From Candidatus Shapirobacteria bacterium (lineage in GTDB: Bacteria > Patescibacteriota > Microgenomatia > UBA12405): a DNA stretch of 64,000 nucleotides. The translations under genes were made by a program, and so were the position numbers. Of the stretch, positions 1-64,000 are shown piece after piece. Position 1 is the first letter of the stretch, and every line of letters begins with the position of its first letter. Below the pieces are notes generated by a model. The model was not told where the DNA came from and did no database searches. It saw only the letters and a program-made list of their open reading frames with translations. The stretch spans positions 12,187 through 76,186 of the forward strand of contig JAUYJS010000003.1 in the NCBI GenBank assembly GCA_030698565.1, written 5' to 3'.

Positions 1-458
1 TTTTTAGAATTAATATCGTCTAAAATAGAAGCCACTGTAGTCGATTTTCCATGTCCGGTTGGACCAGTCACCAGTACAAAGCCTTGTTTGTAATTAGCAA
101 AAGAACGGAATAGATCCGGAAACCCTAAATCTTCAAAACTAGGTATTTCCGAATTTACAATTCTCAAGGCACAAGCAATCTTTCCTTTTTGAAAATACAA
201 ATTACCCCTAAATCTAGACTTAGTGGTTGACAAAGAAAAATCCAACTCTCTTTCTAGAAAAACTTTCTGTTTTTGTTCCTCGCTTATAATAGAAAAAATC
301 ATTTCTTCTATAAGATGGTCACTTAATGCTCCAAAACTTGATACCTCCGCCAATTCTCCATTTACCCGAATCTTTGGTGTCATCCCCATCATCAAATGCA
401 AATCTGAGGCCTTATTTACAACCGCCAGATCAAGTAGTTCCTGTATTTTAGTATTCAT
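1..458 (-). CDS. pilT: Type IV pilus retraction ATPase PilT, N-terminal part (C-terminus runs off the window start)
   Basis: The reverse-complement translation begins MNTKIQELLDLAVVNKASDLHLMMGMTPKIRVNG and ends with a Walker A motif, GFVLVTGPTGHGKSTT. This is the typical PilT N-terminus. The start codon is at 458-456. Confidence 0.8.
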   Translation of the reverse strand, partial: MNTKIQELLDLAVVNKASDLHLMMGMTPKIRVNGELAEVSSFGALSDHLIEEMIFSIISEEQKQKVFLERELDFSLSTTKSRFRGNLYFQKGKIACALRIVNSEIPSFEDLGFPDLFRSFANYKQGFVLVTGPTGHGKSTTVASILDDINSK

Positions 459-467
459 ATATTTATA

Positions 468-2210
468 TTAATATTGAGCTACTCTCAACACCTCCTCGGC
501 TGTTGTTGTTCCCTCTAAAACCTTAACGTAACCATCCTGCTTCATTGTCAACATGCCTCCTGCCATGGCTTCCTTTTGAATATCTGATGCCACCACTTTT
601 TCCAAAATTAATTTACTGATTTTTTCGGAAATAGTCATCACCTCATAAATAGCAACTCTATTGAAATACCCCGTGTTACTACATTTGTCACAACCAACAA
701 TTTTGGGAATCATAACTTTTTTGCCTTCCTTTTTAAAACGATCTTCTATTGTAGAATACACCGGTCCCAATGTTGTTTTAAATTCAGCCTCTATGTCAGC
801 CGGGATTTCAATTTGAGTAACACAGCTTTGACACACCCTCCGCAAAACTCTTTGGGCCACCACACAAGTCAAAGACGAAACCAATAAAAACGGTTCTACA
901 CCCATATCCAACATTCTTGGCGGTACCCCAGCCGCATCGTTCGTATGCAAAGTAGAAAACACCAAATGCCCTGTTAAAGAAGCATTAATCGCCAATTCTG
1001 CCGTTTCCGTATCCCGAACCTCTCCCACCATAATTACATTTGGATCTTGTCTCAAAAAAGATCTTAATGCCGAAGCAAAAGTTAATCCAGCTTGTGGGTT
1101 AACTTGAACCTGGTTAACCCCTTTCATTTGATATTCCACCGGGTCTTCGATGGTCACCACATTGACTTTTGATGTTGCCACAATATCCAACAAAGAATAA
1201 AGTGTAGTTGTCTTTCCTGAACCGGTTGGACCACACACAATAATAATTCCATGAGGTCGCTCTACCGAATTCATTAAATTTTTATAAGCCAAACCTTTCA
1301 AACCCAAATCTTGAAGTGTCGGTACTTTTTGCGATTTTTTTAATAAACGCATAACCACCTTTTCACCATAAGTCGTCGGCAAAGTTGATACCCGCAAATC
1401 CACGTCATTATTATCAGCTGAAATAAAAAATCTTCCGTCTTGAGGTACTCTTTTTTCGTCAATTTTTAAATTTGACAATATTTTGATTCTCGAAACCAAC
1501 GCCTCATGAATTGATCGGGAAATTACATAAACTTCCTGTAAAATACCGTCTATTCTGTATCTTATTCTCACGTTTTCTTCCAATGGTTCGATATGAATAT
1601 CTGAAGCTCTGGATTTAACTGCGAATTCCAAAATACTTCTAATAATTTTGGCTATATGAGATTCAGATGAAACTGCTTGGGAAAAAGTGTTCGTTTCTTT
1701 TTCGTCATCCTTTTTTCTTTCACTTACCGCCTTAGTTACCTCAGAAGTTATGTTCTTTTCTCTCTCGTATTTTTCCTCAATAAATCCAACAATCTGCTTT
1801 TCAGTTGATATGGCCGTTTTTATTTTAAGATTTGTTTTCTTTTCCAAAAACTCAACAGTTTCCAAATCCAAAGGATTTACCATAGTCACATACAATATTT
1901 TTTCTTTGGTATTCAACTGATAGGGAACTATTTTATATTTCTCAGCTACGCTTTGGGGAACCAAAGTCAAGGCTTCCGGAGCAAAACCAATTTTCTCCAA
2001 ATCGACAAAGGGGACACTTAAAAAAACAGATTTTGTTGTAGCTAGCTGTTCCTCTGACAACAAATTCATCGATCTGACGATTTCTTCCTCAGATTCACCG
2101 GTTTTTAAATGCCGTAAATTAATTTCCTCGTATTTGGCCTCATCTACCAACCCTTTTTCTTTTAAAACATCCCGCAAATTCTTGTATATTTTTTGGGTAG
2201 GATCGTTCAT
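468..2210 (-). CDS. pilB: Type IV pilus assembly ATPase PilB/GspE family
   Basis: It has a GspE_N-like N-terminal domain, the Walker A motif VCGPTGSGKTTT and a C-terminal tetracysteine motif (CQSC...CDKC). It lies immediately upstream of pilT. Confidence 0.85.
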   Translation of the reverse strand: MNDPTQKIYKNLRDVLKEKGLVDEAKYEEINLRHLKTGESEEEIVRSMNLLSEEQLATTKSVFLSVPFVDLEKIGFAPEALTLVPQSVAEKYKIVPYQLNTKEKILYVTMVNPLDLETVEFLEKKTNLKIKTAISTEKQIVGFIEEKYEREKNITSEVTKAVSERKKDDEKETNTFSQAVSSESHIAKIIRSILEFAVKSRASDIHIEPLEENVRIRYRIDGILQEVYVISRSIHEALVSRIKILSNLKIDEKRVPQDGRFFISADNNDVDLRVSTLPTTYGEKVVMRLLKKSQKVPTLQDLGLKGLAYKNLMNSVERPHGIIIVCGPTGSGKTTTLYSLLDIVATSKVNVVTIEDPVEYQMKGVNQVQVNPQAGLTFASALRSFLRQDPNVIMVGEVRDTETAELAINASLTGHLVFSTLHTNDAAGVPPRMLDMGVEPFLLVSSLTCVVAQRVLRRVCQSCVTQIEIPADIEAEFKTTLGPVYSTIEDRFKKEGKKVMIPKIVGCDKCSNTGYFNRVAIYEVMTISEKISKLILEKVVASDIQKEAMAGGMLTMKQDGYVKVLEGTTTAEEVLRVAQY

Positions 2211-2256
2211 AATAAATAATAGTACATTTTTTTAAATCTCAAAGCAACCAAAAACC

Positions 2257-2886
2257 ATGTTTCCATCAACTATAATTATCGGTTCCAAACCAAAAACTAC
2301 CGATTCTAAGATCAAAGAATTATGTCTATCACTCGACCATAATTCTTTAGCCAACAACCCTGACTTAATTTTGATTAATTCAGAATCAGGGTGGGGGATA
2401 GACCAAGTAAGAACCTTAAAAAAATTCTTTTCTCAAAAACCCTTTAATCACCAAAATAAAATTATTATTATTCAGGACGCCCACAATCTCAACGCTGAAG
2501 CTCAAAACGCTCTTTTAAAAATATTAGAAGAACCGGGACCAAATCATTATATTTTTTTAATCACCAATCAACCTTTTTACTTACTTCCCACCATTCTTTC
2601 TCGCTGTCAAACTATTAGGCTTACCTCAAACTTTATTTCCGAATCAAAGGTAATCAGCCCGACTAACGATTTAAATAAAAACCTAAAATTATCAGAAGAA
2701 ATCGGCCAAAACAAAGAAGACATCTTGCCGTTTTTAGAAGAGCAAATTGTTTTACACCAAAAATTATTAGTCGAAAAACCATCAATCAAAGTTTCCACGG
2801 ACATTCAAAAAATTATCAAATCAATTCAGATGATCAAAGCCAACGTCGATCCCAAGTCCGCCCTGGATTATTATTTCTTAGCCTAA
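2257..2886 (+). CDS. holB: DNA polymerase III delta-prime subunit (short form)
   Basis: The LLKILEEPGPNHYIFLIT and ILSRCQ motifs match the clamp-loader delta-prime AAA+ core. Confidence 0.65.
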   Translation: MFPSTIIIGSKPKTTDSKIKELCLSLDHNSLANNPDLILINSESGWGIDQVRTLKKFFSQKPFNHQNKIIIIQDAHNLNAEAQNALLKILEEPGPNHYIFLITNQPFYLLPTILSRCQTIRLTSNFISESKVISPTNDLNKNLKLSEEIGQNKEDILPFLEEQIVLHQKLLVEKPSIKVSTDIQKIIKSIQMIKANVDPKSALDYYFLA

Positions 2887-2892
2887 ACAAAT

Positions 2893-3010
2893 TTGTCATT
2901 CCGAGCAAAATCGAAGGATCAACAAGTTTGTCATTCTGAACGAAGTGAAGAATCTAGCGAAGCGTCAATAAGTTGTCATTCCGAGCGAAGTGGAGGAATC
3001 TAGCGAGCGA
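2893..3010. repeat. Three tandem imperfect copies of a short hairpin-forming repeat (tTGTCATTCCGAGCrAArTcGAAGGATCtag), MITE-like
   Basis: The copies are at 2893-2920, 2927-2964 and 2972-3010. Inverted copies occur at 3310-3348 and a solo copy at 7661-7696. Confidence 0.7.
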
Positions 3011-3030
3011 AACGAGCGTAAACTAAGTTA

Positions 3031-3321
3031 ATGAGCAGAAAATATTTTGTTTATATTTTGACCAATTATAAAAATAGTATTTTATATATCGGCATTACAA
3101 ATAGTTTAGAAAGAAGAGTTTTTGAACATAAAAATCACCTAAACCCAGACTCGTTTACGGCTAAATATCGGTTATATAAATTAATTTGGTTTCAAGAATT
3201 TGAAGATGTTCGTGATGCGATATTGGTTGAAAAAAAGATTAAAGGATGGAATAGAAATAAAAAAATAAACTTAATTAAAGAAATGAATATAAATTTTATA
3301 GATTTGTTTACGCTTCGCTAG
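3031..3321 (+). CDS. GIY-YIG nuclease family protein (small, stand-alone)
   Basis: The N-terminus, YFVYILTNYKNSILYIGITNSLERRVFEHK, is a canonical GIY-YIG motif. The gene is flanked by inverted repeats. Confidence 0.75.
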   Translation: MSRKYFVYILTNYKNSILYIGITNSLERRVFEHKNHLNPDSFTAKYRLYKLIWFQEFEDVRDAILVEKKIKGWNRNKKINLIKEMNINFIDLFTLR

Positions 3322-3348
3322 ATCCTTCGTTGTACTCAGGATGACAAT
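3310..3348. repeat. Inverted copy of the 2893-3010 repeat, overlapping the GIY-YIG stop codon
   Basis: The sequence acgcttcgctagatccttcgttgtactcaggatgacaat is the reverse complement of the upstream repeat consensus. Confidence 0.65.
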
Positions 3349-3407
3349 GTGGCATTAACCGCAGATTAACCTAATTAAACGTTTAAAAGATGTTATAATA
3401 AACTCAG

Positions 3408-4541
3408 ATGTTTTCACCTGTCTTTTCCATCAATAATCGAATCCTAAAAAATATTGGCACTATCGAAGCCGCCAAAGCTGTCATCGACGAAGCCCCTCTA
3501 ATTCCAGCCTACGAAAAACAATTCCAACAAGAAGCTATGGTTAGGACTGTCCATTTCGGTACCAGAATTGAAGGAAATGATTTAACTTTCCAAGAAGTCG
3601 CCAAATTAGTCGAAGGCCGACAGATCACTGCCACCGAAAGGGATATTCAAGAAGTGATAAATTATCGCAATGTTATGTCGTATTTAGAGGAACTTTGGTC
3701 TCTTTTTGATGCTGGTATGCCACTGCCTGACGAAAAAACTGCTCCAAATTTTGATGACACCAACCATCGACCTTTCTTTTATAGCGAGGTTATTTTCAAA
3801 AGGATTCACGAACTAACCACCACCAAAGTAATACCCATGTCAGAAATAGGTCAATATCGTCATCAACAGGTGGTTTTGAAAAACACCCGCACTGGTGAAA
3901 TTGCCCACCGCCCACCGCCCGCCATCGAAGTCCCATATCTTGTGGCCGATTTTGTCGATTGGCTCAATACCCCAGAATCCAAAGAAATACATCCGGCCAT
4001 TAGATCGGCAATTTGTCAATATATTTTAGTGGCCATTCATCCTTTTATCGAAGGCAATGGTCGTGTCTCTCGGGCTTTTGCCATATTACCCTTATACGTT
4101 GAAGGTTTCGATATCCGTCGTCTTTTTTCCCTAGAAGAATATTTCGATCGCAACGCCGAAACTTATTACAATACCATTCAACAGACTCATGAAAAATCTT
4201 CCGATATTTTCAAACGCGATCTAACTCTGTGGATTGAATATTTTACCGAAGCTCTTAGTATTGAATTAAATCGAGTCAAAGAAAAAGTCCAATCACTCTC
4301 ACGCGATATTAAACTCAAACAAAAACTTGGCGGTAAACAAATTCAATTAACCGAAAGACAAATTAAATTAGTTGAATATATGCAACAGTTTGGCGGTCTT
4401 CGCATGCCCGACGCCCAACAACTCATACCCATGGTTTCAGATGACACCATTTGGCGCGATCTCAAAAAATTAGTCGACTGCGGTGCTGTTGAAAAGCGTG
4501 GTTCTACCAAAGGCGCATTCTATTGTCTAACTGATGTTTAA
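3408..4541 (+). CDS. Fic/DOC family protein (AMPylation/filamentation domain) with a C-terminal winged-helix-like tail
   Basis: It carries the Fic motif HPFIEGNGRVSRAF. Its DNA is visibly GC-richer than the flanking sequence. Confidence 0.8.
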   Translation: MFSPVFSINNRILKNIGTIEAAKAVIDEAPLIPAYEKQFQQEAMVRTVHFGTRIEGNDLTFQEVAKLVEGRQITATERDIQEVINYRNVMSYLEELWSLFDAGMPLPDEKTAPNFDDTNHRPFFYSEVIFKRIHELTTTKVIPMSEIGQYRHQQVVLKNTRTGEIAHRPPPAIEVPYLVADFVDWLNTPESKEIHPAIRSAICQYILVAIHPFIEGNGRVSRAFAILPLYVEGFDIRRLFSLEEYFDRNAETYYNTIQQTHEKSSDIFKRDLTLWIEYFTEALSIELNRVKEKVQSLSRDIKLKQKLGGKQIQLTERQIKLVEYMQQFGGLRMPDAQQLIPMVSDDTIWRDLKKLVDCGAVEKRGSTKGAFYCLTDV

Positions 4542-4558
4542 ACAAACCTTCCTTTATT

Positions 4559-4996
4559 TTAAACCCTTTGTCCCTTCGGGACATTTCCCTTAAAAAGGGA
4601 AACTTTTCTTTGTTGAATAAATTCAATTATCCGATCTTTTACCTTACTTAAATTATTTAAAACATCCTCATTTAGGATTCTTAAAGTTTCTATATTTAGA
4701 TTTCTCATAAATTTATCTCTTTCAAAATCTAAATATTTTCTTTGGTTATGATAACCGCCATCAATCTCAATCGCTAACAACAATTCCTTACAATAAAAAT
4801 CTAAAATAAATCTGTTTATTGGTTTTTGTCGCAAAAATTTAAAACCAGTTTTCTTGTCTTTTAAAATTTCATACCAAACGGTATTTTCTGTTCTAGTCGA
4901 ACCTTTTCTATTACTTCTTGATAAATTTTTTAATTCTTCCAAATATTTTAAATGACCCCTTCTAGCAACCAACTTAGATTCATAAATGTTATACAT
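4559..4996 (-). CDS. DUF559 / very-short-patch-repair-like endonuclease domain protein
   Basis: The FILDFYCKELLLAIEIDGGYHNQ core is typical of DUF559 (restriction-endonuclease-like fold). Confidence 0.65.
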   Translation of the reverse strand: MYNIYESKLVARRGHLKYLEELKNLSRSNRKGSTRTENTVWYEILKDKKTGFKFLRQKPINRFILDFYCKELLLAIEIDGGYHNQRKYLDFERDKFMRNLNIETLRILNEDVLNNLSKVKDRIIEFIQQRKVSLFKGNVPKGQRV

Positions 4997-5017
4997 AATA
5001 CATAAATCTTACAACAG

Positions 5018-5112
5018 CCTCCCTTTTTAAGGGAGGTGATCCCGCAACTGCGGGATCGGTGGGTTTAAAAATAAGATTATCATTGTTAAACCCACGGTCC
5101 TCTTTTAGAGGA
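5018..5112. promoter_or_regulatory. Cluster of four consecutive perfect stem-loops in the divergent intergenic region upstream of ligA
   Basis: The stem-loops are cctccctttttaagggagg, gatcccgcaactgcgggatc, gtgggtttaa...ttaaacccac and cctcttttagagg. Confidence 0.4.
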
Positions 5113-5144
5113 AGGAGATTAGAGGGATTAAGCTATAATAATTT

Positions 5145-7106
5145 ATGATCACCCTCGACAAACTCGATCTACAAAAAATGTCTCCCGAGGAAATGGGCGA
5201 ACTTTTGGTCGAAGCCAAAAAGGCTTACTACATAACTAGTAAACCAATAATGGACGATCATACTTACGATACATTAGAGGAAATTTTACGTCAAAAAAGT
5301 CCTTATCATCGGCTTTTTAGTAAAGTCGGCAATCAGAATTTTGATACCGGATTCAATAAAAAAAAGCACACCATGCCTATGGGTTCTCAAAACAAAGTAA
5401 ATATCTACACTGATTTAATTCATTACTTCGAACTCAAGCAAAAGGCTGCAGGCGACATTGATATGAACAGTATTTCTTACGTTGTTCAACCCAAATGCGA
5501 TGGTATTTCTTTGGAAATTGAATATAAAAATGGTCAATTAGTCGACGCCATTACTCGTGGTGATGGGGAAATAGGAGACGTGATTACCCAAAATGTCGTT
5601 AAAATGAAAAATTTTGTCCCAGAAATTAAAGATGATTTTACCGGCTCCGTCCGCTGTGAAATTGTCATGACATTTGAAAATTTTAAAAAAATAAACGACC
5701 TACAAAACATTTATTCCAACCCTCGCAACGCCGCCTCTGGTATATCTCAACGTCTCGACAGTAAATATTCCGAATATTGTAGTCTCTATGCTGTCGATAT
5801 TTATTCATATAATGTACGGGCGATTCACGAATCGCCCTTTTCATCTGAAATTCAAAAAATTGAATATTTAAAAAAACACAATTTTGTTACTGTCGATACT
5901 CTCTGTTGTCCAAAAATTAACGAAGTAGAGCCGATCTATCAAAAATATTTAACCGAAGATCGCAGAGCGTATCCTTTTGAAATCGACGGTTTGGTTATCA
6001 AAATAAACGATCTTGATTTGCAAAGAAAACTTGGTTTTCATAATAACCGGCCCAAAGGTCAAGTTGCCTACAAATTTCCCTCAAAAACCAACCAAACTAG
6101 AATTTTATCGGTTAACTGGCAAGTCGGTCCGATGGGGACTATCACACCCGTTGCCCAAGTTGAACCGATTGAAATTTCTGGTGCTGTTATTACATTTGCA
6201 TCGCTCGCCAATTACCAACTTATCAAAGATAAAAATATAAATGTGGGAGATGTAGTTGAAGTCAGCCGCCGGGGAGATGTTATTCCTCACATCGACAAAG
6301 TAATTACTAAAGTCAACGAAGGTCATTTTTTAGCACCAACACTCTGTCCCTCATGCGACACCAAACTTATTTTGGAAGATAAATTTTTGCGTTGTCCCAA
6401 TATTTCTAGTTGTCCAGCTCAAATTTTTGGAAGTCTCAAATTATTTTGTGACGCCCTCGATATTAAAGGCATTTCCGATAAAACCATAGAAAAACTTTAC
6501 CAAGCTAGTCGTGTTCGTTTGCCAGGCGATTTTTATAAATTAAAAATTTCTGATTTTGAAGATTTAGCTGGCTTGGGAACCAAATCGGGAACCAATATTG
6601 TCAAACAAATTCAGGACAAAAAAACCTTAAATCTAAAACAAGTACTAGGTGCCGCCATTATTCCAAATTTTAGCAACGCTCGGATTCAACAGATTATTAA
6701 TGCTGGCTTTGACACTCCCGATAAAATCTTAAATATTACCACAGACCAATTAGAAAACCTGCCGGGAGTTAAACAAACATTGGCTCAAAAAATTTATCAA
6801 GGCATTCAGTCGCGTAAAAATTTTATCGAATCAATACTTGCTCAAGTTAGCATAAAGAAAATTAGCCAATCTCAAAAATTAGCCAACCAAACTTTCGTAA
6901 TAACTGGAAGCCTAGATCATCCTCGTGAGGAAATCATAAATGAAATCGAATCACTCGGCGGCAAAGTTGTTTCAACCGTCAGCCAAAATACTTCTTATCT
7001 TATTACCAACGAAACCAACTCCAATTCTTCCAAATTTGTCACCGCTCAAAAATTAGGAACCAAGATAATCAATGAAGCTGAATTCTATGATTTAATTAAC
7101 CAATGA
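5145..7106 (+). CDS. ligA: NAD-dependent DNA ligase
   Basis: It has the adenylation motif KCDG (VQPKCDGISLEIEY), zinc-finger cysteines, HhH and a C-terminal BRCT-like region, in 653 aa. Confidence 0.9.
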   Translation: MITLDKLDLQKMSPEEMGELLVEAKKAYYITSKPIMDDHTYDTLEEILRQKSPYHRLFSKVGNQNFDTGFNKKKHTMPMGSQNKVNIYTDLIHYFELKQKAAGDIDMNSISYVVQPKCDGISLEIEYKNGQLVDAITRGDGEIGDVITQNVVKMKNFVPEIKDDFTGSVRCEIVMTFENFKKINDLQNIYSNPRNAASGISQRLDSKYSEYCSLYAVDIYSYNVRAIHESPFSSEIQKIEYLKKHNFVTVDTLCCPKINEVEPIYQKYLTEDRRAYPFEIDGLVIKINDLDLQRKLGFHNNRPKGQVAYKFPSKTNQTRILSVNWQVGPMGTITPVAQVEPIEISGAVITFASLANYQLIKDKNINVGDVVEVSRRGDVIPHIDKVITKVNEGHFLAPTLCPSCDTKLILEDKFLRCPNISSCPAQIFGSLKLFCDALDIKGISDKTIEKLYQASRVRLPGDFYKLKISDFEDLAGLGTKSGTNIVKQIQDKKTLNLKQVLGAAIIPNFSNARIQQIINAGFDTPDKILNITTDQLENLPGVKQTLAQKIYQGIQSRKNFIESILAQVSIKKISQSQKLANQTFVITGSLDHPREEIINEIESLGGKVVSTVSQNTSYLITNETNSNSSKFVTAQKLGTKIINEAEFYDLINQ

Positions 7107-7522
7107 TTTTTAAAGACCGATCTGAATCAGCCAAATTTTTATCCCAAAAAATTAGAGAAGAAATAATTAGCTCTTATTTTCTAACTTATATCGATCCTGA
7201 CAGTCAAAAATATTGCCAATTAATAGCCAACAATCTAAATCAAAAATTAGAATTCTTGCCTAGTCTTTTAGCTACTAGAAAATTGAAAGAAACACCCCGT
7301 TTGGTTATTTTGGACGACGGTCAAACTGACGGCCAAGAGTTCAATGAGTTCACCGATAAAATCAGAAAAGAACATCCTCTGATTAACATTACAATTGCCG
7401 TTCCAGTCATTGCTCAATCAGAACAAAAGCTTTTTCAAGAGGCTTGCGACCAACTCTTAACTTTAATAGTAGAACCTTTGTTTTTTTCAGTAAATCAATT
7501 CTATGAAAATCAGAATCTTTAG
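7103..7522 (+). CDS. Short phosphoribosyltransferase-like protein (COG1926-like N-terminus)
   Basis: The N-terminus MIFKDRSESAKFLSQKI resembles the M.FRDR..AG..LA start of predicted PRTases. RLVILDDGQTDG is a degenerate PRPP-binding motif. It overlaps the ligA stop (ATGA). Confidence 0.35.
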   Translation: MIFKDRSESAKFLSQKIREEIISSYFLTYIDPDSQKYCQLIANNLNQKLEFLPSLLATRKLKETPRLVILDDGQTDGQEFNEFTDKIRKEHPLINITIAVPVIAQSEQKLFQEACDQLLTLIVEPLFFSVNQFYENQNL

Positions 7523-7660
7523 GCCGAAAATAATAAGTAATCGACGCATCTAATATGCATTAGCAGACAATATTCAAGAGTGCTAAGTTAGGAAAGAAAA
7601 TTTATTTACCCGAAGGATAGGACTAAACTAATACAACTACATCAAACGCTATCATTTATT

Positions 7661-7696
7661 ATCATCCTGAGCGAGTGAAACGAGTTGAAGGATCTG
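7661..7696. repeat. Solo copy of the GTCATCCTGAGCG...GAAGGATC hairpin repeat family
   Basis: atcatcctgagcgagtgaaacgagttgaaggatctga shares its ends with the 2893-3010 and 3310-3348 repeats. Confidence 0.6.
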
Positions 7697-7709
7697 ATAT
7701 TATCTCTTT

Positions 7710-8267
7710 ATGAAACTTATTATCGGCCTGGGTAATCCTGATACTAAATATCAAAACACCCGTCACAATCTTGGTCGAATGATTATCGAAAATTTTATTC
7801 AACAACATAAATTATCTTTAAAAAAAATTTCTAAATTATCTGCCCAATTATCAGAATGTAGGAACGGACTGGAGCCTGCCCGCCGCGACGGGTTTCCGTT
7901 CTCTAAAACAATCATTGGTTTCACATCCGAATATATGAATAATTCCGGTGTTGCGGTTAGCAAAATTGCTCAATTTTATAAAATAAATCCAGACGATATT
8001 TACATCGTTCACGACGACCTAGATTTACCAGTAGGGGAGTATAAAATTCAATTTGACCGCGGGCCCGCCGGTCACAATGGCGTCAAATCAATTGTCGATC
8101 ACTTAGGAACCCAAGCCTTCAACCGTATTCGTGTAGGTATTGGCAAGTCGGACAATATTCCAATAGAGGATTATGTTCTTTTGCATTTTACTAAAGCCGA
8201 ACGCGATATAATAAACGATATAATTCCCAAAGTAGTACAGGAATTAGAAAAGATTATTGAAAATTAA
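7710..8267 (+). CDS. pth: Peptidyl-tRNA hydrolase
   Basis: The N-terminus MKLIIGLGNPDTKYQNTRHNLG and the HDDLDLP and GHNG motifs identify Pth. Confidence 0.85.
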   Translation: MKLIIGLGNPDTKYQNTRHNLGRMIIENFIQQHKLSLKKISKLSAQLSECRNGLEPARRDGFPFSKTIIGFTSEYMNNSGVAVSKIAQFYKINPDDIYIVHDDLDLPVGEYKIQFDRGPAGHNGVKSIVDHLGTQAFNRIRVGIGKSDNIPIEDYVLLHFTKAERDIINDIIPKVVQELEKIIEN

Positions 8268-8271
8268 TTTC

Positions 8272-8342
8272 GGGCTCATAGTTAAACGGTATAACGTACC
8301 CTTCGCATGGGTATATTCTGGGTTCAATTCCCAGTGAGTCCA
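8272..8342 (+). tRNA. tRNA-Ala (anticodon CGC)
   Basis: It folds as a cloverleaf by hand. The acceptor GGGCTCA/TGAGTCC contains the G3:U70 alanine identity pair. The anticodon loop is TTCGCAT, the T-loop is TTCAATT, and no CCA is encoded. Confidence 0.8.
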
Positions 8343-8351
8343 CATTCTGAC

Positions 8352-8837
8352 TTAATTCAACCACCACACCGCCGCAGTCAAATAAGTCGCAAAGGTTACC
8401 CAAGCAAGATAGGGTATTAGTAGCCACATTGTCACCGCTTTAATTTTTCTGAATTCTATAATCGTAAAAAAAATCATAACCCACAAAACTAAAATCTCCG
8501 CCACAGCCAAAGTCAAAAGATGAAATTTAAAAAAGATAATTGACCACAATAAATTCAAGGCCAATTGGATCAAATAAATTTTAATTGCCCAACTTCGATC
8601 AGCATCTTTTTGTTTTTTACCAATCTTCTCTGTCCAAATAAAATAAAAGGCAACACCCATCAAAATATATAGAGCCGTCCACACTGGACCAAAAATTCCA
8701 TTCGGCGGCAACAGCGATGGTTTATTTATTTGTGAATACCAGGTTTGAATTTGAGAAATCGTAAAAAGAGAACCTAAATAACCAACGAATAAAGGCAACA
8801 ACAAGGAAATTGCTAGTTTTGGTAAATTAAATTTCAT
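8352..8837 (-). CDS. tspO: TspO/MBR tryptophan-rich sensory protein
   Basis: It is a five-TM protein with FGPVWTALY and Trp-rich motifs. Confidence 0.75.
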   Translation of the reverse strand: MKFNLPKLAISLLLPLFVGYLGSLFTISQIQTWYSQINKPSLLPPNGIFGPVWTALYILMGVAFYFIWTEKIGKKQKDADRSWAIKIYLIQLALNLLWSIIFFKFHLLTLAVAEILVLWVMIFFTIIEFRKIKAVTMWLLIPYLAWVTFATYLTAAVWWLN

Positions 8838-8857
8838 ATTATTAATATAATTGTATC

Positions 8858-9388
8858 TTAAAATTCGGGTAATTTCTCGACCGCTACCAACATTTTATTA
8901 CGCTCATCCTCCTTCAGAAAACAAGATTTTAAGTTCTTTAAATAATCTTTAATAAAGATATAACCGTTGTTATGTATACGACTTAATCGATAAGAAAATA
9001 TTTTTTTTAAATATTCACTATCTGGCTTAAAATATTCAACCATCTCATTATCAATATTGTTATATGATTTTCGGTGAAAATCTTCATGTATATGTAAACC
9101 CATATCATCTGGGATAAACAATATTTCCTCTCTAAAGCCAACTATTGTCGTTAGGTGCCATCTATTTCCAAAGTCACCATTATACAATAATAGTCCAATC
9201 TCCCGACAATGATTATCAATTCTACGTTTTACATACAGACAACCAAAATCACACATAAAACGTTCCTGCTCATTCTCTACTAACTTTAAATTTCCTCTAT
9301 TTCTACAAGCATAAAAATGTCTAAAGCCACCATCAACACATTCCACCTTAAGTGGAACTAATTTCAAATATTCTCGTTCAACACTCAT
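8858..9388 (-). CDS. Hypothetical Cys/His-rich protein
   Basis: It is an ORF with several C..C and H.H.D.H motifs but no confident family assignment. Confidence 0.3.
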   Translation of the reverse strand: MSVEREYLKLVPLKVECVDGGFRHFYACRNRGNLKLVENEQERFMCDFGCLYVKRRIDNHCREIGLLLYNGDFGNRWHLTTIVGFREEILFIPDDMGLHIHEDFHRKSYNNIDNEMVEYFKPDSEYLKKIFSYRLSRIHNNGYIFIKDYLKNLKSCFLKEDERNKMLVAVEKLPEF

Positions 9389-9453
9389 TTTTCCTGATTA
9401 TATCATTGTCTGACTAACTACTTTTATTTATTTTATCTTATAAAATAGTATTA

Positions 9454-9744
9454 ATGAAAACCACACCATCTTCTCTAAAAGATGAACTAAATAAATTCAA
9501 AGAAACTCTGGCTGGTCGACAAAAATATGTTAGAAATGAATTTCAGGCTTATGGATTGGAATTAGCCAAAGAACTTGGTGATTGGAAAAACAAGTCTCTT
9601 TACATTCGATTAGCCAAACAAGTTGATAGAAGTATTCTGGAAAGAGCCCGTTATTTTGTCAAAGATCAGACACCAGCTACCATCAAAACTCCCTATAAAT
9701 TATTCATGTGGAAATTAAAAGAATTGCGAAACAATAAGGTATAA
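9454..9744 (+). CDS. Hypothetical small protein
   Basis: It is an ORF divergent from 8858..9388 with no recognisable motif. Confidence 0.25.
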   Translation: MKTTPSSLKDELNKFKETLAGRQKYVRNEFQAYGLELAKELGDWKNKSLYIRLAKQVDRSILERARYFVKDQTPATIKTPYKLFMWKLKELRNNKV

Positions 9745-9755
9745 TCAAGAGTTAT

Positions 9756-10814
9756 ATGATTTTTCTCAAAACTAATTTAAAAAAGATAATAATCGGTCTA
9801 CTGATATTTTCAGTTGTGACTTTTAGTATCAATAAAATTCGAGCTCAAAGCGACAATATTAACAATCAAAAACTAGATACCAAGAAAGATAAAATTGTCT
9901 TTCCTCAAAAAAAAGACATGAAAGATGAAATTACCCTGACTGGATCCATCGATGCCAGTAAAAAAACTGATCTTAAATTTCAGACATCAGGTCTTTTGGT
10001 CTGGGTGGGAGTCAAAGAAGGGGATAAGGTCAGAAAATGGCAGGCAATTGCCAGTCTAAATAAAAACGACTTGAAAAAAAAGCTACAAGCCGATTTCAAT
10101 GATTACCGATCGGCTCTGTCAACTTTTGACGATACTCAAGACGATTACAAAACCCAAAAGGATAATTTAACTTTGACAGACGATATGAAACGCATCTTGA
10201 TCCGTTCTCAAAATACTCTCAATAATTCAGTCATAAACTACGAACTTTCCGATCTGGCTATAAAATATGCCACCATTTTAAGCCCAATTGATGGCATTGT
10301 CACTCATATTGATCAACCTCTAAGTGGTACCAATATTACCCCAGCTACCGCTACATTTACTATTGTTGACCCAAAAAGTATTTATTTCACTTCATCTATT
10401 AGTCAAGACGATGTCACCAAAATTAAACTTGGTCAAAAAACCGAAATTAATTTAGATAGCTTTCCTGATCAAAATATTAATTCCAAAATTACTTATATTG
10501 CTTTTACCCCAGTTTCAGGCCAAACTTCAACTGTTTATAATGTATATTTTGAACTGCCACTCGACAATTCTACTTTTAATTACCGACTCGGTATGGATGG
10601 TGATGCCAAAATAATTCTGTCTGAATCAAACAATGCCCTTACTCTTCCTGGGAACGCTGTCAAAGAAGAAAATGGTGACAAATATGTTTTAGTAAAAACA
10701 GATGACAATCAATTAACCAAAAAAATAGTTAAAACTGGTATCGAAACCGACGATGATACTGAAATTTTAGAAGGCTTGTCCGAAAATGACCAAGTTGTCA
10801 TCAAACAAAAATAA
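9756..10814 (+). CDS. Periplasmic adaptor (HlyD/MacA membrane-fusion family)
   Basis: It has an N-terminal TM segment and a biotin-lipoyl-like segment (VKEGDKVRKWQAIASL), and sits upstream of an ABC ATPase and permease. Confidence 0.6.
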   Translation: MIFLKTNLKKIIIGLLIFSVVTFSINKIRAQSDNINNQKLDTKKDKIVFPQKKDMKDEITLTGSIDASKKTDLKFQTSGLLVWVGVKEGDKVRKWQAIASLNKNDLKKKLQADFNDYRSALSTFDDTQDDYKTQKDNLTLTDDMKRILIRSQNTLNNSVINYELSDLAIKYATILSPIDGIVTHIDQPLSGTNITPATATFTIVDPKSIYFTSSISQDDVTKIKLGQKTEINLDSFPDQNINSKITYIAFTPVSGQTSTVYNVYFELPLDNSTFNYRLGMDGDAKIILSESNNALTLPGNAVKEENGDKYVLVKTDDNQLTKKIVKTGIETDDDTEILEGLSENDQVVIKQK

Positions 10815-11487
10815 TTCCGAAATCATTTTGGAATTAAAAGATGTTGTCAAATCATATAATTCCGGCGGAACTGTTTTTACAGCGATTAAAGGCGCCAACC
10901 TTCAAATCAAAAAAGGAGAGTTTGTTTCTATTACTGGTCCTTCCGGTTCCGGCAAATCCACTTTAATGCACATCATCGGCCTTTTGGACAACCCCACCTC
11001 TGGTCAAGTCCTTCTTGAAGGCAAGGATATTTCCAAACTTCAAGAACACCAATTGGCTAATTTAAGGAATAAAACATTAGGTTTCGTTTTTCAACAATTC
11101 AATTTATTGCCCAAAACTTCAGCTCTAGAAAATGTCACCTTACCCTTAATTTATTCTGATATTCCTAGCTCAAAAAGAAATGATTTAGGCATAGAAATGT
11201 TAACTAAGGTAAATTTATTAGACAAATTAAAAAATACTCCTGCTCAACTTTCCGGTGGTCAACAACAAAGAGTTGCCATTGCTAGGGCTTTAATTAACAA
11301 TCCCAAAATTATTTTAGCCGACGAGCCAACCGGCAATCTTGACAGTAAATCTGGTGACGAGATCATGGAATTTTTCCATCATTTAAACAAAGACGAAGGT
11401 AGAACCATTGTTTTTGTTACTCACGATCCTGATTTAGCCAAACAAGCCACCCGAATGATTGTTATTAAAGATGGCCGCATATGCTAA
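10786..11487 (+). CDS. ABC transporter ATP-binding protein (MacB/LolD-type)
   Basis: It has Walker A GPSGSGKST, the signature LSGGQQQRVAIARAL and Walker B ILADEPTGNLD. Confidence 0.85.
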   Translation: MTKLSSNKNNSEIILELKDVVKSYNSGGTVFTAIKGANLQIKKGEFVSITGPSGSGKSTLMHIIGLLDNPTSGQVLLEGKDISKLQEHQLANLRNKTLGFVFQQFNLLPKTSALENVTLPLIYSDIPSSKRNDLGIEMLTKVNLLDKLKNTPAQLSGGQQQRVAIARALINNPKIILADEPTGNLDSKSGDEIMEFFHHLNKDEGRTIVFVTHDPDLAKQATRMIVIKDGRIC

Positions 11488-11599
11488 AACCAAGTCCAAG
11501 TGAACTTCTAAATTTCAGCTTTAAATCAATTTTAAAAAAAAAAGTCGGACAGTTCTGACCTCGCTTGGAATTATAATAGGCGTCACCTCTGTCATTTTA

Positions 11600-12703
11600 T
11601 TGACTTCCATTGGCAATGGTCTCAAAAACTATATCAGCAATCAATTTGAAAGCCTCGGGTCAAATTTAGTTTATGTCGCTCCTGGGAAAATTTTTGACGA
11701 CAAAGGCAGATTTAGTAATGGTGGTGGCGGCCATTTTATTACTACTAGTTTTACTCAAGACGACATTTCAGTATTGAAAAGGGGACTCAAAAATACAATA
11801 GTTTTTCCGGCCAACCAAAACCCAGTTGAAATAAAATATAAAAATACTAAAAAAAATACAACATTAGTTGGAACTACCGTCGAATTTGGCAAATATAGAA
11901 ATTTTCTCCCTTCCGAAAATAATGGACGTTGGTTTACCAACGAAGAAAATGACAAAAAAAGTGAGGTTGTTGTTCTGGGCTATCAAATCGCTCAAGATGT
12001 TTTTGGTGACATAAACCCTTTAAATAAAAAAATAATTATTAATGGTAATAATTTAAAAGTTATTGGTATTGTCGACAAAAAGGGCAGTAGTTTTGGCGGC
12101 CCTGATTTGGACAGTTTTGTCTTTATTCCTATTAAAGTCAGCAATAGGATTGTAGGCAACGACCACATCCAAACAATAAGTATTTGGGCTGAAAACAAAG
12201 AAGATATTTCTAATATAAAAGAAGAAGCTAAAAAAATTCTATTAAGTCAAAATTACGACAAAGAAGCTTTTTCTGTTTTTGATTCCAGTCAACTTTTAAG
12301 TAGTATCAACACAATTATTACTGCCCTTACTGTTGCCTTAACCGGTATTGCCGCCATTTCTCTAGTGGTTGGTGGCATTGGAATTATGAATATAATGTTA
12401 GTTACTGTCAGCGAAAGAACCAAAGAAATTGGACTCCGCAAAGCTATTGGTGCTAATCCCAATGCCATTCTCCTTCAGTTTTTAATTGAAGCTGTAATTT
12501 TATCTTGCCTTGGTGGTTTAATTGGTATTTTATTGGGAGCATTAGGCACATTTGCTATCAGTAAATTTTTTCCTGCCCAAATTACTCTTAGTTCTATTCT
12601 ACTAGCTTTTGGGGTTTCCTCTGCTGTCGGTATTATTTTTGGCGTAGCTCCAGCCAGAAAAGCCTCCAAGCTTTCTCCCATCGAAGCTCTTAGATACGAA
12701 TAA
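11600..12703 (+). CDS. ABC transporter permease, FtsX/MacB-like; the N-terminus is probably encoded from 11481 in another frame across an A10 tract
   Basis: The body has a large periplasmic domain and four C-terminal TM segments. Upstream, in frame 0, MLKPSPSELLNFSFKSILKKK runs into the A10 tract. After it, in frame 2, come SRTVLTSLGIIIGVTSVILLTSIGNGL (typical TM1). Confidence 0.75.
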   Translation: MTSIGNGLKNYISNQFESLGSNLVYVAPGKIFDDKGRFSNGGGGHFITTSFTQDDISVLKRGLKNTIVFPANQNPVEIKYKNTKKNTTLVGTTVEFGKYRNFLPSENNGRWFTNEENDKKSEVVVLGYQIAQDVFGDINPLNKKIIINGNNLKVIGIVDKKGSSFGGPDLDSFVFIPIKVSNRIVGNDHIQTISIWAENKEDISNIKEEAKKILLSQNYDKEAFSVFDSSQLLSSINTIITALTVALTGIAAISLVVGGIGIMNIMLVTVSERTKEIGLRKAIGANPNAILLQFLIEAVILSCLGGLIGILLGALGTFAISKFFPAQITLSSILLAFGVSSAVGIIFGVAPARKASKLSPIEALRYE

Positions 12704-12727
12704 GTAGATTTTTGCTATCATTTTAAT

Positions 12728-13291
12728 GTGAGACCTGCATTAAAAAATCATCTTTTTGTATCCATCTCTATTTTTGTAGTAGTCTTCGGTTATTGGTTAA
12801 TATCTCAGCAAAATTTTATCCAATATATTTATTTATTTTTTGGTTTATTACTTGGAACATTTTTTTTGGATATCGACCATATAATTTTTTGGCTATACCT
12901 TAAGCCTGATTTAGACGAAAGTCGTTTAGCCAAAAAAATAATCAAAAATAAAGACTATAAATCCATTCTCATATTATTCAAAACTACTCATCATCATCAC
13001 AATAACTTAATTTTTCATCACTATTTTTTTCAAATCGCTTTGGTTTTAATTTCTTTCTTTGTCTTCACTTCGAGTACCAACGTTTTTGCCATGTCCTTTT
13101 TATTAACTTTAAACACTCATCTTCTGGTAGATGAAATATCCGATTACCAAACCAATCCCAAACATTTACAAAACTGGCTTTTTGCCCGAGAAAACAAGCA
13201 ACTGTCCACCGATAATCTTAAATACTATTTAGGTACATTCATAGTTGTTACTTTTCTTTTTCTCATAAGTCTTCTAAGATTTAAAATATGA
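12728..13291 (+). CDS. Hypothetical His-rich integral membrane protein
   Basis: It has several hydrophobic segments and a His cluster (TTHHHHNNLIFHHYFF). Confidence 0.3.
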   Translation: MRPALKNHLFVSISIFVVVFGYWLISQQNFIQYIYLFFGLLLGTFFLDIDHIIFWLYLKPDLDESRLAKKIIKNKDYKSILILFKTTHHHHNNLIFHHYFFQIALVLISFFVFTSSTNVFAMSFLLTLNTHLLVDEISDYQTNPKHLQNWLFARENKQLSTDNLKYYLGTFIVVTFLFLISLLRFKI

Positions 13292-13806
13292 ATTCAACCG
13301 TTTCTGAAGAAGTTTTTGTTCAAGCCAAGATTTATCTGTCTAGCCAACAAAGGGATTTATTAAGCGATCTAAAAAATATTTTAGAAATATTCAACAAAAA
13401 TGATCATATCAACGACTATTCATTTTTAGTGGCTCCGGCTGCCAAATTATACGAGGGTTACTTAAAAGATTTTTTCTTAAAAATTGGAATAATAAGCCAG
13501 GATGAATATGAAAGCGATCGGTTTAGGGTCGGTAAAACCCTCAACCCTTCATTGCGCTACAAAAGATTTTCAGTATTTCAAAAATTATCTGATTTTCATG
13601 AAAATGGTGAGGAATTAGCCGAAATACTTTGGGACGCCTGGAAATTTGGCCGCAATGAAATTCTTCACTATTTTCCAACTAATCTAAAAAATCTTACCAA
13701 AGAAAACGCTGAAGACAGAATCGTTTTAGTCCTAAACGCCGTAATTAAATCCGGTGAATTTATAAAACAGCATAAATATCTCAAACAAGACCAGGCGTAT
13801 ATTTAG
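13288..13806 (+). CDS. Hypothetical cytoplasmic protein with an Rx4H (HEPN-like) motif
   Basis: It overlaps the upstream gene by ATGA. The GRNEILHY motif fits the HEPN Rx4-6H pattern, which is weak evidence. Confidence 0.25.
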   Translation: MNSTVSEEVFVQAKIYLSSQQRDLLSDLKNILEIFNKNDHINDYSFLVAPAAKLYEGYLKDFFLKIGIISQDEYESDRFRVGKTLNPSLRYKRFSVFQKLSDFHENGEELAEILWDAWKFGRNEILHYFPTNLKNLTKENAEDRIVLVLNAVIKSGEFIKQHKYLKQDQAYI

Positions 13807-14614
13807 TTTTTCCCTCAAAATCCTTAAAAGTTTCTAGTTTAGTTTCCCAAAAAGATAAAGACACCGGAATTTTATCGGCACTTCCCGGCGCATCGACAAT
13901 TAATGTGGGACAAGCCAAACCAGAAACATCTTTTCTCAATTCTGTCATTATTTCAATTTCTTTTTTTAAGGGCACCATAAAGTGTTCAATTCCCGGAATA
14001 TTATTACATTGATAAATATTGTATGGTCTGACACCTAGTTCAATTAATCTAATAAAAAGTTCTTTTAATATTTCAACTGAATCATTAGTACCTTTCAAAA
14101 ACACTGATTGTGAATACAAAATTACACCGGTTTTTCTGATCTTTTCAATAGCCAATTCGACTTTTGAATTTAATTCTTTTGAAGTATTAATATGAATCGA
14201 AAGATAAATTATTTGTTTATATTTTTTACTTAAAATTTTCAAAAATTTTTCTGAAACCAATAGGGGAGCGGTGACCACTGCCCGAGTGTGGATTCTGAAA
14301 ATTTTTAATTGATCCAAAACTTTTAATTTATTTAAAGTGTACTTTAACAAATCTAATACAAATAAAGGCTCGCCTCCTGACAAAATTATTTCAGTAATTT
14401 CTTTATTTTTTTCTATATAATCCACAATTCTATCTATTTCCTCATTAGTCAAAGTTCCTCGCCCTTCTTCTTTTTTACCAATTCTAAAACAAAATTCGCA
14501 CTCAACTGGACATTTTAACGTCAGCTCAATTAAAACTCTGGTTTTATATCTTCTAATTAATCCCTTAACCGGTGTAACCTTATCTTCAAAAAAAATATCT
14601 TTCATTTTATTCAA
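13781..14614 (-). CDS. epmB: Radical SAM KamA-family protein (EF-P beta-lysylation aminomutase EpmB-like)
   Basis: It has the CPVECEFC (CxxxCxxC) and SGGEP motifs, RIHTR, and GVRPYNIYQCNN, a KamA-type C-terminal motif. It is adjacent to an epmA homolog. Confidence 0.65.
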   Translation of the reverse strand: MNKMKDIFFEDKVTPVKGLIRRYKTRVLIELTLKCPVECEFCFRIGKKEEGRGTLTNEEIDRIVDYIEKNKEITEIILSGGEPLFVLDLLKYTLNKLKVLDQLKIFRIHTRAVVTAPLLVSEKFLKILSKKYKQIIYLSIHINTSKELNSKVELAIEKIRKTGVILYSQSVFLKGTNDSVEILKELFIRLIELGVRPYNIYQCNNIPGIEHFMVPLKKEIEIMTELRKDVSGLACPTLIVDAPGSADKIPVSLSFWETKLETFKDFEGKTKYTPGLV

Positions 14615-15596
14615 TCGAAATTAACTTTAAATCATTAATACTTTTAAAATTGGCAAAAATCATAGCCAACCGGTCAACTCCAATAGCTATCCCGGCACAT
14701 TTTGGTAATTGTTTTAAAATTTCAATAAATTCCCAGTCCGGCTCGTATTTTATTAAACCTAATTTTTGTCGTGTTTCAATATCTTTTTTAAATCTTTCTT
14801 GATATTCATCAATAGCTACACCTTCGTTACCGCAATTTCCTAATTCAATCCCATCAATATAAAATTCAAATCTTTCCGCTCGATTATTCTCATTGATTTT
14901 TGTAATGGCGGCTAATTCGGGTGGGTATTCATATATAAAAGTTACCTGTCCATTTTTTCCCAAATTTGGCTCAACTTCGATTCCATAAATTTGAGACCAG
15001 ACATCAGTATAGTCCAAGCCATCTACCCGATATCCTTTCTCTTTGGCTTCGAAAAAAAAATTTTGGTGATCAAAAATATCAGTTATACCCGCATATTTAT
15101 TAAAAGCCTCAGCTACCGTAATTTTTTCGTAATTATCAAAACTAATTATTTTGTCTTGATAATTAATTTCATTTTTGCCAAAAAATTTATTGGCCATAAA
15201 ACTTAATAAACCCATTACATCCTCAGCAATCTTAAAATAATCAGCGTCAACTCGATAAAATTCCAACATAGTAAATTCATAAGAATGCTTTCTTTCTACC
15301 GGCTCTTTATTTCTAAAAGATTTTCCCAAAGAATAACAATTACCAATCCCCGCAGCTATTAGTCTTTTTAAAAATAATTCTGGCGATGGAGTTAAATATA
15401 ATTTTTCTTTATTTTCTGAATACAAATTTTCCGTTTCAAAAACATCCAAATAAGACTCTGGAATTAGTTTAGGTGAAAGTAGGGGAGTATCTACTGCTAA
15501 AAATCCATTATTTTGAAAATACTCGTCAATTAATCGTTTCACTTTTACAAATATCTGGTGATTTTGTAAATTTGCAAATTTAGACTTAATTTTCAT
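14607..15596 (-). CDS. epmA: EF-P lysine ligase EpmA (PoxA/GenX, class II LysRS-like)
   Basis: It has LTPSPELFLKRLIAAGIGNCYSLGKSFRNKEP...EFTMLEFY and GIAIGVDRL class II motifs. Its 329 aa length matches EpmA rather than LysS. Confidence 0.7.
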   Translation of the reverse strand: MKIKSKFANLQNHQIFVKVKRLIDEYFQNNGFLAVDTPLLSPKLIPESYLDVFETENLYSENKEKLYLTPSPELFLKRLIAAGIGNCYSLGKSFRNKEPVERKHSYEFTMLEFYRVDADYFKIAEDVMGLLSFMANKFFGKNEINYQDKIISFDNYEKITVAEAFNKYAGITDIFDHQNFFFEAKEKGYRVDGLDYTDVWSQIYGIEVEPNLGKNGQVTFIYEYPPELAAITKINENNRAERFEFYIDGIELGNCGNEGVAIDEYQERFKKDIETRQKLGLIKYEPDWEFIEILKQLPKCAGIAIGVDRLAMIFANFKSINDLKLISIE

Positions 15597-15707
15597 AAAT
15601 CGAATTATATCAAAATGGGTAACCTGACTACCAATAGTGAATTCTAATTAGGCTAACATTTTTTACATCTATATTGACAAATAACTTTACATTATCTAAA
15701 CTATTAT

Positions 15708-16478
15708 ATGCTTTCAAAATTTATTAAACAATTAAGATTAAAAAATAATTTTAATCAATCATTTGTTGCCGAGCACATTAGTGTCTCTCGTCCAACCTAC
15801 CTCGAAATTGAAAAAGGAACCAGAGACTTAACTATTACCGAAGCTCAAAAACTAGCCGATCTTTTTGGTCTATCTCTTGATTCTCTTTTGAACCAAAACG
15901 AAATTGTTACGGTCGTTGACGATCAAAAAACTGTCATTAAAAAACACGACGATATCCGTATTTCTATCCCCCAAAATAATTTAGAAAAATTTAAACAAGT
16001 ATTACTTTATATTCTCACCAAGGTCGGTTCTAAACCAAATATTGGCGAAACAGCAATTTATAAATTGCTTTATTTTATCGATTTTGATTATTACGAAAAA
16101 TACGAAGAGCAGTTAATAGGCGCCAAATATATCCGCAATAACTACGGCCCGACGCCGGTACATTTTAAGACAATTGTCGAAAAAATGATCAAAGATGGTC
16201 AGCTTGAATCTGTTTCCAGTAAATATTTTCAATATCCTCAAAAAAAATATTTACCAAAAGTATCAGTGAATTTATCAAAATTATCCGGTCAAGAAATCGC
16301 CCACATTGACGATGTTTTAGCTCGGTTGTCTGGTAAAAGCGCCAAAGAATTAACCGAATATTCTCATACCGACAATCCTTGGATGACAAAAAAATCAGGT
16401 GAGGTTTTAGATTATGAATCTGTTTTTTATCGTGATGTCGCTCATTCAGTGCGGGACAATAGCCATGATCAATTATGA
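15708..16478 (+). CDS. XRE-family HTH protein with a C-terminal DUF4065 (Panacea) domain, a putative antitoxin
   Basis: The N-terminal HTH is QSFVAEHISVSRPTYLEIEKG. The C-terminal segment KLLYFIDFDYYEKYEEQLIGAKYIRNNYGP resembles DUF4065. Confidence 0.55.
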   Translation: MLSKFIKQLRLKNNFNQSFVAEHISVSRPTYLEIEKGTRDLTITEAQKLADLFGLSLDSLLNQNEIVTVVDDQKTVIKKHDDIRISIPQNNLEKFKQVLLYILTKVGSKPNIGETAIYKLLYFIDFDYYEKYEEQLIGAKYIRNNYGPTPVHFKTIVEKMIKDGQLESVSSKYFQYPQKKYLPKVSVNLSKLSGQEIAHIDDVLARLSGKSAKELTEYSHTDNPWMTKKSGEVLDYESVFYRDVAHSVRDNSHDQL

Positions 16479-16809
16479 GAGACTAACTATTTTTGATAAA
16501 GAATTTAAACGGTTGTTCAAAAAATATCGTTCACTGGATAAAGATTTGGACATTTTAAAAGCCACTTTAGAATTATTTCCCACTGGTCAAAGTAACAATT
16601 CCGAAATCGTTCACCACAGTGACAATATCAAAATTGTTAAAACTCGTTTATTTTGTCGATATCTTAAAGGTTCAACCTTAAGACTTACTTACGCATATCA
16701 CCAAATCGAAAACAAAATATGTTTTCTTGAAATTTATTATAAAGGCGATAAGGAAAATGAAGACAGAGAGAGAATAAAAGATTATCTAAAAGAAATGGCT
16801 GTAAAATAA
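16465..16809 (+). CDS. RelE/StbE-family toxin-like protein
   Basis: It starts with the ATG inside catgatcaattatga, overlapping the upstream stop. MINYERLTIFDKEFKRLFKKYRSLDKDLDILKATLELFPTG and ...RLTYAYHQIENKICFLEIYYKGDKEN match the RelE fold pattern. Confidence 0.5.
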   Translation: MINYERLTIFDKEFKRLFKKYRSLDKDLDILKATLELFPTGQSNNSEIVHHSDNIKIVKTRLFCRYLKGSTLRLTYAYHQIENKICFLEIYYKGDKENEDRERIKDYLKEMAVK

Positions 16810-16871
16810 CCTAATTATCAATAAACTAACAACCATTGACATAATAATTATATCTAGTAACATAAGACATT

Positions 16872-17075
16872 ATGTCGAATAAAAAAGTTGTTGTTGATCA
16901 AGATAAGTGTATCGGTTGCAACACCTGCCCATTGATTGATCCAGAAACTTTTGAACTAGACCAAGAAACCTATAAAGCTAAAGTCAAAAAACAACCGGAT
17001 ACTATTACAGAGACAATAGACATGAGCATTTCATCTTGTCCCGTCGGCGCCATCTCCATAGTTGAAGAAGAATGA
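16872..17075 (+). CDS. Small 4Fe-4S ferredoxin
   Basis: It has CIGCNTCP...SSCPVGAI cysteine motifs in 67 aa. Confidence 0.7.
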   Translation: MSNKKVVVDQDKCIGCNTCPLIDPETFELDQETYKAKVKKQPDTITETIDMSISSCPVGAISIVEEE

Positions 17076-17617
17076 AATTAAATTCTCATCAAATTAGAAA
17101 AAGTAAGGTGGAAACTGCTCAACTTGAGAGGGAAAATATAAAGCGCAATCCCATTGTTTTAGTTTTGGACAATGTTTTGGACACTTACAACATTGGTTCT
17201 TTTTTTAGATTAGCCGATGCCATTGCCGCCCAAAAAATTTATCTTTGCGGACCAGTAGTTACTCCGCCGAATATTAAAATTCATCGAGCTTCGATTGGCA
17301 CCTGGAAATGGATTCCTTGGGAACACTATTCTTCTACCATCAAATGTCTTCTAAAATTAAAAGAAGAAGGTTATCAAATTATAGCCTGTGAACAAGCATC
17401 CAACAGTGTTGATTATTTAAAAGCCAAATATAAATTTCCTATCGCCATAATTGCCGGCAGCGAGTCAGAAGGTATTTTCAAAGAAGTCCTAAAATTAGCA
17501 GATGTCATTACTGAAATTCCCATGCACGGTATTAATATTTCTTTAAATGTTTTGGTCGCCACTTCCATAATTAGTTACGACGCACTAAACAAAATAAGCA
17601 ATAATTTCCAACGTTAG
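17072..17617 (+). CDS. SpoU/TrmH-family RNA 2'-O-methyltransferase
   Basis: It has SPOUT motifs: IAIIAGSESEGI and EIPMHGINISLNVLVATSI. Confidence 0.7.
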   Translation: MKLNSHQIRKSKVETAQLERENIKRNPIVLVLDNVLDTYNIGSFFRLADAIAAQKIYLCGPVVTPPNIKIHRASIGTWKWIPWEHYSSTIKCLLKLKEEGYQIIACEQASNSVDYLKAKYKFPIAIIAGSESEGIFKEVLKLADVITEIPMHGINISLNVLVATSIISYDALNKISNNFQR

Positions 17618-17762
17618 GCAAAAGATAAAAATAAATAAATTTTATCAAAATTTAATAAAAAATATCCCTATCTTACCGAATATTTTGCTTATTGTAAAGC
17701 TAATTTTGCTCTGTTACAATGGATTTGTTCTAATTTATTTAAAAAACTAAAAATTATCGAAT

Positions 17763-19703
17763 ATGTCTTCCGCTAAAGATTACACTGGTAAACAAATGGT
17801 CGTTCTTGAAGGTTTAGAGCCCGTTAGAAAACGTCCCGCCATGTATATCGGGTCAACCGATATCAGGGGATTACATCATTGTCTTACTGAAATTGTTGAC
17901 AATGCTATCGACGAAGCTTTAGCCGGTTTTGCTAAAAATGTCTGGTTGATTATTCACCTCGATAATTCCGCCACCGTGGCCGATGATGGCCGAGGTATCC
18001 CTTTCGACATCATGCCCAAGTTCAATAAACCAGCCGTCGAAGTTATTATGACCACACTTCATTCCGGTGGTAAATTTGATGGCGATGCCTACAAAGTTTC
18101 CGGCGGTCTTCATGGTGTTGGCGCAGCCTGTGTCAACGCTTTATCAAATCTTTATCAAATTGAAATTAGACGCGACAATAAAATTCACTCAATCGAATTT
18201 AGCCGTGGTGCCCTCAAATCTCCTTTATCAACAATTCCCGAAACTAAGGTAGAAAAACTCAAAAAAATCTTACCAAAAAACATTTCTGGTACAACCGTAA
18301 CCTTTTATCCGGATGCAGAAATTTTTAAAGAAACTACAGAATTTGATTCGAAAGTTATTATAAAGTCCATAAAAGACAGGGCCTACCTAACTTCTAAAAT
18401 TTACTTTCATTATTTTGATGAAAGAAATAATTCAGAACATCATTATTATTTTGAAGGTGGAATTACTTCACTTATAAGAGAACTCAACAAAAATAAAGTT
18501 GTTGTTCATGAACCAATTTATCTTCATCGCGAAGATGCTGGTATAGATGTCGAAGTAGCTATCCAATACAATGACACTTTCCAAGAAAACACTCCCTCTT
18601 ATGTCAATATTATAAATACCAGTGAAGGTGGAACTCATTTAACTGGTTTTAAAACAGCTCTAACAAAAGTTATCAAAGATTACGCCGCTCGAAAAGAAAT
18701 GCTCAAATCCAAAGATGACACCATCACCAGTGATGACGTTCGAGAAGGATTGACTGCCGTTTTATCTATCAAAATGTCCTCTAAAGATCTTCAATTTGAA
18801 GGTCAAACCAAAGGCAAACTAGGCAACAGCGAAGCCCAGCCCATAGTCGCCAAAATTGTCAAAGAAGAATTGGAAATGTATTTTGAAGAACATCCCGACG
18901 TTGCCAAAATTATCGTCAGTAAATCACTTTTAGCTATTCAAATTAGAAAAGCTGCCAAAGCTGCCAAGGATGCGATCATGCGCAAAGGTATTTTCGAATC
19001 TTTGGGACTTCCCGGTAAACTAGCCGATTGCCAATCAAGAGATCCTTCTGAAAGTGAAATCTATATAGTCGAAGGAGATTCTGCAGGTGGTTCCGCCAAA
19101 CAAGGCCGTGATCGTCGATTCCAAGCCATTTTGCCTTTATGGGGTAAAGCTCTCAATACTGAAGGTATGAGACTTGACAAAATTGTTGGCTCTGACAAAT
19201 TAAAAGATTTAATTATCGCCTTAGGTATGGGAATAGGGGAGACATTAAACACAGACAAACTTCGTTATCATCGAATCATTTTAATGGCCGATGCTGACGT
19301 CGATGGTGCTCACATCTCCACACTTCTGTTAACTTTCCTTTACCGACATTTACCTTATACAATCGAAAATGGATACGTCTATATTGCCATGCCGCCGCTT
19401 TATCGAATCAAACACGGCAAAGATATTAAATATGTCTATACCGAAGAAGAAAAAGAGGCTCATCTAAAAGCCATCGATACTTCCAAGAGTTACGACATTC
19501 AACGATACAAAGGTTTAGGAGAAATGAATCCTCAACAGCTCTGGGACACCACTATGAATCCGGAAACTAGATTAATTAAAAGAGTCAATGTTTCCGATGC
19601 CATCAAAGCTGACGAGATATTTCGTATTCTTATGAGTGAAGACGTACCTCCTCGGAAAAAATTCATTCAAACTCATGCCCATTTAGCTATTTTAGACATT
19701 TAG
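17763..19703 (+). CDS. gyrB: DNA gyrase subunit B
   Basis: It has a GHKL ATPase N-terminus (LHHCLTEIVDNAIDEA), Toprim (EGDSAGGSAK) and the C-terminal tail QRYKGLGEM. Confidence 0.95.
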   Translation: MSSAKDYTGKQMVVLEGLEPVRKRPAMYIGSTDIRGLHHCLTEIVDNAIDEALAGFAKNVWLIIHLDNSATVADDGRGIPFDIMPKFNKPAVEVIMTTLHSGGKFDGDAYKVSGGLHGVGAACVNALSNLYQIEIRRDNKIHSIEFSRGALKSPLSTIPETKVEKLKKILPKNISGTTVTFYPDAEIFKETTEFDSKVIIKSIKDRAYLTSKIYFHYFDERNNSEHHYYFEGGITSLIRELNKNKVVVHEPIYLHREDAGIDVEVAIQYNDTFQENTPSYVNIINTSEGGTHLTGFKTALTKVIKDYAARKEMLKSKDDTITSDDVREGLTAVLSIKMSSKDLQFEGQTKGKLGNSEAQPIVAKIVKEELEMYFEEHPDVAKIIVSKSLLAIQIRKAAKAAKDAIMRKGIFESLGLPGKLADCQSRDPSESEIYIVEGDSAGGSAKQGRDRRFQAILPLWGKALNTEGMRLDKIVGSDKLKDLIIALGMGIGETLNTDKLRYHRIILMADADVDGAHISTLLLTFLYRHLPYTIENGYVYIAMPPLYRIKHGKDIKYVYTEEEKEAHLKAIDTSKSYDIQRYKGLGEMNPQQLWDTTMNPETRLIKRVNVSDAIKADEIFRILMSEDVPPRKKFIQTHAHLAILDI

Positions 19704-19715
19704 TTTGTTTAAGCA

Positions 19716-22367
19716 ATGAAAAAAACTGACGACATAGATAAAAAAATATACAGTGGAATCGGCAAGGTTCTAGATGTAGATATTGTTCCAGAAATGGAAA
19801 AGTCTTATCTTGATTATGCCATGAGCGTTATCGTTCAAAGAGCTCTTCCTGATGTTCGCGATGGTTTAAAACCGGTTCACCGAAGAATTATATATGCCAT
19901 GGAACAAATGGGTCTATCGCCAGGCGGTAGAAATACTAAATCAGCTAAAGTTGTCGGTGAAGTTTTAGGTAAATACCATCCCCATGGTGATATGTCAGTT
20001 TATATGGCCTTAGTCAGAATGGCCCAGGAATTTTCTTTGCGCTACCCATTAGTCAAAGGTCAAGGAAACTTTGGTTCAATCGATGGCGATCCGCCCGCAG
20101 CCATGAGGTATACCGAAGTTAAAATGGACAAAATTACCCAGGAAATGATTACCGATATCAACAAAGAAACTGTTGATATGATGGATAATTTCGACGCTAC
20201 TATCAAAGAACCAGTTGTTTTACCAGCCAAAATTCCCAATCTCTTATTAAATGGAGCCGATGGTATTGCTGTCGGTATGGCTACGCGTATTCCACCGCAC
20301 AATTTAAAAGAACTTTGTACCGCCATTGATTTTATTTTGGAGAACAGCCGTTTGGAAAAATTAGAAGAAGAATTAGAGCTTAAGCCTTTTGTTGCCAAAA
20401 CTCAAACCACTCAAGACATCGTTTTGAAACCTGTTTACGAATTAGAAAGACAAAAGTACAATTTTGAAACCACTGCCTCTGTTGAAGAAATTAGTAAATT
20501 TGTCCAAGGACCAGACTTTCCTACATCGGGCGAAATTTATGGTAGAACCGGAATTTTAGAAATGTACAATACTGGCCGAGGTAAATTTGCCGTTCGAGGC
20601 AAGGCGGCTATTGAAGAAACCAAGTCAGGAAAGATTAGAATCATTATCACCGAACTACCTTATCAAGTTAACAAATCTGAATTCGTCAAAAAAATAGCCG
20701 ATTTAGTTAGAGATAAAAAAATTATCGGTATATCCGATTTACGCGATGAATCAGATCGCCATGGTATTCGCGTCGTTGTTGAAATCAAAAAGAACGGTAA
20801 GCCAAAATCCATTCTAAACAAACTTTATAAATACACCGCCCTTCAAAGTTCTTATTCAGCCAACATACTTGCCCTAGTCAATGGTGTTCCCCAAACTCTT
20901 AATTTAAGACAAATGTTATTGCTCTTTTTAAGACATAGGGAAGTTATCGTCAGACGTCGGACTGTCTTTGATCTAAAAAGTGCCATGATGCGCGCTCACA
21001 TTCTTGAAGGTTTAAAAATAGCTCTGGATGTAATTGATGAAATAATAAAAACCATCAGAGCCTCAAAAAATACCGAAGAAGCCAGAGAAAACTTAATGTC
21101 TAAGTTCAAATTCACCGATCTCCAGGCCAATGCTATTTTGGAAATGCAACTTAGAAGATTAGCTGCGTTGGAAAGACAAAAAATTGAAGATGAATACAAC
21201 GAAATCAAAAAAACAATCGATGGTCTGACTTCGATAATCACCAAAACTGAGGTAATGACTACGGTTCTCAAAACAGAAAATAAAGAAATAATGGAAAAGT
21301 ATGGTGATATCAGAAGAACAAAAATTTTCGTTAGGGGATTAGAAGAATTAAGTGAAGAAGATTTAACTCCAAATGAAGCCGTTTTAGTCACTATTACTAA
21401 AACCGGTTACGTCAAAAGAGTCCCAAAAGAAACATATCACTCCCAAAAACGCGGCGGTATCGGCGTGGTTGGTATGACCACCAAAATGGAAGATGAGATT
21501 GAAAATATGATGTCAGTCAATACTCATGACGATCTCTTATTCTTCACCAACAAAGGTCGTGTCTTCAAAACTAAGGTGTGGGATCTACCCGAAAGTAACC
21601 GTCAATCCAAAGGTCAAGCTATCGTAAATTTAATCAATATAATTCAAGGTGAAATTGTTCAAACAGTTTTACCATTCAGCAAAGATTCTGAAGCTAAATT
21701 TATTCTCTTAGCTACCAAAAATGGTACTGTCAAAAAAACCTCCATTGAAAGATTTAAAAATATTCGTCAAAGTGGTTTGGCTGCAATCAAGCTTGATGCT
21801 GACGATCAACTAATTTGGGCTAGAGCCACTACGGGCAAAAACCAAATATTTATGGTCACTCACAACGGTAAATGCATCCGTTTTGACGAAAACGATATTA
21901 GGCCAATGGGCCGTCACACTAGAGGTGTCCGTGGTATTTTTCTAAAAGAAAATGATTATGTTGTCAGTCTCGATGTCGTACCTGCTAACATCGAAGAAGT
22001 TAAGAGTAAAAAGGATAAAAAAGACGCCAAAGAAACATTCCGACACCTGTTTGTAGTTACCGAAAACGGCGTAGGCAAGCGGACCAATGTCTATCTATAC
22101 CCAGCCCAAAAACGCGGCGGTATCGGCATTAAAGTAGCTAATTTAACTTCTAAAACTGGAAAAATAGCTGCGGCTCAAGTAGTTTCTGAAATACACGATC
22201 AAGTAATCTTAGTTTCCAAAAAAGCTATAACCATCAATATGCCTTTAAAAAATGTACCTACATTAAACCGTAACACAAAAGGAGTGATCCTGATGAGATT
22301 CAAAACTACTGAAGATAAAGTAAATGCAGTCACTATATTGGAAAAAAGAACAGAGGGTGAAGAATAA
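19716..22367 (+). CDS. gyrA: DNA gyrase subunit A
   Basis: It has [25 protein letters not shown], the active-site Tyr region and C-terminal beta-pinwheel repeats, in 883 aa. Confidence 0.95.
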
Positions 22368-22697
22368 GTAAGTACATTTATTATAAGACTTAGGATAACT
22401 ATAATATAGGATATTAATTTAATTATTAAATATCTTTAAATTAAAAAATCCACTAAACTAGACTAATTTTATTTATTTTGGATATAATAATGTTCAAAAT
22501 AAAAATTTTAAAAAGAGGGTAGGGGAGTATAATAAATATTATAGGTCTTATAATATAAAAATTGTTAGTTAGCAGACAAATTTACCAACTGATAATAGGG
22601 GATAAAAGTTAAATAATACCGTTATTTAGGGTAAAGTTTGTTATAATTTTCCCATCAAACTTCAAATACTCATATTATAATAAATTTATTAGAATTA

Positions 22698-22715
22698 GTG
22701 TCCTTTATAGGACAC
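22698..22715. terminator. Perfect hairpin GTGTCC-TTTATA-GGACAC immediately 3' of the xerC-like gene
   Basis: A 6-bp stem with a 6-nt loop lies within the AT-rich convergent spacer between gyrA and the recombinase gene. Confidence 0.5.
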
Positions 22716-22731
22716 ACCAAATACACACAAT

Positions 22732-23664
22732 TTATTTGTTACCACTATGAAATTTATCATGAACTTCCCGCAATCTAGCATCAGTCACATGGGTATATAT
22801 TTGAGTAGTCGCAATATTTTTATGTCCCAATATTTCTTGAACTGACCTTAAATCGGCACCGGAACGGAGTAGGTCAGTTGCCATAGAATGACGTAAAGTA
22901 TGTGGTGTAGCCAGCACTGGTAATTTTGCCTGCGTCACATATTTTTTTACCAATCTTTGCACTGATCTGGCTGTTAATCTAACCTTGTCGTCGTCAGCCG
23001 TAATTTCATTCTTTCCAGAGTAGTGAATAAAAAGTGGTTTATATTTATCCATTCGATTTTTTAAATACCGATCCAAATATTCCGCCGCTTGTTTTGAAAT
23101 AAAAACGATTCTAGATTTACCGCCTTTACCAATAATTCCAAACTCTCGAGTCTTTAAATTAATTTGATCACAGTTCAAAAAAACAAGTTCAGATACTCTC
23201 AAACCAGTAGAAAACAAAAGCTCCAAAATCACCCTATCTCTCAACCCAGCCTTTTCTGACAATAATGGTTGGTTAAGCAGTCTTTTCATTTGATCTTCAT
23301 CCAAAAACTTTAAGGAGTGATCTTTATTTTTCGGTACTTCTAGTTTTTCCGGCTGTAAAGTTTTAATGTCATTTTTTATTAACCATTTCAAAAAAGATCT
23401 CAATGCAATTATGTAATATCCCTGGGTCACTATTTTCATATCTCCATTAGTTCCTTTTTGCCTTGATAAAAAAAGTCTGAACCGCCTAACCGTATCGACA
23501 TTAATGTTTTCTATTTTTACTGTATTTTGATTTTCATCCGACAAAAATTTTACTAATACATTTAAATAATGTTCGTAATTTCTAATTGTTAATCTGGAAC
23601 AATTTTTTTCAATCTCCAAATGTTCTAAAAATTTTCTGATCAAATTATTTAAATCATCATTCAC
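22732..23664 (-). CDS. xerC: Tyrosine site-specific recombinase (XerC/XerD family)
   Basis: It has a C-terminal R...HTLRHSMATDLLRSGADLRSVQEILGH...Y catalytic motif. Confidence 0.85.
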   Translation of the reverse strand: MNDDLNNLIRKFLEHLEIEKNCSRLTIRNYEHYLNVLVKFLSDENQNTVKIENINVDTVRRFRLFLSRQKGTNGDMKIVTQGYYIIALRSFLKWLIKNDIKTLQPEKLEVPKNKDHSLKFLDEDQMKRLLNQPLLSEKAGLRDRVILELLFSTGLRVSELVFLNCDQINLKTREFGIIGKGGKSRIVFISKQAAEYLDRYLKNRMDKYKPLFIHYSGKNEITADDDKVRLTARSVQRLVKKYVTQAKLPVLATPHTLRHSMATDLLRSGADLRSVQEILGHKNIATTQIYTHVTDARLREVHDKFHSGNK

Positions 23665-24354
23665 TAAATTATCTTAACATTTTAATAACGATACTAATTA
23701 AGCAAAATTTAAAATCGTTTATCCAAGGGGCTCTAGTGATGTAATGAACGTATTATACGTATCTTTAGGTCTAATATATTAAGTCCCCTAAATTTTAAAA
23801 CCAAGAGAAGTCAAGTAGATAATTTGAAGCTACGGAGCAAAAATCCAGACAAGCGCCAAAGTAGAGTAGAAAACCGTTTATATATAAACCAGATAATTAG
23901 TTATCCAATATTTAAAAAATAAAAATTAGTAATTAAAAATTAAAAAACATAATTTTTGACCTCTCCCCTCGGTTTTAAATTTAGAGTGAGTCGCAAAAGA
24001 TACATTGTGCGACGTAGTAAATACTAGCTTCCCTTGCTAGGAGATAGGTCTCAATTACTAATAAAACAAAACCACAAATTACTAACAATAAATATCTCTT
24101 ACACTTATTATTCTTCCAAGATAATGCCTGGCTATTCCCCACAAGAGCCCTCTTCGTGATCTACTCGTCTAGATTCGAGTTTTCCACACAGACTATATCA
24201 CTCTATATCATTATTCCGTGAAAATTATAGGATATATCGTGAAAATTAATATAATTATAGGACATATTATTATAGGTTACTTCCCTCTTCCCTACCTCAC
24301 CTATCTAAATATATTTTTGTTAAAATAACAAATAAAATATATTTTAAAAATTAT

Positions 24355-25398
24355 TTGTATTTAATGAGCAAATTTATAAACGAAATTAAAATTCAAGCAA
24401 AAAAATATCCTCAAACCATAGTTCTGGCTGATGGATTAGAAGCTAGGACAATCAAGGCTGCCAATATCATTATCAAACAAAAAATAGCCAAGTTAATTCT
24501 TTTGGGCAACAGAGATCAGATTCTAAAATTATCTCCATTATTAGATCACCCCAACGTCCAAATAATTGACCCCGAGAACAATCAATATTCTCAAAGATTA
24601 AGTCAAAAATTATTTGAATTACGCCAACACAAAGGCCTAATATTAACCGAAGCTCAGAAGCTTGTTAAAAATCCATATTATCTAGCAACACTGTTAGTTT
24701 ATGAAAAACTAGCCGATGGTTCCGTTGGAGGGGCTAATCAACCTAGTAGTGAAATTCTTCGACCCGCGCTCCAAATATTAAAAACCAGTACTTCTGCTTC
24801 GACTTTTTTTATAATGTCAGTTCCAAAATCAAAACTAGGATTAAATGGAAACTTTTTATTTGCCGACTGCAGTCTAAACATTAATCCATCAGCCCAAGAT
24901 TTAGCTCAAATTGCCATCGATTCCGCTGATTCTTTTAAATTTATTTTTAAAAAGAAGGCTAAAGTTGCCTTAATATCTTATTCTACTCACGGTAGTGGCA
25001 AGGGTGAGAGTGTGGACAAAATATTACTTGCCAAAAATATTGTTCAAAATCAGCGACCCGACATTATTATTGATGGCGATCTACAAGTTGATGCGGCTAT
25101 TGTACCGCTTGTTAGCCAATTGAAATCTCCCAACAGTAAATTAAAAGGACAAGCCAATGTATTAATTTTCCCCGACCTAAATTCGGCCAATATTGCTTAC
25201 AAATTAACCCAAAGATTAGCCAACGCCCAAGCAATTGGTCCAATATTTCAAGGCATTTCTCGACCCATAAACGATCTGTCACGTGGCTGTACAGTTCAAG
25301 ATATTGTTGATATCGTCGTCGTTACTTGCCTTCAATCTCATCGCCAACTAACCATCAATACAATCGCCAAAATAATTGCTGTCCCTATCCAAGTATAA
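24355..25398 (+). CDS. pta: Phosphate acetyltransferase
   Basis: The N-terminus QTIVLADGLEARTIKAAN and the C-terminal SRGCTVQDIVD match Pta. Confidence 0.75.
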   Translation: MYLMSKFINEIKIQAKKYPQTIVLADGLEARTIKAANIIIKQKIAKLILLGNRDQILKLSPLLDHPNVQIIDPENNQYSQRLSQKLFELRQHKGLILTEAQKLVKNPYYLATLLVYEKLADGSVGGANQPSSEILRPALQILKTSTSASTFFIMSVPKSKLGLNGNFLFADCSLNINPSAQDLAQIAIDSADSFKFIFKKKAKVALISYSTHGSGKGESVDKILLAKNIVQNQRPDIIIDGDLQVDAAIVPLVSQLKSPNSKLKGQANVLIFPDLNSANIAYKLTQRLANAQAIGPIFQGISRPINDLSRGCTVQDIVDIVVVTCLQSHRQLTINTIAKIIAVPIQV

Positions 25399-26138
25399 GT
25401 TAACCAAGTTCGCCTAAACAACCTATCTCTAACATCTGCCTGCAACAGACTGCACAATACATATATCACTGAAACCAAATAAATAGATCCCTTAAAAATA
25501 CCAACTGGCCAAAAAGAGAAAACTAAACCTAATTGTGACATCAATAAAGAAGGTATTAAAACATAAGCCCAAATATTTTTATTTTTACCATCATCAGCCA
25601 GTTCTATTGAAACACTATAAAAATGATATAAAAAAATTAGCCCAGAAATTATAAAAATTAAAGGCATATTTATCCAATAATTAAATCTAAAAGAGAACAG
25701 ACTATCAAATAAAAAAAATGACGTCAAAAGCAAAACAATAAAACTAACCGTATAAGCCGCTCGATATAACGGTGGAGTTCTGTAGCCAATCGACACCAAA
25801 AATACGTTTTCTACTAAAAACATCACATAAGAAATTAGTCCAAAAAAGATACTTATTCCCAACGTAGCCAGAGAGTTTAATGGTAATAATACGATAAATA
25901 AACCAAATCCAATAAAAAATATTACTGGCAAGACTACGGCCATTAGCCGAGTATACAAACTTTCCTCAAAGACGATTCCTAATCCGAACCAAAAACAAAA
26001 AACCATCAACACAATACCCACCAGAAGACCATAATATCTTGATTCAAACGGTAATGAAGCAAAAAAGAAAAAACCGAGAGCTGCAACTAAAGAGGAAATA
26101 ATATATTTAAGTCTTTTTGACATAATCAAACCCGGCAA
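25338..26138 (-). CDS. Hypothetical polytopic membrane protein
   Basis: It has about eight hydrophobic segments. The 5' end overlaps the pta 3' end, so the true start is probably internal. Confidence 0.3.
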   Translation of the reverse strand: MPGLIMSKRLKYIISSLVAALGFFFFASLPFESRYYGLLVGIVLMVFCFWFGLGIVFEESLYTRLMAVVLPVIFFIGFGLFIVLLPLNSLATLGISIFFGLISYVMFLVENVFLVSIGYRTPPLYRAAYTVSFIVLLLTSFFLFDSLFSFRFNYWINMPLIFIISGLIFLYHFYSVSIELADDGKNKNIWAYVLIPSLLMSQLGLVFSFWPVGIFKGSIYLVSVIYVLCSLLQADVRDRLFRRTWLTYTWIGTAIILAIVLMVSWR

Positions 26139-26823
26139 ATACGTTTATAACATCGTCATTTTCTTCCAAACTATCGATAAAATCTAAAATATTTCCCAAC
26201 TCTTCTTCGTTATTTAACATGGTCAAATTTATTGGCTTCATCACTATTTCTGATTTAACTACTTCCATCCCCATACTTTGAACTTTTTTTGTAAAGTTAA
26301 CCAAATCAATCACCTCAGTCCAAACAGTTTTATCATCCACATCGGTTGCTCCAGCATCAATTAAATCCAATTGTTTATCCTCAGGAATCGGGTTCTCAAA
26401 TTCCACCTCACCTTTTCTTTCAAATTGGAAAGCTACCGATCCACTTTCTCCTAAGTTACCTCCATTAACTTTAAAAATTAATTTAATTTCGCCCAAAGTT
26501 CTATTTTTATTATCAGTTTCTACTTCTACTATTAACGGAACACCAAAAGGACCAAATCCTTCCAACATAAAGTTGGTTAAATTATTTTTTCTCTCTTCAA
26601 ATCTAGACAACAATCTGTCAATATTTTCCTTGGGCATGTTAACCGCCTTGGCTTTATCGACAGTGATTTTTAAGTAAGAATTTGTATCAACATTTGAGTT
26701 ATTGCCACCCAACCGAATAGCTGTCATTATAATTTTTGACATCTTAGTGAAAGTTTCGCTTCTTTTTTTATCTTGAGCGCCTTTCCTATTTTTTATATTT
26801 GCCCATTTAGAGTGTCCTGACAT
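26107..26823 (-). CDS. yebC: YebC/PmpR family DNA-binding regulator
   Basis: The N-terminus MSGHSKWANIKNRKGAQDKKR is canonical. Confidence 0.85.
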   Translation of the reverse strand: MSGHSKWANIKNRKGAQDKKRSETFTKMSKIIMTAIRLGGNNSNVDTNSYLKITVDKAKAVNMPKENIDRLLSRFEERKNNLTNFMLEGFGPFGVPLIVEVETDNKNRTLGEIKLIFKVNGGNLGESGSVAFQFERKGEVEFENPIPEDKQLDLIDAGATDVDDKTVWTEVIDLVNFTKKVQSMGMEVVKSEIVMKPINLTMLNNEEELGNILDFIDSLEENDDVINVFAGFDYVKKT

Positions 26824-27649
26824 AACTAGAGTATTTTACCATTTGAGCGAAACCATCACCAAAATAAATTTCAACCTCAGAATTATCCAAACTTTCATTT
26901 TTCTTCATTTCACAATTCCACAAATTACCTAAAATTTTATAAGAAAAGCTATTCTCTACTTCAGAACCATATTCTACCAAACAGTTTTTGACCTCTTTTT
27001 CTGAATTTTCAGTTGATATTATCGAAAAACCAGCCCACTCCATTCTGTCGGCCAAAAAAGTAGCCATACCACTCTCGTTAGTCGTATTAATTATACCAAC
27101 TTTTAAATCCTCATTTAATACCCTATTATCGGAAAAATCTCGCATCATAATCTCAGAAAGTAATGGATAATCATCAGCTAAACTCTTTTTAATTATTTCT
27201 TCTTTAGTCATCATATCCTCCCGATTAAATTGAAACTTAATCCAATTTTTCACACCGACAATCTGCAAGAAAACAGAATTTTTTTTCCAATCATCAATTG
27301 AATTCAAAAATAAAATTTTATCTGGGGTAAAACCAAAATTATAAAAAAATAAATTATTAGCCAAACTTGCCTTATTTTCTTGATCCAATATTTTTTTTAC
27401 TCGATCAACTCTGTACCAACCTAACCCTTCGGGGATCCACATCTCTACTTCCCCATTCACCTTTAAGATATTAATCATCCTTCTGGAAAATGAAATCGAC
27501 ACTAGTTCTATTTCATTATCTGTAATTATTCCCAATTTATAGTCATTATTTCCATCCCAATCCTTACTTTTTATGGTAATACTTATAATCACCAATCCTA
27601 AAACCAACAAGCCCCCTAAAATCAAAATTATCCATTTATATTTATTCAT
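26807..27649 (-). CDS. Membrane-anchored protein with a LytR_C-like C-terminal domain
   Basis: It has an N-terminal TM segment. VGIINTTNESGMATFLADRMEWAGFSII resembles the LytR C-terminal domain. Confidence 0.35.
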   Translation of the reverse strand: MNKYKWIILILGGLLVLGLVIISITIKSKDWDGNNDYKLGIITDNEIELVSISFSRRMINILKVNGEVEMWIPEGLGWYRVDRVKKILDQENKASLANNLFFYNFGFTPDKILFLNSIDDWKKNSVFLQIVGVKNWIKFQFNREDMMTKEEIIKKSLADDYPLLSEIMMRDFSDNRVLNEDLKVGIINTTNESGMATFLADRMEWAGFSIISTENSEKEVKNCLVEYGSEVENSFSYKILGNLWNCEMKKNESLDNSEVEIYFGDGFAQMVKYSSYVRTL

Positions 27650-28358
27650 TGTTGTCCAATATTTGTTGCAAATCAGCGGGCAACTCTGATTTAAATGTCA
27701 TCTCCTGGTTCGTTTTAGGATGAATCAATGTGATTTCAGCTGAATGTAAAAATGGTCTGTTTAAATCTGTTATTACATCACCCCCATACAGTCTATCTCC
27801 CAATAAAGGCCATCTTAAATTACTAAAATGAACTCTAATTTGATGTGTCCGTCCAGTTTTTAAATCTATTTCAACTAAACTATACAATTTGCCACCAATT
27901 CGATATTTATTTATACGACAAAATTTAGTGACAGCCGGTTTTCCATCTGACGATACTGCAAATTTACCAAATCCATATTTAGACCTACTAATTGGCATAT
28001 TTATTTCCCCATCAATCGACGCATCTCCACAAATCATAGCCAGATATTTCTTTTTAATACTTCTATCCTTAAATTGTTTTTTTAATTTAATTAACGCCTC
28101 TTGGTTTTTACCTATTACCAATAAACCGGAAGTTCCCTTATCTAATCGATGTACAATCCCCTCTCTTTCCAAATTATTATTATAATTTTTTGTCAGCCAA
28201 TCCTGAATTGTCCTTTCTTTGATTGTATTTCCTTCTGAGGTAACCACAATTCCTGCCGGTTTATCAATAATCAATACATCTTCGTCTTCATATATTATTT
28301 TTATTCTTTCTTCCATACTTCTACTATAAATAGTAATACACCGGCTACTATTAACCAA
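27642..28358 (-). CDS. RluA-family pseudouridine synthase
   Basis: HRLDKGTSGLLVIGK is the catalytic Asp motif. Confidence 0.8.
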   Translation of the reverse strand: MVNSSRCITIYSRSMEERIKIIYEDEDVLIIDKPAGIVVTSEGNTIKERTIQDWLTKNYNNNLEREGIVHRLDKGTSGLLVIGKNQEALIKLKKQFKDRSIKKKYLAMICGDASIDGEINMPISRSKYGFGKFAVSSDGKPAVTKFCRINKYRIGGKLYSLVEIDLKTGRTHQIRVHFSNLRWPLLGDRLYGGDVITDLNRPFLHSAEITLIHPKTNQEMTFKSELPADLQQILDNNE

Positions 28359-28678
28359 TCATTTAAATTATTAAAAATATTTCCCCACACATTCCAATAA
28401 TCTCTCACATAACCAAATCTATATCTGTCCACAAAATTAATCATACCTCCAATCGTTATCAGTCCTATTCCCCTCTTATTTTTTAAAATATAAAAACCAG
28501 CCAAGCCAACCAACAATCCAACAAATAAAAAATTACTCAACCTGGAAAACCCAAAACTTATCCCTTCATTCTTAATTATTACAGGAACATTATTTGCTAC
28601 AAACTCATGTAACATTCCAAATAATAAAATCAGAAGCAAAAGAAAAAGGCTTTTTTTAGTCTTCTCTTTCTTTTTCAC
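28301..28678 (-). CDS. lspA: Lipoprotein signal peptidase II (short)
   Basis: It has NEGISFGF and IGGMINFVDRYRFGYVRDYW...FNNLND motifs. Confidence 0.6.
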   Translation of the reverse strand: MKKKEKTKKSLFLLLLILLFGMLHEFVANNVPVIIKNEGISFGFSRLSNFLFVGLLVGLAGFYILKNKRGIGLITIGGMINFVDRYRFGYVRDYWNVWGNIFNNLNDWLIVAGVLLFIVEVWKKE

Positions 28679-29039
28679 AATCGATACAAACAGTAGTTTC
28701 TGGTCTAACTGCTAATCTATCGGTATCAATCATTTTGCCGCAATTTTCACAAATTCCATACTTACCCAACTTCATTCTAGTCAAGGCTTTTCTAAATTGG
28801 ACTATTTGGACACTTACAAAGTTAGCTTTAACCTCAGCATCGAAATGTCCTACTTGTTCATCAACGTCTTCTTCTAAAGAATTATTTGTTGTTCGGCTTT
28901 CATCCTTAAACGGATCCGCTTCATTGATGTTTTTTTTAGTTCTTTTTAACTTCACTATTTCCGACTCCAAAAATGTTTTAATCGGCAACAACAGCCGGCT
29001 GGGAAAACTTACTATTTTCATGTCTTTATTCTTGATCAT
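28656..29039 (-). CDS. DksA/TraR-family C4 zinc-finger protein
   Basis: It has a C-terminal CENCGKMI...RL...VCIDCE motif. Confidence 0.65.
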   Translation of the reverse strand: MIKNKDMKIVSFPSRLLLPIKTFLESEIVKLKRTKKNINEADPFKDESRTTNNSLEEDVDEQVGHFDAEVKANFVSVQIVQFRKALTRMKLGKYGICENCGKMIDTDRLAVRPETTVCIDCEKERED

Positions 29040-29707
29040 TATTTTTTTCTCCCTAAAATCTGTAACGGTTCAAATACTTCTCCTAGAATAAACAATCCGA
29101 TCAAAAAAATCAAACTGCCACTTAGGTATAAAATTGGATAGACCATATCTTCTTTGAACCAAAACAATATTAATCCCAATAAAAACATAATAATAAAATT
29201 AGCAAAAAAATAAGCAAAACCCTTTTTTCCGCTTTTATACCACACAAAAGATCGATACTTTTTCTTTACTCGACTAGTTAAAAACCAACCAAAAATTAAA
29301 GCCAGAAATAACGATACTGATTTTAAATCAAAATTACTTTTAAAAACCTCTTCCAAAAAAATCAAAGATATAAATACCATAAAACTATTGATAATATCTT
29401 CAGCTAGTGTCAATAATTTCCAACCTCTTTGATTAGCCACGAGGTAAGAAATAATCAAAAAAACTACATAACCACCAGTAAAACTTATACCAGGTTTTTG
29501 CCAAAAATTAATCCAATCATAATAATTTTCATTCCAAATTCCCCAATTCATTAGGCCAAAAATTAATCTACCACCCAAAAAAAACGCCAACATAGACAAC
29601 CAAGAATAAGATATTAAATCTTCTTCCCTATAATCTTCTCTCAAGTTCCGCCAAGTTAAATAAAGAAAAAGAATTATTCCCAATATTCGAAAAATTCCCA
29701 AAATCAT
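29039..29707 (-). CDS. Polytopic membrane protein, possibly prolipoprotein diacylglyceryl transferase-like
   Basis: The FFLGGRLIF and SFTGGYVVF motifs are loosely Lgt-like, and it lies next to lspA. It is shorter than canonical Lgt. Confidence 0.35.
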   Translation of the reverse strand: MILGIFRILGIILFLYLTWRNLREDYREEDLISYSWLSMLAFFLGGRLIFGLMNWGIWNENYYDWINFWQKPGISFTGGYVVFLIISYLVANQRGWKLLTLAEDIINSFMVFISLIFLEEVFKSNFDLKSVSLFLALIFGWFLTSRVKKKYRSFVWYKSGKKGFAYFFANFIIMFLLGLILFWFKEDMVYPILYLSGSLIFLIGLFILGEVFEPLQILGRKK

Positions 29708-29751
29708 ATATGTCTATTTTACCAAAGAAAAAAACTTCTATTGTTATTTTG

Positions 29752-29796
29752 TACCGAAGGAGGGAACCTGCCTGCCGGCAGGCAGGTCGAACCCCC
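29752..29796 (-). repeat. Duplicated 3' fragment of tRNA-Leu (T-arm plus acceptor 3' strand) with a 20-nt perfect GC palindrome inserted in the T-loop
   Basis: The minus-strand sequence is GGGGGTTCGA-[CCTGCCTGCCGGCAGGCAGG]-TTCCCTCCTTCGGTAC. The real tRNA has GGGGGTTCGATTCCCTCCTTCGGTA. Confidence 0.7.
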
Positions 29797-29807
29797 ATTG
29801 TTCTCTG

Positions 29808-29891
29808 TACCGAAGGAGGGAATCGAACCCCCACAACATTGCTGTCACACGATTTTGAGTCGTGCGCGTCTACCAATTCCGCCACTCCGGC
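29808..29891 (-). tRNA. tRNA-Leu (anticodon CAA)
   Basis: It folds by hand: acceptor GCCGGAG/CTTCGGT, D-arm GCGGAATTGGTAGACGC, anticodon stem CACGA/TCGTG with loop CTCAAAA, a long variable arm, the T-arm GGGGGTTCGATTCCCTC and discriminator A. No CCA is encoded. Confidence 0.85.
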
Positions 29892-29923
29892 ATTTTAAAA
29901 GAACTACAATTCCGCTTTTACCC

Positions 29924-29966
29924 TACCGAAGTTTTGCATTGCAAAACGTAGGTGGGCACTCCGGCA
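29924..29966 (-). repeat. tRNA-Leu-derived mini-helix (acceptor-stem halves joined by a short palindrome)
   Basis: The minus-strand sequence is GCCGGAGTGCCCACCTACG-TTTTGCAATGCAAAA-CTTCGGTA. The terminal cactccggcatttt duplicates the tRNA 5' flank exactly. Confidence 0.55.
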
Positions 29967-29995
29967 TTTTAAAAAACTTTGTTATTATCTCATTC

Positions 29996-31303
29996 CTACC
30001 CCTTCTTTTCCACATCAAAAAAGCTGACTTGTTTGCCATTAAAATACAAATTAAAATTTCCTACCGGACCATTTCTATGTTTTTCAATACTACAAGCCAC
30101 CATTTCCCGAACTTCTTCATCTTCCCGATATAAAAACATAACCACATCGGCATCCTGTTCAATACTGCCAGACTCTCTCAAATCCGACAGTCTTGGTTTA
30201 CCTCCCCTAGCCTCCATCGCCCGGGATAATTGTGCCAATGCTAAAACTGGAATCTTTAATTCTCTGGCTAAATTTTTTAAACCTTGAGAAATTTCTGAAA
30301 CTTCCTGTACCCGATTATCTCGTGTACTTCCATGCATTAACTGCAAATAATCCACTACTATAAATTTAATATCCTTATCCGCCTGCAATCTTCTAGCCTT
30401 AGTTCTCAGTTCTGTCACAGTCAAACCCGGAGTATCATCAATATACAAAGGCGCTTCGGCCAATATTCCCATAGCTTCGGATAAAGAATTAAAGTCATCA
30501 TCAGATAATTGTCCGGTTTTTAATTTCCATGCATCAATCAAACCTTGCCGGACCAAAAGTCTATCTACTAATTCCTCTTTGCTCATTTCCAAAGAAAAAA
30601 TGCATGTCGGAATTTTGTTTTCTACAGCAACATAACGGGCGATATTCAAACAGAAAGCGGTCTTACCCACACCTGGTCTAGCTGCCAAAATTATTAAATT
30701 GCTGTCCTGCATTCCAGCCAGCGTTCTATCTAACGCCGAAAAACCCGTCGCCACACCCCTAAGTCCAGTTCCCATCTTTTGCAGCTCATCTAATCTATCA
30801 AAACTAGCTGTCAAAACTTCTTTGAGCGAAGTCGGAACTGACTTTAAATGCTTTTGGGATAAAGTAAAAATTTCCTGTTCGGCTGCATCCAAAAGTTCAT
30901 CCGAAGGTAAACTATCATCAAAAGCTTTTTCAGTAATTCTGGCCGCTGCTGAAATTAACTCTCTTTTAGCTGATAAAGCTTTTATAATTCGTCCATAACT
31001 TTCCACATTCGCCGCTGTCGGTACATCGTTTGCTAATCTAGCCAAAAACGCTTTACCTCCGATTCGTTTTAATACCTTTAATTCTTTAAGTTTCTCTGAC
31101 ATCGTCACAATATCAATCGGCATTCTGTTTTCATACAGAAGCATCATTGCCTCATAAATTTTACCCAAATTATCATTATAAAATTGTTCTGGTCTCAAAA
31201 ATTCAGATACCGCCAACACCGCATCGTTATCGATTAAAATAGAACCCAAAACGCTCACTTCTGCTTGTTCAGAACTGGGCGGTAATTTCATTACATCTGC
31301 CAT
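29996..31303 (-). CDS. dnaB: Replicative DNA helicase
   Basis: It has an N-terminal DnaB domain, Walker A ARPGVGKT and a RecA-like C-terminal domain. Confidence 0.9.
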   Translation of the reverse strand: MADVMKLPPSSEQAEVSVLGSILIDNDAVLAVSEFLRPEQFYNDNLGKIYEAMMLLYENRMPIDIVTMSEKLKELKVLKRIGGKAFLARLANDVPTAANVESYGRIIKALSAKRELISAAARITEKAFDDSLPSDELLDAAEQEIFTLSQKHLKSVPTSLKEVLTASFDRLDELQKMGTGLRGVATGFSALDRTLAGMQDSNLIILAARPGVGKTAFCLNIARYVAVENKIPTCIFSLEMSKEELVDRLLVRQGLIDAWKLKTGQLSDDDFNSLSEAMGILAEAPLYIDDTPGLTVTELRTKARRLQADKDIKFIVVDYLQLMHGSTRDNRVQEVSEISQGLKNLARELKIPVLALAQLSRAMEARGGKPRLSDLRESGSIEQDADVVMFLYREDEEVREMVACSIEKHRNGPVGNFNLYFNGKQVSFFDVEKKG

Positions 31304-31308
31304 ATATA

Positions 31309-31887
31309 TTATATATTTTTTAACAGAACGACTTCCATTCCATCAGGTAAATTATCTTTTTCTATTTTAAGACTTTCAATTGGTTCTAAACTTTCCTGAT
31401 CAGTTATATCCAAGAATTTTGTTAAATCTTCTTTTTCATTATCATAACCCATAGGTAAAAGATAATTAACCCCCCACTTTTTAGCCCATTCCAACAGTAA
31501 CTTTCCACCAACTTTATCATTCTTTTTTATAGAAGTTATCAACACATCTCCCGCATTAACTCTATCCACTTTTTTATCAGTTAAAGCTTCTTTTAAATCT
31601 CCCATAACACAGACTGTAATTCCATCCATATTTACGACATAAACCGGCTCTCCACCACCACCGTTTATTCCTAAAACCTCTACTCCCCCAACTTCATATT
31701 CTCCTGGACCTCTTATAATTACCTTTTCATTATCCAAACCCAACTCATCAAAACTTTCATCAGTAAAAATGATAACCCTTGATTGATATTTATTAGTATT
31801 TAACAACTCTTTGCTTGGATTAATTAGAATATTTTCCTTTTTTCCCTTTAAAAATATTGTTTGGTCGCCTATTTTTCTTATTTCCAT
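31309..31887 (-). CDS. MBL-fold metallo-hydrolase-like protein (COG2220-like)
   Basis: The call rests on size and fold-family pattern only and is weak. Confidence 0.35.
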   Translation of the reverse strand: MEIRKIGDQTIFLKGKKENILINPSKELLNTNKYQSRVIIFTDESFDELGLDNEKVIIRGPGEYEVGGVEVLGINGGGGEPVYVVNMDGITVCVMGDLKEALTDKKVDRVNAGDVLITSIKKNDKVGGKLLLEWAKKWGVNYLLPMGYDNEKEDLTKFLDITDQESLEPIESLKIEKDNLPDGMEVVLLKNI

Positions 31888-31942
31888 ATATCCTCATTTT
31901 ATCACTCAATTTGGCAAATTTGTGGTATGATCTAGGATAGAA

Positions 31943-32419
31943 ATGATCAAGGAACTGCTTTTAGCCATCGCTTTAGGAGCCTTTTTGGGCTTTGGTATTA
32001 CTGGAGGTTTTTTTGCGTTAAATAAAAATAAAACCACAACCGTAGCCTATAGTGAATTAATCAGTCCAACTCCAATACAAGAGCAATCAAATACCACAAC
32101 CAACAATACTATCAATGCGACTGATTCAACCTTAAAAAATACTACAAGTAATTCATTAATTACAATTACTTCTCCCGAAAATCAATCTGTAGTTACTAAT
32201 TCCAAAGTTACTATCAACGGCTCTGTTACTCCAAAAAGCATTGTTATTATTAGTACTACTAGAAAAGATTACAACACAATCGCTAATGATAATGGTGAAT
32301 TTAGTCAAGACATCGAGTTAGATAGTGGTGCTAATTTAATTAATATTTCCTCTGTTGACTCTCAGGATAATCAAGCTGAAACCAAAATTCTTATTACTTA
32401 TTCCACTGCAAAAATTTAA
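31943..32419 (+). CDS. Secreted/anchored protein with a bacterial Ig-like segment
   Basis: It has an N-terminal hydrophobic segment, a Thr/Asn-rich linker and ITSPENQSVVTNSKVTINGSV. Confidence 0.3.
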   Translation: MIKELLLAIALGAFLGFGITGGFFALNKNKTTTVAYSELISPTPIQEQSNTTTNNTINATDSTLKNTTSNSLITITSPENQSVVTNSKVTINGSVTPKSIVIISTTRKDYNTIANDNGEFSQDIELDSGANLINISSVDSQDNQAETKILITYSTAKI

Positions 32420-33136
32420 ATGATTATATTTCTTTTATTTTTGTTTTCCTTACTAACTCCTCCTCAAATTTTAGCAGTTGAACCAACAGCTGAACCCACA
32501 AAAACAACTAATGTGGATGAAATTAAAAAAATTAGAGAAGCCGTTCAAAAAAAGGTCCAAGAAAAACTTCAACAAATAGTAACCCCTTCCCAATCAGTTA
32601 AATCATCAATTGGCACTATAACCGACATAAAAGATAATCAAATTAGTTTGGAATACCAAAATTCTCCACAGCAAATTTTAGTTTCTGATGAAACAATTTA
32701 TATTGATACTAAAAGAAATAAAACAAAACTCGAAAATTTAAAAGCTGGCCAAGAAATTCTTGCTCTTGGTTATGTCAATACCGAAAATATTTTAGAAACC
32801 AAGAGAATAGTTTTTACTGATCTAAAAACTCTAGACAATAAAAAACAAGTGGTTATAGGCAAAATTGTAGACATCTCAACTTTATATTCCACCACCCCTA
32901 TTTTTACTTTAATTTCTATTAATGATAAAAATAACCAATACCAAATTAAAACAGATCAAAATACCCAAATTGAAGATAAAAGTGGTCAAAAAATAAAAAA
33001 ATTAGCATCTGGTCAAAAAATAATAGTGATTCTACAGCCAGACAAAAAAGTAAACAATACATTTTACGCTTCAAAAATCATTCAACTAGATACAGAGACT
33101 CCTTCCCCTACACCAACAAAAAAAGAAAATAATTAG
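32420..33136 (+). CDS. Secreted hypothetical protein
   Basis: It has a signal-peptide-like N-terminus. It is co-directional and contiguous with the 31943 gene. Confidence 0.3.
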   Translation: MIIFLLFLFSLLTPPQILAVEPTAEPTKTTNVDEIKKIREAVQKKVQEKLQQIVTPSQSVKSSIGTITDIKDNQISLEYQNSPQQILVSDETIYIDTKRNKTKLENLKAGQEILALGYVNTENILETKRIVFTDLKTLDNKKQVVIGKIVDISTLYSTTPIFTLISINDKNNQYQIKTDQNTQIEDKSGQKIKKLASGQKIIVILQPDKKVNNTFYASKIIQLDTETPSPTPTKKENN

Positions 33137-33160
33137 TATAATATTGTGCCCTTAATACTT

Positions 33161-33238
33161 GGTGGTATTAGCTCAATTGGTTAGAGCGCAGCTCTGTGAA
33201 AGCTGAGGTTGCCGGTTCAAGTCCGGTATACCACCCCA
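33161..33238 (+). tRNA. tRNA-His (anticodon GTG) with encoded G-1 and 3' CCA
   Basis: An extra 5' G pairs with discriminator C73. The acceptor is GTGGTAT/ATACCAC, the anticodon stem is CAGCT/AGCTG with loop CTGTGAA, and the T-arm is GCCGGTTCAAGTCCGGT. Confidence 0.85.
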
Positions 33239-33315
33239 GACCGGATACCCTTATCCAGAAACGAAGAAATTGATTGATATATAGGATTAATAGTGTGGTT
33301 CAATGATAGATCGGG

Positions 33316-34389
33316 TTAATATTTATTTATTATTTTTTTGTATCGTGTCGTTGATCCTTGACCAATCCGTTCTATCATCTTTAATTCCAACAGCTTATTT
33401 ATCACCTGATTAATAGTCGGTCTGGGTACACCTGTTTTCTGCGATATTTCTCTCGGTGTAGTTTGGTCAACATTTTTCATATAATTCCACACGATAAGTT
33501 GTTGTGGCGAAAGTATTGTTTCAATGTTTGTTTGAGTAAGTAATTGAATGGCCATTTGAGATTGTGTCAGTAATATATCTAAAAAGAAATTAACCCAAGG
33601 TGACATATCAATGTGTTTAGTTCTTAAAGTCTTTTGACTTTTACGAAGGGCTAAATAATATTCTGGTTTATTATCTTCAATCAACTTTTCGTGTGATACA
33701 TAAGGCATATAGGCATAACCAAACTTAAGTAATAGAAGATTGGTTAATATTCTTGATAATCTGCCGTTTCCATCCTCAAACGGATGGATATTGAGAAATT
33801 CGACAAGAAAATTAGCGATCACTAGAAGTGGATGATATTTATTTTGTTCTAAGGCATTTTTAGTCCAATCTACAAGTTCAGACATTTCCTTGGGTGTTAA
33901 AAAGGCCTTGGTGGTTTCAAAAAGAACCTCGATTGGTTTACCTTTATCATCTATCATTACTACTGTATTTTCTTTTTTCTTATATTCACCCCGATGTAAG
34001 ACATCTTTTCCAACATATTTTAATAACTCTTTATGAAAATGTTTAATGATATTTTCATTAAATACCAATGACTCCCAAGAATTAAAGACATTTTGAAGTA
34101 ACTCATAATAACCCTGAACTTCCTGTTCATCTCGATTACTAAATTTTTGAATAGATATACCCCGAATCATTTTTTCAATCTCTTCATCAGACAATTTTGA
34201 TCCTTCAATACGAGTGGAAGCCCCAGTTGAAGTGACTAATACTGATTGTTTTAATCGACCTAAAATTTGAGGACTAAGTTTAGTACTCCCTTCCCAGTTT
34301 CCCTTAATAGACTCAATTTGGGTAATTTTTAACCAAATGTCAGAAGAAATATTTTCTAATCGAAAATCGAATTTATTATTCATATACAT
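33316..34389 (-). CDS. Fic/DOC family protein (second paralog) with a C-terminal HTH-like domain
   Basis: It carries the Fic motif HPFEDGNGRLSRIL. It lies directly 3' of tRNA-His. Confidence 0.8.
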   Translation of the reverse strand: MYMNNKFDFRLENISSDIWLKITQIESIKGNWEGSTKLSPQILGRLKQSVLVTSTGASTRIEGSKLSDEEIEKMIRGISIQKFSNRDEQEVQGYYELLQNVFNSWESLVFNENIIKHFHKELLKYVGKDVLHRGEYKKKENTVVMIDDKGKPIEVLFETTKAFLTPKEMSELVDWTKNALEQNKYHPLLVIANFLVEFLNIHPFEDGNGRLSRILTNLLLLKFGYAYMPYVSHEKLIEDNKPEYYLALRKSQKTLRTKHIDMSPWVNFFLDILLTQSQMAIQLLTQTNIETILSPQQLIVWNYMKNVDQTTPREISQKTGVPRPTINQVINKLLELKMIERIGQGSTTRYKKIINKY

Positions 34390-34440
34390 AAGATTATATA
34401 AGGTTATATAAGATCTGTCAAGAACCTATACCTCTCATGT

Positions 34441-35262
34441 TTAAAAGAGAGTATTAATTAGAAGCGGTTCAAACTGAGAACGGTCTCTTACCCCCAAAAT
34501 AATTTGAGACACTTCTTTCGCCTCTCCAAGTTTAACCATGCTTTCTTCACTCCCAAAATATCCTTCTCCCCCAATAGCTGGTTCCATACAGCAATAATTC
34601 AAATCATAAATTCCATTATTACTAGCAGCCCAGAACCTGGCGTTCGATAGCCCATTTTGTTTTAACAAAATTTTTCCTAGTCCTGGAATTTCAATTTCAT
34701 TCTCTTCCCTAATTCCTCCATTAATAAAAGTATCTTTCTTAATTAAATCAGCCACAGTTTTTCCGTTCCATTTTACATTTTCCCAACCTTCTGGTGTATT
34801 CCAATAATTATGAATAGCCACATTAACCAGTGCTTCATGGTCTCCTGTATTCTCTACTCTTACTTTCTGTTCAAAATAATTACCAAGAAAAAAAATTTGT
34901 ACTATTTTTAAACTCGTCGGGTACGATCCCATACCCTCACCGCCTTTTTCTAAGATACAACTAATTTTGATAAAATCAGTTCCTATATCTTCGACTTTCC
35001 ATTCCATTTTCCTACATGGACCGTGAGCCACTAAGCCATATTCTCCGCCCTCAATACTAAAATTAGGACAACAAACATGAGTACTCCCTTCTTTTCCATC
35101 TGCTCTTAAAAAAATTCCTAATATTTTTTTATCGTCTAATTTTAATTCCCTAATTCTCCCCCCATTCAAATCAATCTCTAATTGATTTTTACCACCCTCA
35201 CTTTCTATTTTTATTATATTTTTTGTATCAACTTTTTTAATTAAATTTGAATTTTCAATCAT
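34441..35262 (-). CDS. Aldose 1-epimerase-family protein (hexose-6-phosphate mutarotase-like)
   Basis: LVAHGPCR and CCMEPAIG segments resemble the aldose-epimerase fold. The assignment is moderate. Confidence 0.45.
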   Translation of the reverse strand: MIENSNLIKKVDTKNIIKIESEGGKNQLEIDLNGGRIRELKLDDKKILGIFLRADGKEGSTHVCCPNFSIEGGEYGLVAHGPCRKMEWKVEDIGTDFIKISCILEKGGEGMGSYPTSLKIVQIFFLGNYFEQKVRVENTGDHEALVNVAIHNYWNTPEGWENVKWNGKTVADLIKKDTFINGGIREENEIEIPGLGKILLKQNGLSNARFWAASNNGIYDLNYCCMEPAIGGEGYFGSEESMVKLGEAKEVSQIILGVRDRSQFEPLLINTLF

Positions 35263-35333
35263 AACAATTTATAGCACAACTATCTGTTTTTAAAATATAT
35301 TCTATAAAAATTTATAAATGTTAAAATCTAACT

Positions 35334-36581
35334 ATGAATTCAACTAAAATTAAGCCTCAAACCCTCAAAGGCTTCCGTGATTTTTTACCGGAAACTATGA
35401 TTGTCAGAAATTATGTCAAAAATATTTTAATAGAAGTTTTTGAAACTTTTGGTTTTCAACCAGTTGAGACTCCCACATTAGAATATGCCAGTACATTAAT
35501 GGGTAAATACGGCGAAGAAGCCGATAAGCTAGTTTATTCTTTTAAGGACGCCGGAGATCGACAAGTCGGTCTTAGATACGATTTAACTGTTCCCACTGCA
35601 AAAGTTTTATCCATTTATCAAAATCAAATTTCACTACCTTTTAAGCGTTATCAAATACAACCAGTGTATCGAGCCGATAAACCTCAAAGGGGTCGTTACC
35701 GCGAATTCCTTCAATGCGATGTTGATATTTTTGGACCAGAATCCCCTATTAATGATGCCGAAATAATTGCCCTCACTTATACCATTTTAGAAAAATTAAA
35801 TTTCAAAAAATATTCCATTAGAATAAATAGCCGCCAAGTTCTTTATCAAATTTTAGACAATGCCGGTATTAAAAATAACCAAAAATCTGCTTTGCAAAGT
35901 CTCGATAAATACCAAAAAATTGGCGAAGATGGAGTAAAAAATGATCTCATATCTAAAGATATCGATTCTACTAAAATCGATAAATTATTTGACTATATCA
36001 AAAAGGCTCAGCCAGATGATTATTTAAAATCAGTTTTTGAAAAAATTAAAGAATTTGGAGTCCCAAAATCGGCTTATATTTTTGATCCAACCATGATTCG
36101 AGGTCTGGATTATTACACCAGTACTATTTTTGAAACTTACGTCACTGAACCAAAAATGGGTTCTATTACTGGTGGTGGTCGTTATGACAATTTAATTAGT
36201 TCCCTGGGTGGTCCTCAAACTCCAGCCGTTGGTACAACAATCGGTCTAGATAGAATTGTTGATTGTATTTTAGAACTTAATTTATTACCTGAGTTAAACA
36301 AAACTACTACCAAAGTTTTGGTTGCTAATTTTGGAGTGGAAACCGAAAAAGAATCAATTAATCTTTTAAATCAACTCCGCAACAACGATATTGCCTCTAC
36401 TTTTTATCCTACTCCAGACAAAATCGGTAAACAAATTAAATACGCTGATTCTTTGAGTATTCCTTATGTTGCCATGATCGGTACTGACGAGATTAAAAAT
36501 AGTTTAATTACTCTAAAAAATCTTAAAACTACGGAACAAAAATTAATCTCGCTAGAAGAATTATTAAAATTTCTGCTATAA
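35334..36581 (+). CDS. hisS: Histidyl-tRNA synthetase
   Basis: It has class II motifs: [17 protein letters not shown] and GGGRYDNL. Confidence 0.9.
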
Positions 36582-36589
36582 TATCCCCT

Positions 36590-36832
36590 ATGAAACAAGG
36601 AATTCATCCAAAATATTTTGATAATTGTCAAGTCACCTGCACTTGTGGTAATACTTTTACCACTGGGTCAACAATTGAAAAAATAGAAGTTGATGTCTGC
36701 TCTCAATGCCATCCTTTCTTTACTGGACAACAAAAATTTGTCGATATCAAAGGTAGAATTGATAAATTTAATGAAAAATTAGCCAAAGGTAAAGTCTACG
36801 CCGCGGCTAAAAAAACAAAAAAATCTAATTAG
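36590..36832 (+). CDS. rpmE: 50S ribosomal protein L31
   Basis: It has MKQGIHPKY and a CxxC...CxxC zinc ribbon. Confidence 0.85.
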
Positions 36833-36847
36833 CTACTAAACACGTCA

Positions 36848-37609
36848 TTGCGATCTCGATTTATCGAGAGAAGCAATCTCTCTATGCCAACACTCAACCC
36901 TAACATCGCTATTCTCGAATTTTATCCCGGTCCCGGTGGCCAAGAGGCCACTATTTGGGCTGGTGATCTAATAAATATGTATACCCGCTATGCTACTAAA
37001 GTCGGCTGGAAAGTAAGTTTAATTGATGAACATATTATGAAAATAACCGGGTTTGATGTTTTCAATCAGTTAAAACATGAAACCGGTACTCATCGGGTCC
37101 AAAGAATCCCTATAACCGAAAAACGCGGCCGAATTCAAACTTCCACCGCTTCTATTGCCATCATGCCTCAAATCGATTCCAAAGAAGTTAATTTTAGGAT
37201 GGAAGATGTTACCATCACTGCTTGTCGAGCTGGTGGCAATGGCGGCCAAAATGTTAATAAGGTTTCTACTGCCGTTCACTTAGTTCATAAACCAACTGGT
37301 TTAATGTTTGATGTTAGAACCGAACGTTCCCAGCAACAAAATCGAGAAATTGCCATTGATCTTCTTAAGAATAAACTTTGGCAAATAGAAGAAGAAAAGC
37401 GCCAATCCGAAGTCTCTTCTGGTCGTTCCAATATTAGTCAATCAACCCGCGCCGACAAAATCCGTACTTACAATTATCCCAGAAATCAGGTCAAAGACCA
37501 CCGCATTGACGTATCATTCAACAATTTAGATAAAATCATGCAAGGCGAGTTAGATGATCTTTTATTAGAATTAACTATTCTCCCTTCTCCATCTTCACAC
37601 TCAAACTAA
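36848..37609 (+). CDS. prfA: Class I peptide chain release factor, RF1-type (PxT-like PIT motif, GGQ), lacking N-terminal domain 1
   Basis: It has [25 protein letters not shown] and [17 protein letters not shown]. The likely ATG is at 36884. Only about 15 nt separate it from rpmE, so there is no room for domain 1. Confidence 0.7.
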
Positions 37610-38609
37610 TTTCCTGTTTATTTCTCCAAACTTTAAAGTTCACGTCGTCTCCTATTTTCATTTTATTTATGAATGCGACCAACGAACCATCTTTTTCATC
37701 ACTTATTTTTTTATCATTTATTTCAGTAATAATATCATCCATCTTAATGCCACCTTTATCAGCTGAGCTGCCAGATACCACATTCTGAACATATGCTCCC
37801 TGTGGCACATCGTTCAACAAAGCTGCTTGTTTAGAAATTAATTTATAAGCTACCCCCAAAAACGCCCTATCAAATTCCCCTGTCGTCTTAAAATTATCAA
37901 TTGATTCTTTAACCAAGCTAATCGGCAAGGCAAAACCAATATTCTGACCACTTTGAGACGTGGCCACATTTACCCCGATTACGTTTCCGGAAGAATCCAA
38001 CAATGGTCCACCTGAATTACCGGGATTTATAGCCGCATCAGTCTGAATTACATTATCTAGTTTTTCTAATCCTTCGATCGGTGAACCAGCTTCTATTCCA
38101 CGACCCAAGCCCGATATCACCCCAGTGGTCACTGTTGACCTAAATTCTCCCAATGCTGTTCCAATAGCAATTACTGTTTGCCCTACTTTTAATTTATCGG
38201 AATTACCTAGTTTTATTGGAGTTAAATTATTTTTGTTTACTTTTAATATGGCTAAATCAGCCACAGGGTCACGGTAAATTGCCTCGACATTTTCCACGTC
38301 ATCTTTACCAATTACCACTTTATATTTTGCCGTTGTATCAACCACCACATGCTTATTGGTTACAATCAACCCATCAGCGCTAATAATAAACCCAGTACCA
38401 ATATCCTGTTCAATTTTTTGAGTGCTATCACTAAATGTGTTTGATTTGCTTATTGATACTGTAACTACACTAGACGAAGCCTGTTCTACTACTCTTGTTA
38501 TAACCGTTTCTTCATTTACTACTACTTCCTTATTAGGTATTCTCATTACCACCCCAGTCGACACCACTATTATCATCCCCAAGAACAGACCTATTAAAAG
38601 ATTCTTCAT
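37575..38609 (-). CDS. htrA: HtrA/DegP-family serine protease with a PDZ domain
   Basis: [17 protein letters not shown] contains the catalytic His. [18 protein letters not shown] contains the catalytic Ser. There is a C-terminal PDZ domain. Confidence 0.8.
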
Positions 38610-39805
38610 TGAGACAAAACTTCTATAGCTTTATTAAGTTGAAGATCTTCTTTTTGATTACTATCATTTTTAACTTCAACATCCGGATCTACCCCAATTT
38701 TGTGTATATTATTTCCATTTGGTAATAACCATTTGGCAATAGTTACATGTAAACCACTGCCATCACTAAATTGCTCCGGTGCCTGTACTGTACCTTTACC
38801 AAAGGTTTTTTCACCCACTAATTTAGCTCGATTATAGTCTTTCAAAGCTCCAGCCAATATCTCAGCTGCTGAAGCAGACCCACCATTCACCAAAACCACC
38901 AATTTATCATTAATTAAAGCTCCTTTTGATTTATCTATAGAATAAATTTCAACTTTTCCATCAGACGATTGTTGCTTTACCACCACTCCATCAGATAACA
39001 AATCAGAGGCCACCATCACACTCGCATCCAAAAAGCCACCCGGGTTGTTTCTTAAATCCAAAACCACTCCACCAAAGTTTTTATTTGTTTTTTTATCCTC
39101 ATTTATTTTATCAACCACTTCTGGCCATTCCTGGTATAACCTTTCTGTGAATTTAGACAATCTTACCCACGCTATTTTTTTACTGCCAATTTCCTTCCAT
39201 TCTAATTCAGCACTAGGAACTACTATATTATCTCTTTTTAAGGTGACATCAAATGGAGCATCCTTACCCTTCCTAAACATTTTTAATGTAACATCAGTCC
39301 CAATTTTACCTCTTATTAAATCTACCGCTTCGCTTAAAGAAATTCCATTTGTGTCTCGATCGACATTATTGGCTTTATCTGTAATCTTTAAAATCAAATC
39401 CTTGGCTTCTATTCCAGCTTTTGCCGCTGGCGTTTTTGGCAAAGGCGCCATAACCGACAAGATATCGTCCGTATAACCTAGTTGAATTCCCACCCCTCCA
39501 AATTCTCCAGCCAAATCTTCATTTGAATTTTTATTGGCACTTGGAGGTAAGAAGACAGTATAGGGATCATCCAAAGAAGCAACCATTCCCTGTATTGCTC
39601 CATAAGTCATTTTCTGCTGATCTACCTTATCTTTGTCCAAATAAAGTGAAGAAATCTTATCCTTTACCTTCCACATCAAGGATAAATCCATCTGATTTTG
39701 ATTGCCAACCAACGTTCCTTCAGATTTCTGACCAGATTTAAAACTTACTATCGAAACTACCGATAATAAGGCCAAAACTAATACAATATTTCTGATTTTT
39801 TTCAT
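38606..39805 (-). CDS. ctpA: C-terminal processing peptidase (S41 family)
   Basis: It has a PDZ domain and the S41 core LVNGGSASAAEILAGALKD. Confidence 0.8.
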   Translation of the reverse strand: MKKIRNIVLVLALLSVVSIVSFKSGQKSEGTLVGNQNQMDLSLMWKVKDKISSLYLDKDKVDQQKMTYGAIQGMVASLDDPYTVFLPPSANKNSNEDLAGEFGGVGIQLGYTDDILSVMAPLPKTPAAKAGIEAKDLILKITDKANNVDRDTNGISLSEAVDLIRGKIGTDVTLKMFRKGKDAPFDVTLKRDNIVVPSAELEWKEIGSKKIAWVRLSKFTERLYQEWPEVVDKINEDKKTNKNFGGVVLDLRNNPGGFLDASVMVASDLLSDGVVVKQQSSDGKVEIYSIDKSKGALINDKLVVLVNGGSASAAEILAGALKDYNRAKLVGEKTFGKGTVQAPEQFSDGSGLHVTIAKWLLPNGNNIHKIGVDPDVEVKNDSNQKEDLQLNKAIEVLSQ

Positions 39806-39814
39806 AACAATATT

Positions 39815-40561
39815 CTATTCTACCACTATTAAAAGTCTGTTCTTTTTTGAATTTAAAAATAATTGCTCTCTTTTCCCCAAAAAATCCTTTAAATTATTCC
39901 AAGTTTTTTCTTCTATATTCAAAATTGGTAAATTATTTTCCAACTCATAGTCTTTATAATCACCAATTACCACTACCCCAGCAACCCCCACAACTTCCGC
40001 TTTTGATAAAAATGATTCATCCAAATTATTAGTAAAAATAATACTCCCTTCCAGGGAATAGTTTAACTCTGAAATTTTATTTAATATCTTTAAATCGCTC
40101 ATTCCCCAAGCTTTTCCCTCCACCAAAGCACTTCCTTCAAATTCTATGGCCTTAAATTTTAAAACCAATTTATCCTCTTCAATTGAATCTATTTTGGCTT
40201 TTACTGGACTTTTTACTTCTTTTCTTTCTTCAGAATCTATTTCAAATTTAATATTATAAAATTCATCCAAGCCAACAAATCGGCCATTGCAAGGTGACAC
40301 AATTTTCTTTCTAAAAACTCCACTAGTTTCAAACAACAAATCTCCTTCTTTAATAGCTTTATCTTTCCACTTAAAGTTAAACTCTTCCAATTTTTCCTTT
40401 TTAATCCGAGAAAAAAATATAGAAGCATCTACGTTTATTGTTTCCTCAATCAAATAAGAGAATAAAATACTATCTTTATCGACAGAGTCGCCAACCTTAA
40501 CTAAAATTTTTGTATTTTTAGGGAACCCAATCACCCATTTTGTAATTACCTTTGATTTCAT
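39815..40561 (-). CDS. Hypothetical protein (start taken at the internal Met, MKSKVITKW)
   Basis: The longer ORF to 40603 overlaps the terminator hairpin of the rpsR operon, so the internal start is favoured. Confidence 0.3.
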   Translation of the reverse strand: MKSKVITKWVIGFPKNTKILVKVGDSVDKDSILFSYLIEETINVDASIFFSRIKKEKLEEFNFKWKDKAIKEGDLLFETSGVFRKKIVSPCNGRFVGLDEFYNIKFEIDSEERKEVKSPVKAKIDSIEEDKLVLKFKAIEFEGSALVEGKAWGMSDLKILNKISELNYSLEGSIIFTNNLDESFLSKAEVVGVAGVVVIGDYKDYELENNLPILNIEEKTWNNLKDFLGKREQLFLNSKKNRLLIVVE

Positions 40562-40595
40562 AGTAAAATTATAGCAACATATTGGCAAACAAAAA

Positions 40596-40611
40596 CCCGG
40601 CAACGGCCGGG
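40596..40611 (-). terminator. Rho-independent terminator of the rpsF-ssb-rpsR operon
   Basis: On the minus strand, the hairpin CCCGGCCGTTGCCGGG is followed by TTTTTGTTT. Confidence 0.65.
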
Positions 40612-40633
40612 TCTGTTAATTTTAATTTAAAAA

Positions 40634-40873
40634 TTATTCTATCGTAATAAAAGGTAACAAGGCCAAATGTCTTGCTTGCTTTATCGACGTTGCCAATTTT
40701 CTCTGATGACGACCACAAACGCCAGTTAACTGAGAACTTAAAATTCGGCTTCGAGGAGATAAAAATTCTCCCAATTTTTCGTAATCCTCCCACATAGGTA
40801 TAGTTTTACTTTTACAAAAACTACATACTCTACTTCTAGGAATTATTATTTTTCTTTTAGTCTTTTTGATCAT
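40634..40873 (-). CDS. rpsR: 30S ribosomal protein S18
   Basis: The protein reads ...RVCSFCKSK...GRHQRKLATSIKQARHLALLPF. Confidence 0.85.
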   Translation of the reverse strand: MIKKTKRKIIIPRSRVCSFCKSKTIPMWEDYEKLGEFLSPRSRILSSQLTGVCGRHQRKLATSIKQARHLALLPFITIE

Positions 40874-40883
40874 ATTAGTTTAA

Positions 40884-41381
40884 TTAAAAGGGCATTTCTT
40901 CACTAGTATTGTTCTCGTCTGGTTTTTTACCTAAATCATCAGGAATAATAATATCTTCAATCGTAGAACCAGTAGACAATTCTTCTTCAACTACTGGAGT
41001 TTCGTTACCAGCAAGATCAGCCGGTCGATCATTGTTTGCCATACCTTTATTATCCAAAATAATCATATCGTCAATTACAATTTCGGAAATTTGTTTTTTA
41101 TTGTTTTCAGAATCCACAAAATCACGATATTGAATTCTACCATCGACATAAACTCTTCTACCCTTACTTAAAAGTTGAGAACATAATTCAGCTAATTTAT
41201 TCCAAGCTACAATTCTGTGAAACTGGGCATCTTCTTTTCTTTCACCTTGTTTAGTTACCCAAACCCTATTGGTAGCTAATCCAAAAGAAGCTACGGCCAT
41301 TCCACCTGGAGTGTATCTAAGTTCTGGATCTCTGGTCAAATTACCTATTAACATTACTCTATTAAGACATCTACTTGGCAT
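40884..41381 (-). CDS. ssb: Single-stranded DNA-binding protein
   Basis: It has an OB-fold (VMLIGNLTRDPELRYTPGG) and the acidic C-terminal tail ...EEMPF. Confidence 0.9.
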   Translation of the reverse strand: MPSRCLNRVMLIGNLTRDPELRYTPGGMAVASFGLATNRVWVTKQGERKEDAQFHRIVAWNKLAELCSQLLSKGRRVYVDGRIQYRDFVDSENNKKQISEIVIDDMIILDNKGMANNDRPADLAGNETPVVEEELSTGSTIEDIIIPDDLGKKPDENNTSEEMPF

Positions 41382-41393
41382 GTTATCTCCTTA

Positions 41394-41690
41394 TTACTTT
41401 TTTAAAATTAAATAACGAATAATACTTACTTCCCGATTAAGAAACAAATTAACATTTTTTAAATTTAAAGCCTTTAAACTTTCAATGTCAAGTGTCCAAA
41501 AATCACCTTTATTAAAACCATTGATTTCATAAGATAATTCTTTGTTTCCCATATGATCTTTTTTAGAAACCTCAGCACCAGCCTCTTCCATCCAGGAAGA
41601 TACTTTATTTAAAATTGTTTCTTTTTCTTTTTCCTCGGTCTTTGGGTTTAAAACCGCAACCATTTGATATTGATGTTTACTGTCTTTCAT
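41394..41690 (-). CDS. rpsF: 30S ribosomal protein S6
   Basis: The N-terminus YQMVAVLNP matches S6, and the rpsF-ssb-rpsR synteny is classic. Confidence 0.85.
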   Translation of the reverse strand: MKDSKHQYQMVAVLNPKTEEKEKETILNKVSSWMEEAGAEVSKKDHMGNKELSYEINGFNKGDFWTLDIESLKALNLKNVNLFLNREVSIIRYLILKK

Positions 41691-41728
41691 GAACTCACTA
41701 GATTAACATAATAAATTTATTTTTACAA

Positions 41729-43099
41729 TTACTTTATTTTCCTAATTTTACAGTCATCTTTTAAATCTTCAACCATATATCCCTTTTCTAAAATTAATCG
41801 TCTTAACCTATCAGATTCAGCCCAATTTTTCTCCATCCTCATTTTATTTCTTTCTTTGGCCAATTGTAAAACATCCTCAGGTATATTTTTGTCTTTTTCA
41901 AAATTTACATCCAAATTTAAACCCAAAACTTTATCAAAATCTATCAGAGTAGCCTTTTTATCAGCAGGGCCAACACTACTGTCTTTTACTAATTTCCAAA
42001 CAATCGCCATTGCCTCGGGTACCATTAAATCGTCTTCCAATTTTTCAATAAACTGTCTTTTATATTGTTCATTTATACTGCCCTCTTCGGGTAATTCAGA
42101 AACAGTTTCTTTTAGTCTAAAAAATGCTGTTTGTGCAGATTCTAAGGATTTAAATGTAAAATCTAATCCCTTATGATAACTCGAAGATAAGGCTAAATAT
42201 CTTAAGGCTAGTGGATCAAAACCCTTTTCTATTAAGTCAGTAACTAAAAATATATTACCTAGACTTTTAGACATTTTAACCCCCTCATAAGTTAGCCAAG
42301 CATTATGTATCCAATATTTAGCAGTTTGGTGTCCAAAAGCACCATAAGCTTGAGCTATTTCATTAGTATGATGCACCCCAATATGTTCAATCCCCCCCGT
42401 ATGAATATCAAATTCTTCGCCTAAATATTTGGTTGACATTGCCGTACATTCAATGTGCCAACCCGGAAATCCCTCTCCCCAAGGGCTATTCCATTTCATA
42501 ATATGCTGTGGTTGATTCGTTACCCAAAGCAAAAAATCCCAAGGATTTTTCTTTTCCTTATCCACCTCTACTCTAAAACCAGATTCCATTTCTTCCAATT
42601 TTAAATTAGCAAATTTTGAATAATCAGAAAATTTTTGAGTGTCAAAAACTAATCCGGTTTTTGTTTTATATGCAAAACCATTATCTTCGATTCTTTTTGC
42701 CAAATCAATTTGTTCCTTTATATGTTCGGTCGCTCTTGGCACTACGTCCGGCGAACTAATGTTTAATAAGTTTAAACTTTCTAAAAACTGTTTTTCGTAT
42801 TTTCTGGCAATTTCCCACACAGACAAACCTTCTCTTTTTGCGCCCTTCTCCATTTTATCTTCACCCTCATCACTATCCGAAACTAAATGGCCTACATCTG
42901 TAATATTCATGACCCATTTAACATCAAAACCCATATATCTTAAAAATCTGACCAACATGTCCCACTGAACATAAGCATACATATGACCAATATGCTGATT
43001 CCAATAAACAGTCGGTCCGCAAGAATATATCCCTACCTTTTTGTCATGCAAAGGCTTAAATTCCTCTTTCTGTTTGGTCGCAGTATTGTACAAGTTCAT
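41729..43099 (-). CDS. cysS: Cysteinyl-tRNA synthetase
   Basis: It has HIGH ([10 protein letters not shown]), KMSKS (KMSKSLGN) and zinc-binding cysteines. Confidence 0.9.
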
Positions 43100-43125
43100 G
43101 ACTTATTATATAAAATTTAAAACGA

Positions 43126-43554
43126 TTAATCCGGTTTCTTCGAAAATTCAGTAGTTTGTGACATTGAATCATCAGTTGGTTTATTTTTCTTTCTTGGATT
43201 GCCACCTTTTTTATGATCAAGAAAAACTGGATCCTGCATTTCCATTTCCTCGGCTTCTCTTTGTCTTTTTAAATTTTCCAAAAATGCTCTTTCTTCCTCT
43301 TCTTCTTTTTTCTTCTTCTCCTCTACAATTTTTTCAATCTCTCCTTCTACATTTCTTCCATTGCCAATTTGTGATTTTAATTCTGCAGCTTCTTTTTGTT
43401 TTTTTCTTTCATCCTCTGCCTGTCTTTGGGTCATTTCACCCTCAGTCATTGGCTTTATATCTCCCAAAAGTTCTTTTCCGGTAATAATACTTTCCGCAAT
43501 TTTTCCAGTGTGAGAAACCAATTGTTCAACTGTTTCAGCAACGAGTTGTTTCAT
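43126..43554 (-). CDS. Hypothetical Lys/Glu-rich protein
   Basis: It is a low-complexity KE-rich ORF lying between recR and cysS. Confidence 0.3.
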   Translation of the reverse strand: MKQLVAETVEQLVSHTGKIAESIITGKELLGDIKPMTEGEMTQRQAEDERKKQKEAAELKSQIGNGRNVEGEIEKIVEEKKKKEEEEERAFLENLKRQREAEEMEMQDPVFLDHKKGGNPRKKNKPTDDSMSQTTEFSKKPD

Positions 43555-44174
43555 ATACTCCTCCTCCCATCCAAAGCTCGGCTTAAAGTTGCCTGATCGG
43601 CATATTCCAAATCAGCTCCAATAGGCAATCCACTCCCAATTCGGCTAATATTAACTTCTTTATCTATTTCTTCAATTCTTCTTTTTATATACAAAGCAGT
43701 CGCCTCTCCTTCCATAGTTGGATTAGTTGCCAAAATTATTTCCATATCTTTTTTATCAACTTCATTAACCATTTTTCTAATTCGTTGCAATAATTCTACT
43801 ATCTTAAGATCGTCTGGGCCAATATGATCCAACGGATTCACCGCTCCGCCCAAAACATGATAAACACCCTTAAAACCACCCATATTTTCAATTACCATCA
43901 CATCAATAGCTCTCTCCACCACACAGACAACGTTTTTGTTTCTTTTATTATCTGAACAAATTGAACACACTTCAGTATCACCTACCGAAAAGCAAACAGA
44001 ACAAATTTTTATGTCTTTCTTCAAACGCAAAAGTGAATTAGATAAATTATCAATAAAACTCTGTGGCGTATTTAAAAGATAAAATACTAGTCTAGTAGCA
44101 CTTTTTGGGCCAATACCTGGCAACCTTTCAAAGGCAGTAATCAAATTTTTAATTGCCACTGGGAATTCTGCCAT
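43551..44174 (-). CDS. recR: Recombination protein RecR
   Basis: It has HhH (LPGIGPKSATRL), a C4 zinc finger and a Toprim domain. Confidence 0.9.
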   Translation of the reverse strand: MAEFPVAIKNLITAFERLPGIGPKSATRLVFYLLNTPQSFIDNLSNSLLRLKKDIKICSVCFSVGDTEVCSICSDNKRNKNVVCVVERAIDVMVIENMGGFKGVYHVLGGAVNPLDHIGPDDLKIVELLQRIRKMVNEVDKKDMEIILATNPTMEGEATALYIKRRIEEIDKEVNISRIGSGLPIGADLEYADQATLSRALDGRRSI

Positions 44175-44185
44175 ATATTTTTAAT

Positions 44186-44434
44186 TTAAATCAATCCTTC
44201 CAAACCACCCATGTCTTTCATTTTTTTAGCAGCTGCTTCCTGTGATTTTTTCATTGCTCTATTAATAGAGTCTACTAATATTTTATTCTCTACACCATTG
44301 ATGGATAAATATTTTATTTTTTGGTCACCACTAACCTTAATTTTTATACCATTTTCCTCAAAATCAATTATTTCAGCCTCAACTGCCCTTTTTAACTTAA
44401 AAGCTTGTGCCATCATCTTTGCTTTATCAAACAT
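44186..44434 (-). CDS. ybaB: YbaB/EbfC nucleoid-associated protein (short)
   Basis: MFDKAKMMAQAFKL...INGVE matches YbaB, and the dnaX-ybaB-recR synteny supports it. Confidence 0.8.
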   Translation of the reverse strand: MFDKAKMMAQAFKLKRAVEAEIIDFEENGIKIKVSGDQKIKYLSINGVENKILVDSINRAMKKSQEAAAKKMKDMGGLEGLI

Positions 44435-44484
44435 ATTTTTCTATTTATTTAATTTATAATCAACTCTCAATTTTAACATTATTT

Positions 44485-45051
44485 TTAGTTACACTCTCCA
44501 CTCCATAATCCCACTTTATTTTCTTTTGCTATTTTCTCCTCTTCCATAAATTCATCCATTTTATTTACAATAAAATATTTATAAACCACAGCATCTCCCT
44601 GACTCAAAATCGATTTATTAATCATTTCATTATTATAATAAATATATCTCAACAACCTACCATATTTGTCCTTATCTGCTTGGCTTGGATCAGATTCCAA
44701 AACAACTTCTTTGTTTTTAATCTTCAACTCTAAATTATTTTTAGATTTACGGGCAAAGCAAACCATTATTTTTTTCTTATCATTCATTTCCGGCGCATCT
44801 ATTCCCAAAAGCCGCACTTCTTCTTTGTTATTATTTTTTATAACTTCAATCGTATCGCCATCAATTACCCTATTCACTAAATATTCAGTCTTCTCAGGTT
44901 CTTTGTTTTTATAAGTAACTAAACCCAATAAAACAAAAGTTATCAGAATAAAAATATTTAAAATTCGAGTTATATTAGCCGAATATTTCCTTGGCGACGT
45001 CATAAATATCTTCATCTCCTTTTTTAGTATTTTCGGCCACGCCACTAACAT
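44485..45051 (-). CDS. Thermonuclease (SNase-like) with an N-terminal anchor
   Basis: It has VIDGDTIEV...VRLLGIDAPE. It is inserted between dnaX and ybaB. Confidence 0.65.
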   Translation of the reverse strand: MLVAWPKILKKEMKIFMTSPRKYSANITRILNIFILITFVLLGLVTYKNKEPEKTEYLVNRVIDGDTIEVIKNNNKEEVRLLGIDAPEMNDKKKIMVCFARKSKNNLELKIKNKEVVLESDPSQADKDKYGRLLRYIYYNNEMINKSILSQGDAVVYKYFIVNKMDEFMEEEKIAKENKVGLWSGECN

Positions 45052-46495
45052 TTTCTATAGGAGTGTCATTATTAATTACCAATGGTTCTTTTTTAATTTT
45101 ACCCAAAACACACTCCAAAAGCATTTCCACATTAAATACTTTAAACAATCCAGATTCGACAATTTGTTTGTTTTTTATTTCCTCTAACTTATCTTTGTGA
45201 AAAGGATAAAAAACTTCCAACACTAAAGTGTTACCTTTAACCATTTTAGGTCGACAAGATCGTAAAAAAGCCTCAACCGAATGATTGAATGGTTTAACAG
45301 CTGTTAAAACTTTTACCCAACCTTGTTCCACATCTTCCACTTTTATTATCGACAGACCATCGACCACAAACTCTTCTTTAGGTCTGCTTTGCAGACCCTC
45401 ACCGCCTTTATCATTATCGTCACCTAAAAATTCAACTACGGCGAGCTGAAGTGGCAATTGATCGATAAAAGCATCTTTTTCTTGTTTACCAGCCACAATC
45501 AAAAGATTAAACCATCTTTTTAAATCCACTAAATTTAATTTTGATCTATCTGCTAAATTACCCACCCCAAGACATGTCAATAATTTTTGCTGAAAATAAG
45601 CTAAAAGTCTTTGTCTATAAGCCGAAAAATCCACTCCTTTTTCTGCCATTTTCTCTAATCTCATTAAAATAATCTTCCCTTTTTTATTGGCCAAGTCGTT
45701 CTCAAACTCCTCCTCGTTATACTCCCCACTTTTAGCTATAAAAAAGTTTTGAACATCCTCCAAAACAATATTTTGCCCAAATTGTAAAAAAATTTCATTA
45801 AAAGTTTTTTGTAAGTTTCTAAAACTACCATCACTTTTACTTAAAATCAATTCAATTGAATCCTTGTCAATTTTTATTTTTTCTCCCTCGATTATTTTTT
45901 TTAATGATCCATTTAACTCTTCTTTTCCACCTTTATGAAATTCAATATTCACCAATCTTGACAAAACTGTTTCTGGAATTTTGCCCTCATCTGTCGTGCA
46001 TAAAATAAAAATAGTTTGCTTGGGTGGTTCTTCTATTAACTTTAAAAGAGCATTAAATGCCTCTTTAGTTAACATATGAACTTCATCGATAATAAATACT
46101 TTCTTGTTTAATTTAGTTGGCAGGAGATAAGCATTTTCTTTTAGATTTCTAATGTCATCGATCCCTCGGTTTGAAGCGGCATCAATTTCCAAAATATCTA
46201 AAGAACTATTATTCAATATTTCCCTACAATTGGCACATTCATTACAGGGTTCTACCCCTTCCGGATTTAAACAATTCACTGCTCTTGCCACAATTCTTGC
46301 CGCCGAAGTCTTACCTGCTCCTTTGGGGCCGGAGAACAAAAAAGACTGGGGCATATTCTTGTCACCCAACATTTTTTTCAACAGCTTGGCAACACTCTCT
46401 AAATCTAGGTCTTCAATTCTTTGTGGTCTATATTTTAAATGAAATACTGACATCAGAAAATTTAACCAAAATACCTCACCTTTTACAATGATCAT
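44975..46495 (-). CDS. dnaX: DNA polymerase III subunit gamma/tau
   Basis: It has Walker A FSGPKGAGKTS, a zinc module (CNECANC) and a DEVHML-type box (IIDEVHMLT). Confidence 0.9.
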   Translation of the reverse strand: MIIVKGEVFWLNFLMSVFHLKYRPQRIEDLDLESVAKLLKKMLGDKNMPQSFLFSGPKGAGKTSAARIVARAVNCLNPEGVEPCNECANCREILNNSSLDILEIDAASNRGIDDIRNLKENAYLLPTKLNKKVFIIDEVHMLTKEAFNALLKLIEEPPKQTIFILCTTDEGKIPETVLSRLVNIEFHKGGKEELNGSLKKIIEGEKIKIDKDSIELILSKSDGSFRNLQKTFNEIFLQFGQNIVLEDVQNFFIAKSGEYNEEEFENDLANKKGKIILMRLEKMAEKGVDFSAYRQRLLAYFQQKLLTCLGVGNLADRSKLNLVDLKRWFNLLIVAGKQEKDAFIDQLPLQLAVVEFLGDDNDKGGEGLQSRPKEEFVVDGLSIIKVEDVEQGWVKVLTAVKPFNHSVEAFLRSCRPKMVKGNTLVLEVFYPFHKDKLEEIKNKQIVESGLFKVFNVEMLLECVLGKIKKEPLVINNDTPIENVSGVAENTKKGDEDIYDVAKEIFG

Positions 46496-46528
46496 ATCTG
46501 CATCAGCTGTTGTTACCCTCGATAAACG

Positions 46529-46556
46529 GTAGAGACGCGCTGCAGCGCGTCTCTAC
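46529..46556. repeat. REP family B palindrome (GTAGAGACGCGCTGCAGCGCGTCTCTAC)
   Basis: It is a perfect 28-nt palindrome. Together with about 35 nt of 3' flank it is nearly identical to 63577-63638. Confidence 0.8.
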
Positions 46557-46591
46557 AACTTGTCAAATTTTTTAATAAAATCACACCTATC

Positions 46592-46619
46592 GTAGGGGCG
46601 ATTCATGAATCGCCCCTAC
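46592..46619. repeat. REP family A palindrome (GTAGGGGCGATTCATGAATCGCCCCTAC)
   Basis: It is a perfect 28-nt palindrome. Five more copies lie around the RAYT gene at 54997-55683. Confidence 0.8.
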
Positions 46620-46645
46620 CCGTTTATTTTGAAAATACGATTTAA

Positions 46646-47023
46646 TTACTTCTCCAAATTCTCCACTCCGTGTATCAACCATTCTCTCAAGACTTCTTCC
46701 AAGCTCTTTTTTTGAAATTTAACTTCATATTTTAATTTTTGAGTGCAAATCACAATATCTCCCAACCGAATCCAACCGTCAGTATCCATCTTTTTGGACA
46801 TAGGAAAACCTAAAACCTGTGGTATATAACTCATTTTCCTATAAGATAGATTCAATTCTTTGGCTTTCTTTCGTCCCACAAAAAAAATACTTAGCTCAAC
46901 ATTATGTTTATAGCCAAAATTATTTAACGCATCTTCTGATAATTCCCATACCAATTTTTCATTTAATCCCCAATTCTTCGGATACTTCAATAAAATTACA
47001 TTTCTTTTTTTTTCTTCGGTCAT
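46646..47023 (-). CDS. ybeY: YbeY-like protein with a degenerate metal-binding His motif
   Basis: QVLGFP and GDIVIC match the YbeY pattern (DVLSFP, GDIVIS). The C-terminal H..H....H triad is replaced by IHGVENLEK. Confidence 0.45.
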   Translation of the reverse strand: MTEEKKRNVILLKYPKNWGLNEKLVWELSEDALNNFGYKHNVELSIFFVGRKKAKELNLSYRKMSYIPQVLGFPMSKKMDTDGWIRLGDIVICTQKLKYEVKFQKKSLEEVLREWLIHGVENLEK

Positions 47024-47448
47024 AACCTCTCTTTTACTTTTTTTGAAATTACATCTCCACCAACCCGTCCATTTACCGCTGTCATAACATCTCTCATTAC
47101 TAAACCAAAATTTGTTCCATTTTTTTCAATTGCCTGGTCAACCACCCTATCCAATTCTTCCATACTCATTTCTTTTGGCAAATATTCTTTTACTACCGAT
47201 ATTTCATAATCCATCTGTTCAACTAAATCCATTCGATTCGCTTTCAAAAACATTTCTCTTGATTCTTCTTTATTTTTTAATTCTTTTCTCAAAACCAAAA
47301 TCTCTTGGTTATCATCCATACCTCCGGGTGGAAGTTGCAATTCTTTCTTATCCATTAAAGACACTAAAAAACGCAATACATCCACCCTTTGTTGGTTGTG
47401 ATCTTTTAAGGCGGTTACACTATCTGATTTTATTTTATCTTTGAACAT
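47020..47448 (-). CDS. GatB/YqeY domain protein
   Basis: It has the YqeY family pattern and sits immediately downstream of rpsU, which is conserved synteny. Confidence 0.7.
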   Translation of the reverse strand: MFKDKIKSDSVTALKDHNQQRVDVLRFLVSLMDKKELQLPPGGMDDNQEILVLRKELKNKEESREMFLKANRMDLVEQMDYEISVVKEYLPKEMSMEELDRVVDQAIEKNGTNFGLVMRDVMTAVNGRVGGDVISKKVKERL

Positions 47449-47653
47449 GTCTTCGAGAATTTTTAGCTTTTTTGCGGCATTTCTCTCTCCACAAAATTAT
47501 CTTCTTTTTAGCATATCTTTCTTCTGAAGGTTTGCTGTAAGCAGTTTTCTTTTTTACTTCTTCAGTAATATCTTCATCCAAGCACAACCTTCGGAATTTA
47601 CCGATAATGTCGTCTTTTGATTCACCTTTTTTTCTTTTTACGATAATTGGCAT
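47435..47653 (-). CDS. rpsU: 30S ribosomal protein S21
   Basis: The sequence is MPIIVKRKKGESKDDIIGKFRR...RHVQR. Confidence 0.85.
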   Translation of the reverse strand: MPIIVKRKKGESKDDIIGKFRRLCLDEDITEEVKKKTAYSKPSEERYAKKKIILWREKCRKKAKNSRRHVQR

Positions 47654-47696
47654 CAGTTCACCTCCTTTAAACTAAACAGATGACTGGTATTTTACC

Positions 47697-48383
47697 CTAT
47701 ATTTTATTACTTTGTAAGCACTTTAATCTGTCAAGACTATTTATTGATCCGTCACCATTGAAATCTTCTAAAGGATTACACGGATCTTTAGTCACCGTTG
47801 GAACTAATGCTACCGAAGGGGTTGCTGTCTTAGAACCATTAAGACAAAAATTATAATCTACAGAGTTTATCACTCCATCATTATTATAATCAGTGTTTCG
47901 ATTGCAACTAGGAGCACCACTAGGGCTAGCAACTGCTACTGTTGGAGCCAAAATTATCGGAGCTACAGTAGGAACCACCTCATTTCCAGTATTAGCAACC
48001 TTAAAAGTATAAGGTACACCGCTATTGTCAAATATTTCTTCCCCGATTCTAATTCTATAATAGTAAGTTACACTAGACTTTAATGGTGACAATAAAATTT
48101 TATGATCAGTTGTTGCTTCTGTTTCCACAGCCCTCAACAATAAACTAGCTGGATTAGTTCCATATTCCACCACGCCTTGTGTTGCTTTATCCGAAACCCA
48201 AGATACACTTGCACTTTTTCCATCTTCGCTTGGATCAGCCATCACATTTTTTGGTTCAGTCTCTGCCGCCGCACCACTCATATAAGTCTTAACCGTATTT
48301 ACACCCAAAACACCCAATACAATTACTAGCACCAAAATTATACCTACAATAATTGTTTTAACATTTATGCTTCCTTTGATCAT
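47697..48383 (-). CDS. Membrane-anchored surface protein with an FN3/purple-acid-phosphatase-N-like domain and a C-terminal pair of dockerin-like Ca-binding repeats
   Basis: It has an N-terminal TM segment, VSWVSDKATQGVVEYGTN...VTYYYRI, and two repeats: DYNNDGVINSVD and DFNGDGSINSLD. Confidence 0.5.
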   Translation of the reverse strand: MIKGSINVKTIIVGIILVLVIVLGVLGVNTVKTYMSGAAAETEPKNVMADPSEDGKSASVSWVSDKATQGVVEYGTNPASLLLRAVETEATTDHKILLSPLKSSVTYYYRIRIGEEIFDNSGVPYTFKVANTGNEVVPTVAPIILAPTVAVASPSGAPSCNRNTDYNNDGVINSVDYNFCLNGSKTATPSVALVPTVTKDPCNPLEDFNGDGSINSLDRLKCLQSNKI

Positions 48384-49075
48384 AAAAGTCTCAAAAATAG
48401 TGCAGAAAAGACACTAACTATTCCAAACACCATTAATCCAACAGTTGACCCAACACTGCCAGCCTTTGGTAACTCAGCCTGAGTTGTACTAGCTGAAATG
48501 GTTGGTGTGGCAGTTGTAGTTGTAGGGGTTGTGTTGGTTTCTGAACTAGCCGTAATAGTATATGATCCGCTTTGATTAGTTGAACAGTCAATTATATCTA
48601 CACTAGTAGACTTCATAATATTCGAATCAATAGTTGATCCGGTTTGACAAGTAAAATTAACACTGGCAGTACCAGTATTTTTAGCCTTAAAAGTAATCAC
48701 TGCTAAACTTCCAGCCAGGCTTCTATCTTCTACCGTAGTACTATTAGTATCATAAGCACTAAAAGAAAATTTACCTAAAGTATTATCAGATAGTGACTGT
48801 AAATTATCCATAGTAAAAGCAGTACCAGTTGCAGGTTTGGTTATCGAAACAATCTCTAATTTATTGACATCAAAAGTACCCACCACATCCACACCACTAG
48901 CTGTTTCTGTACCACTAGCCACGCCTATAGTCACATCAAAATTTGTACCGTTGACTATTGAAGAGCTAGTCGGAGTTAAAGTTAAATGCGGAGTTGCCAA
49001 AGCCACAGTTGGCGATACAGCAAACGCTAAAAATACCAATCCTACAACTAAATTTAGTTTTATACCTTGTCTCAT
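48380..49075 (-). CDS. Secreted cohesin-like domain protein with a C-terminal LPKAG sorting signal
   Basis: It has a signal peptide. The beta-rich domain (FDVTIGVASGTETASGVDVVGTFDVNKLEIVSI...GSLAVITFKAKNTG) resembles cohesin. It ends with LPKAG plus a hydrophobic stretch and RLL. Confidence 0.45.
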   Translation of the reverse strand: MRQGIKLNLVVGLVFLAFAVSPTVALATPHLTLTPTSSSIVNGTNFDVTIGVASGTETASGVDVVGTFDVNKLEIVSITKPATGTAFTMDNLQSLSDNTLGKFSFSAYDTNSTTVEDRSLAGSLAVITFKAKNTGTASVNFTCQTGSTIDSNIMKSTSVDIIDCSTNQSGSYTITASSETNTTPTTTTATPTISASTTQAELPKAGSVGSTVGLMVFGIVSVFSALFLRLL

Positions 49076-49696
49076 TTATTTAAGAACTTGAACATCTAAT
49101 TTATTGCTCGAGTAAATCAAATTCTTCCCCGTAGCATTCTCTATAAACATAGTAGCAGATTCCTTATTTTCATTACCAGTACTAATTTCAAATTCAAAAT
49201 CCCCCGTCTTTTTGGGTACTACATCAAACTTAATCAAAGGCAATATTTCACTTGCACTTAATTCGACTCCGTTCTTTTCGGAAATTAGATAATTAACCAC
49301 AATTACACTTTGTTTCTCGCTAATTTTACTAAAAGTTGGTTTAGTCAACTTAGAATCAAAAGTTAAACGACTCACAGCAAAAGCTGTTGGATCATATTTA
49401 ATATATATTTCGGCTGTATCTAATGACTGAGTTGTTTTACTAATTAAATTTAATTCCACAGGATATTTTTTTCCAACAACCATACTTTTATTTGGGGTTC
49501 CGAAAATTAGACCTAAAGTTTCTGGCTCAACCACTTTTTTATCTTCAACAACATTTTGAACAACATTAGTTGAAGTATCTGTTTTAACTTGTGGTTTGTT
49601 TTTCTGTTCCAAAGAATTTACCAACACAACACTTTCCAGGATTACTAATATTGCCACTATCGGGATAATAACTCCCATTATTTTTTTTTCTTTCAT
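49076..49696 (-). CDS. Secreted/anchored cohesin-like domain protein
   Basis: It has an N-terminal TM/signal and AEIYIKYDPTAFAVSRLTFD...ILPLIKFDVVPKKTG. Confidence 0.4.
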   Translation of the reverse strand: MKEKKIMGVIIPIVAILVILESVVLVNSLEQKNKPQVKTDTSTNVVQNVVEDKKVVEPETLGLIFGTPNKSMVVGKKYPVELNLISKTTQSLDTAEIYIKYDPTAFAVSRLTFDSKLTKPTFSKISEKQSVIVVNYLISEKNGVELSASEILPLIKFDVVPKKTGDFEFEISTGNENKESATMFIENATGKNLIYSSNKLDVQVLK

Positions 49697-49714
49697 ATTC
49701 TTTCCTTAAAAATT

Positions 49715-51382
49715 TTAATACAACCGATCACTTCTTTGTGATAACGCTACTTTAAAAAGATTCATATCATTAAATGATAATTTACAATTACCATCCAAAT
49801 CACCTGGCATATTATCGCCCGCATTAGCATCCGGAGTACTGCCAATTTTATTCTTTAAGTAAACAAAATCATTTCCATTTATTAAGCCATCCTGACCTGC
49901 TTCTGCTCCTGCCCTAGCTACATCTCCGGAAGAGATTGGTACACCAGAAAAGTCCACGGCTGCGCTGGCAGTATCATTAGTCAAAGTTAATTCACCCACA
50001 TATTTATCATAAAAAGCACTTTGGTTATTTATTCCAAATTTTTCCTGTAAATGTTTTGGCCCTTTTATAAATAGAGAAACATTTTGAGTAAAAGGAAAAT
50101 CTGCCAATCGCAAACTACCCTTGAATACAGCCAAATCACCTTTAGAAGTACCATCTTTAGTAACCACCACACCATCATAAGTTTTTGTCACCCCAGCATT
50201 ATTCATCGCAATTACTTTTACTGGCCAATTTACAGCACAAGCCGAACTAGCAGTTTTAACCCCGCCAAAGGTGACTTTAAAATTTACGAAAGGGAATGAA
50301 GCGTTCGCTGGATCATATATAGAATATGCCTGAGTTTTCGATGCAGTAAAATTAAAAATCACGTTTGGTCCCACGGCTGATGATCTAGCTTGATCAAAAC
50401 TAATATTGCCTGATCCCATACTGGTTCCCATAAAATAAATTATCCCCAATCTAATCGCATCTCCAACTGGCAAATCAGCTTCGGCCAAATCGGATTTAAC
50501 AGACAATTCTAAGCAATTATTACCAACATCTCTTGCATATTCAATTCTAGAAAAGTTAGGATCTAACCAGAATTTATAAAATCGTGGAGATAAATTATTT
50601 CCATAACACACAGTGACCTTGGCTGAATTAACTTTATTTCTATTAGTCTTTAACCATACATTTTGTCCGAATTCAATTCCTACATCATCAACAACGATAC
50701 TATCACTACTATCAAAACCTTCACGACCAAAAGACAAAGAACCATTAACAGTGGTAGTAGTAGGTGCCACAGGATTACTTGCAGGCGGGTTGTTGTTGGC
50801 GACAGGAGCAGCCTCTGAAATCTTATAACTCGTTCCGTTAATCGAGGCCATAGTAATTATTTTATCTAGTTTATCTGGATTCACACCAGTTACTTCAGTT
50901 TTTTCAGAAATCAAATCTATTGCGCCAGTACTTACTTTTAAGGCTTTAAATTGAACAGTAACAGCATTAAATACTGTACTAACATTTGAATTACTAGGAT
51001 TTGTATTGAGTAAAGTAATATCTAAACATTTTTTATTAGCGTAATCGATCGGACTATCAGGAATTAAAACGGTATCAAAAGAAGGATCTGTAATAATTGC
51101 TTGTCCTTGACCTTTTGCATAAGACAAATTAGCAGGATCATAACAAAGATAGGTACTCAAAGCGGTCACTTTAGCATTTTTTGGGTCAACTTTAATAACA
51201 ACATTTACATACCCACCCACGGTTCCAGGAATCTCAGTTTCAGGAGCTAACCACATTTTCCCGTCAGAGATAAATGCCGCTCCCCTTCTAGTATCCTGGT
51301 TTTTTTTAACTAAATTAATCGAAACAGCCAACCCTAAGGCTATAATAAAAGTAGTTATTAAAATTGTTTTTTTACTTTTCAT
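49715..51382 (-). CDS. Secreted multidomain protein with a cohesin-like N-terminal domain and C-terminal dockerin-like repeats
   Basis: It has a signal peptide and VNVVIKVDPKNAKVTALSTYLCYDPANLSY. The C-terminus carries GQDGLINGNDFVYL and GDLDGNCKLSFNDMNLF. Confidence 0.45.
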   Translation of the reverse strand: MKSKKTILITTFIIALGLAVSINLVKKNQDTRRGAAFISDGKMWLAPETEIPGTVGGYVNVVIKVDPKNAKVTALSTYLCYDPANLSYAKGQGQAIITDPSFDTVLIPDSPIDYANKKCLDITLLNTNPSNSNVSTVFNAVTVQFKALKVSTGAIDLISEKTEVTGVNPDKLDKIITMASINGTSYKISEAAPVANNNPPASNPVAPTTTTVNGSLSFGREGFDSSDSIVVDDVGIEFGQNVWLKTNRNKVNSAKVTVCYGNNLSPRFYKFWLDPNFSRIEYARDVGNNCLELSVKSDLAEADLPVGDAIRLGIIYFMGTSMGSGNISFDQARSSAVGPNVIFNFTASKTQAYSIYDPANASFPFVNFKVTFGGVKTASSACAVNWPVKVIAMNNAGVTKTYDGVVVTKDGTSKGDLAVFKGSLRLADFPFTQNVSLFIKGPKHLQEKFGINNQSAFYDKYVGELTLTNDTASAAVDFSGVPISSGDVARAGAEAGQDGLINGNDFVYLKNKIGSTPDANAGDNMPGDLDGNCKLSFNDMNLFKVALSQRSDRLY

Positions 51383-51384
51383 TA

Positions 51385-53244
51385 TTATTTTAATTTATTT
51401 TCTAACCAGATAGCAAAATCGACTAAACTTACATACCCATCACAATTAGCATCAGCTTGGTAATTATTCTTAATAACCTTTCGTCCATCTCCCGTATATT
51501 CACCTACCCAAATATCAAAATCAGACTTATCAGCTTTTGCACTTGTACAACTAAAACGACCACTTTTTCTCTTAATATTGTCAGAATCGTTAGCGCAAGG
51601 GGTGCAAACTGCCGCTACCGGATGATCTAACTTACAACCATTCTCACTTGTGTAACAATCTTTATCGCCTCCACAATTTTTACAATTTCCACCAACGGCT
51701 AATTCACTACAGACCGTCCCTGTATACACCCATCTTTTGTCAGTCAGTGCCACCGAACTACTCGTTCCTGTACAATTTATGGTTCCTGATTGATTAGTTT
51801 GATCAGTTTCATTAATTTTGCAACATACATAATTTTTATTACTACAAGTACCTGTCACTTTAGATCCTTCAGCAGCACATATTGGCGCACCCATACAAAT
51901 AGATCCAGACGGGCAACTGTCTGCTACTGGTGCTACCGGATGATCTAACTTACAACCATTCTCAGTGGTGTAACAATCTTTATCGCCACCACAATTTTTA
52001 CAATTTCCACCAACGGCTAATTCACTACAGACCGTCCCTGTATACACCCATCTTTTGTCAGTCAGTGCCACCGAACTACTCGTTCCTGTACAATTTATTG
52101 CCGCTACTGTTGCAACACAAACACCACTCGCATTTCTAGTTAGAGGTGCCACACATTTATCTACACAATCCCCAGTTGTTCCAGTTAACTGTTTAAAATC
52201 TTTCCCTTTATTAGTACACACTTCCGGTGCTAATTGACTATTACAAACCCGGCTACCACCACTACCACTACATTCACATTTGTATGGTCCTCCATCACTT
52301 GAAAATTGTCCACAAGCCGTTCCACCAAAACACTGAGTGCAATCTGCGGCGGTTGCGGTCGTCTGCCCCACTCCATTCTGATTGTCTGTAGGACAAACTT
52401 GCGGCTTTGCTGAGCAAGTAAATCTCACCCCTTCTTCAACATCTACAGTGTCATTTGGGTTATTACATTTTGGACAATATTTTTCTACAAGCTCTACTAA
52501 CTTCTTCTGATAACTATCAACATAAATCTTACATTGCGATTCTGCGTCATAACATGTAAATACACCACATGGACCAGTGTCACTAACAGAAGTCTGCTCA
52601 TAGCTAATACAACTTTTATCATCTTTACTATACCAATAGGTTTTTCCTACTCTGTTACCAACATCAGTTGGAGCCACACATTTCCCACCAGTACAAGTCA
52701 AACCAACTTGGCAAGTAGTTTGAGATAACCCAGCTGTACAGGCTTCATTTTCAGCCGCTGGATGAGCTTGTTGACAACCACTTAATGCTGTATAGCACTC
52801 AACTTTACTTTTATCATTAGGATAGCAACCTAAACAATTACTAACCGGTCCACTAGTACATACATTATTAATAACTTGAAATCTCGTTTCAGTTAGCGGA
52901 ATTTTTGGATTATCACAAGTTGTTGATGCTGGTGGTTGTACCACCACACCGCCTGCTGCTGGTTGTGCTTCTGGAGTACAGTTCCTTCTCGTCTCTGCTG
53001 TTACATCCCTTTCTTGACAACCAGCAGGTAAAATTGATTTTATTTGCCTTGTTTGAAAACCAGAAGGATAACAAATTCCCCATTGATCAAAAAAAGTATA
53101 GTCGCAAGCTACTGTCGCCTTGCTTCTATTCTCCTGATTATTCTGCACTAATTTTGTCATCGCCGGCAAGGCAACCGCCATCAACAACAAGCCAACCATT
53201 ATAGGAATTTGAGCGAAACCAGCAATTTTTTTAAATTTAGCCAT
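51385..53244 (-). CDS. Secreted Cys-rich repeat protein with a dockerin-like C-terminus; it contains a recent 106-codon tandem duplication
   Basis: It has a signal peptide and more than 60 Cys. The module INCTGTSSSVALTDKRWVYTGTVCSELAVGGNCKNCGGDKDCYT.ENGCKLDHPVA occurs twice and is nearly identical at the DNA level. The C-terminus reads DANCDGYVSLVDFAIWLENKL. Confidence 0.4.
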   Translation of the reverse strand: MAKFKKIAGFAQIPIMVGLLLMAVALPAMTKLVQNNQENRSKATVACDYTFFDQWGICYPSGFQTRQIKSILPAGCQERDVTAETRRNCTPEAQPAAGGVVVQPPASTTCDNPKIPLTETRFQVINNVCTSGPVSNCLGCYPNDKSKVECYTALSGCQQAHPAAENEACTAGLSQTTCQVGLTCTGGKCVAPTDVGNRVGKTYWYSKDDKSCISYEQTSVSDTGPCGVFTCYDAESQCKIYVDSYQKKLVELVEKYCPKCNNPNDTVDVEEGVRFTCSAKPQVCPTDNQNGVGQTTATAADCTQCFGGTACGQFSSDGGPYKCECSGSGGSRVCNSQLAPEVCTNKGKDFKQLTGTTGDCVDKCVAPLTRNASGVCVATVAAINCTGTSSSVALTDKRWVYTGTVCSELAVGGNCKNCGGDKDCYTTENGCKLDHPVAPVADSCPSGSICMGAPICAAEGSKVTGTCSNKNYVCCKINETDQTNQSGTINCTGTSSSVALTDKRWVYTGTVCSELAVGGNCKNCGGDKDCYTSENGCKLDHPVAAVCTPCANDSDNIKRKSGRFSCTSAKADKSDFDIWVGEYTGDGRKVIKNNYQADANCDGYVSLVDFAIWLENKLK

Positions 53245-53363
53245 GTATATAATTTATATAAAAATATATCCGATATATCAGTTAAGCACTTGCCAAAAAC
53301 CACGTCAATGTATCAAATGTAAGAATAGGGAAAAATCAGAACAAACGTATATAAAAATTATAT

Positions 53364-54452
53364 TTATTTTCTAAATATTCTCATCACATCTCCAGCCGTT
53401 ATCAACAATATCAAACTCAAAAGAATCAGCATTCCAACATTATTCACCGCCATTTCAACTTTTTGGTTAGCTCTTTTTCTAAAAATCATTTCATAAATCA
53501 CAAAAATAATTCTGCCACCATCCAATGCCGGAAACGGCAATATATTCACTACCGCCAAGTTAACCGACACAACTCCAAAAAAATGAACCAAAGCCAACAT
53601 TCCTTGGCTTTTTTTGATACTACTTGTCGCCTCAAACATTCCAATCGGACCACTCACATCTTTGGGTATCTGACCCATTAATAATTTTTGGACCATACTG
53701 CCAACCCCACCACCTATAATTTTTCCCCAAAAAAAGGCTTCTTTAAACCCAGCCCCAATACCTTTATAAAACTGATACCAAGGCACTTTTACCATTTCTG
53801 TATTGGAAATTGCTACCCCCATACCCCCCTCGCCCTGCGGTGGATTCTCCCTTATACCTATATTAATTTGTTGATCTTGATTGTTTCTTTTTATATCCAA
53901 AGACACAGTCTTACCTTTAAATTTAGCTACCTCAGAAGTTAATTCACTTGGGTTAGTAACCACTTTAGAATCCACTTTATATATCTGGTCATCTTCTTTT
54001 AGTCCAGCTATCTCAGCCGGAGAATTTTGGGCTATTCCCACAATTTTTACCCTATCTGTTTCCTGGGGAACCCCTAATATTGCATAAACAAAACTAAAAA
54101 TAACAATTGCCAGCACCAAATTCATCAACACTCCGCCCAATACTATTATTAATTTTTGCCATGGATTTTTATTATTAAAAGCAATACCACCTTTACCACC
54201 ACCGTCCTCTCCGTACAATCTACAAAATCCACCGATTGGTAGTAAATTTAAACTAAAGGTGGTCTTGCCAATTTTCTTACCAAAAATTTTCGGTGGTAAT
54301 CCCAAACCAAACTCTTCTACCCTAACCCCAGTTTTAATGGCTGCAATAAAATGCCCAAATTCATGAACCAAAACTAAAATTGACAGAGCAACAATAAAAA
54401 TTAAAATATCCATATAATTATCCCCTAACTTCCACCTCTTTTTTCTTAGCAA
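53364..54452 (-). CDS. rseP: RseP / site-2 protease (M50 zinc metalloprotease with PDZ)
   Basis: It has HEFGH in TM1, a PDZ domain, and a C-terminal TM segment with LDGG. Confidence 0.85.
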   Translation of the reverse strand: MLRKKRWKLGDNYMDILIFIVALSILVLVHEFGHFIAAIKTGVRVEEFGLGLPPKIFGKKIGKTTFSLNLLPIGGFCRLYGEDGGGKGGIAFNNKNPWQKLIIVLGGVLMNLVLAIVIFSFVYAILGVPQETDRVKIVGIAQNSPAEIAGLKEDDQIYKVDSKVVTNPSELTSEVAKFKGKTVSLDIKRNNQDQQINIGIRENPPQGEGGMGVAISNTEMVKVPWYQFYKGIGAGFKEAFFWGKIIGGGVGSMVQKLLMGQIPKDVSGPIGMFEATSSIKKSQGMLALVHFFGVVSVNLAVVNILPFPALDGGRIIFVIYEMIFRKRANQKVEMAVNNVGMLILLSLILLITAGDVMRIFRK

Positions 54453-54969
54453 TTTCTTCTAATTTACCAATATACTGATCAGTTGTTTTTTGTAATTCTA
54501 CTTCGTCTCTCTTAAATTCGTCTTCAGAAATAGTTTTATCCTGTTTTGCATCTTGCAAACCTTTTCTAAAATCTGCCCTAGCATCGCGAGTCATTACTCT
54601 AGCCGCCTCTAATTTTCTACCCAAAAGCTTAATATATTCTTCCCTTTGTTCCGACGTTAACATCGGCAAATTCATTCTAATTAATTGCCCATCGATAGCC
54701 GGTGTCAACCCCACATTTGCCGCCGCAATTCCATTAGAAATTTCTCGTATTGCCGCCTCATCCCATGGTTGAAAAGTCAATGATCGAACATCGGGCACAC
54801 CAATCGAGCCAAGTTCTACCAATTTCATTTTTTGACCACCATACACACTCACCACTACATTTTCAATCAAACCCGGAGTCGCCCGTCCAGTCCGAATTGA
54901 AGCAATATCAGTAGAGAATAATTCCACAATCTTGTCCATTCTTTGCTTCACTTTTTGAAAATCAATCAT
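54418..54969 (-). CDS. frr: Ribosome recycling factor
   Basis: The N-terminus is MIDFQKVKQRMDKIVELFSTDIASIRTGRATP. Confidence 0.9.
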   Translation of the reverse strand: MIDFQKVKQRMDKIVELFSTDIASIRTGRATPGLIENVVVSVYGGQKMKLVELGSIGVPDVRSLTFQPWDEAAIREISNGIAAANVGLTPAIDGQLIRMNLPMLTSEQREEYIKLLGRKLEAARVMTRDARADFRKGLQDAKQDKTISEDEFKRDEVELQKTTDQYIGKLEEIAKKKEVEVRG

Positions 54970-54996
54970 ATTTCAAATTATACCAAAATGTTTCCG

Positions 54997-55683
54997 TACG
55001 GGCGATTCATGAATCGCCCCTACATTTAAAATTTTTCGGATTATTTCTATCTCTTTCCCACATTATCGGATTCATTCTTATATATTCTCTAATTTTTTTT
55101 AACTCAATTTCGTTTCTAACGATATGTTCATAATAATTCCGTTGCCAAACAAACATTCCAATCTCTCTAGATGCATTCATTTTCAAATATCCGATAATTT
55201 TTGACAACATCGATCTCTTCGGTAGGGGCGATTCATGAATCGCCCTGTTTAATTTCCTAATTGATCCATTTATCAATTTGGGCGATTCATGAATCGCCCC
55301 TACATTTTTTATTATTAAAATTAAATGAATATGATTGGGCATTATCTGAAAAATATCCATTACCAAATCAAATCTTGCCTCTAATTTTATTAACCAATTT
55401 TCAATTATTAAACCATTATTATTCGAGATCATCTTGCCATTAATAATGGCACCAAACATTTGCCTTCTTTCAAATGAACATATGGTTATAAAATAATATC
55501 CTCCGCCTGAATAATTCCATTTTTTTAACCGGATTGACCTACGGTGATAATCCATATGTAATAATTATTACATATTATTATTTGTACGGGCGATTCATGA
55601 ATCGCCCCTACCCGTCATCCCGAATTTATTTCGGGATCTAAATCCCGCATTCCTTTTTTGGGCGATTCATGAATCGCCCCTAC
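54997..55683. repeat. Five copies of REP family A surrounding and inside RAYT gene 1
   Basis: The copies are at 54997-55023, 55222-55247, 55279-55303, 55585-55612 and 55659-55683. Each contains GGGCGATTCATGAATCGCCC. Confidence 0.8.
55007..55555 (-). CDS. REP-associated tyrosine transposase (RAYT, IS200/IS605-like HUH), copy 1, with REP-A sequences translated in frame
   Basis: It has YYFITICSFERRQMFG (motif I), MPNHIHLIL (HUH) and WQRNYYEHIVRNEIELKKIREYIRMNP (catalytic Tyr region). GAIHESP occurs twice, and the C-terminal CRGDS is encoded by REP-A copies. Confidence 0.75.
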   Translation of the reverse strand: MDYHRRSIRLKKWNYSGGGYYFITICSFERRQMFGAIINGKMISNNNGLIIENWLIKLEARFDLVMDIFQIMPNHIHLILIIKNVGAIHESPKLINGSIRKLNRAIHESPLPKRSMLSKIIGYLKMNASREIGMFVWQRNYYEHIVRNEIELKKIREYIRMNPIMWERDRNNPKNFKCRGDS

Positions 55684-55692
55684 AAATTTATT

Positions 55693-56151
55693 TTAAATCT
55701 CAAACCTAGCAATTCGGCCTAATTTTATATTTTCACCAAATTTTGCATTCAAAGCTTTAATCAAGTCGTCTACTGTTTTAGAAGAATCTTTCACAAAGTC
55801 TTGTTTTAATAATTCTTCTGGTGTTTCCGGATTCATAGCAGCCACCTGTAAACATAATTCTCTGGATAAATTTACAAACTCTTCATTTTTGGCCACAAAA
55901 TCGGTTTCGCACAACAACTCCACCATGGTTCCAATCTTACCTGTTGAATGGGTATAAGTAGCAACTCTGCCCTGATGTGTTTCTTTTTCCGCTCTTTTTT
56001 CAGCTTTTTTAAATCCTCTTTCTTTTAAAATTTTCTTGGCTGACTCTTCATTTCCCTCAGCTTCTTCCAAAGCCGACTTAATTTCCATAATCCCCAAACC
56101 CATTTCTTCTCTTAATTTTTTGACTAATTCAATTATTTTTTTATTATCCAT
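55693..56151 (-). CDS. tsf: Elongation factor Ts (short form)
   Basis: It has an N-terminal UBA-like LVKKLREEMGLGIMEIKSALEEAEGN, in 152 aa. Confidence 0.8.
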   Translation of the reverse strand: MDNKKIIELVKKLREEMGLGIMEIKSALEEAEGNEESAKKILKERGFKKAEKRAEKETHQGRVATYTHSTGKIGTMVELLCETDFVAKNEEFVNLSRELCLQVAAMNPETPEELLKQDFVKDSSKTVDDLIKALNAKFGENIKLGRIARFEI

Positions 56152-56155
56152 AATT

Positions 56156-57076
56156 TTATTTTACTCCAGCCGCTTTAATAGCTCTTCCAATTTCTTCAAT
56201 AATCAGATTGACACTCTTTACACTATCGTCATTAGTTGGAATAGCAAAATCAACTTTCAAAGGATTACTATCAGTATCCACCATAGCTACGGTCTTGATA
56301 CCCTTACCAATAGCTTCTTTGACGGCTGTTTTTTCAAATCCAGCATCAACTACAAATAAAATATCAAAAAGTTTATCTAAAGTGCTCAAGCCGCCAACAA
56401 TTTTTTCTAATCTAATAATTTCCTTGCTCATCTCCAAAAGTTCTTTTTTAGTATTTTCAGTAAACTTTCCTTTCGCTATACCATCTTTTAGATCGTTCAA
56501 TTTTTTGATATTTTTCTTGATCTGTTCCCAATTGGAAATAGTACCACCCAACCATCTGTCGGTAACATAAGGCACACCAGCATCCATAGCTACTCTTCGA
56601 ACTACTTCTCTAGCTTGTCTCTTTGTACCAACCAATACTATTTGTTTACCATTTCTCTTAGCATTGTAAATAAAATTACATGCTCTTTCTAAATTAGATA
56701 AAGTCTTGGTTAAATCTAAAATTTCAATTCCATCTTTTTTGATATAAATATAGTCACGGAATTTAGGATGAGTTTTAGAAACCTTATGACCCAAATGGCA
56801 ACCAGCCGCCAATAAATCTTTTAAACCAATTGTTAAATTATATTTTTTATCAATTTTAGTCTCTTCACCAGTTTTTTTTACTTCTTTTACTTCGCTCGAA
56901 ACTTCTGCAGCCTTTGCCAACGCGATCTTTTCTGCCTGCACCTTTTCATTTAATTTCTTGATATTTTCAGCTGTAACATTACTTTGATTCTTAGCTTTAA
57001 CTACCAAAGCTTTCTTCACCATCGATTTACCGGTTCGATTAACGGTTTTTACTATTACTTTCTTTTTTTCTGCCAT
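56156..57076 (-). CDS. rpsB: 30S ribosomal protein S2 with a Lys-rich N-terminal extension
   Basis: It has LLAAGCHLGHKVSKTHPKF and a conserved core. Confidence 0.9.
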   Translation of the reverse strand: MAEKKKVIVKTVNRTGKSMVKKALVVKAKNQSNVTAENIKKLNEKVQAEKIALAKAAEVSSEVKEVKKTGEETKIDKKYNLTIGLKDLLAAGCHLGHKVSKTHPKFRDYIYIKKDGIEILDLTKTLSNLERACNFIYNAKRNGKQIVLVGTKRQAREVVRRVAMDAGVPYVTDRWLGGTISNWEQIKKNIKKLNDLKDGIAKGKFTENTKKELLEMSKEIIRLEKIVGGLSTLDKLFDILFVVDAGFEKTAVKEAIGKGIKTVAMVDTDSNPLKVDFAIPTNDDSVKSVNLIIEEIGRAIKAAGVK

Positions 57077-57185
57077 ATTTTCCTTATTAATAAAATTTGA
57101 CCAGGGTTTAAATAACCCAGGATAAATTTAGTCAAATCTTTGAAAATTTATAATTTAGGAATTATAGCACAAGATTGGTCTATTT

Positions 57186-57413
57186 TTAGCCGCCAAAATT
57201 CCCTGTTAACAACTTTCCAGTAGTTTTAAATTTCTCTGACCGACCACTACTAGAAGGTACTTTTACATAAACCTCAGCAGCTGTATCAGTCGGATGGCCT
57301 GCTTCTTTAAGTAATTTATGTCCCGATTTAGCCGCATTTAATAATGCATTTTTCAAAGGAGAGTCTGACATTTCTGGAATACCATTAAATATTTCACCAT
57401 TACCTTCTGTCAT
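57186..57413 (-). CDS. Hypothetical small protein (start taken at the internal Met, MTEGNGEIF)
   Basis: The upstream part of the longer ORF is a G/T-rich low-complexity tract and is unlikely to be coding. Confidence 0.3.
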   Translation of the reverse strand: MTEGNGEIFNGIPEMSDSPLKNALLNAAKSGHKLLKEAGHPTDTAAEVYVKVPSSSGRSEKFKTTGKLLTGNFGG

Positions 57414-57580
57414 ATTTTTTTGTTTTTTAAAATCTAATAATAAAAAAGTATATACACTATATATAGTAAAAATCAAGATATCATCCAAATCAAAACTAGG
57501 GAAAATAAACACAAACACACAACAACCTGAAAAACACCAAAACAAAAAAACAAAACAAACTCCCAAATTCAGGAAAAGAA

Positions 57581-57611
57581 GCGGCTAGCCTCGTCTTTGT
57601 TGGCCAGCCGC
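57581..57611 (-). terminator. GC-rich hairpin terminator 3' of the 57622..57822 gene
   Basis: The hairpin GCGGCTAGCC...GGCCAGCCGC is followed on the minus strand by TTCTTTTCC. Confidence 0.6.
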
Positions 57612-57621
57612 CTCGATTGTT

Positions 57622-57822
57622 TTAGCGAATATGCAACGGAACTGTGCGAACAGGCCGACGATCATTGTGTTTGATCGCCTCAGTGAGATGCCGCTCATGT
57701 TGGACCTGAGTCAAAACCTCAAGTTCCCGCCTTTCAATAGAAGTCAATTGGGAAAGCTTCACTAGCTCGGCAGCTCTTTGGTTCTGTTCAAAAGGATCGG
57801 TCAAAACCAAAACCTTCGCCAT
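57622..57822 (-). CDS. Small hypothetical protein (66 aa) encoded in a GC-rich (about 50%) island with a perfect Shine-Dalgarno sequence
   Basis: AGGAGGTG lies 7 nt upstream of the ATG and a terminator hairpin lies downstream. Composition differs strongly from the roughly 30% GC surroundings. Confidence 0.45.
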   Translation of the reverse strand: MAKVLVLTDPFEQNQRAAELVKLSQLTSIERRELEVLTQVQHERHLTEAIKHNDRRPVRTVPLHIR

Positions 57823-58023
57823 GAAACGACACCTCCTGGTTTTGGATCGGGAAACTTATATTTCCACTACATATATTTTTCAAGTTGTTGTGTTAAGGAA
57901 CTAAATTTATGAAGTTCTATTTGAATCGCTTTTTTTTGATTCCAATGACCTTCAGAAATTATCTCATAATATCAGCTCACTCTTATCTTCGTCAAGTACA
58001 CAAATTACTGCTAAAATATCACT

Positions 58024-60204
58024 ATGTCCGGCGAAAATCTAAGCATTTTGGAAGTTAGACTACCACAAAACAACGAGCACACTTTGGAATCGATGTCCTC
58101 TCTTCTGTCAAATTTCACTCAGTTTTCATCTCCCAGCCTTTTACAAAACCTTTTTAATCGTAGAAAAACCCTAGGTTCCCTAGAAATTGTCCTAACCAAA
58201 GGCCAAATCCATTTCTTTTTTGCCTCGGACAAAGAAAACTCAGAATTCTTTCGCTCTCAAATTTTAGCCCAATACCCCACTGCCATTATTCGAGAAAGCG
58301 AAGATTATTTCTCCAATTATATCGATAATTCCCAAGACAAAAATATTTTTTTTAATCAATTAGGCAATTCCCGATCTTACAGTTACCCTCTAAAAACAGC
58401 CAAAGATTTCAAAGAAACTGATCCTTTAAATTCAGTATTAGCTCCACTATCTCACTCCACCAAACCCGATGATTTTTTTGTTTTCCAAATAATTTTAGCT
58501 TCGCCTCCTAAAAATTGGCAAAGCGGAATTATGAATACAATTCAAAATGGAATTTTAGTTGATCGACAAAAAAATCTTCACCAAGCCCATCCAGATCGGG
58601 CAATTTTCGAACAAAAAATTCAATATCCTGGTTTGGCCGCCCAAATAAATTTATTTTCCAATAGTGCCGCTCTTTTATCCTCTGTCTCTTCATCATTCGG
58701 AATTTACACTTCACCTCGCGGAAATTTTATAAAGACCTATATTCCCGGTCATTTTTCCAAAAGCAAACTAAAAAAATCTATTCTCTCTCGTAAATTCGAA
58801 ACTAAGCTAAAAAATCAAATTTTAAACACAGACGAATTAGCTGCCCTTTGGCATTTTCCCAACACAATTACCAAACTTCCCAATATTGCTTGGGGCAAAA
58901 AATTATATTCTGATCCTCCTGAAAATTTGCCAACAGCTAGTAGCTTAACTCCAGAAGAAAAAAATAAAGTTACTTTTTTTGCCAAGACAGAATTTAGAAA
59001 TAAAGACGCTATTTTCGGTATTAAAGAAGGCGAAGATCGCCGCCGCCATACCTATATTATCGGTAAATCTGGTACCGGAAAAACTACCTTAATCGCCAAC
59101 ATGGCCATTGACGATATCCGCAAAGGCCGAGGTGTAGCCGTTATTGATCCTCACGGCGACTTGTGCAACACCATCCTTGACTATATTCCTAGCCATAGAA
59201 TTAACGATTGTTGTTATTTCAACCCAGCCGATCCAGATTACGTCTATCCATTAAATGTTTTGGAAGCTCAAAACGAATCTCAAAAAGAATTAGTCGCCTC
59301 CGGTGTTATTTCTATTTTCAAAAAACTTTATGGCAATGTTTCTTGGGGTCCTCGACTCGAACACATTTTAAGAAATACACTTCTTACCTTGGTCAATGTT
59401 CCTAACTCTAATTTGGTCAATGTCGTTGAAATTTTAACCAACAAAAGTTTTCGTGAAAAAGTTGTCAGTCAATTAAATAATCAGACTTTAATCAATTTTT
59501 GGCACAATGAATTCGACAGAATGGATCCAAAATTTCAACAGGAATCCGTTTCTCCTATTTTAAATAAAGTTGGTCAATTTATTTCCTCAACTAACATAAG
59601 AAATACCATAGCCCACTCCAAATCTAAAATCAGGATTCAAGACATAATGGATCAAAAAAAGATTTTAATTGCTGATTTATCAACTGGTAAATTGGGCGAA
59701 GACAACTCCGCACTTTTGGGTGCCATGTTGATTACCCAAATTCAGTTGTCTGCCATGAATCGAGTCTTCCAAACAGCCGACGAACGTTCTGATTTTTATC
59801 TTTATGTCGATGAATTTCAAAGTTTTGCCACAGAAGCCTTTATAAAAATTCTTTCCGAAGCCCGCAAATTTAAATTAAATTTAATTGTCGCCAACCAATA
59901 CATGGCTCAACTTGATCGGACAATTCAAGATGCTATTTTGGGCAACGTTGGATCAATTATTTCTTTCGTTGTGGGCAATCAAGACGCTTTTGTTCTCCAA
60001 AAAGAATTTGGGCCGGAATTTCCAGCTGATGATTTAGTTAAAATCGGTCGCTATCAAGTTATCTGCAAACTTTCCATTGATTCAGAAACCACTCAACCAT
60101 TTTATGCTACCACCCTTCCACCTTTGTCTTGTAAAAACCAACAACGCGAAAAACTTATTCATACCTCGCAAGAACGATGGGGCAAGCGAAAAGACAAGGC
60201 CTAA
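58024..60204 (+). CDS. FtsK/HerA/TraD-superfamily P-loop ATPase (DUF87 / type IV secretion coupling-protein-like)
   Basis: It has Walker A HTYIIGKSGTGKTT, the HerA/TrwB-like motif VIDPHGDL and Walker B YLYVDEFQSF, in 726 aa, with no obvious TM segments. Confidence 0.5.
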   Translation: MSGENLSILEVRLPQNNEHTLESMSSLLSNFTQFSSPSLLQNLFNRRKTLGSLEIVLTKGQIHFFFASDKENSEFFRSQILAQYPTAIIRESEDYFSNYIDNSQDKNIFFNQLGNSRSYSYPLKTAKDFKETDPLNSVLAPLSHSTKPDDFFVFQIILASPPKNWQSGIMNTIQNGILVDRQKNLHQAHPDRAIFEQKIQYPGLAAQINLFSNSAALLSSVSSSFGIYTSPRGNFIKTYIPGHFSKSKLKKSILSRKFETKLKNQILNTDELAALWHFPNTITKLPNIAWGKKLYSDPPENLPTASSLTPEEKNKVTFFAKTEFRNKDAIFGIKEGEDRRRHTYIIGKSGTGKTTLIANMAIDDIRKGRGVAVIDPHGDLCNTILDYIPSHRINDCCYFNPADPDYVYPLNVLEAQNESQKELVASGVISIFKKLYGNVSWGPRLEHILRNTLLTLVNVPNSNLVNVVEILTNKSFREKVVSQLNNQTLINFWHNEFDRMDPKFQQESVSPILNKVGQFISSTNIRNTIAHSKSKIRIQDIMDQKKILIADLSTGKLGEDNSALLGAMLITQIQLSAMNRVFQTADERSDFYLYVDEFQSFATEAFIKILSEARKFKLNLIVANQYMAQLDRTIQDAILGNVGSIISFVVGNQDAFVLQKEFGPEFPADDLVKIGRYQVICKLSIDSETTQPFYATTLPPLSCKNQQREKLIHTSQERWGKRKDKA

Positions 60205-60208
60205 TTAT

Positions 60209-62215
60209 TTAAGGCTTCTTCCACCCCGCCCATTTACAGTCCGGATATCTGAAACAACCAAAAAATTTTCTGCCAGTTTTTGTTCTCTTAACCACCCCTT
60301 CAGCTCCACATTCCGGACAATTAAATCCAGCCAGCTCTTTAAAAGGCGCTGTATATTTACATTCCGGAAATCGGCCACAGGACACAAATTTCCCAAACCG
60401 GCCTACCCGAATCACCAATTCGCCTTCTTTGCATTCAGGACATTTTTCATTTAATTTTTCAGTTTCCACCCTGACTCTTTCAGAGTCATTTTCAGCCAAC
60501 TTTACGTCTTTTTCAAATTTATTCCAAAAATTTTTCATCATCACTTTCCATTTCATTTTGCCCAAAGAAATTTTATCCAAATTTTCTTCCATCCCAGCCG
60601 TAAAAGGCAACGATAACACATCGGGAAAATTCTTAACTAAAAATTCATTTGTCGCCACCCCTAAAGCCGTTGGCAAAAATCGTCCTTCTTCTTTTTCTAC
60701 ATATTGCCTCGCCTGAATCGTCGAAATAATCGGAGCATAAGTACTCGGTCTACCAATCCCCTGTTTTTCCAAAGAAGCTACTAAGCTAGCATCGCTATAT
60801 CTTGGTGGTGGATTAGTTTCTACTTCTTCTTTATCAATTCTGCTTTGCAGAATTTTTTCGCCTTCTTTCAAAATTGGCAAAATTTGATCCTCGTGTTTTT
60901 CCTCGGTAATTTTCAAAAATCCATCGAATAACATCCTTACTCCGTTAGTCTCAAAATCACCGTTTCTATTGCTTAATTTAATAACCGTTTTTTCCATTCT
61001 AGCCCCGGCCGCTTGAGTGGCGACAGCTCTTTTCCAAATCATTTCATACAATTTATTTTCTCGTAAATCTCCTTCAATATGAGTTATTTCTACCTTGCTT
61101 GGTCTAATCGCCTCATGAGCTTCCTGAGCATTCTTTGCCGTATTTTTATAAAGCCTCACTTTAGCCGACACATATTCATTGCCATAATGATTGCCGATGA
61201 ATTTCCTAAATTCACCTATAGCTTTATCTGACAAATAAACCGAGTCGGTTCTATGATAAGTAATTAAACCATTTTCATAAAGCTTCTGAGCCACACTCAT
61301 AGTCTGTTTACCTGACCACCCAAATTTTCTCGCTGCCGCTTGTTGTAACTTAGAAGTCATAAATGCCGGCAATGGTGACCTGTGAGTTTCTCTACCAATT
61401 ACTTTGTCTACCGTAAATTCTTTATCTAAATTAGAAATAAATTGGGACACTTCATCTTCTTTTCCAAAAATCGATTTGCTAAAAGTGTAATCACCATCAA
61501 ATAATTTTATTTTTTGAGTTTGGAAAAACTTCTTCTTATCTACCGCAATTAAATCAGCTTCAAAATTATTTCCACTTTTGTTTAATTTTGCTAAAACCTT
61601 AAAATATTTTTCTTTTTTAAAGGCCTGAATTTCTTTTTCTCTTTCACAAATGAGCCTAACCGCTACAGATTGAACTCGTCCAGCCGACAAACCTCTTCTA
61701 ACTTTTCGCCACAATACCGGCGATAAACTATAGCCTACTACCCTATCCAAAACTCTTCTACCCTGTTGAGCATTTACCATATCCATATCAATATCTCGAC
61801 TATTTTTTATTGCCTCTTCGATCGCATCTTTAGTAATTTCATGAAAAGTTACCCGGGAAATTAGACTGCTGTCAATTTTGTTTTTATCGCTCTTTTTATA
61901 AACTGAATTTTCCATCAACCACTTCACATGCCAAGAAATTGCCTCCCCTTCACGATCAGGATCTGTAGCCAGAAATATTTTTTTAGCGGTTCTTGCCGAT
62001 CTTATTATTTCATCAACCACTTTCTTTTTTTTAGGATCAACCACATATTCCACCTCAAAGTCATTTTTCATATCCACGGCCATTTTGTTGCCAGGTAAAT
62101 CCCTCAAATGACCAACAGTAGCGATCACCTCAAAGTCATTCCCTAAATATTTTCCAATTGTTCTAGCTTTGGTCGGTGATTCTACTATTAATAAGTTTTT
62201 AGACATATTAACCAT
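60209..62215 (-). CDS. topA: DNA topoisomerase I
   Basis: It has Toprim (LLIVESPTKA), a catalytic Tyr domain and C-terminal C4 zinc ribbons (CPECKEGE...C..C). Confidence 0.9.
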   Translation of the reverse strand: MVNMSKNLLIVESPTKARTIGKYLGNDFEVIATVGHLRDLPGNKMAVDMKNDFEVEYVVDPKKKKVVDEIIRSARTAKKIFLATDPDREGEAISWHVKWLMENSVYKKSDKNKIDSSLISRVTFHEITKDAIEEAIKNSRDIDMDMVNAQQGRRVLDRVVGYSLSPVLWRKVRRGLSAGRVQSVAVRLICEREKEIQAFKKEKYFKVLAKLNKSGNNFEADLIAVDKKKFFQTQKIKLFDGDYTFSKSIFGKEDEVSQFISNLDKEFTVDKVIGRETHRSPLPAFMTSKLQQAAARKFGWSGKQTMSVAQKLYENGLITYHRTDSVYLSDKAIGEFRKFIGNHYGNEYVSAKVRLYKNTAKNAQEAHEAIRPSKVEITHIEGDLRENKLYEMIWKRAVATQAAGARMEKTVIKLSNRNGDFETNGVRMLFDGFLKITEEKHEDQILPILKEGEKILQSRIDKEEVETNPPPRYSDASLVASLEKQGIGRPSTYAPIISTIQARQYVEKEEGRFLPTALGVATNEFLVKNFPDVLSLPFTAGMEENLDKISLGKMKWKVMMKNFWNKFEKDVKLAENDSERVRVETEKLNEKCPECKEGELVIRVGRFGKFVSCGRFPECKYTAPFKELAGFNCPECGAEGVVKRTKTGRKFFGCFRYPDCKWAGWKKP

Positions 62216-62252
62216 AATTATCTATCCTATCACCTATGTCAAGCAAAGACTT

Positions 62253-62909
62253 TTATAATTTTAAGTTTTTTAGTATATCATCCGCATTCATTACCAATAA
62301 TCCGCCATTCTTAATTAAAAAATTAGGTGTAAAACTATTTTCATCACTAATTCGTCCAGGCACCGCCATAACTTCTCGCCCTTGTTCCAACGCCATTTTT
62401 GCCGTCACCAACGACCCACTTCTTTGACTCCCTTCTACCACTAAAACCCCTAAACTCATTCCAGAGATTATCCTGTTCCTCCTCAAAAAATTTACATTTT
62501 GAATCAAAGTATTATCCTTATATTCTGACACAATTAATCCACCATTTTTCAAAATATTTTGATAAATATATTCGTTGGATTTAGGTGAAATAATATTAAC
62601 TCCCGATGCCAAAACAGCTATTGTTTTACCTTTATTTTCGAGACAAATTTTATGCGCTTCTGCATCAATTCCCAATGCCATTCCCGACACAATCACCCAA
62701 TTATTTCGGACCAATTCTGGTACCAAATTCCTCATCATACTTTGGCCATACCAGCTCATCTGTCTACTTCCTACCACGGCTATTTTTTTATTTTCCTTTA
62801 ATAATTCGATGTTCCCCAAACAAAATAATTTACCAGGACAATCCGGTATCTCTCTTAATAATTCCGGAAATCTTTTATCTTTAATTCCAATTTCAACCGT
62901 TTGCAACAT
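62253..62909 (-). CDS. dprA: DNA processing protein DprA (Rossmann-fold core only)
   Basis: It has IAVVGSRQMSWYG...IVSGMALGIDAEAH...GGLIVSEY. Confidence 0.85.
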   Translation of the reverse strand: MLQTVEIGIKDKRFPELLREIPDCPGKLFCLGNIELLKENKKIAVVGSRQMSWYGQSMMRNLVPELVRNNWVIVSGMALGIDAEAHKICLENKGKTIAVLASGVNIISPKSNEYIYQNILKNGGLIVSEYKDNTLIQNVNFLRRNRIISGMSLGVLVVEGSQRSGSLVTAKMALEQGREVMAVPGRISDENSFTPNFLIKNGGLLVMNADDILKNLKL

Positions 62910-62919
62910 TGTATTTTAA

Positions 62920-63576
62920 TTAATAACAAACATCTTTCTGCCAATTTTTGGGATTATTATCAATATATTGTTTAATCGCCCAATATTCCTTTTCTGTCCG
63001 GATAATCCGATCATAATATCGGGCTTGCCAGGTGAAAAATAACTGGTGACGGTTACATTCTGATTTGACCGCCGCCTTAAATAATTTAATTGTATTGGGA
63101 ATAATTTGCCTTGATTTAAATCCATTTTCCCGTAGAGACGCACTGTGTGCGTCTCTTTTCAATTCCCGATTATTTTGGTTTATCGGTTTGATTTGATTGA
63201 TGATTGGGGAATTTGTTTTGAGACGCATACAATGCGTCTCTACAATGGGTTGATTTTTAATTTCCATTATCAAATGCACATGATTGGGCATAATCACCCA
63301 ATCATCTATTTTAATATTTTTCCTAATTTCCGAGGTTTTTAATAATTCCTGTTTAGCAATTTCTCCCGCCTTGGACAATTTCATTTGACCATCAACAATT
63401 TTTCCCAAGAATTTATTTTTATTATGGGTACAAATGGTAATAAAATAAAACCCTGATTGAGAATAATTCCAATTTAATAACCTCGCCGATTTCACTCGAA
63501 ATTTATCCGCAAACAAATCTGGGTTATCAACAAACATTACATTAATTGTAATATTTATTGCATTAATATGTTGCAT
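62920..63576 (-). CDS. REP-associated tyrosine transposase (RAYT), copy 2, cognate to REP family B
   Basis: It has FYFITICTHNKNKFLG, MPNHVHLIM and WQARYYDRIIRTEKEYWAIKQYIDNNP. ETHCMRL and RDAHSASLRENG are in-frame translations of REP-B copies. Confidence 0.75.
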   Translation of the reverse strand: MQHINAINITINVMFVDNPDLFADKFRVKSARLLNWNYSQSGFYFITICTHNKNKFLGKIVDGQMKLSKAGEIAKQELLKTSEIRKNIKIDDWVIMPNHVHLIMEIKNQPIVETHCMRLKTNSPIINQIKPINQNNRELKRDAHSASLRENGFKSRQIIPNTIKLFKAAVKSECNRHQLFFTWQARYYDRIIRTEKEYWAIKQYIDNNPKNWQKDVCY

Positions 63577-63604
63577 GTAGAGACGCGCTGCAGCGCGTCT
63601 CTAC
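63132..63604. repeat. Three REP family B copies in and at the 5' end of RAYT gene 2
   Basis: The copies are at 63132-63156, 63220-63243 and 63577-63604. The last is GTAGAGACGCGCTGCAGCGCGTCTCTAC, identical to 46529-46556. Confidence 0.8.
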
Positions 63605-63641
63605 AACCTGTCAAATTTTTTTAACAAAATCACACATTTTT

Positions 63642-64000
63642 TTACTCCTCCATCACCTTCTTATATCTTGGTACCAAAGTATTTGGCTCATTAAACCAAT
63701 CTTTCAAAATATCTCCCACGATTGGCGCGGCCTCATCCGACCCCTCACCGCCTCTTTCCACCATTACTGTAATGACAATTTCCGGACTATCTGCCGGCGC
63801 AAAAGCCGTCAACCAAGCATGAGTATCATTGCTCCCATCACCCACTTCGGCAGTTCCGGTTTTACATGCAATGCTAGTTTTAAAATTAAAAAGTGGCCAG
63901 GCAGTTCCGCCCGGCTTACAGGCTTCTTTCATTCCCTCACGAATAGTTTCCCAAGTTTCCCTTTTAATATTCAAACTCTGGCACTGCGGTTGTTTGTCTT
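63642..64000 (-). CDS. Penicillin-binding protein transpeptidase domain, C-terminal end (gene continues beyond the window)
   Basis: The KTGTAE motif (KTG box) and a PBP C-terminal tail are present. The ORF is open to the window edge. Confidence 0.7.
   Translation of the reverse strand, partial: DKQPQCQSLNIKRETWETIREGMKEACKPGGTAWPLFNFKTSIACKTGTAEVGDGSNDTHAWLTAFAPADSPEIVITVMVERGGEGSDEAAPIVGDILKDWFNEPNTLVPRYKKVMEE

What the first reader, a model, noticed from the sequence alone, without database searches (positions are those of the whole stretch)
2886..5115. GIY-YIG / Fic / DUF559 islet bounded by hairpin repeats; the Fic gene is compositionally foreign
Three selfish or defence-type genes lie between holB and ligA. 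They are a stand-alone GIY-YIG nuclease, a Fic AMPylase-family protein (HPFIEGNGR) and a DUF559 endonuclease-domain protein.

The left boundary is three tandem copies of a hairpin repeat (TGTCATTCCGAGC....GAAGGATC). Its inverted copy overlaps the GIY-YIG stop codon, so the GIY-YIG ORF sits inside terminal inverted repeats like a miniature mobile element. The right boundary is a cluster of four perfect stem-loops (5018-5112).

The Fic ORF is visibly GC-richer (roughly 40-45%) than the surrounding sequence (about 30%), consistent with horizontal acquisition.
Basis: partly seen in the sequence, partly recalled or inferred. Interest (0 to 1): 0.55.

Follow-up and report, generated by a model that had tools for sequence, protein, structure and literature searches.

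The report
Two nuclease cassettes flanking resident Fic
The "islet" is a conserved resident Fic gene of a Shapirobacteria (CPR) genome with a small repeat-flanked nuclease cassette on each side: an Ssn-type GIY-YIG with its hairpin repeats, absent from close relatives, and a DUF559 endonuclease with its own hairpin-bearing inverted repeats, a pairing I found no description of.

Summary
The observations hold. Pfam confirms GIY-YIG, Fic and DUF559. There are three tandem GTCAT units plus an inverted copy over the GIY-YIG stop codon, and four strong stem-loops at 5018-5112.

The single-islet reading with a foreign Fic does not hold.
- **Fic is the resident.** Two close relatives carry holB-Fic-ligA with a 100% identical Fic protein and neither nuclease. 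Eight relatives keep Fic at this site. Fic is 83-87% identical where LigA is only 62-71%.
- **GIY-YIG cassette (2886-3351).** This is a clean 466-bp gain. Its anatomy matches the Ssn/SRM system (Chenal 2025): a single-domain GIY-YIG ssDNA nuclease flanked by inverted GTCAT...ATCYAG hairpins. The hairpin here is a variant that the published search pattern misses. In 79 homologous loci these hairpins are 25-fold enriched next to the gene, covary, and also occur as gene-less doublets.
- **DUF559 cassette (4541-5142).** It has its own inverted repeats, each with two hairpins. The "four stem-loops" are one of these ends plus extras. DUF559 homologs occupy the same Fic|ligA site in three other lineages. 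Flanking inverted repeats recur in 37 of 67 metagenomic DUF559 loci. I found no description of this pairing.

The parts
2257..2886 (+). holB (DNA polymerase III delta'), left anchor gene
   Evidence: PF13177, E 4e-30. The pilB-holB-Fic order is kept in relatives.
2886..3351 (+). Whole GIY-YIG (Ssn-type) cassette: three left hairpin units, the gene, and one inverted right unit. It is a 466-bp segment absent from close relatives.
   Evidence: blastn alignments to L005/L006 stop at 2885 and resume at 3352. The empty site reads gcctag|cattaaccgcag. The 55-nt holB-Fic spacer is also intact in the more distant L086, L089 and L090, so the empty state is ancestral.
2886..2920 (+). Left unit 1, degenerate: AACAAATTT + GTCATTCCGAGCAAAATCGAAGGATC
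   Evidence: D1, D2. Its stem is imperfect (ATTCC against AGGAT), read directly from the sequence.
2921..2965 (+). Left unit 2: GTCATTCTGAACGAAGTGAAGAATC + TAGCGAAGCG. The stem is ATTCT/AGAAT.
2966..3023 (+). Left unit 3, the gene-proximal left end: GTCATTCCGAGCGAAGTGGAGGAATC + TAGCGAGCGAAACGAGCGTAAAC, ending 7 nt before the ATG.
   Evidence: The same block order is seen upstream of homologs in 48 of 78 loci.
3031..3321 (+). Single-domain GIY-YIG nuclease, 96 aa, Ssn-like. GC 24.7%.
   Evidence: PF01541 covers residues 4-80. Y8, Y19, R29 and E67 are conserved. The closest homologs end in the same ...TLR* tail, which is encoded by the right repeat.
3304..3347 (-). Right end: an inverted unit (GTCATCCTGAGTACAACGAAGGATCTAGCGAAGCGTAAAC on the minus strand) that contains the stop codon.
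   Evidence: (I1)
3352..3407 (+). Native holB-Fic spacer with a conserved promoter-like TGTTATAAT. The insertion leaves it intact.
   Evidence: Alignment of spacers in L005/6, L086, L088 and L089/90.
3408..4541 (+). Resident SoFic-like Fic protein (HPFIEGNGR; an N-terminal TRIEGN stretch that resembles an inhibitory-helix motif; a weak C-terminal HTH match).
   Evidence: Pfam. PADLOC SoFic model, E 5e-44, full length. Synteny in L005/6 and L086-L093. 83-87% identity where LigA is 62-71%.
4541..5142 (-). Whole DUF559 cassette: a 602-bp segment that replaces a 13-nt Fic-ligA spacer in the closest relatives.
   Evidence: blastn breakpoints at 4540 and 5143. Spacers of L005/6 and L089/90.
4557..4602 (-). 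Inverted-repeat end at the 3' end of DUF559: outer TTTTAAACCC, hairpin TGTCCCTTCGGGACA, hairpin TTTCCCTTAAAAAGGGAAA. It encodes the C-terminal SLFKG tail.
   Evidence: The SLFKG tail is conserved in homologs.
4559..4996 (-). DUF559 (Vsr-like PD-(D/E)xK) endonuclease-domain protein, 145 aa. GC 26.7%.
   Evidence: PF04480, E 2e-24. PDB 3HRL, E 2e-13. Homologs at 67-75% identity occupy the same site in L091-L093.
5018..5071 (-). Inverted-repeat end upstream of DUF559: hairpin CCTCCCTTTTTAAGGGAGG, hairpin GATCCCGCAACTGCGGGATC, outer GGTGGGTTTAAAAA.
   Evidence: (I3)
5059..5112 (.). Extra stems: a long stem made by an inverted second copy of the outer TTAAACCCAC segment (5059-5095), and a small hairpin CCTCTTTTAGAGG (5098-5112).
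   Evidence: (I25)
5145..7106 (+). ligA, right anchor gene
   Evidence: synteny

Best explanation
The region is a composite. The native arrangement in this Candidatus Shapirobacteria lineage is pilB-holB-Fic-ligA-pth. Fic is a strongly conserved, vertically inherited SoFic-type gene. A small nuclease cassette sits on each side of it, and each carries its own inverted repeats.

1. **Left cassette, 2886-3351.** This is an Ssn-type unit: a 96-aa single-domain GIY-YIG nuclease between inverted copies of a GTCAT-stem-loop-stem-ATCTAG hairpin motif (an SRM/NTS-like repeat).
   - By analogy with the four Ssn enzymes characterised by Chenal et al. 2025, the protein should bind the motif only as a single-stranded DNA hairpin and cut a few nucleotides 5' of it. 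This step is inferred, not shown here.
   - The left repeat also supplies the sequence just upstream of the start codon, including a -10-like GCGTAAA/TATAAT block. The right repeat supplies the last codons and the stop.
   - The cassette behaves as a discrete, duplicating unit. How it copies itself is not known.

2. **Right cassette, 4541-5142.** This is a DUF559 (Vsr-like PD-(D/E)xK) gene between roughly 50-nt inverted repeats. Each repeat consists of an outer TTTAAACCC segment, a variable GC-rich hairpin and a conserved CCCTT...AAGGG hairpin.
   - The most likely reading is a selfish, site-preferring nuclease cassette that is gained and lost at the Fic|ligA junction. This is inferred.

The elevated GC of Fic reflects a very conserved protein (GC1 of 53%) sitting between two AT-rich newcomers. 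It does not indicate foreign origin.
For: Composite nature:
- L005 and L006 are 97-98% identical on the holB side. They carry a 100% identical Fic protein and lack both cassettes, with sharp breakpoints at 2885/3352 and 4540/5143.
- Outgroups L086, L089 and L090 keep the same 55-nt holB-Fic spacer, so the GIY-YIG cassette is a gain.

Fic residency:
- More than 120 homolog clusters at 81-98% identity; all named ones are Shapirobacteria, Woesebacteria or Patescibacteria.
- Fic sits at the same site in eight relatives.
- Fic is 83-87% identical where LigA is 62-71%.
- Its GC3 equals that of its neighbours.

Ssn reading:
- The published NTS is CGTCATTCCCGCG-MAV-GCGGGAATCYRG, and the gene architecture is NTS-ssnA-NTS around a 94-aa single-domain GIY-YIG. 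Window unit 3 is TGTCATTCC-GAGCGAAGTGGA-GGAATCTAG.
- In 79 homolog loci from many phyla, structured units occur at 3.9 per kb within 250 nt of the gene against 0.16 per kb elsewhere. A left unit is present in 48 of 78 loci, a right unit in 47 of 76, and both in 40.
- 73% of GTCATNNNGA cores have the exact complement within 80 nt.
- Covariation: 92.9% of cells paired against 78.5% in shuffles (0 of 500 shuffles reach it), and 57 double changes against 17.8.
- 51 gene-less left-plus-right unit pairings (some nested or overlapping) were found, mostly 60-140 bp.
- Paralogous cassettes in one genome have unrelated flanks.

DUF559 reading:
- The mirror-image flank architecture is kept in L091-L093.
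- The flank inverted-repeat score exceeds the control 95th percentile in 37 of 67 metagenomic loci (Mann-Whitney p = 2e-10). Hairpins occur at 5.96 per kb near gene ends against 1.10 per kb elsewhere.
- Carriers are scattered among non-carriers on the Fic/LigA identity matrix.
Against: - No biochemical data exist for this protein.
- Direct homology to N. meningitidis SsnA or to CDD family cd10448 could not be tested.
- The published degenerate SRM pattern matches none of the window units, none of 250 structured units, and only 1 of 79 loci.
- No target-site duplication is visible at the GIY-YIG cassette junctions.
- A hydrolytic GIY-YIG nuclease is not a known transposase, so the copying mechanism is unexplained.
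- Within this 64-kb window the motif is barely dispersed. Beyond the units at the gene itself there are only two solo structured units (36844, 55614) and one degenerate unit (7661).
- For DUF559 the polarity is unresolved: it could be ancestral with repeated losses. Only 4 of 30 loci show further copies of its inverted repeat.
- Fic does have the most deviant codon usage of the 25 long ORFs, so an ancient transfer into the ancestor of the clade is not excluded.
Confidence: 0.75

Rival explanations
1. One reading: one three-gene selfish or defence islet, bounded by hairpin repeats on the left and four stem-loops on the right, acquired horizontally, with Fic as the compositionally foreign cargo.
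For: - Fic has the highest GC of the full-length ORFs (40.9%, z = +1.8) and the most deviant codon usage of 25 long ORFs.
- Fic matches the SoFic defence model in PADLOC.
- Repeats lie at both outer edges of the region.
Against: - Close relatives carry Fic alone at the same site, with an identical protein and only synonymous changes within the ORF.
- Fic is syntenic in eight relatives and more conserved than LigA.
- Its homologs are lineage-typical.
- The left and right repeats are unrelated. Each pairs with a partner on the other side of its own small gene.
Confidence: 0.03
2. The GTCAT hairpins and the GIY-YIG gene are a domesticated host system rather than a currently mobile element. As in Neisseria, this could be ssDNA restriction that modulates uptake and recombination of DNA. 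On this view the 466-bp difference arose by recombination or transformation between strains, not by element-driven movement.
For: - In N. meningitidis, SsnA restricts transformation at NTS sites, and its authors propose domestication.
- The cassette sits next to a type IV pilus / T2SSE gene cluster.
- There is no target-site duplication and no known transposase chemistry.
- The left repeat seems to carry promoter-like sequence and the right repeat the stop codon, so the repeats are also ordinary expression signals.
Against: - In this window the motif is essentially confined to the gene's own flanks. A genome-wide restriction role therefore has few targets in the 64 kb seen.
- Multiple diverged cassette copies occur in single genomes with unrelated flanks.
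- Many gene-less doublets and tandem partial duplications at the ends fit self-propagation.
Confidence: 0.2
3. DUF559 is an old vertical resident of the Fic|ligA gap that has been lost several times. Its flanking inverted repeats are bidirectional terminators and promoters, or the arms of a programmed inversion, not ends of a mobile unit.
For: - The same site and orientation are seen in four diverged lineages.
- The hairpins lie between convergent genes where terminators are expected, and two were called terminator-like.
- The loop of the start-proximal hairpin often reads TTGACA.
- Few extra copies of the repeat were seen elsewhere.
Against: - The closest relatives, with an identical Fic protein, lack the whole 602 bp including both repeat ends.
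- L092 carries it while its near relatives L088 and L089 (Fic 94% identical) do not.
- DUF559 similarity (window closest to L092) disagrees with Fic similarity (window closest to L091).
- The repeats include non-palindromic outer segments in mirror orientation, and one repeat encodes the protein's C-terminus across very different lineages. Terminators do not require either feature.
Confidence: 0.3

Closest known systems
Ssn nucleases with SRM/NTS repeats (Chenal et al., Nat Commun 2025, PMC11893778)
   Same: - A 94-96-aa single-domain GIY-YIG protein.
- The gene is flanked 5' and 3' by inverted copies of an oriented hairpin repeat.
- Shared outer blocks: GTCAT before the stem and ATC-YAG after it. 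These correspond to the positions the paper found critical, namely the three nucleotides before the palindrome for cutting and the C right after it for binding.
- The loop is tolerant of insertions.
   Different: - The hairpin is a variant: a 5-bp A/T-rich covarying stem, tandem G.A, a 2-bp stem and a GNA triloop or inserted apical hairpin. It is not matched by the published degenerate pattern.
- The repeat extends inward by a CTAGCG-nn-AGCGTAAA block that holds the stop codon.
- The organism is a CPR bacterium.
- The motif is barely dispersed in the 64 kb seen.
- A filled/empty polymorphism is documented here, whereas the paper only hypothesised IS-like behaviour.
REP/REPIN elements with RAYT transposases, and IS200/IS605 (own knowledge; also cited in PMC11893778 and PMC3116915)
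   Same: - A single small nuclease gene is flanked by inverted hairpin repeats.
- Gene-less hairpin doublets occur.
- Recognition of ssDNA hairpins is expected.
- The same window also holds two RAYT-like genes with their own REP hairpins.
   Different: RAYT and TnpA are HUH Y1 enzymes that form covalent intermediates and can rejoin DNA. GIY-YIG and PD-(D/E)xK nucleases are hydrolytic, so any copying must rely on host repair or replication.
SoFic / class II Fic AMPylases (PADLOC model SoFic; PDB 3EQX, 3ZCN)
   Same: - A canonical HPFx(D/E)GN(G/K)R motif.
- An N-terminal stretch (TRIEGN) resembling an inhibitory-helix motif.
- A weak C-terminal HTH match (DeoR-like, below the Pfam cut-off).
- A full-length match to the SoFic model, E 5e-44.
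   Different: - It scores far below the NCBIfam equivalog cut-off (51 against 550 bits).
- The first motif position is G rather than S/T.
- Here it is a core-like, syntenic gene, more conserved than LigA, not a mobile defence gene.
Vsr-like homing endonucleases such as I-Bth0305I (PMC3239194, PMC2677866), and the DUF559 structure 3HRL
   Same: - The PD-(D/E)xK Vsr-like fold family, grouped with DUF559 in PMC3424549.
- Small size.
- Patchy, same-site occupancy reminiscent of a homing cycle.
- A weak PADLOC hit to a homing endonuclease model.
   Different: - It is free-standing in an intergenic gap, not in an intron or intein.
- It is flanked by hairpin-bearing inverted repeats, one of which encodes its C-terminus.
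- No target cleavage is known.
Free-standing GIY-YIG homing endonucleases (I-TevI, Seg proteins; own knowledge)
   Same: A GIY-YIG catalytic core and selfish behaviour. NCBIfam gives a weak hit to the group I intron endonuclease model (24.6 bits against a cut-off of 56).
   Different: Those enzymes carry a separate DNA-binding domain and cut dsDNA targets. This protein is the catalytic domain only.

Membership tests
Ssn (GIY-YIG cd10448) site-specific ssDNA nucleases | Single-domain GIY-YIG protein of about 94 aa with no extra DNA-binding domain | tested here: met
   The protein is 96 aa. PF01541 covers residues 4-80, and the only other Pfam match is the overlapping T5orf172.
Ssn (GIY-YIG cd10448) site-specific ssDNA nucleases | Conserved catalytic tyrosines and the metal-binding glutamate (Y6, Y17 and E64 in N. 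meningitidis SsnA) | tested here: met
   Y8, Y19, R29 and E67 are invariant or nearly so in a 34-sequence alignment. Correspondence to the Neisseria residues is by position in the GIY-YIG motif and is inferred.
Ssn (GIY-YIG cd10448) site-specific ssDNA nucleases | Assignment to CDD cd10448, or E < 1e-10 to N. meningitidis SsnA (NMV_0044) | not testable with these tools
   No CDD library is available, and no SsnA sequence is held (no PDB relative; no supplements held).
Ssn (GIY-YIG cd10448) site-specific ssDNA nucleases | Oriented hairpin repeats (SRM) in both flanks of the gene, in inverted orientation | tested here: met
   Units at 2930 and 2975 (+) and at 3345 (-). The same layout is found in 40 of 79 homolog loci under a strict criterion.
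Ssn (GIY-YIG cd10448) site-specific ssDNA nucleases | Repeat matches the published degenerate SRM pattern HGTCWYN(0-2)YYVSBRHN(0-5)WNVSBRGN(0-2)RNCYNB | tested here: not met
   There are 0 hits in the window, 0 of 250 structured units and 1 of 79 loci. The pattern does match the canonical NTS. The window units share only the outer GTCAT / stem / ATC-YAG blocks.
Ssn (GIY-YIG cd10448) site-specific ssDNA nucleases | Repeat forms a hairpin | tested here: met
   Covariation on 42 units chosen without requiring pairing: 92.9% of cells paired against 78.5% in shuffles (0 of 500 reach it). Five of seven pairs show double changes. Slid controls give 13-49%. Single-unit folding energy is not significant.
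Ssn (GIY-YIG cd10448) site-specific ssDNA nucleases | Binds and cuts only ssDNA, a few nucleotides 5' of the motif | not testable with these tools
   This needs biochemistry.
Insertion sequence / MITE-type mobile element (GIY-YIG cassette) | Terminal inverted repeats and a discrete filled/empty polymorphism | tested here: met
   Inverted repeats (I1). The 466-bp segment is absent from L005/L006 and from outgroups, with sharp ends.
Insertion sequence / MITE-type mobile element (GIY-YIG cassette) | Target-site duplication | tested here: not met
   The junctions read gcctaa|acaaattt ... aatgtgg|cattaacc, against the empty site gcctag|cattaacc. No duplicated target is seen.
Insertion sequence / MITE-type mobile element (GIY-YIG cassette) | Several copies per genome and non-autonomous derivatives | tested here: inconclusive
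   In this window there is only one gene copy, with two solo structured units. In other genomes, paralogous cassettes of 373-410 bp have unrelated flanks, and 51 gene-less unit pairings (some nested) were found.
Horizontally acquired (foreign) Fic gene | Compositional deviation from the host genome | tested here: inconclusive
   GC is at z = +1.8 and codon-usage distance is the highest of 25 long ORFs. However, GC3 is 35.2%, like holB (34.8%) and pilB (33.9%). The excess lies in GC1 (53%).
Horizontally acquired (foreign) Fic gene | Absent from, or differently placed in, related genomes; nearest homologs in other taxa | tested here: not met
   Fic is present at the same site in L005, L006 and L086-L093. 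Named homologs are all Shapirobacteria, Woesebacteria or Patescibacteria.
Fic AMPylase, class II (SoFic-like) | Active-site motif HPFx(D/E)GN(G/K)R | tested here: met
   HPFIEGNGR is read in the translation. The Pfam Fic domain is confirmed.
Fic AMPylase, class II (SoFic-like) | Inhibitory-helix motif (S/T)xxxE(G/N) N-terminal to the core | tested here: inconclusive
   The sequence reads GTRIEGN: the glutamate and G/N are present, but the first position is G. The paralog at 33316-34389 has STRIEGS. The motif definition comes from my own knowledge.
DUF559 (PF04480) Vsr-like endonuclease domain | Full-length match to the family model | tested here: met
   PF04480, E 2e-24, model positions 3-108 of 109. 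3HRL, E 2e-13.

The most novel reading that the evidence does not exclude
DUF559 endonuclease genes with their hairpin-bearing inverted repeats may be a second, undescribed nuclease-repeat partnership. It would parallel Ssn/SRM and RAYT/REP but be built on a PD-(D/E)xK fold. The cassette would cycle in and out of a preferred intergenic site (here Fic|ligA) in a homing-like way.

Separately, the window-versus-L005/L006 comparison would be the first natural filled/empty evidence that an SRM-ssn-SRM unit moves as a block. The authors of the Ssn paper only hypothesised this.
Probability: 0.35. Interest if true: 0.65.

Novelty: new member of a known kind. Interest (0 to 1): 0.42.

Why it matters
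- **Reinterpretation.** An apparent three-gene defence islet is really a core gene with a repeat-flanked nuclease cassette on each side. It also shows that a raised GC content can mark the most conserved gene rather than the foreign one.
- **Ssn family.** The result extends this 2025 family of site-specific ssDNA nucleases, which is of biotechnological interest, to CPR bacteria and to a hairpin variant that the published search pattern misses. More enzyme-motif pairs are therefore likely to exist than were counted.
- **Mobility.** The clean filled/empty pair bears on the open question of whether NTS-ssnA-NTS units are mobile.
- **DUF559.** A recurring inverted-repeat architecture around this large uncharacterised family suggests these nucleases also act on their own flanking hairpins. 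That idea is directly testable.

Tried and rejected
- **Rfam.** Both the gathering-threshold scan and the permissive scan over 2700-5300 found no family for the repeats. The only hit was a chance CRISPR-DR58 match at E 1.4.
- **Folding of single units.** Energies are not better than shuffled sequence, so thermodynamics alone does not support the 'hairpin repeat'. Covariation does.
- **Promoter/terminator scan.** The counts are no higher than in shuffled sequence.
- **Broad GIY-YIG alignment (A1).** It was too diverse for the locus search, so a closer set (A2) was used.
- **Published SRM pattern.** No hits. I checked that my implementation matches the canonical NTS.
- **Literature searches.** Searches for GIY-YIG with REPIN, MITE, REP-associated or YhbQ, and for the repeat sequence itself, found nothing relevant. 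The Ssn paper surfaced only. Searches on DUF559, Vsr-like and COG2852 found no description of the flanking repeats.
- **PDB.** No relative was found for the GIY-YIG protein.
- **Supplements.** None are held for the Ssn paper.
- **Other copies in fetched data.** tblastn found no further DUF559 or Fic copies in the GIY-YIG loci, and no second GIY-YIG or DUF559 in the window.
- **Technical failures.** A fuzzy-regex scan for extra DUF559 repeat copies timed out and was redone with blastn-short.
- **Assembly breaks.** Short-read contigs of the same genome break at 2927-2955 and 4570-4590. I considered this as evidence of dispersal and rejected it as too weak, because palindromes and strain variation also break assemblies.

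Full report
**What is there**

The window is AT-rich (34.5% GC). The exact GIY-YIG and DUF559 proteins are recorded from a Candidatus Shapirobacteria MAG, a CPR bacterium, on a 186,566-bp contig. Pfam confirms the following genes:
- holB at 2257-2886
- a 96-aa GIY-YIG protein at 3031-3321
- a 377-aa Fic protein at 3408-4541, carrying HPFIEGNGR
- a 145-aa DUF559 protein at 4559-4996 on the minus strand
- ligA at 5145-7106

A type IV pilus / T2SSE cluster lies upstream of holB.

- Three direct GTCAT units lie at 2886-3023.
- An inverted copy at 3304-3347 covers the TAG stop codon.
- The 17-mer occurs three times against 0.04 expected.
- Four stem-loops at 5018-5112 fold far better than shuffled sequence, z = -7.
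- Two further stem-loops at 4569-4602 lie at the other end of the DUF559 gene and overlap its last codons.

**The islet is not one unit**

Looking up the exact Fic protein returned two contigs from other samples, L005 and L006.
- They are 97-98% identical to the window on the holB side and 91.7% on the ligA side.
- They read holB-Fic-ligA, with no GIY-YIG gene and no DUF559 gene.
- blastn alignments stop at window position 2885 and resume at 3352. They stop again at 4540 and resume at 5143.
- The GIY-YIG segment is therefore a clean 466-bp difference placed directly after the holB stop codon. The empty site reads gcctag|cattaaccgcag.
- The DUF559 segment is 602 bp and replaces a 13-nt spacer.
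- The Fic proteins are 100% identical although the aligned DNA differs at 38 of 1189 positions. Every change inside the ORF is therefore synonymous.

**Fic is the resident, not the foreigner**

- Fic homologs are numerous and very similar: more than 120 clusters at 81-98% identity. Every named one comes from Shapirobacteria, Woesebacteria or Patescibacteria.
- In more distant relatives the order pilB-holB-Fic-...-ligA-pth is kept.
  - L089 and L090 have Fic directly before ligA.
  - L086 and L087 have four other genes in between.
  - L088 has an abhydrolase after Fic and a beta-CASP gene before it.
- The 55-nt holB-Fic spacer, with a conserved TGTTATAAT, is intact in L005/6, L086 and L089/90. 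The empty state is therefore ancestral and the GIY-YIG cassette is a gain.
- Fic is 83-87% identical between lineages whose LigA is only 62-71% identical.
- Composition:
  - Fic is 40.9% GC, z = +1.8 among 63 ORFs.
  - It has the most deviant codon usage of 25 long ORFs.
  - Its GC3 (35.2%) equals that of holB and pilB. The excess sits in GC1 (53%).
  - The GIY-YIG and DUF559 ORFs are the two lowest-GC ORFs in the window (24.7% and 26.7%).
  - The visible contrast therefore comes mostly from two AT-rich newcomers beside a very conserved gene.
- Fic matches the PADLOC SoFic model over its full length (E 5e-44). It scores far below the NCBIfam equivalog cut-off. It is a SoFic-like class II Fic protein that behaves like a core gene here.

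**The GIY-YIG cassette is an Ssn-type unit**

A scan of one genome per species with an alignment of the closest homologs returned 79 loci. They come from Patescibacteria, Bacteroidales, Clostridia, Chloroflexi, Ignavibacteriales, Fibrobacter and other groups.

The same anatomy recurs in these loci:
- Upstream: GTCAT, a three-base variable stem segment, GA, a GNA triloop or an inserted hairpin, GA, the complementary segment, ATCTAGCG, a few bases, AGCGTAAA(T), then the ATG about ten bases later.
- Downstream: the mirror image, which in the closest subfamily encodes the last residues (...TLR) and the stop codon.

Quantitatively:
- Structured units occur at 3.9 per kb within 250 nt of the gene, against 0.16 per kb elsewhere in the same loci.
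- A correctly oriented left unit is present in 48 of 78 loci, a right unit in 47 of 76, and both in 40.
- 73% of all GTCATNNNGA cores have the exact complement of the stem within 80 nt, most often at a spacing of exactly 24.
- On 42 distinct units chosen without requiring complementarity, 92.9% of cells pair, against 78.5% in shuffles. No shuffle of 500 reaches the observed value.
- Those units show 57 double changes against 17.8 expected. Slid controls give 13-49% pairing.
- Two central positions are G.A and A.G in about three quarters of units. This suggests tandem sheared pairs below a GNA triloop. The structural reading is my own inference.

A literature search found the matching system in Chenal et al. 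2025 (PMC11893778).
- They describe Ssn, a family of about 94-aa single-domain GIY-YIG proteins (CDD cd10448).
- The genes are flanked on both sides by an oriented hairpin repeat. In Neisseria this is NTS, CGTCATTCCCGCGMAVGCGGGAATCYRG; more generally it is called SRM.
- Four purified homologs bind the repeat only as ssDNA and cut a few nucleotides upstream.
- In N. meningitidis this restricts transformation.
- The three bases before the palindrome matter most for cutting, and the C after it matters most for binding.

Window unit 3 (TGTCATTCC...GGAATCTAG) keeps exactly these outer blocks. The published degenerate SRM pattern, however, matches none of the window units, none of 250 structured units and only 1 of 79 loci. 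It does match the canonical NTS. This subfamily therefore uses a variant hairpin. Membership in cd10448 and similarity to Neisseria SsnA could not be tested with the tools at hand.

**Does the cassette move?**

The Ssn authors note that NTS-ssnA-NTS looks like an insertion sequence, but they show no mobility. The evidence gathered here is as follows.
- There is a filled/empty pair with an ancestral empty state.
- Cassette paralogs within single MAGs have similarity confined to 373-410 bp and unrelated flanks: L021/L023 at 86%, L027/L037 at 89% and L066/L075 at 81%.
- 51 gene-less pairings of a left and a right unit were found, some nested or overlapping, mostly 60-140 bp. Some look like exact deletions of the gene, for example ...AGCGTAAAAT|ATTTACGCT... 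in L013.
- Tandem partial duplications of the outermost half-unit are frequent, as in the window's own three left units and in L010, L035, L019, L026 and L009.
- Against mobility: no target-site duplication is seen, and a hydrolytic nuclease cannot rejoin DNA by itself.
- In this window the motif is barely dispersed. There are five structured units against 0.08 expected. Three are at the gene, and two are diverged solo units at 36844 and 55614.

**The DUF559 cassette**

The four stem-loops belong to a second, unrelated structure. Read in the DUF559 orientation:
- The upstream flank is TTTAAACCCAC, then a GC-rich hairpin (GATCCCGCAGTTGCGGGATC), then CCTCCCTTAAAAAGGGAGG, then about 20 nt, then the ATG.
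- The 3' end is the mirror image: TTTCCCTTTTTAAGGGAAA, then TGTCCCGAAGGGACA, then AAGGGTTTAAAA.
- The 3' conserved hairpin lies inside the coding sequence, giving the C-terminal SLFKG.

Three other lineages (L091, L092, L093) carry a DUF559 homolog at the same place, between Fic and ligA and convergent with Fic, with the same flank architecture.
- Their Fic is 84-87% identical to the window's, and their DUF559 67-75%.
- Carriers are scattered. The window's nearest relatives lack the cassette. L092 has it, while L088 and L089 (Fic 94% identical to L092) do not.
- DUF559 similarity does not track Fic similarity.

In 80 metagenomic DUF559 loci:
- The upstream flank and the 3' end form an inverted repeat scoring above the control 95th percentile in 37 of 67 usable loci (Mann-Whitney p = 2e-10).
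- Perfect hairpins occur at 5.96 per kb near gene ends against 1.10 per kb elsewhere.
- The repeats are 25-94 nt long. In most loci they end within about 30 nt before the start codon and begin 30-67 nt before the stop codon.
- The loop of the start-proximal hairpin often reads TTGACA.
- Extra copies elsewhere in the locus were seen in only 4 of 30 loci.

I found no paper describing this pairing. [quoted passage not shown] That enrichment would follow from such inverted repeats. The polarity of the DUF559 difference (gain or loss) is unresolved.

**Verdict**

The observations are confirmed. It is wrong on two points: the three genes are not one islet, and Fic is not foreign. The GIY-YIG part is a new member of the recently described Ssn/SRM kind, with a variant hairpin. 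The Fic part is ordinary. The DUF559 part is the least explained and carries most of the remaining novelty.

Noticed in passing
window 55007-55555 (-) and 62920-63576 (-); hairpins at 46529, 46592, 55000, 55226, 55280, 55588, 55660, 63134, 63220, 63576: There are two RAYT-like (REP-associated tyrosine transposase) ORFs. Each matches NF047646 at 50-56 bits, below the cut-off of 80. Each sits among its own perfect palindromes, GGGCGATTCATGAATCGCCC and GTAGAGACGCGCTGCAGCGCGTCTCTAC. Two copies lie inside the first RAYT ORF itself, read as ...VGAIHESP...RAIHESPL....
   Followed up: partly
window 5815-5840, inside ligA: A REP-type hairpin (GGGCGATTCACGAATCGCCC) sits in frame inside the essential ligA gene, read as VRAIHESPF. 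The close relatives L005/L006 have a different hairpin (GGGGCGCGGCGTGACGCGCCC, read as VGARRDAPF) at the same place and of the same length. L086 and L089 lack it, and L093 has yet another insert there.
   Followed up: partly
window 36844-36878 (+), 55614-55640 (+), 7661-7698 (+): There are solo SRM-like hairpin units of other subtypes away from the GIY-YIG gene. They are GTCATTGCGA...AGCAATC, GTCATCCCGAATTTATTTCGGGATCTAA (between two REPs next to the RAYT gene), and a degenerate ATCATCCTGAGC...GAAGGATC upstream of pth.
   Followed up: partly
window 33316-34389 (-): A second Fic paralog of 357 aa, with a canonical STRIEGS inhibitory-type motif and HPFEDGNGR. It has ordinary GC (31.5%) and ordinary codon usage, and is 26% identical to the first Fic.
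   Followed up: partly
window 3408-4541 versus L086-L093: Fic is more conserved across this clade (83-87% identity) than the essential LigA (62-71%). That is unusual for a gene of a family often regarded as accessory or defence-related.
   Followed up: partly
L086 6124-8634; L088 3220-4704 and 6127-6765: The gaps on either side of Fic are hot spots for variable cargo in relatives. L086 has an NTP-transferase, a NUDIX protein and two unknown genes. L088 has an abhydrolase after Fic and a beta-CASP gene between holB and Fic.
   Followed up: no
L010 4770-4960, L035 3015-3060, L019 4868-4915, L026 4787-4830, L009 5285-5410: The outermost half of the GTCAT unit plus about 10 flanking bases is often tandemly duplicated several times at the cassette edge. 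This mirrors the window's three left units. The pattern would fit repeated cutting just outside the motif followed by slipped repair, but this is speculation.
   Followed up: no
L032 4928-5373 versus L036 4928-5373: Between two Bacteroidales species the GIY-YIG cassette is 94.8% identical, while the flanking chromosome is only 81-85% identical. This suggests recent exchange or strong constraint on the cassette.
   Followed up: no
window 2927-2955 and 4570-4590: Short-read (Logan) contigs of the same genome end or start exactly inside the GTCAT units and inside the DUF559 3' hairpins. This is compatible with repeats or palindromes breaking the assembly graph.
   Followed up: no
window 1-2210 and L002 1-9954: A complete type IV pilus-like cluster (two T2SSE ATPases, T2SSF, prepilin peptidase and many N-methyl pilins) lies directly upstream of holB. 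It is of possible interest because Ssn restricts incoming ssDNA in Neisseria. No link was tested.
   Followed up: no

Follow-up and report, generated by a model that had tools for sequence, protein, structure and literature searches.

A tRNA-Leu(CAA) gene between hairpin-bearing fragments of itself: probable remnants of a GIY-YIG cassette in a Candidatus Shapirobacteria genome

Why should a working tRNA gene be flanked on both sides by pieces of itself, one of which carries a perfect 20-nucleotide palindrome in its T-loop? The question is raised by a tRNA-Leu(CAA) gene in the stretch of Candidatus Shapirobacteria DNA analysed here, which is 64 kb long, has a GC content of ~34% and is referred to below as the window. 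A preliminary description of this DNA took the fragments for the scar of an integrase-mediated insertion and excision. We arrive at a different reading, to which we assign a probability of roughly 0.6, namely that the working tRNA gene is bracketed by two ORF-less remnants of a selfish GIY-YIG cassette that nests in the tRNA genes of CPR bacteria.

Followed along the minus strand, the locus runs from dnaB (31303..29996) through an upstream element, the tRNA-Leu(CAA) gene (29891..29807) and a downstream fragment to a gene for an lgt-like membrane protein (29707..29039), which is followed by a dksA/traR zinc-finger gene, lspA and rluD. This order agrees with the earlier placement of the locus between lgt-like/lspA and dnaB. 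ARAGORN and Rfam (RF00005, 55.1 bits over the full model, 1-71) likewise concur with it in finding a single intact tRNA-Leu(CAA), a working gene on the minus strand without an encoded CCA (29807..29891, the lower boundary being given as 29807/8), and no second tRNA emerges from a permissive Rfam scan of 29650-30050. Elsewhere in the window a Fic/DOC domain protein with a C-terminal winged-helix (MarR/TrmB-like) domain is encoded next to tRNA-His (33316-34389, minus strand).

The downstream fragment is separated from the tRNA by a gap of only 10 nucleotides and is built from two exact direct repeats of the tRNA 3′ end, both on the minus strand. The first, of 11 nucleotides (TGGGGGTTCGA, 29787..29797), copies the T-stem 5′ strand and TTCGA from tRNA coordinates 29823-29833. 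The second, of 17 nucleotides (TTCCCTCCTTCGGTACA, 29750..29766), repeats 29806-29822 and comprises the remainder of the T-loop, the T-stem 3′ strand, the acceptor 3′ strand, the discriminator and 2 nucleotides of flank. The perfect palindrome CCTGCCTGCCGGCAGGCAGG (29767..29786) sits exactly between TTCGA and TT of the copied T-loop, that is between A58 and T59, and was detected from the sequence and by repeat analysis; its insertion is not accompanied by a target duplication. The exact repeats and the insertion point bear out what had been claimed for this side, a copy of the T-arm and 3′ end with the palindrome exactly in the T-loop. The palindrome has a single copy in the window even when 3 mismatches are allowed, with 0 expected, and no GIY-YIG ORF or ORF remnant is present at 29700-30000.

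The upstream element had been described as an acceptor-stem mini-helix. It consists instead of tRNA positions 1-9 and 10-22, split by a 41-nucleotide hairpin insertion. Read in the sense of the tRNA, the order is TTTTAAAAT-GCCGGAGTG, CCCACCTACGTTTTGCAATGCAAAACTTCGGTAGGG-TAAAA, GCGGAATTG-TAG-TTC, TTTTAAAAT and then the tRNA itself, all on the minus strand. The first block (29957..29974) is an exact 18-nucleotide direct repeat of 29883-29900, made up of 9 nucleotides of upstream flank (TTTTAAAAT) and tRNA positions 1-9 (GCCGGAGTG, at 29965-29957), so that the exact duplicate of the flank noticed earlier is real. The insertion (CCCACCTACGTTTTGCAATGCAAAACTTCGGTAGGG plus TAAAA, 29916..29956) follows tRNA position 9 and is predicted to fold at -22.3 kcal/mol (z = -2.4). 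It shows positional homology with L003, L035, L201 and L204, at the site where relatives carry a hairpin, hp1, followed by TAAA; when examined as a possible repeat family, its sequence proved unique. The second block (29904..29915) corresponds to tRNA positions 10-22 with one base missing (GCGGAATTG-TAG, a 9-nucleotide exact match to positions 10-18). The 8-nucleotide sequence CTTCGGTA, previously interpreted as the acceptor 3′ strand, belongs to another hairpin, CCCACCTAC..GTAGGG, as its 3′ side. In the fold of the whole element the proposed acceptor helix reaches -10.5 kcal/mol (-12.8 when forced) against a minimum free energy of -22.3, and its pair probability is ~0. The suggestion that the mini-helix is a tRNA mimic is not supported, given that the pairing of acceptor 5′ and 3′ strands is disfavoured in the fold and that the element has no Rfam match.

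A promoter-like site lies 5′ of the 5′ fragment (29984..30012, minus strand) and consists of TGGAAA, 17 nucleotides and TG-GATAAT, an extended -10 box. By alignment it is the counterpart of a conserved box, TGTGAGATAAT / TAGGTTATAAT, that directly precedes the tRNA in relatives with an empty site, and the promoter scan finds no such site directly 5′ of the real tRNA in the window. Transcription of the tRNA probably starts at this promoter, 5′ of the 5′ remnant, and RNase P would then release the tRNA. A terminator role for the hairpins was considered and rejected for lack of a T run; within 29600-30100 there are 0 terminator-like sites, a GC hairpin followed by a T run being absent.

Does the same site look different in other genomes? 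With DnaB as the query we collected 44 species-level loci, largely from Candidatus Shapirobacteria and other Microgenomates/Patescibacteria (CPR). Nearly all of them have a tRNA-Leu(CAA) gene following dnaB; both its orientation and its distance vary. Many of these loci are plain and empty, with the promoter box, the tRNA and the next gene in succession (e.g. L004, L010 and L015). Fragments are present in 11 of 39 species, the window included, and always have the orientation of the tRNA. Their tRNA-derived blocks match the tRNA of their own genome; for example, the T-loop of L035 reads TTCAAGT and its fragment has TTCAA and GT on the two sides of the palindrome. Presence and absence alternate at one site among close relatives. 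L009 and L010 share 304 of 315 aligned columns and are distinguished by a clean 431-nucleotide insertion bounded by tRNA positions 1-10, and comparisons with L011 reveal a 339-nucleotide insertion in L002 and insertions of 97 and 87 nucleotides in L003. The site is polymorphic for insertion and loss, and to this extent the preliminary description was right. The flank bases upstream of the tRNA are duplicated together with the tRNA start both in the window (9 nucleotides) and in L089 (8 nucleotides), and such a co-duplicated flank fits a local duplication better than an imported tRNA.

The 20-mer is shared as well. It occupies the same T-loop insertion point as in the window in L003, L035 and L204/L205, is intact at this site in four species with differing neighbouring spacers, and recurs at a D-arm position (between GGCAGA and CGCGCAC) in the 5′ fragments of L003 and L009. 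Decayed forms are found in L024, L030 and L204. Other rearrangements can be seen at or near these tRNA genes. Between the same dnaB and lgt genes of two sister species, L012 (4300-4420) and L015 (4290-4420), a promoter-plus-tRNA-Leu module of ~125 bp is inverted, with no obvious inverted repeats at the boundaries of the flipped module. In L029 a mini remnant of tRNA-Leu stands isolated at 5133-5165, its anticodon arm joined to the T-loop end and the acceptor 3′ strand; the intact tRNA is 1.3 kb away, on the other side of an inserted transporter-like ORF.

The occupant of the site in relatives is an ORF of ~80 amino acids (78-86) with a GIY-YIG catalytic domain (Pfam PF01541, E-values of 4e-11 to 3e-16), which covers residues 1-71 and has no DNA-binding domain appended to it. 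The closest matches of these ORFs are the distantly similar UPF0213/Slx1-like proteins (PDB 1zg2 and 1ywl, E about 3e-3). In L035 the ORF separates the tRNA from a 3′ T-arm fragment, which has the palindrome at the T-loop position seen in the window, and in L002, L009, L019, L024 and L204 it has a 5′ fragment on one side and the tRNA on the other. A complete cassette has the ORF 0-10 nucleotides from an intact tRNA and a leftover piece of the same tRNA on the far side, which is either a 5′ piece starting directly after the tRNA promoter or a 3′ piece consisting of the T-arm and the acceptor strand. On the DnaB tree these cassettes have a patchy distribution. A conserved promoter box is found 5′ of the 5′ fragment in cassette loci, so that fragment, ORF and tRNA would form one transcript.

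This ORF family has at least 92 relatives, mostly of ~80 amino acids, and is not confined to tRNA-Leu(CAA). The context of five of them is a promoter, a 5′ fragment with GC hairpins, the ORF and an intact tRNA 0-10 nucleotides downstream, the tRNAs being Leu(TAA), Leu(CAA) in Shapirobacteria, Leu(CAA) in a MAG labelled Bacteroidetes, Tyr and Gln. Hairpin-bearing 3′ fragments are found too, in L204 and L210. Loci selected by means of the palindrome repeat this architecture at tRNA-Lys, Arg, Asn and Ser, and fragments without a nearby ORF at tRNA-Ala, Val and Arg. Our literature search found no paper on GIY-YIG genes associated with tRNA fragments in bacteria. Far from the tRNA-Leu locus, at ~2890-3350, the window has a 96-amino-acid GIY-YIG gene of another subfamily (ATG at about 3031, end at 3318). 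Three tandem TTGTCATTC(C/T)GA.CGAAG.. units come before the gene and an inverted copy (..CTCAGGATGACAA) comes after it, an IS- or MITE-like layout, and in L135 the CCTGCC palindrome lies inside units like those flanking this gene.

The hairpins are a constant of the leftover fragments. GC-rich hairpins are found inside the leftover fragment in 10 of 10 tRNA-linked cassettes (at tRNA-Leu, Tyr and Gln), a count that takes in only cassettes found without reference to the palindrome. Their sequences differ, being the 20-mer or variants of it, TCCGCC-N-GGCGGA, TCGCC-N-GGCGA or CCCGCC-N-GGCGGG/GGTGGG, and so do their positions, in the D arm, the anticodon loop or the T-loop. The hp1 stems, read directly from the sequences, also change from species to species (TCCGCC/GGCGGA, TCCCGC/GCGGGA and TCCCGA/TCGGGA), and each is perfectly complementary. 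When hairpins are removed in silico, the predicted probability of the correct acceptor stem in the window is 0.99 with or without them; in L003 the comparison is 0.95 vs 0.49-0.79. Fragments can host more than one hairpin: two insertions per fragment, 9-10 nucleotides apart, bracket the D-loop in L139 (620-670) and L144 (571-630), and L097 (7300-7400) has one hairpin in the anticodon loop and another, CCTGCC..GGCAGG with an expanded centre, in the T-loop.

How far does the 20-mer itself reach? A search for further copies, proposed in the preliminary description, returned the one in the window and, elsewhere, exact copies in at least 120 metagenomic and 35 viral-contig stretches, on contigs of 29-71% GC. 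The calculated expectation at about 35% GC is roughly 1e-14 per position; some of the high-GC matches may be due to chance. The preliminary description held that identical flanks in relatives and a generic repeat unrelated to tRNA loci would count against insertion at this site. The palindrome is indeed a widespread generic repeat, yet it is enriched in tRNA-derived sequence, and the flanks of the locus vary by indels. Among the matches listed, in loci chosen by the palindrome alone, 13 of 169 palindrome junctions lie in tRNA-like sequence, against 12 of 1690 positions drawn at random (odds ratio 11.7, p = 4e-8). These junctions are in fragments that adjoin intact genes for tRNA-Lys, Arg, Asn, Ser, Ala and Val, several with a GIY-YIG ORF between, and GIY-YIG is the only protein family that recurs near the palindrome (7 of 155 loci among the matches listed). 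About 90% of the copies among the matches listed are not near tRNAs or GIY-YIG genes, and the palindrome may therefore be an independent passenger.

The copies listed have no flank consensus and no GTAG/CTAC, 166 of 170 have an immediate duplication of at most 2 nucleotides, which is to say no target-site duplication, and the insertions into tRNA sequence are precise. A Y1 ORF that might be a cognate RAYT is near the palindrome in only 3 of the 155 loci listed. Variants with one or two mismatches or an expanded centre exist. The idea that the palindrome halves are the termini of a longer element was dropped, as only decayed or centre-expanded variants were found, and so was a general targeting of hairpin loops, the folding of flanks showing no enrichment over shuffled partners (p = 0.43). 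Several low-GC copies lie inside long open frames when the effect of deleting the 20-mer on ORFs is considered, high-GC contigs being uninformative in this respect. Nor does deletion generally restore an intact tRNA: this was seen only in L190, a viral tRNA-Met, and elsewhere the 20-mer lies in fragments beside an intact tRNA. We found no paper that contains its sequence.

In L190 (2239-2330) the 20-mer is located in the variable region, and ARAGORN calls the tRNA with or without the insert; a further viral copy, in L167 (~8570-8660), is matched to the L190 tRNA-Met only by BLAST. Both contigs have 64-68% GC. In this setting the 20-mer may be a tolerated extra arm. Another copy, in L087 (~3592), lies inside the reading frame of a Y1 (IS200-like) transposase, directly before the HUH motif (..CLPAGRFVVMPNHVH..). 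The window hosts a second perfect 20-nucleotide palindrome, GGGCGATTCATGAATCGCCC, with five copies at 55000-55680, mostly followed by CTAC, around and within an ORF for a RAYT-like Y1 transposase (55007-55555, minus strand; NCBIfam REP_Tyr_transpos, 50 bits, below the cutoff of 80). Two of these copies are inside the ORF, in frame as AIHESP, and a variant copy is found at 5818-5837. A second Y1_Tnp-like ORF (62922-63600, minus strand, motif VIMPNHVH) resembles those inserted between dnaB and tRNA-Leu in L006 and L008.

How might these observations be joined? The window is linked to the GIY-YIG cassette by the architecture that it shares with relatives. With the ORF absent from its locus and present at the orthologous site in relatives, it holds a remnant and not a member, and most likely, judging from the sequence comparisons, a working tRNA with an ORF-less scar to either side. 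A cassette would arise by insertion and/or by nuclease-stimulated local duplication, for which SegB of phage T6 offers a precedent. Because a complete copy of the tRNA adjoins the ORF, the tRNA stays functional without splicing. Loss would occur by deletion between short direct repeats, and in the window the ORF would have been lost on both sides. The hairpins may persist because they break the direct-repeat homology that would otherwise delete the cassette, and/or they may lock the leftover strands into local structure; the 20-nucleotide palindrome, a widely dispersed mobile hairpin, is among them. The 20-mer may be a passenger, in the manner of REP elements or GC clusters, or else a cis site that belongs to the nuclease. 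We consider it unlikely that an 80-amino-acid catalytic domain without a DNA-binding domain is a sequence-specific homing enzyme; the intact tRNA would still carry any target that lies inside the tRNA.

Could the fragments have formed without a nuclease? The tRNA may have been duplicated in tandem, the decayed copies then gaining REP-like GC palindromes by chance and tolerating such insertions as pseudogene pieces. We regard this as unlikely, although it deserves to be weighed: upstream flank was copied along with the tRNA start, REP/RAYT-type palindromes and Y1 transposases are present in the genome, and most palindrome copies among the matches listed are in non-tRNA contexts. However, a palindrome present once in 64 kb does not readily account for a hairpin in every cassette fragment inspected, which is far beyond chance for 40-nucleotide targets. 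Large insertions accumulate, moreover, in fragments whose tRNA-derived blocks still match the resident tRNA exactly, and relatives have a GIY-YIG ORF at exactly these positions.

Alternatively, the fragments may be functional as RNA; they might, for instance, imitate a substrate of RNase P or RNase Z, signal the processing or termination of the tRNA transcript, or divert enzymes that target tRNAs. The predicted hairpins are stable (z = -2.4 to -3.6), the hp1 stems vary between species with perfect complementarity, and the 20-mer persists at one T-loop site beside differing spacers, all of which could be read as selection on an RNA. That said, palindromic DNA elements keep perfect complementarity without such selection too. 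Moreover, the distribution is patchy, with 28 of 39 species (window included) lacking fragments, the extents and hairpin types are variable, the mini-helix is disfavoured in the fold, and neither a terminator-like site nor an Rfam match was found. We think a function of this kind improbable.

The duplicated tRNA 3′ end would suit the original proposal of an att scar, in which an integrative element left the duplicate behind on excision or decay, and a tyrosine recombinase gene is present at 22732-23664. Its product is, however, Xer-like (SAM_1 plus Phage_integrase, 310 amino acids), and it is encoded 6 kb away with pta, yebC, rluD, lspA and lgt intervening. The surroundings of the tRNA were examined in 38 related loci, none of which has an integrase next to it, and neither an island nor an integrase was found at the site in any relative of the present sample. 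5′ fragments are present as well, and the occupant in relatives is a 250-nucleotide ORF and not an island. The insertion and loss implied by a scar are seen in the occupied and empty relatives; the involvement of an integrase is not, and we consider it very unlikely.

Mis-joined repeats around the tRNA are scarcely credible as the source of this arrangement, for although an independent Logan contig (L001, from SRR26726065) breaks inside the tRNA, as repeats often cause, it matches the upstream element base for base, and the same architecture recurs in independent assemblies with species-specific covarying sequence and decayed palindrome variants. The L001 contig ends at window position ~29862, and many GIY-YIG homologues are on very short contigs, which together suggest that repeats at such loci commonly break assemblies.

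A more general proposal can be put forward, tentatively and with rather more doubt than confidence. An undescribed family of minimal selfish elements may be present in CPR bacteria and in some other bacteria and phages, in which a GIY-YIG gene of ~80 codons lives in tRNA genes, the host being spared by a complete tRNA copy and not by an intron, and the displaced half being neutralised by hairpins in its loops. The 20-mer would be the bacterial counterpart of the mitochondrial GC clusters and maybe a cis-acting site of the nuclease, as a cruciform substrate, rather than a passenger. We found no description of such an arrangement in the searchable literature. Were this proposal true, the tRNA genes of streamlined CPR genomes would be habitats for a minimal nuclease element, with partial gene duplication taking the place of splicing, and the tRNA pseudo-fragments, flipped tRNA modules and assembly breaks of these genomes would be explained. 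It would also provide a substrate set for the uncharacterised UPF0213/Slx1-like GIY-YIG proteins of bacteria, namely tRNA-gene DNA and one defined 20-nucleotide palindrome. An ultra-conserved and widely dispersed palindrome has been identified in any case, and annotators should not take such fragments for integrase att sites.

How does this arrangement compare with known systems? Like the att sites of integrative elements, it includes a second copy of a tRNA end, by which the gene stays whole despite the insertion; unlike them, it has no integrase, has fragments on both sides and internal hairpin insertions, and its cargo is a single 80-amino-acid ORF. With REP/RAYT systems it shares a dispersed palindrome of ~20 nucleotides in many copies. 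The CCTGCC...GGCAGG palindrome differs in that it lacks GTAG/CTAC or any other flank consensus, has no consistent cognate RAYT and occurs in very different genomes.

Neurospora PstI palindromes are reportedly flanking tRNA genes, an observation credited to Yin et al. in 1981. More generally, mitochondrial GC clusters (Neurospora PstI, yeast GC42 and the Allomyces double-hairpin elements) are short, conserved, GC-rich palindromes dispersed in AT-rich genomes, often beside tRNA genes and mobile ORFs, with a sporadic distribution and a constrained structure (PMC4478555; PMC1864894). The palindrome described here is likewise short, conserved, GC-rich and dispersed. Its hosts are bacteria and phages, though, and the exact 20-mer is common to contigs of 29-71% GC. 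It also lacks the target duplication of the yeast GC clusters, which duplicate AG, and the hairpins are inside the loops of tRNA fragments, whereas mitochondrial clusters merely flank genes.

SegB is a protein of roughly 220 amino acids and has a DNA-binding part. It is a free-standing GIY-YIG homing endonuclease of phages T4 and T6, encoded in a tRNA gene cluster; it cuts the DNA of tRNA genes and thereby favours its own inheritance (PMC2330249), and it drives the tandem amplification of tRNA and segB units via microhomology at the tRNA 5′ end (PMC13096335). Amplification of this type would account for partial tRNA duplicates beside the ORF. In both cases a gene for a GIY-YIG nuclease is embedded among tRNA genes. 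Unlike SegB, the ORFs described here are ~80 amino acids long, consist of the catalytic domain only and are nearest to UPF0213/Slx1-like proteins; they reside in cellular CPR genomes and are nested with the tRNA on one side and a promoter-proximal tRNA fragment on the other, GC hairpins filling the fragment loops. In summary, the closest known systems are the Seg-type GIY-YIG endonucleases of phage tRNA clusters and the GC-rich palindromic clusters of fungal mitochondria, and what sets the arrangement apart from both is a minimal 80-amino-acid enzyme, its nesting between promoter and tRNA, and tRNA fragments filled with hairpins.

Follow-up and report, generated by a model that had tools for sequence, protein, structure and literature searches.

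The gene at 36884..37609 (+) of the window, as we call the whole 64,000-nucleotide stretch analysed here, is probably the prfA of its own lineage, Candidatus Shapirobacteria, and its predicted product is a working, UAA/UAG-specific release factor 1 (RF1) reduced to domains 2, 3 and 4. The 241-aa protein was assigned from Pfam, NCBIfam and PDB matches, and its gene ends with a TAA stop at 37607-37609. The best reading of the sequence is that domain 1 was lost by a deletion lying exactly at the boundary between domains 1 and 2. An earlier, sequence-only reading had recognised the core of a class I release factor, and PGPGGQEA, PIT and GGQ are indeed all read directly in the sequence. Between the two explanations which that reading had offered, a minimal RF1 and a PrfH-like paralogue, the first is favoured by the position of the gene in the prfA slot, the truncation throughout the clade, purifying selection, the conservation of six of seven decoding residues and an RF1 score far above that for PrfH.

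Homology searches matched the protein to the RF1 family over part of the family's length. Pfam matches covered only positions 100-194 of the 194 positions of the PCRF profile, plus the entire RF-1 (GGQ) domain, and the NCBIfam RF1 models aligned at model positions 106-338 of 347 (NF001859, 276.1 bits) and 114-345 of 361 (TIGR00019, 275.4 bits). Both scores missed the RF1 equivalog cut-offs of 400 and 423.25, respectively, a shortfall that can mainly be attributed to the unaligned domain 1 part of the models. Across families, the protein scored 276 bits with RF1, 196 with RF2, 66 with PrfH and 44 with ArfB. The best match among solved structures was T. maritima RF1 (residues 87-320), the E. coli and T. 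thermophilus RF1 structures aligned from residues 111 and 105, and PDB searches gave E-values of ~1e-62 for RF1 compared to ~1e-41 for RF2. Identity to full-length RF1s was 44-50%. Since the Pfam and NCBIfam alignments begin at about model position 106 and the structure matches at residues 87-111, the ~100 N-terminal residues that make up domain 1 are absent. The proposal of an RF1-type class I factor without domain 1 was thus upheld by alignment to the RF1, RF2 and PrfH families, in which RF1 was best from ~position 106, and the ORF is not full length relative to the RF1 family (model positions ~106-338 covered). The four-domain architecture of RF1 was not found, as domain 1 is absent and the DNA upstream has no coding capacity for it. 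A public protein with 100% identity (P0001) carries the title 'peptide chain release factor-like protein [Candidatus Shapirobacteria bacterium]'.

The ORF finder listed the gene at 36848..37609 (+) as a 253-aa frame with a TTG start. The true start of the 241-aa frame is almost certainly the ATG at 36884, because this is the start chosen in public gene calls and the one that lines up with the start codons of ~65 orthologues, and because the 12 residues on the TTG side are not conserved. The 12-codon in-frame extension from the TTG (36848..36883, +) is probably not translated; in the orthologues, an in-frame stop occurs 0-25 codons before the aligned ATG or GTG start. Directly 5' of prfA lies rpmE (36590..36832, +; Pfam Ribosomal_L31, E = 2.8e-30), which encodes the 80-aa ribosomal protein L31 and ends with TAG. 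The gene had rightly been described as following rpmE immediately, but the gap of ~15 nt given for it did not stand, as the rpmE stop (36832) and the likely ATG are 51 nt apart. Read from the sequence, this spacer (36833..36883) is AT-rich, shows no Shine-Dalgarno sequence and contains a 6-bp inverted repeat (36854-36859 / 36864-36869) that could form a hairpin. The upstream regions of the 18 orthologues inspected likewise had no Shine-Dalgarno-like sequence in the rpmE-prfA spacer, and none that was conserved. In several relatives, the spacer consists of short AT-rich direct repeats. An upstream extension or a frameshifted domain 1 was ruled out because the DNA 5' of the gene is taken up by rpmE and because the relatives (~65 genomes) have stops 0-25 codons before the start, in agreement with the earlier remark that no in-frame domain 1 is visible there.

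The hisS gene for histidyl-tRNA synthetase (35334..36581, +), identified by Pfam families on an identical public contig and by synteny, is the first gene of a hisS-rpmE-prfA block. On the other side of prfA is a convergent gene for an HtrA-type serine protease (37575..38609, -; from the ORF list, with Trypsin_2 and PDZ on the public contig), whose position is kept in most of the relatives sampled. The 3' ends of the two genes overlap by 35 nt (37575-37609) in the window, whereas in most relatives they are 6-20 nt apart. The C-terminal tail of the window RF1 deviates from the clade consensus.

The truncation was found throughout the clade. The 120 best homologues were all 211-251 aa long, and all but one of them, P0072 with 211 aa, measured 227-251 aa. 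Scanning one genome for each bacterial species yielded 80 loci, and in ~65 of these (58-88% identity) an ATG or GTG start aligned to residue 1 and a stop lay 0-25 codons upstream. Because all sampled clade members (~65 species-level genomes) have the short form in common, the comparison of orthologues shows a truncation that, to judge from these sequences, is fixed across Candidatus Shapirobacteria. Compared pairwise with 12 clade members, the window gene gave dN/dS values of 0.05-0.19, with dS saturated (>1). The gene is under strong purifying selection. The same values, together with the same architecture in independent assemblies and ~65 species, and catalytic and decoding motifs that are invariant apart from the position of the stacking His, make it barely conceivable that the gene is an artefact or is decaying, that is, a mis-assembled, frameshifted or 5'-truncated pseudogene, although the sequence is MAG-derived and one relative (OLB22, L082) appears frameshifted.

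Several apparent exceptions were set aside. In one relative (L047), a 104-aa 'extension' arises from a run of 100 N bases (2860-2959) between rpmE and prfA, which makes the two genes look like one open frame of 349 codons; this is a masking or scaffolding artefact and not a fusion. The top matches in a library of 50%-identity representatives (P0121, 477 aa; P0125, 481 aa) carry a perfect internal tandem duplication of ~115-125 residues, and these duplications are most likely assembly artefacts. Matches called RF1 relatives at ~38% identity call for caution, as this level in the locus scan marks RF2 and not RF1: two such loci (L080, L081), from Dojkabacteria and from another bacterium, are actually RF2 genes with an SPF motif and RQTSF.

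Gene order and phylogeny both connected the short gene with full-length prfA. The order hisS-rpmE-RF1, followed by convergent htrA, was conserved throughout the truncated clade, and the same slot is occupied by full-length prfA in Cerribacteria (L066), other Microgenomates (L068-L071) and Saccharibacteria (L073). The rpmE-prfA order also occurs in Planctomycetota. In neighbour-joining trees built on the common core of RF1 sequences, the Shapirobacteria RF1s were monophyletic inside the Microgenomates RF1s (bootstrap 98-100). This nested position and the hisS-rpmE-prfA(-htrA) synteny point to orthology with full-length prfA. The neighbours in the tree already have a short domain 1, with 74-95 residues before GxGGxE compared to ~115-120 in typical RF1.

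This shortening bears on the idea of a split RF1, in which another locus would encode domain 1 as a small protein of its own that associates in trans. Domain 1 is a mobile bundle of helices with a loose attachment (PMC1586002) and small unannotated ORFs are plentiful in these genomes, both of which would suit a split, but the shortened domain 1 of the sister lineages suggests decay and not fission. Moreover, tblastn with the domain 1 of sister lineages, a search of limited sensitivity given how poorly this domain is conserved, returned no homologue from the window or from related loci totalling ~1.2 Mb, and no ORF of ~100 aa was conserved beside prfA. We therefore regard a split factor as very unlikely.

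A specialised paralogue of the PrfH or rescue type, with the canonical full-length prfA elsewhere in the genome, also appears unlikely, if less so. ArfB is a protein of ~140 aa that consists of the GGQ domain plus a basic C-terminal tail. The window protein has GGQ domain 3 in common with the rescue factors ArfB, ICT1 and C12orf65, but in these the codon-recognition domains 2 and 4 are missing and a C-terminal tail probes the empty mRNA channel, whereas the PCRF decoding domain is present in the window protein, which scored 43.9 bits with the ArfB model (cut-off 100). PrfH, or RF-H (TIGR03072; 7SA4, 9MOR), is the closer parallel, as it too is a homologue of class I release factors that has GGQ but by nature no domain 1 (PMC1586002). 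Beyond this shared lack, the scores under the RF1 equivalog cut-offs and the unusual substitutions at conserved RF1 positions would fit a paralogue. However, the PrfH equivalog model gave 65.8 bits against a cut-off of 166.65, from the GGQ domain alone (residues 111-210), and the decoding set with PxT is typical of RF1, while the decoding region of PrfH is divergent. Gene context also differs. PrfH, which acts in ribosome rescue or repair, is always found behind an rtcB-like gene, directly downstream of it in the prfH operon (PMC1586002), but no rtcB partner accompanies the gene here, and its upstream neighbour, in the window and in the examined relatives with upstream sequence, is rpmE, as in the canonical slot of the full-length orthologues. 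On these scores and this context, membership of PrfH or ArfB was dismissed, and the PrfH-like paralogue that the sequence-only reading had kept as an alternative failed the tests for PrfH. Neither the 64-kb window nor the ±10 kb around the gene in ~80 relatives contained a second release factor-like sequence, which also argues against a paralogue.

The residues with which RF1 reads stop codons are largely retained, as would be expected of a functional RF1. In E. coli RF1, the decoding residues are G120, E123, Q185, R186, T190, H197 and T198 (PMC3974865), and by alignment their equivalents in the window protein are G18, E21, Q73, R74, T78, Q85 and T86. Six of these seven (G18, E21, Q73, R74, T78 and T86) and GGQ were invariant among 121 clade sequences. 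The PGPGGQEA motif (36926..36949, +) forms the tip of helix alpha5 with the first-base readers G18 and E21, the counterparts of E. coli Gly120 and Glu123 (alignment; PMC3974865); both were kept in 120 of the 120 clade sequences with a residue at these positions, one row being gapped. QRIPIT (37100..37117, +) includes Gln73 and Arg74, the counterparts of E. coli Gln185 and Arg186, together with the RF1 'anticodon' tripeptide P76-I77-T78 of the PxT type (PIT at 37109-37117), with Q73, R74, P76 and T78 invariant in the 121 sequences and x being V, I, E, A, L, T or S. The catalytic GGQ motif (residues 120-122; 37241..37249, +) was invariant in the clade.

The exception is Gln85 (37136..37138, +), which takes the place of the codon-stacking His (E. 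coli His197, T. thermophilus His193) and turns RIHTS into RIQTS. Gln was found here in 97 of the 121 clade sequences and His in the other 24; of 69 full-length RF1 representatives, 66 have His and 3 have Gln. The change is not unique, as Gln or Met is common at this position in RF2 (27/101, in a biased sample) and rare in RF1; Gln in place of the codon-stacking His, with RQTSF for RHTSF, was observed in Microgenomates RF2 (L091, L145, L152, L195, L088, L180, L109). In E. coli RF1, the His stacks on the second base of the stop codon, and the H197A mutant binds >100-fold more weakly, with dissociation at 175 s-1 and 5-fold slower peptide release (PMC3974865). With the stacking His replaced, full activity of the window factor should not be assumed.

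A second set of changes, Q200R, R202Q and T204K relative to the canonical FPQxRVTDHR, lies in a domain 4 segment just past the switch loop (37475..37504, +). R200 and Q202 were present in 121 of 121 clade sequences and K204 in 120 of 121, while full-length RF1s have Q (62/69), R (69/69) and T (66/69) at the same sites. The switch loop of the crown group also carries S -> A and E -> D. The basal truncated members (L061, L062) retain RIHTS and QNR(V/I)TDHR, and so do truncated RF1s of other Microgenomates (L063, L064, L067, P0122), except that L064 has RNSVKDLR for the second of these motifs. Since basal and other truncated members keep the canonical residues, domain 1 was lost first and the substitutions followed. 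The crown-group changes (His -> Gln, the switch-loop S -> A and E -> D, and Q200R/R202Q/T204K) may tune how a factor that RF3 no longer recycles binds and is released. Compared to canonical RF1 (PrfA; TIGR00019 / NF001859; 1RQ0, 4V63, 5J30), the window protein thus has the same domains 2, 3 and 4, PxT, GGQ and rpmE-prfA order, the same alpha5-tip Gly and Glu and the equivalents of Gln185, Arg186 and Thr198, but it lacks domain 1 (~100 aa), has Gln for His197 and an altered FPQxRVTDHR, and falls below the equivalog cut-offs. An AlphaFold (AF2) model with pLDDT 79 resembled ribosome-bound, open RF1 (TM ~0.69) more than the closed crystal forms (TM 0.54-0.57).

Among class I factors, TAG is read by RF1 only. 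TAG ends 10 of 65 long ORFs in the window, rpmE among them, and accounted for 19% of the stops of 937 ORFs in 58 clade loci, so an RF1 activity is clearly needed in the clade. The earlier remark that TGA acts as a stop in the window also proved sound: TGA ends 9 of the 65 long ORFs, in six cases as part of a 4-nt ATGA overlap with the gene that follows, and 12% of the 937 clade ORFs. From this use of TGA, it is reasonable that an RF2 activity must exist. Pfam annotation of ~50 window ORFs gave no RF2, RF3 or PrmC.

We scanned metagenome contigs for GGQNVNKV followed by W-G at the RF2 spacing and recovered ~100 RF2 genes with the SPF motif. RF2 of the Microgenomates type was 335-361 aa long and encoded in a single ORF without a +1 frameshift, with a complete domain 1, and protein searches and cluster look-ups showed that these RF2s belong to Roizmanbacteria, Beckwithbacteria and other Microgenomates. 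The 240 best RF2 matches were all full length but for one entry of 286 aa. On these sequences, RF2 retains domain 1 in the related lineages. None of the scanned RF2 genes was assignable to Shapirobacteria, and their flanks (serS..secA..LytR_C-prfB-ftsE-ftsX) had no orthologues in the window. An ABC ATPase of the window (10786-11487) was considered as a prfB-linked FtsE and rejected, as it is a member of a MacAB/HlyD-type transporter and a paralogue only. With no RF2 gene tied to Shapirobacteria in the contig scan, and with a decoding-site His -> Gln change that is unusual for RF1, one might suppose a minimal factor of broadened specificity that also reads UGA and replaces RF2. This is a remote prospect given the invariance of the PxT threonine and of Gln73/Thr86, the residues that limit RF1 to UAA and UAG, and given that all related Microgenomates sampled have a normal RF2.

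Taken as a UAA/UAG-specific RF1, the three-domain factor would enter the A site and use domain 2/4 to read the stop codon, and domain 3 would swing its GGQ into the peptidyl-transferase centre as in canonical RF1. Domain 1 touches L11's N-terminal domain and RF3 (PMC3677378), and as domain 1 makes the contacts with the L11/L7-L12 stalk and RF3, neither would be touched by the short factor. It would then have to leave the ribosome spontaneously or during recycling by RRF and EF-G, and we infer that the absent stalk contact and the weaker stacking residue could help it to leave without RF3. UGA would presumably be read by a separate RF2 encoded elsewhere. Work on E. coli makes such a factor plausible: deletion of domain 1 leaves codon specificity and in vitro release intact and abolishes stimulation by RF3, and truncated RF1 is functional in vivo (Mora 2003; Vestergaard 2005; both summarised in PMC1586002). 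In addition, prfC is missing from small genomes (PMC1586002). In E. coli, dissociation of RF1 depends on RF3, while RF2 leaves spontaneously (PMC5995542), and an RF2 that keeps domain 1, as in the related lineages, would fit this asymmetry in RF3 dependence.

It is possible, though on balance doubtful, that the loss of domain 1 was an adaptive simplification of termination reached repeatedly by CPR bacteria and not neutral trimming. As E. coli RF1, unlike RF2, depends on RF3 to leave the ribosome, a lineage that lacks RF3 would come under pressure to loosen its RF1; the stalk- and RF3-binding domain would be deleted, codon stacking would then be weakened (His -> Gln) and the switch-loop region remodelled, and the outcome would be a self-recycling three-domain RF1. 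Truncated RF1s directly after rpmE were also found in a UBA1400-type group of Microgenomates (L063, L064, L067; ~9914-10675) and in Niyogibacteria (L072, 9938-10714, with P0126). These separate truncated lineages keep RIHTS, and most keep QxRVTDHR (L064 has RNSVKDLR). Since the Niyogibacteria pair groups with full-length sequences elsewhere in the tree, domain 1 was lost at least twice independently. A 232-aa RF2 with SPF and GGQ and without domain 1 was observed on Hainich groundwater contigs of up to 63 kb (L154, 3425-4129 (-); L205, 10001-10699), in the normal prfB-ftsE-ftsX context and with stops immediately before its ATG. The N-terminus of this RF2, MNSNPNITTV, is similar to that of the truncated RF1.

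Full-text literature searches, of incomplete coverage and so amounting to absence of evidence, returned no description of an RF1 without domain 1 in CPR, Patescibacteria or Microgenomates. A survey of release-factor evolution (PMC6514570) and a review of Patescibacteria (PMC11665869) make no mention of a truncated RF1, and the terms 'release factor', 'RF1' and 'RF3' are absent from an analysis of CPR ribosomes (Tsurumaki 2022, PMC9297842). The latter reported a reduced translation apparatus in CPR/Patescibacteria, with losses of uL30, bL9, segments of uL1 and rRNA helices. The organisms and the peripheral trimming are the same as here, but that study covers ribosomal proteins and rRNA and our case is a release factor. 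Engineered truncated RF1 and RF2 of E. coli (Mora et al. 2003; Vestergaard et al. 2005; via PMC1586002) share the three-domain architecture. They are laboratory constructs in a host containing RF3, whereas the Shapirobacteria form is natural, fixed and lineage-wide, with additional co-evolved substitutions. What appears to be new is therefore a natural, lineage-wide three-domain RF1, the proteins themselves being already deposited publicly with unspecific names.

In nature, domain 1, with its contacts to RF3 and the ribosomal stalk, seems to be dispensable. It had been called non-essential from engineered truncations; here a whole bacterial lineage did the experiment, apparently over a long time (dS > 1). 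A natural minimal RF1 would offer a system for studying RF3-independent termination, factor recycling, the role of the L11/L7-L12 stalk and compensatory changes. Because such proteins fail the curated RF1 models, they are annotated by NCBI only as 'release factor-like'. Pipelines for genome completeness or phylogenomics may also score a truncated RF1 as an absent single-copy marker. TIGR00019, one of these models, is a member of the bac120 marker set.

The window, which has a G+C content of 34.5%, is rich in housekeeping genes, among them ligA, gyrBA, dnaX, dnaB, cysS, topA, pth, frr and rpsB. In the longest rpsB ORF (56156-57076, -), taken from the first start codon available, the Pfam domain of ribosomal protein S2 starts only at residue 88, which reflects either an N-terminal extension or a mis-placed start. 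One IS200-like (Y1 transposase) ORF lies between the rpsB region and frr, where the ORFs at 55007-55555 and 54418-54969 (both -) were noted. Two adjacent large ORFs, of 555 aa (49715-51382, -) and 619 aa (51385-53244, -), had no Pfam match at E <= 1e-5. Amid the housekeeping genes are genes of defence or mobile type: an HTH-SocA/Panacea antitoxin-like gene (15708-16478, +), two Fic-domain genes (3408-4541, +; 33316-34389, -), a GIY-YIG nuclease (3031-3321, +), a DUF559 endonuclease (4559-4996, -) and a tyrosine recombinase (22732-23664, -). A TrwB/VirD4-like coupling ATPase gene (58024-60204, +) lies beside topA (60209-62215, -) and dprA (62253-62909, -), and a PilB-type ATPase gene (468-2210, -) is located at the opposite end of the window; these genes are related to competence or type IV secretion and are typical of CPR.

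Follow-up and report, generated by a model that had tools for sequence, protein, structure and literature searches.

A putative operon for a non-cellulosomal cohesin–dockerin assembly in the cell envelope of a Candidatus Shapirobacteria bacterium

Organization of the gene cluster

What might five adjacent genes for secreted proteins with cohesin-like and dockerin-like modules build in an ultra-small CPR bacterium, Candidatus Shapirobacteria (a MAG), and is the product a cellulosome? The genes, p1 to p5, occupy positions 47697-53244 of a 64-kb window (the whole stretch of DNA analysed), and all the genes and modules given below lie on its minus strand. Both the gene structure and the nature of the host bear out a preliminary description of the locus: the five ORFs are all present as annotated, each protein starts with a hydrophobic segment (signal or anchor), and the organism, which that description took to be a reduced bacterium, belongs to the CPR. 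The junctions are tight: p5 and p4 are separated by 2 nt and p4 and p3 by 18 nt, p3 and p2 abut (0 nt), and p2 and p1 overlap by 4 nt. This last stop–start overlap is kept in 82 of 88 loci, and p1 and p2 are translationally coupled. The order p4-p3-p2-p1-rpsU is retained in every spanning locus of GTDB genomes and metagenomes (94 loci, representing 71 clusters at 95% p1 identity), and the five same-strand genes look like one conserved operon. The base composition of the cluster is not anomalous, which marks it as native to the genome. It is flanked by rseP and rpsU, and, as noted previously, no glycoside hydrolase adjoins it; moreover, no GH, PL or CBM is present in the cluster, the 64-kb window or ~90 syntenic loci.

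Cohesins are carried by p2, p3 and p4 (two on p4), and dockerin-type Ca2+-loop modules by p1, p4 and p5, with four canonical 12-residue loops across the five proteins; no cohesin or dockerin module HMM matches were found elsewhere within the window. A type I dockerin is compact, with ~60-70 residues that form two repeats of 22 residues, and each repeat combines a 12-residue Ca2+ loop with a helix. Three dockerin types are represented here: an X-backed type-I-like module (p4), a Trp-containing or W-type module (p5) and a disulfide-bracketed single-loop module (p1). HMM searches gave cohesin or dockerin matches that are direct for p1, weak for p3 and at the family level for p2, p4 and p5. The window copies of the last three fall below the Pfam thresholds, and their modules are identified through family profiles and predicted folds. 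The cohesin-like domains proposed earlier for p2, p3 and p4 are upheld by family matches to PF00963 (p2 and p4) and by structure predictions, which give the cohesin jelly-roll for p3 and p4, a nine-stranded β-sandwich that superposes on solved cohesin structures.

The cohesins of p2 and p3

The 231-residue p2 (48380-49075) consists of a signal peptide (aa 1-27), a cohesin (aa 28-178; 48542-48994), a Thr-rich stalk, the LPxTG-type motif LPKAG (48458-48472), a TM helix and an RLL tail, such that the C-terminus reads LPKAG, SVGSTVGLMVFGIVSVFSALFL, RLL. The sorting motif reads LPQTG in the family consensus and LPKTG in the closest strain, and there are weak matches to Gram_pos_anchor and NF053819. 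Judged by its sequence, p2 has the architecture of a sortase-substrate-type anchoring cohesin and fits the layout of ScaE, with signal peptide, cohesin, LPXTG-type signal, hydrophobic segment and basic tail. PF00963 is matched by 28 of 45 p2 homologs and not by the window copy, which is recognized by the cohP4 HMM at 1e-6. The NCBI name for the exact p2 protein is 'cohesin domain-containing protein'. Neither the 64-kb window nor the flanks of the locus contain a sortase gene; a sortase is reported to be encoded in a complete Microgenomates genome (PMC7143001).

The second of these proteins, p3 (49076-49696; 206 aa), has a TM helix (aa 7-28) with conserved P12 and E21-S22, a linker of ~30 residues and one cohesin (aa 60-206; 49079-49519). 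The latter scores 18.4 bits against Pfam Cohesin, below the cutoff of 24.1, and is matched by the cohP4 HMM at 5e-5. Its AlphaFold model has pLDDT >90 at residues 61-206, and nearly all of the best 50 Foldseek matches in the PDB are cohesins (E 4.5e-9; TM to target ≤0.79).

The adaptor-like protein p4

p4 (49715-51382; 555 aa) is built from a leader, two cohesins, an 'X' domain and a dockerin. The leader (aa 1-35; 51278-51382) comprises a TM helix and LVKKNQDTRRGA; Q29, T31, R32, R33, G34 and A35 do not vary across the family, and the G-F motif of the p5 leader is absent from p4. The first cohesin spans residues 38-191 (50810-51271). Only one such domain had been recognized in the preliminary description, but p4 carries another, at residues 236-340 (50363-50677), which is a strain-specific insertion missing from the close strain L025. 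It is detected by the cohP4 HMM (i-E 2.6e-5), and Foldseek with the p4 model retrieves cohesin dyads, with low model confidence at cohesin 2. PF00963 is matched by 3 of 11 p4 homologs (best E for the p2 and p4 ortholog sets together, 5.6e-16) and not by the window copy.

In X–dockerin dyads (type II/III), an Ig-like X module lies directly N-terminal to the dockerin and is structurally integrated with it. The p4 X domain (aa 363-482; 49937-50296) is conserved and β-rich, abuts the dockerin, and contains the block VLNFKxAFxGV..C..NWP...FIKGPKHLQxKYG..DFSxYP. It has no sequence match in Pfam or the PDB and no similarity to known X modules by sequence; however, it always adjoins a p4-type dockerin, in split and fused designs alike. 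There is one invariant Cys in the X domain and another in loop 2 of the dockerin. The dockerin itself occupies residues 483-555 (49718-49936). The duplicated Ca-binding loop pair claimed for it holds at the family level, where 12 of 13 tails match Dockerin_1 (best 5.4e-12) and the tail-family profile finds 1ohz_B at 3.3e-6, spanning both repeats. In the window copy, however, which has no Pfam match by itself, loop 1 is non-canonical with an 8-residue insertion, and, as in p5, loop 2 alone is canonical (DLDGNCKLSFND). Another Shapirobacteria genome has a paralogous p4-like cluster beside a GH18 gene.

The Cys-rich protein p5

p5 (51385-53244; 619 aa) contains 54 Cys residues and joins a hypervariable Cys-rich 'head' to a W-type dockerin tail. 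Its NCBI record, MDP4009471.1, reads 'hypothetical protein'. Among 1.84 billion representatives there is no full-length relative, all matches being modular, and in a close strain p5 is ~49% identical while the neighbouring genes are 88-93% identical. The N-terminal leader (aa 1-43; 53116-53244) runs K-I-A-G-F-A-Q-I-P, a hydrophobic helix and then LVQNNQENRSKA; it has no match to a Pfam or NCBIfam model, and leaders of this type also head otherwise unrelated Cys-rich proteins. A type IV prepilin-like leader has a basic n-region, Gly at -1, a hydrophobic residue at +1 and Glu at +5. This identity was rejected for p5, as its pattern is [KR]-G-[FIL]-x-Q-[IL]-P, with Pro or Ala rather than Glu at +5.

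Within the head, a TSR-like Cys module (aa 44-92; 52969-53115) is present in up to 12 copies in relatives (P0082); relatives match Pfam PTN_MK_C (P0084 at 5.7e-12), and the window copy has no Pfam match. A 6-Cys module is duplicated as a direct repeat (aa 383-437 and 489-543; 51616-52098), with an older copy at residues 108-164 (52753-52923). At the DNA level, the repeat is 173 nt long (51608-51780 versus 51926-52098) and 97% identical; at the protein level, the offset is 106 aa. In the tail (aa 558-619; 51388-51573), loop 1 is degenerate and loop 2 is canonical, DANCDGYVSLVD-FAIW. The terminal string quoted in the preliminary description is present and, although the window tail alone has no Pfam dockerin match, it scores 86.6 bits with the docW HMM, and the tail-family profile matches the solved type-I dockerins 8x39_A (1e-7) and 2mte_A (CelS; 7e-4), with the two repeats both covered. 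W-type tails are also found on an alginate-lyase-like protein (9.7e-15) on another metagenomic contig and on three consecutive, likewise metagenomic, GH43-like proteins (with the GH43 match below threshold); these enzyme-like proteins start with ordinary signal peptides.

The single-loop units of p1

p1 (47697-48383; 228 aa) has a TM/leader segment (aa 10-41), an FN3/PAP-N domain (aa 44-127; 48003-48254), a Pro/Thr linker and two Cys-bracketed units (47832-47909 and 47703-47786), each with a single Ca2+ loop. The FN3/purple-acid-phosphatase-N-like assignment is confirmed (Pur_ac_phosph_N 34.5 versus 30). The type-I dockerin spacing reported for p1 stands only in so far as the loops are present: Dockerin_1 scores 30 bits against a gathering threshold of 22.9, but covers HMM positions 2-14 alone, twice. 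A compact type-I dockerin was rejected, as the units are separately Cys-bracketed, split by a linker that is variable and Pro/Thr-rich, and sometimes single, several orthologs having one unit only. Cohesin binding by these units would be the weakest link in the pairing scheme.

Evidence for module pairing

The distribution of modules across loci couples the p4 cohesin to the W-dockerin: 18 loci have the p4 cohesin together with an upstream W-dockerin protein, 8 lack both, and none has the W-dockerin without the cohesin (Fisher p = 4e-6, with loci counted as independent and phylogeny ignored); the lone apparent exception is a contig end. Where both are missing, the head is fused straight to the X-dockerin. 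This fused state has at least four independent origins on the p3+p2+p1 tree, and the p5-type leader and Cys-rich head are retained in all of the fused proteins.

Covariation in divergence between modules, assessed by permutation tests with the non-partner cohesins as internal negative controls, is partner-specific. For docW, the value is 0.72 with cohP4 (p<0.0005), against 0.01 with cohP2 and -0.10 with cohP3; for docP4, it is 0.50 with cohP2 (p<0.0005), against -0.05 with cohP3; and for the p1 units, 0.34-0.39 with cohP2 (p≤0.001), against ~0 with cohP3. The p3 cohesin covaries with none of the dockerin modules of the cluster, which offers no candidate partner for it. Covariation can also arise from shared selective regimes, without contact. 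Taken together, the gene order kept across the lineage, the joint gain and loss of W-dockerin and p4 cohesin, the Rosetta-stone fusions and the covariation confined to particular partners argue that the modules function as predicted binding pairs, and they lend support to the non-cellulosomal cohesin–dockerin scaffold put forward in the preliminary description.

A model for the assembly and its alternatives

We consider that the cluster is probably an operon for a non-cellulosomal cohesin–dockerin assembly, located in the envelope of a CPR bacterium of the monoderm type. In the wiring suggested by the comparative data, the W-dockerin of p5 would bind the cohesin(s) of p4, and the X-dockerin of p4 would bind the wall-anchored cohesin of p2, much as X-dockerins bind ScaE in Ruminococcus flavefaciens; the p1 units appear to bind p2 too. 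The conserved anchor p2 and adaptor p4 would thereby display p5, a head that is exchangeable and evolves fast, on the surface of the cell, and some lineages would skip the adaptor by fusing the head to the X-dockerin. The head may adhere to, or recognize, a host cell or a substrate glycan; this role is inferred from its domain character, which is TSR-like, Cys-rich and hypervariable. As the W-dockerin tag is also borne by enzyme-like proteins, the scaffold may accept other cargo.

Those same enzyme-like proteins, and the GH18 gene beside the paralogous p4-like cluster, could indicate a small but true cellulosome-like complex, displaying dockerin-tagged polysaccharide-degrading enzymes encoded elsewhere, with p5 as a substrate-binding subunit akin to a CBM or CttA. 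This seems unlikely: across ~90 loci there is no enzyme in or beside the cluster, the window holds no further dockerin, and the constant cargo is the Cys-rich head, which in at least four lineages is itself fused to the X-dockerin. Moreover, the enzyme-bearing contigs are metagenomic and their GH43 match is below threshold. The extreme hypervariability of p5 and the shuffling of modules are likewise not what a structural role would predict, nor are W-tails on enzyme-like cargo with ordinary signal peptides; hence, we regard it as improbable that the cluster serves envelope architecture, with membrane-anchored p1, p3, p4 and p5 tied to wall-linked p2 as a membrane–wall tether or an S-layer-like lattice. 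Such a role would suit the helices of these four proteins, which lack a classical short c-region and are long in the predicted models, the universality of the cluster in the lineage and its setting among housekeeping genes, and the translational coupling and covariation of p1 with p2. In p4, p5 and p1, conserved motifs lie ~10 residues past the helix; if the helices escape cleavage and serve as anchors, 'display' would have a different topology.

It is also conceivable that nothing pairs, the cohesin folds being generic β-sandwiches that act as spacers or bind glycans, the Ca2+ loops having only a structural role, and the genes being clustered simply as secreted-protein genes. The window copies are indeed weak or negative in Pfam, p2 and p3 show marginal sequence similarity to solved cohesins, and the p1 match spans the Ca2+ loop only. 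Nevertheless, cohP4 and docW come and go together without a true exception, Rosetta-stone fusions exist, the covariation singles out partners over the internal controls, and the structures matched by fold are overwhelmingly genuine cohesins that bind dockerins, all of which makes this account highly improbable.

Returning to the favoured cohesin–dockerin assembly, a bolder version, which we advance tentatively as somewhat doubtful, is that the operon is a plug-in device for host or substrate recognition, in which the W-dockerin class, the p1 'half-dockerin' and the leader ..LVQxxQENRSxA are all new. If so, the p5 head would decide what the episymbiont adheres to; two module types would be undescribed, namely a dockerin class that contains Trp and is specific for the adaptor cohesin, and a minimal 'half-dockerin' with one loop and a disulfide staple; and ..LVQxxQENRSxA would be a lineage-specific N-terminal sorting leader.

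Comparison with known systems

A cellulosome gathers dockerin-bearing glycoside hydrolases onto a scaffoldin that has several cohesins and, as a rule, a CBM. This identity was rejected for the cluster, as GH, PL and CBM modules are lacking throughout and p4 has at most two cohesins. In known non-cellulosomal cases, Clostridium perfringens glycoside-hydrolase/toxin complexes and the Archaeoglobus fulgidus cohesin, the modules are enzyme-appended or isolated, whereas here there is a dedicated, candidate-phylum-wide anchor–adaptor–cargo operon with three dockerin types. Like the adaptor scaffoldins of complex cellulosomes, such as ScaA/ScaB of Acetivibrio cellulolyticus, p4 joins one or more cohesins to a dockerin of another specificity class, linking cargo to anchor; unlike them, it is minimal, and the adaptor step is optional in evolution, with at least four lineages using a direct fusion instead.

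Within the Patescibacteria, SEML1_0315 of the cultured Saccharibacterium Southlakia epibionticum is a dockerin-domain envelope protein, essential by Tn-seq in epibiotic growth, that its authors speculate targets host glycans (PMC10633639). It resembles the present proteins, by description, as a dockerin-domain cell-envelope protein of a Patescibacterium, but it comes from another CPR phylum and neither a cohesin partner nor an operon is described there.

The closest comparison is with ScaE of R. flavefaciens, a sortase-anchored single-cohesin scaffoldin that binds the X–dockerin dyads of ScaB, CttA and others (PMC12484212). The Shapirobacteria cluster differs in having neither enzymes nor a CBM, in its adaptor with one or two cohesins, in its hypervariable Cys-rich cargo and in an X domain without detectable similarity to known X modules; additionally, it belongs to a CPR bacterium whose genome is very small, it includes a second, membrane-anchored cohesin (p3), and its genes all lie together in a single compact operon at a locus of housekeeping genes. 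Overall, we conclude that the cluster is a lineage-wide, non-cellulosomal, new variation on ScaE-type anchoring: it resembles a miniature enzyme-free cellulosome, and is a plausible and testable device for attachment to a host or substrate.

Organization and conservation of the cluster

The cluster consists of five minus-strand ORFs, which lie exactly where the preliminary description placed them: in order of transcription, the Cys-rich head protein p5 (51385-53244), the adaptor p4 (49715-51382), the cohesin proteins p3 (49076-49696) and p2 (48380-49075), and p1 (47697-48383), with rpsU following. The junctions are tight, with gaps of 2 nt between p5 and p4, 18 nt between p4 and p3 and 0 nt between p3 and p2, and a 4-nt overlap between p2 and p1. 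Housekeeping genes flank the cluster (frr and rseP upstream; rpsU, yqeY, ybeY and dnaX downstream), the base composition of the cluster is unremarkable, and the database records identical to the window proteins belong to a Candidatus Shapirobacteria MAG (Patescibacteria, Microgenomates group). A scan for promoters and terminators was uninformative (31 sites versus 29.6 expected), and no further cohesin or dockerin modules were found in the rest of the 64-kb window.

Scanning the GTDB species representatives with the p2 family gave 16 loci, nearly all from Shapirobacteria, and a metagenome scan with the p1 family gave at least 261 relatives, from which 80 loci were kept. Every locus spanning the region has the same arrangement, namely, a protein ending in an X-dockerin, the p3 cohesin, the p2 cohesin, an FN3-half-dockerin protein and rpsU; moreover, the stop-start overlap of p2 and p1 is retained in 82 of 88 loci. 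The cluster is thus an operon native to the lineage and part of its core, and a horizontally acquired island is ruled out by its ordinary composition and by its fixed position between rseP and rpsU lineage-wide. In one relative (L001), a 660-aa PA14-domain protein (3118-5100) separates frr from rseP, immediately upstream of the operon.

Elsewhere, the window encodes a PilB-type T2SSE ATPase (468-2210, minus strand), a VirD4/TrwB-like coupling ATPase (58024-60204, plus), DprA (62253-62909, minus) and a secreted staphylococcal-nuclease homolog (44485-45051, minus), the usual CPR set for pili, type IV secretion and DNA uptake. It also holds seven copies (0 expected) of a perfect 20-nt palindrome, GGGCGATTCATGAATCGCCC, at 5818, 46596, 55000, 55226, 55280, 55588 and 55660; five lie in and around an IS200/Y1-transposase-like ORF (55007-55555, minus; 25.1 bits), two of them inside it, where they are translated as 'GAIHESP'. 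A second, sub-threshold Y1_Tnp-like match is seen in an ORF at 62920-63576 (minus). Together, these resemble a repeat system of the REP/RAYT type, here carried by a CPR genome.

The cohesin proteins

In the p2 family alignment, a signal peptide precedes a cohesin that contains a conserved pair of Cys residues; a stalk rich in Thr comes next, and the C terminus consists of the sorting motif, a TM helix and a basic tail. The motif is LPQTG across the family, but the window protein has LPKAG and the closest strain LPKTG. Window p2, like p4 and p5, has no significant Pfam match; PF00963 is, however, recognized in 28 of 45 p2 homologs, and the NCBI name for p2 itself is 'cohesin domain-containing protein'. 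The p2 sequence and family alignment, with a single cohesin and without pilin motifs, rule out a sortase pilus. A motif search for a sortase in the 64-kb window and the locus flanks found none; a sortase has been reported in one complete Microgenomates genome (PMC7143001).

For p3, the Pfam Cohesin score (18.4 bits) falls under the 24.1 cutoff, and sequence profiles of the p2 and p3 families gave marginal matches to solved cohesins, so structure prediction was needed. The AlphaFold model of p3 has pLDDT >90 over residues 61-206, preceded by a long N-terminal helix, and the best 50 Foldseek matches are almost all cohesins. The cohesin-like domains proposed for p2 and p3 from the sequence alone are borne out. 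Within the membrane helix of p3 (residues 7-28; 49613-49678), Pro12 is invariant and Glu21-Ser22 nearly so; such conservation of a charged residue within the membrane suggests that p3 may have an intramembrane partner.

The dockerin-type modules and the X domain

Pfam and NCBIfam searches with p4 and p5 alone, and PHROGs, gave no match. As a family, the p4 tail is readily placed: 12 of 13 orthologous tails match Dockerin_1, and the family profile aligns with solved type-I dockerins across both repeats; in the window copy, loop 1 contains an insertion. A conserved domain of ~120 aa, labelled X for its position, separates the cohesins from the dockerin and matches nothing in Pfam or among PDB sequences; whole-model structure searches of p4 are dominated by cohesin matches. 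No member of the p4 family lacks Cys382 in X or Cys533 at position 6 of dockerin loop 2, an invariance that points to a disulfide stapling X to the dockerin. Conserved Cys pairs are also present in the p1 units and the p2 cohesin.

The p5 tail family likewise matches solved dockerins by profile, but is a type of its own, with position 4 of the loop occupied by Cys and a helix reading D-F-S-I-W (hereafter, the W-dockerin); of the two loops in the window copy, the second alone is intact. In p1, the predicted FN3/purple-acid-phosphatase-N-like domain is confirmed by Pfam (Pur_ac_phosph_N, 34.5 bits; cutoff 30), and Dockerin_1 is also matched (30 bits; cutoff 22.9). Nevertheless, the type-I dockerin spacing first attributed to p1 is wrong, and the protein fails a comparison with type-I architecture: its 'dockerin' is one or two single loop-helix units, each bracketed by Cys residues (C-x3-5-DYNKDGVINSLD-x3-C) and separated by a variable Pro/Thr linker, with just one unit in several orthologs.

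The hypervariable head and its leader

The slot between rseP and p4 is occupied by highly dissimilar Cys-rich proteins (36-88 Cys in the GTDB loci; 12-117 in the fused forms described below) that share only an N-terminal leader and the W-dockerin tail. Among 1.84 billion representative proteins, p5 has no full-length relative; matches are confined to individual modules, namely, the leader, the tail and a TSR-like Cys module, relatives of which match PTN_MK_C. An internal duplication of 173 nt, 97% identical, was missed by BLAST self-comparison and found by direct comparison. In comparison with a close strain, identity is 88-93% for the neighbouring genes and 100% for S21 but drops to ~49% for the p5 fragment, in which the modules are also ordered differently; p4 has one cohesin there versus two in the window.

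The p5-type leader reads [KR]G[FIL]xQ[IL]P, followed by a hydrophobic segment and LVQxxQENRSxA; a prepilin-like leader is ruled out, as there is no Glu at +5. In both p4 (residues 1-35; 51278-51382) and p5 (residues 1-43; 53116-53244), a TM helix is followed by LVxxxQ[ED][TN]R[RS]xA, which is strongly conserved in many loci, the motif before the helix being extra in the p5 type. Secreted proteins that are otherwise unrelated share this leader, which no model in Pfam or NCBIfam matches; it may be a signal for sorting or processing that is specific to the lineage. The post-helix motifs of p4, p5 and p1 may represent either cleavage sites or juxtamembrane parts of uncleaved anchors.

Split and fused designs

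The upstream part of the operon occurs in two designs. In the split design, a head protein with a W-dockerin accompanies a p4 with cohesin(s), X and dockerin, whereas in the fused design the head is joined straight to the X-dockerin, and neither a p4-type cohesin nor a W-dockerin is present anywhere in the locus. With near-duplicates removed, there are 18 split loci, 8 fused and none with a W-dockerin but no cohesin (Fisher p = 4e-6, kinship ignored); at the single apparent exception, the contig ends before the upstream gene. On a tree of p3, p2 and p1, fused loci occupy at least four separate positions, and all fused proteins retain the p5-type leader and the Cys-rich head. The fused forms thus constitute Rosetta-stone evidence that p5 and p4 are one functional unit via the W-dockerin and the p4 cohesin. 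In the lineage of L016 and L068, where p4 has two cohesins, a W-dockerin protein stands on either side of the core block, two in all, which hints that cohesin number is matched to cargo number.

Covariation of module divergence

The divergence of the modules covaries in a partner-specific manner, as assessed by Mantel-type permutation tests over 23-51 loci; an earlier mirror-tree analysis of 11 genomes was too confounded by phylogeny for use. The W-dockerin diverges in step with the p4 cohesin (coefficient 0.72, p<0.0005) and with neither the p2 (0.01) nor the p3 cohesin (-0.10). For the p4 dockerin, the co-varying cohesin is that of p2 (0.50, p<0.0005, 51 loci; 0.39, 23 loci) and not that of p3 (-0.05 and 0.01, respectively). 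Both p1 units follow p2 (0.34 and 0.39, p<=0.001) and not p3, for which no co-varying partner was found among the cluster modules. The lack of signal between the W-dockerin and p2 serves as an internal control against a generic tendency of surface proteins to evolve together; that the modules do not interact at all is, in our estimation, very improbable.

Proposed mechanism and function

In the mechanism that we propose, p2 would be exported, cut at LPKAG and joined to peptidoglycan by a sortase, this last step being inferred. The X-dockerin of p4 would dock on p2, and the W-dockerin of p5 on the p4 cohesin(s), such that the Cys-rich, TSR-like, fast-evolving head would face outward; p1 probably docks on p2 too, and p3 would hold its cohesin near the membrane for a ligand. 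The most likely role is adhesion or recognition, because the head is hypervariable, adhesin-like and the only constant cargo. As context, a cultured Saccharibacterium requires an envelope protein with a dockerin domain for its epibiotic growth (PMC10633639).

W-dockerins and cohesins also occur away from the operon. In two RIFOXYD1-type Shapirobacteria contigs (L003 and L004; 7992-13219), a paralogous mini-cluster at another genomic site, downstream of ATP-grasp/RimK-like and T4SS-pilin genes, encodes, in order, a W-dockerin protein (319 aa), a protein with cohesin and W-dockerin (346 aa), one with two cohesins, X and dockerin (550 aa), and a GH18. In L023 (5992-11007), three consecutive proteins of 601, 595 and 466 aa, GH43-like at sub-threshold scores, have ordinary signal peptides and near-identical W-dockerin tails, and adjoin groES/groEL and enolase. 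Outside the Shapirobacteria-type synteny, p2-like cohesins are found in L017 and L018-L020, including a 1101-aa protein (L017, 1180-4485) in which a p5-type leader is combined with Big_2 and Cohesin (28.8 bits); cohesin proteins are also present in Anaerolineae and Saccharibacteria MAGs.

A mainly enzymatic role, in which the scaffold displays dockerin-tagged enzymes, draws on the W-dockerin tails of an alginate-lyase-like protein and the three adjacent GH43-like proteins on other contigs, and on the p4-like paralogous cluster adjoining GH18; these occurrences mean that the scaffold may also display enzymes. We rate it as unlikely for the main function, because no enzyme lies alongside the operon in about 90 loci. 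That the proteins serve instead as an envelope tether would be favoured if the post-helix motifs of p4, p5 and p1 proved to be juxtamembrane parts of uncleaved anchors; we hold this to be distinctly doubtful, and prefer adhesion or recognition.

Relation to known systems

How uncultivated CPR/Patescibacteria recognize a host or substrate is, to our knowledge, largely unknown beyond the type IV pili of Saccharibacteria, and the cluster provides a concrete, lineage-wide candidate for holding on to either, with clear, testable wiring and parts small enough for recombinant expression. The natural split and fused variants amount to an evolutionary experiment on why adaptors exist, and the predicted compact, orthogonal cohesin-dockerin pairs, together with a possible minimal disulfide-stapled dockerin, could serve protein-display engineering.

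Cohesin and dockerin modules outside cellulosomes are already known, as is the labelling of p2 as a cohesin protein in NCBI; in the literature searched, neither the operon nor its wiring is described for CPR bacteria, and the same holds for the alternation of split and fused designs, the W-type tail and the p1 modules of a single unit. The cluster differs from a cellulosome, and should not be regarded as one, because it has neither enzymes nor a CBM, in keeping with the initial view that it is non-cellulosomal with no adjacent glycoside hydrolase; it would widen the known uses of the cohesin-dockerin interaction to a complete anchor-adaptor-cargo system without enzymes. In its predicted wiring, the p2-p4-p5 system works like ScaE-type anchoring combined with an adaptor scaffoldin: in Ruminococcus flavefaciens, X-dockerins dock on sortase-anchored ScaE (PMC12484212), a parallel to the docking proposed here for p4 on p2.
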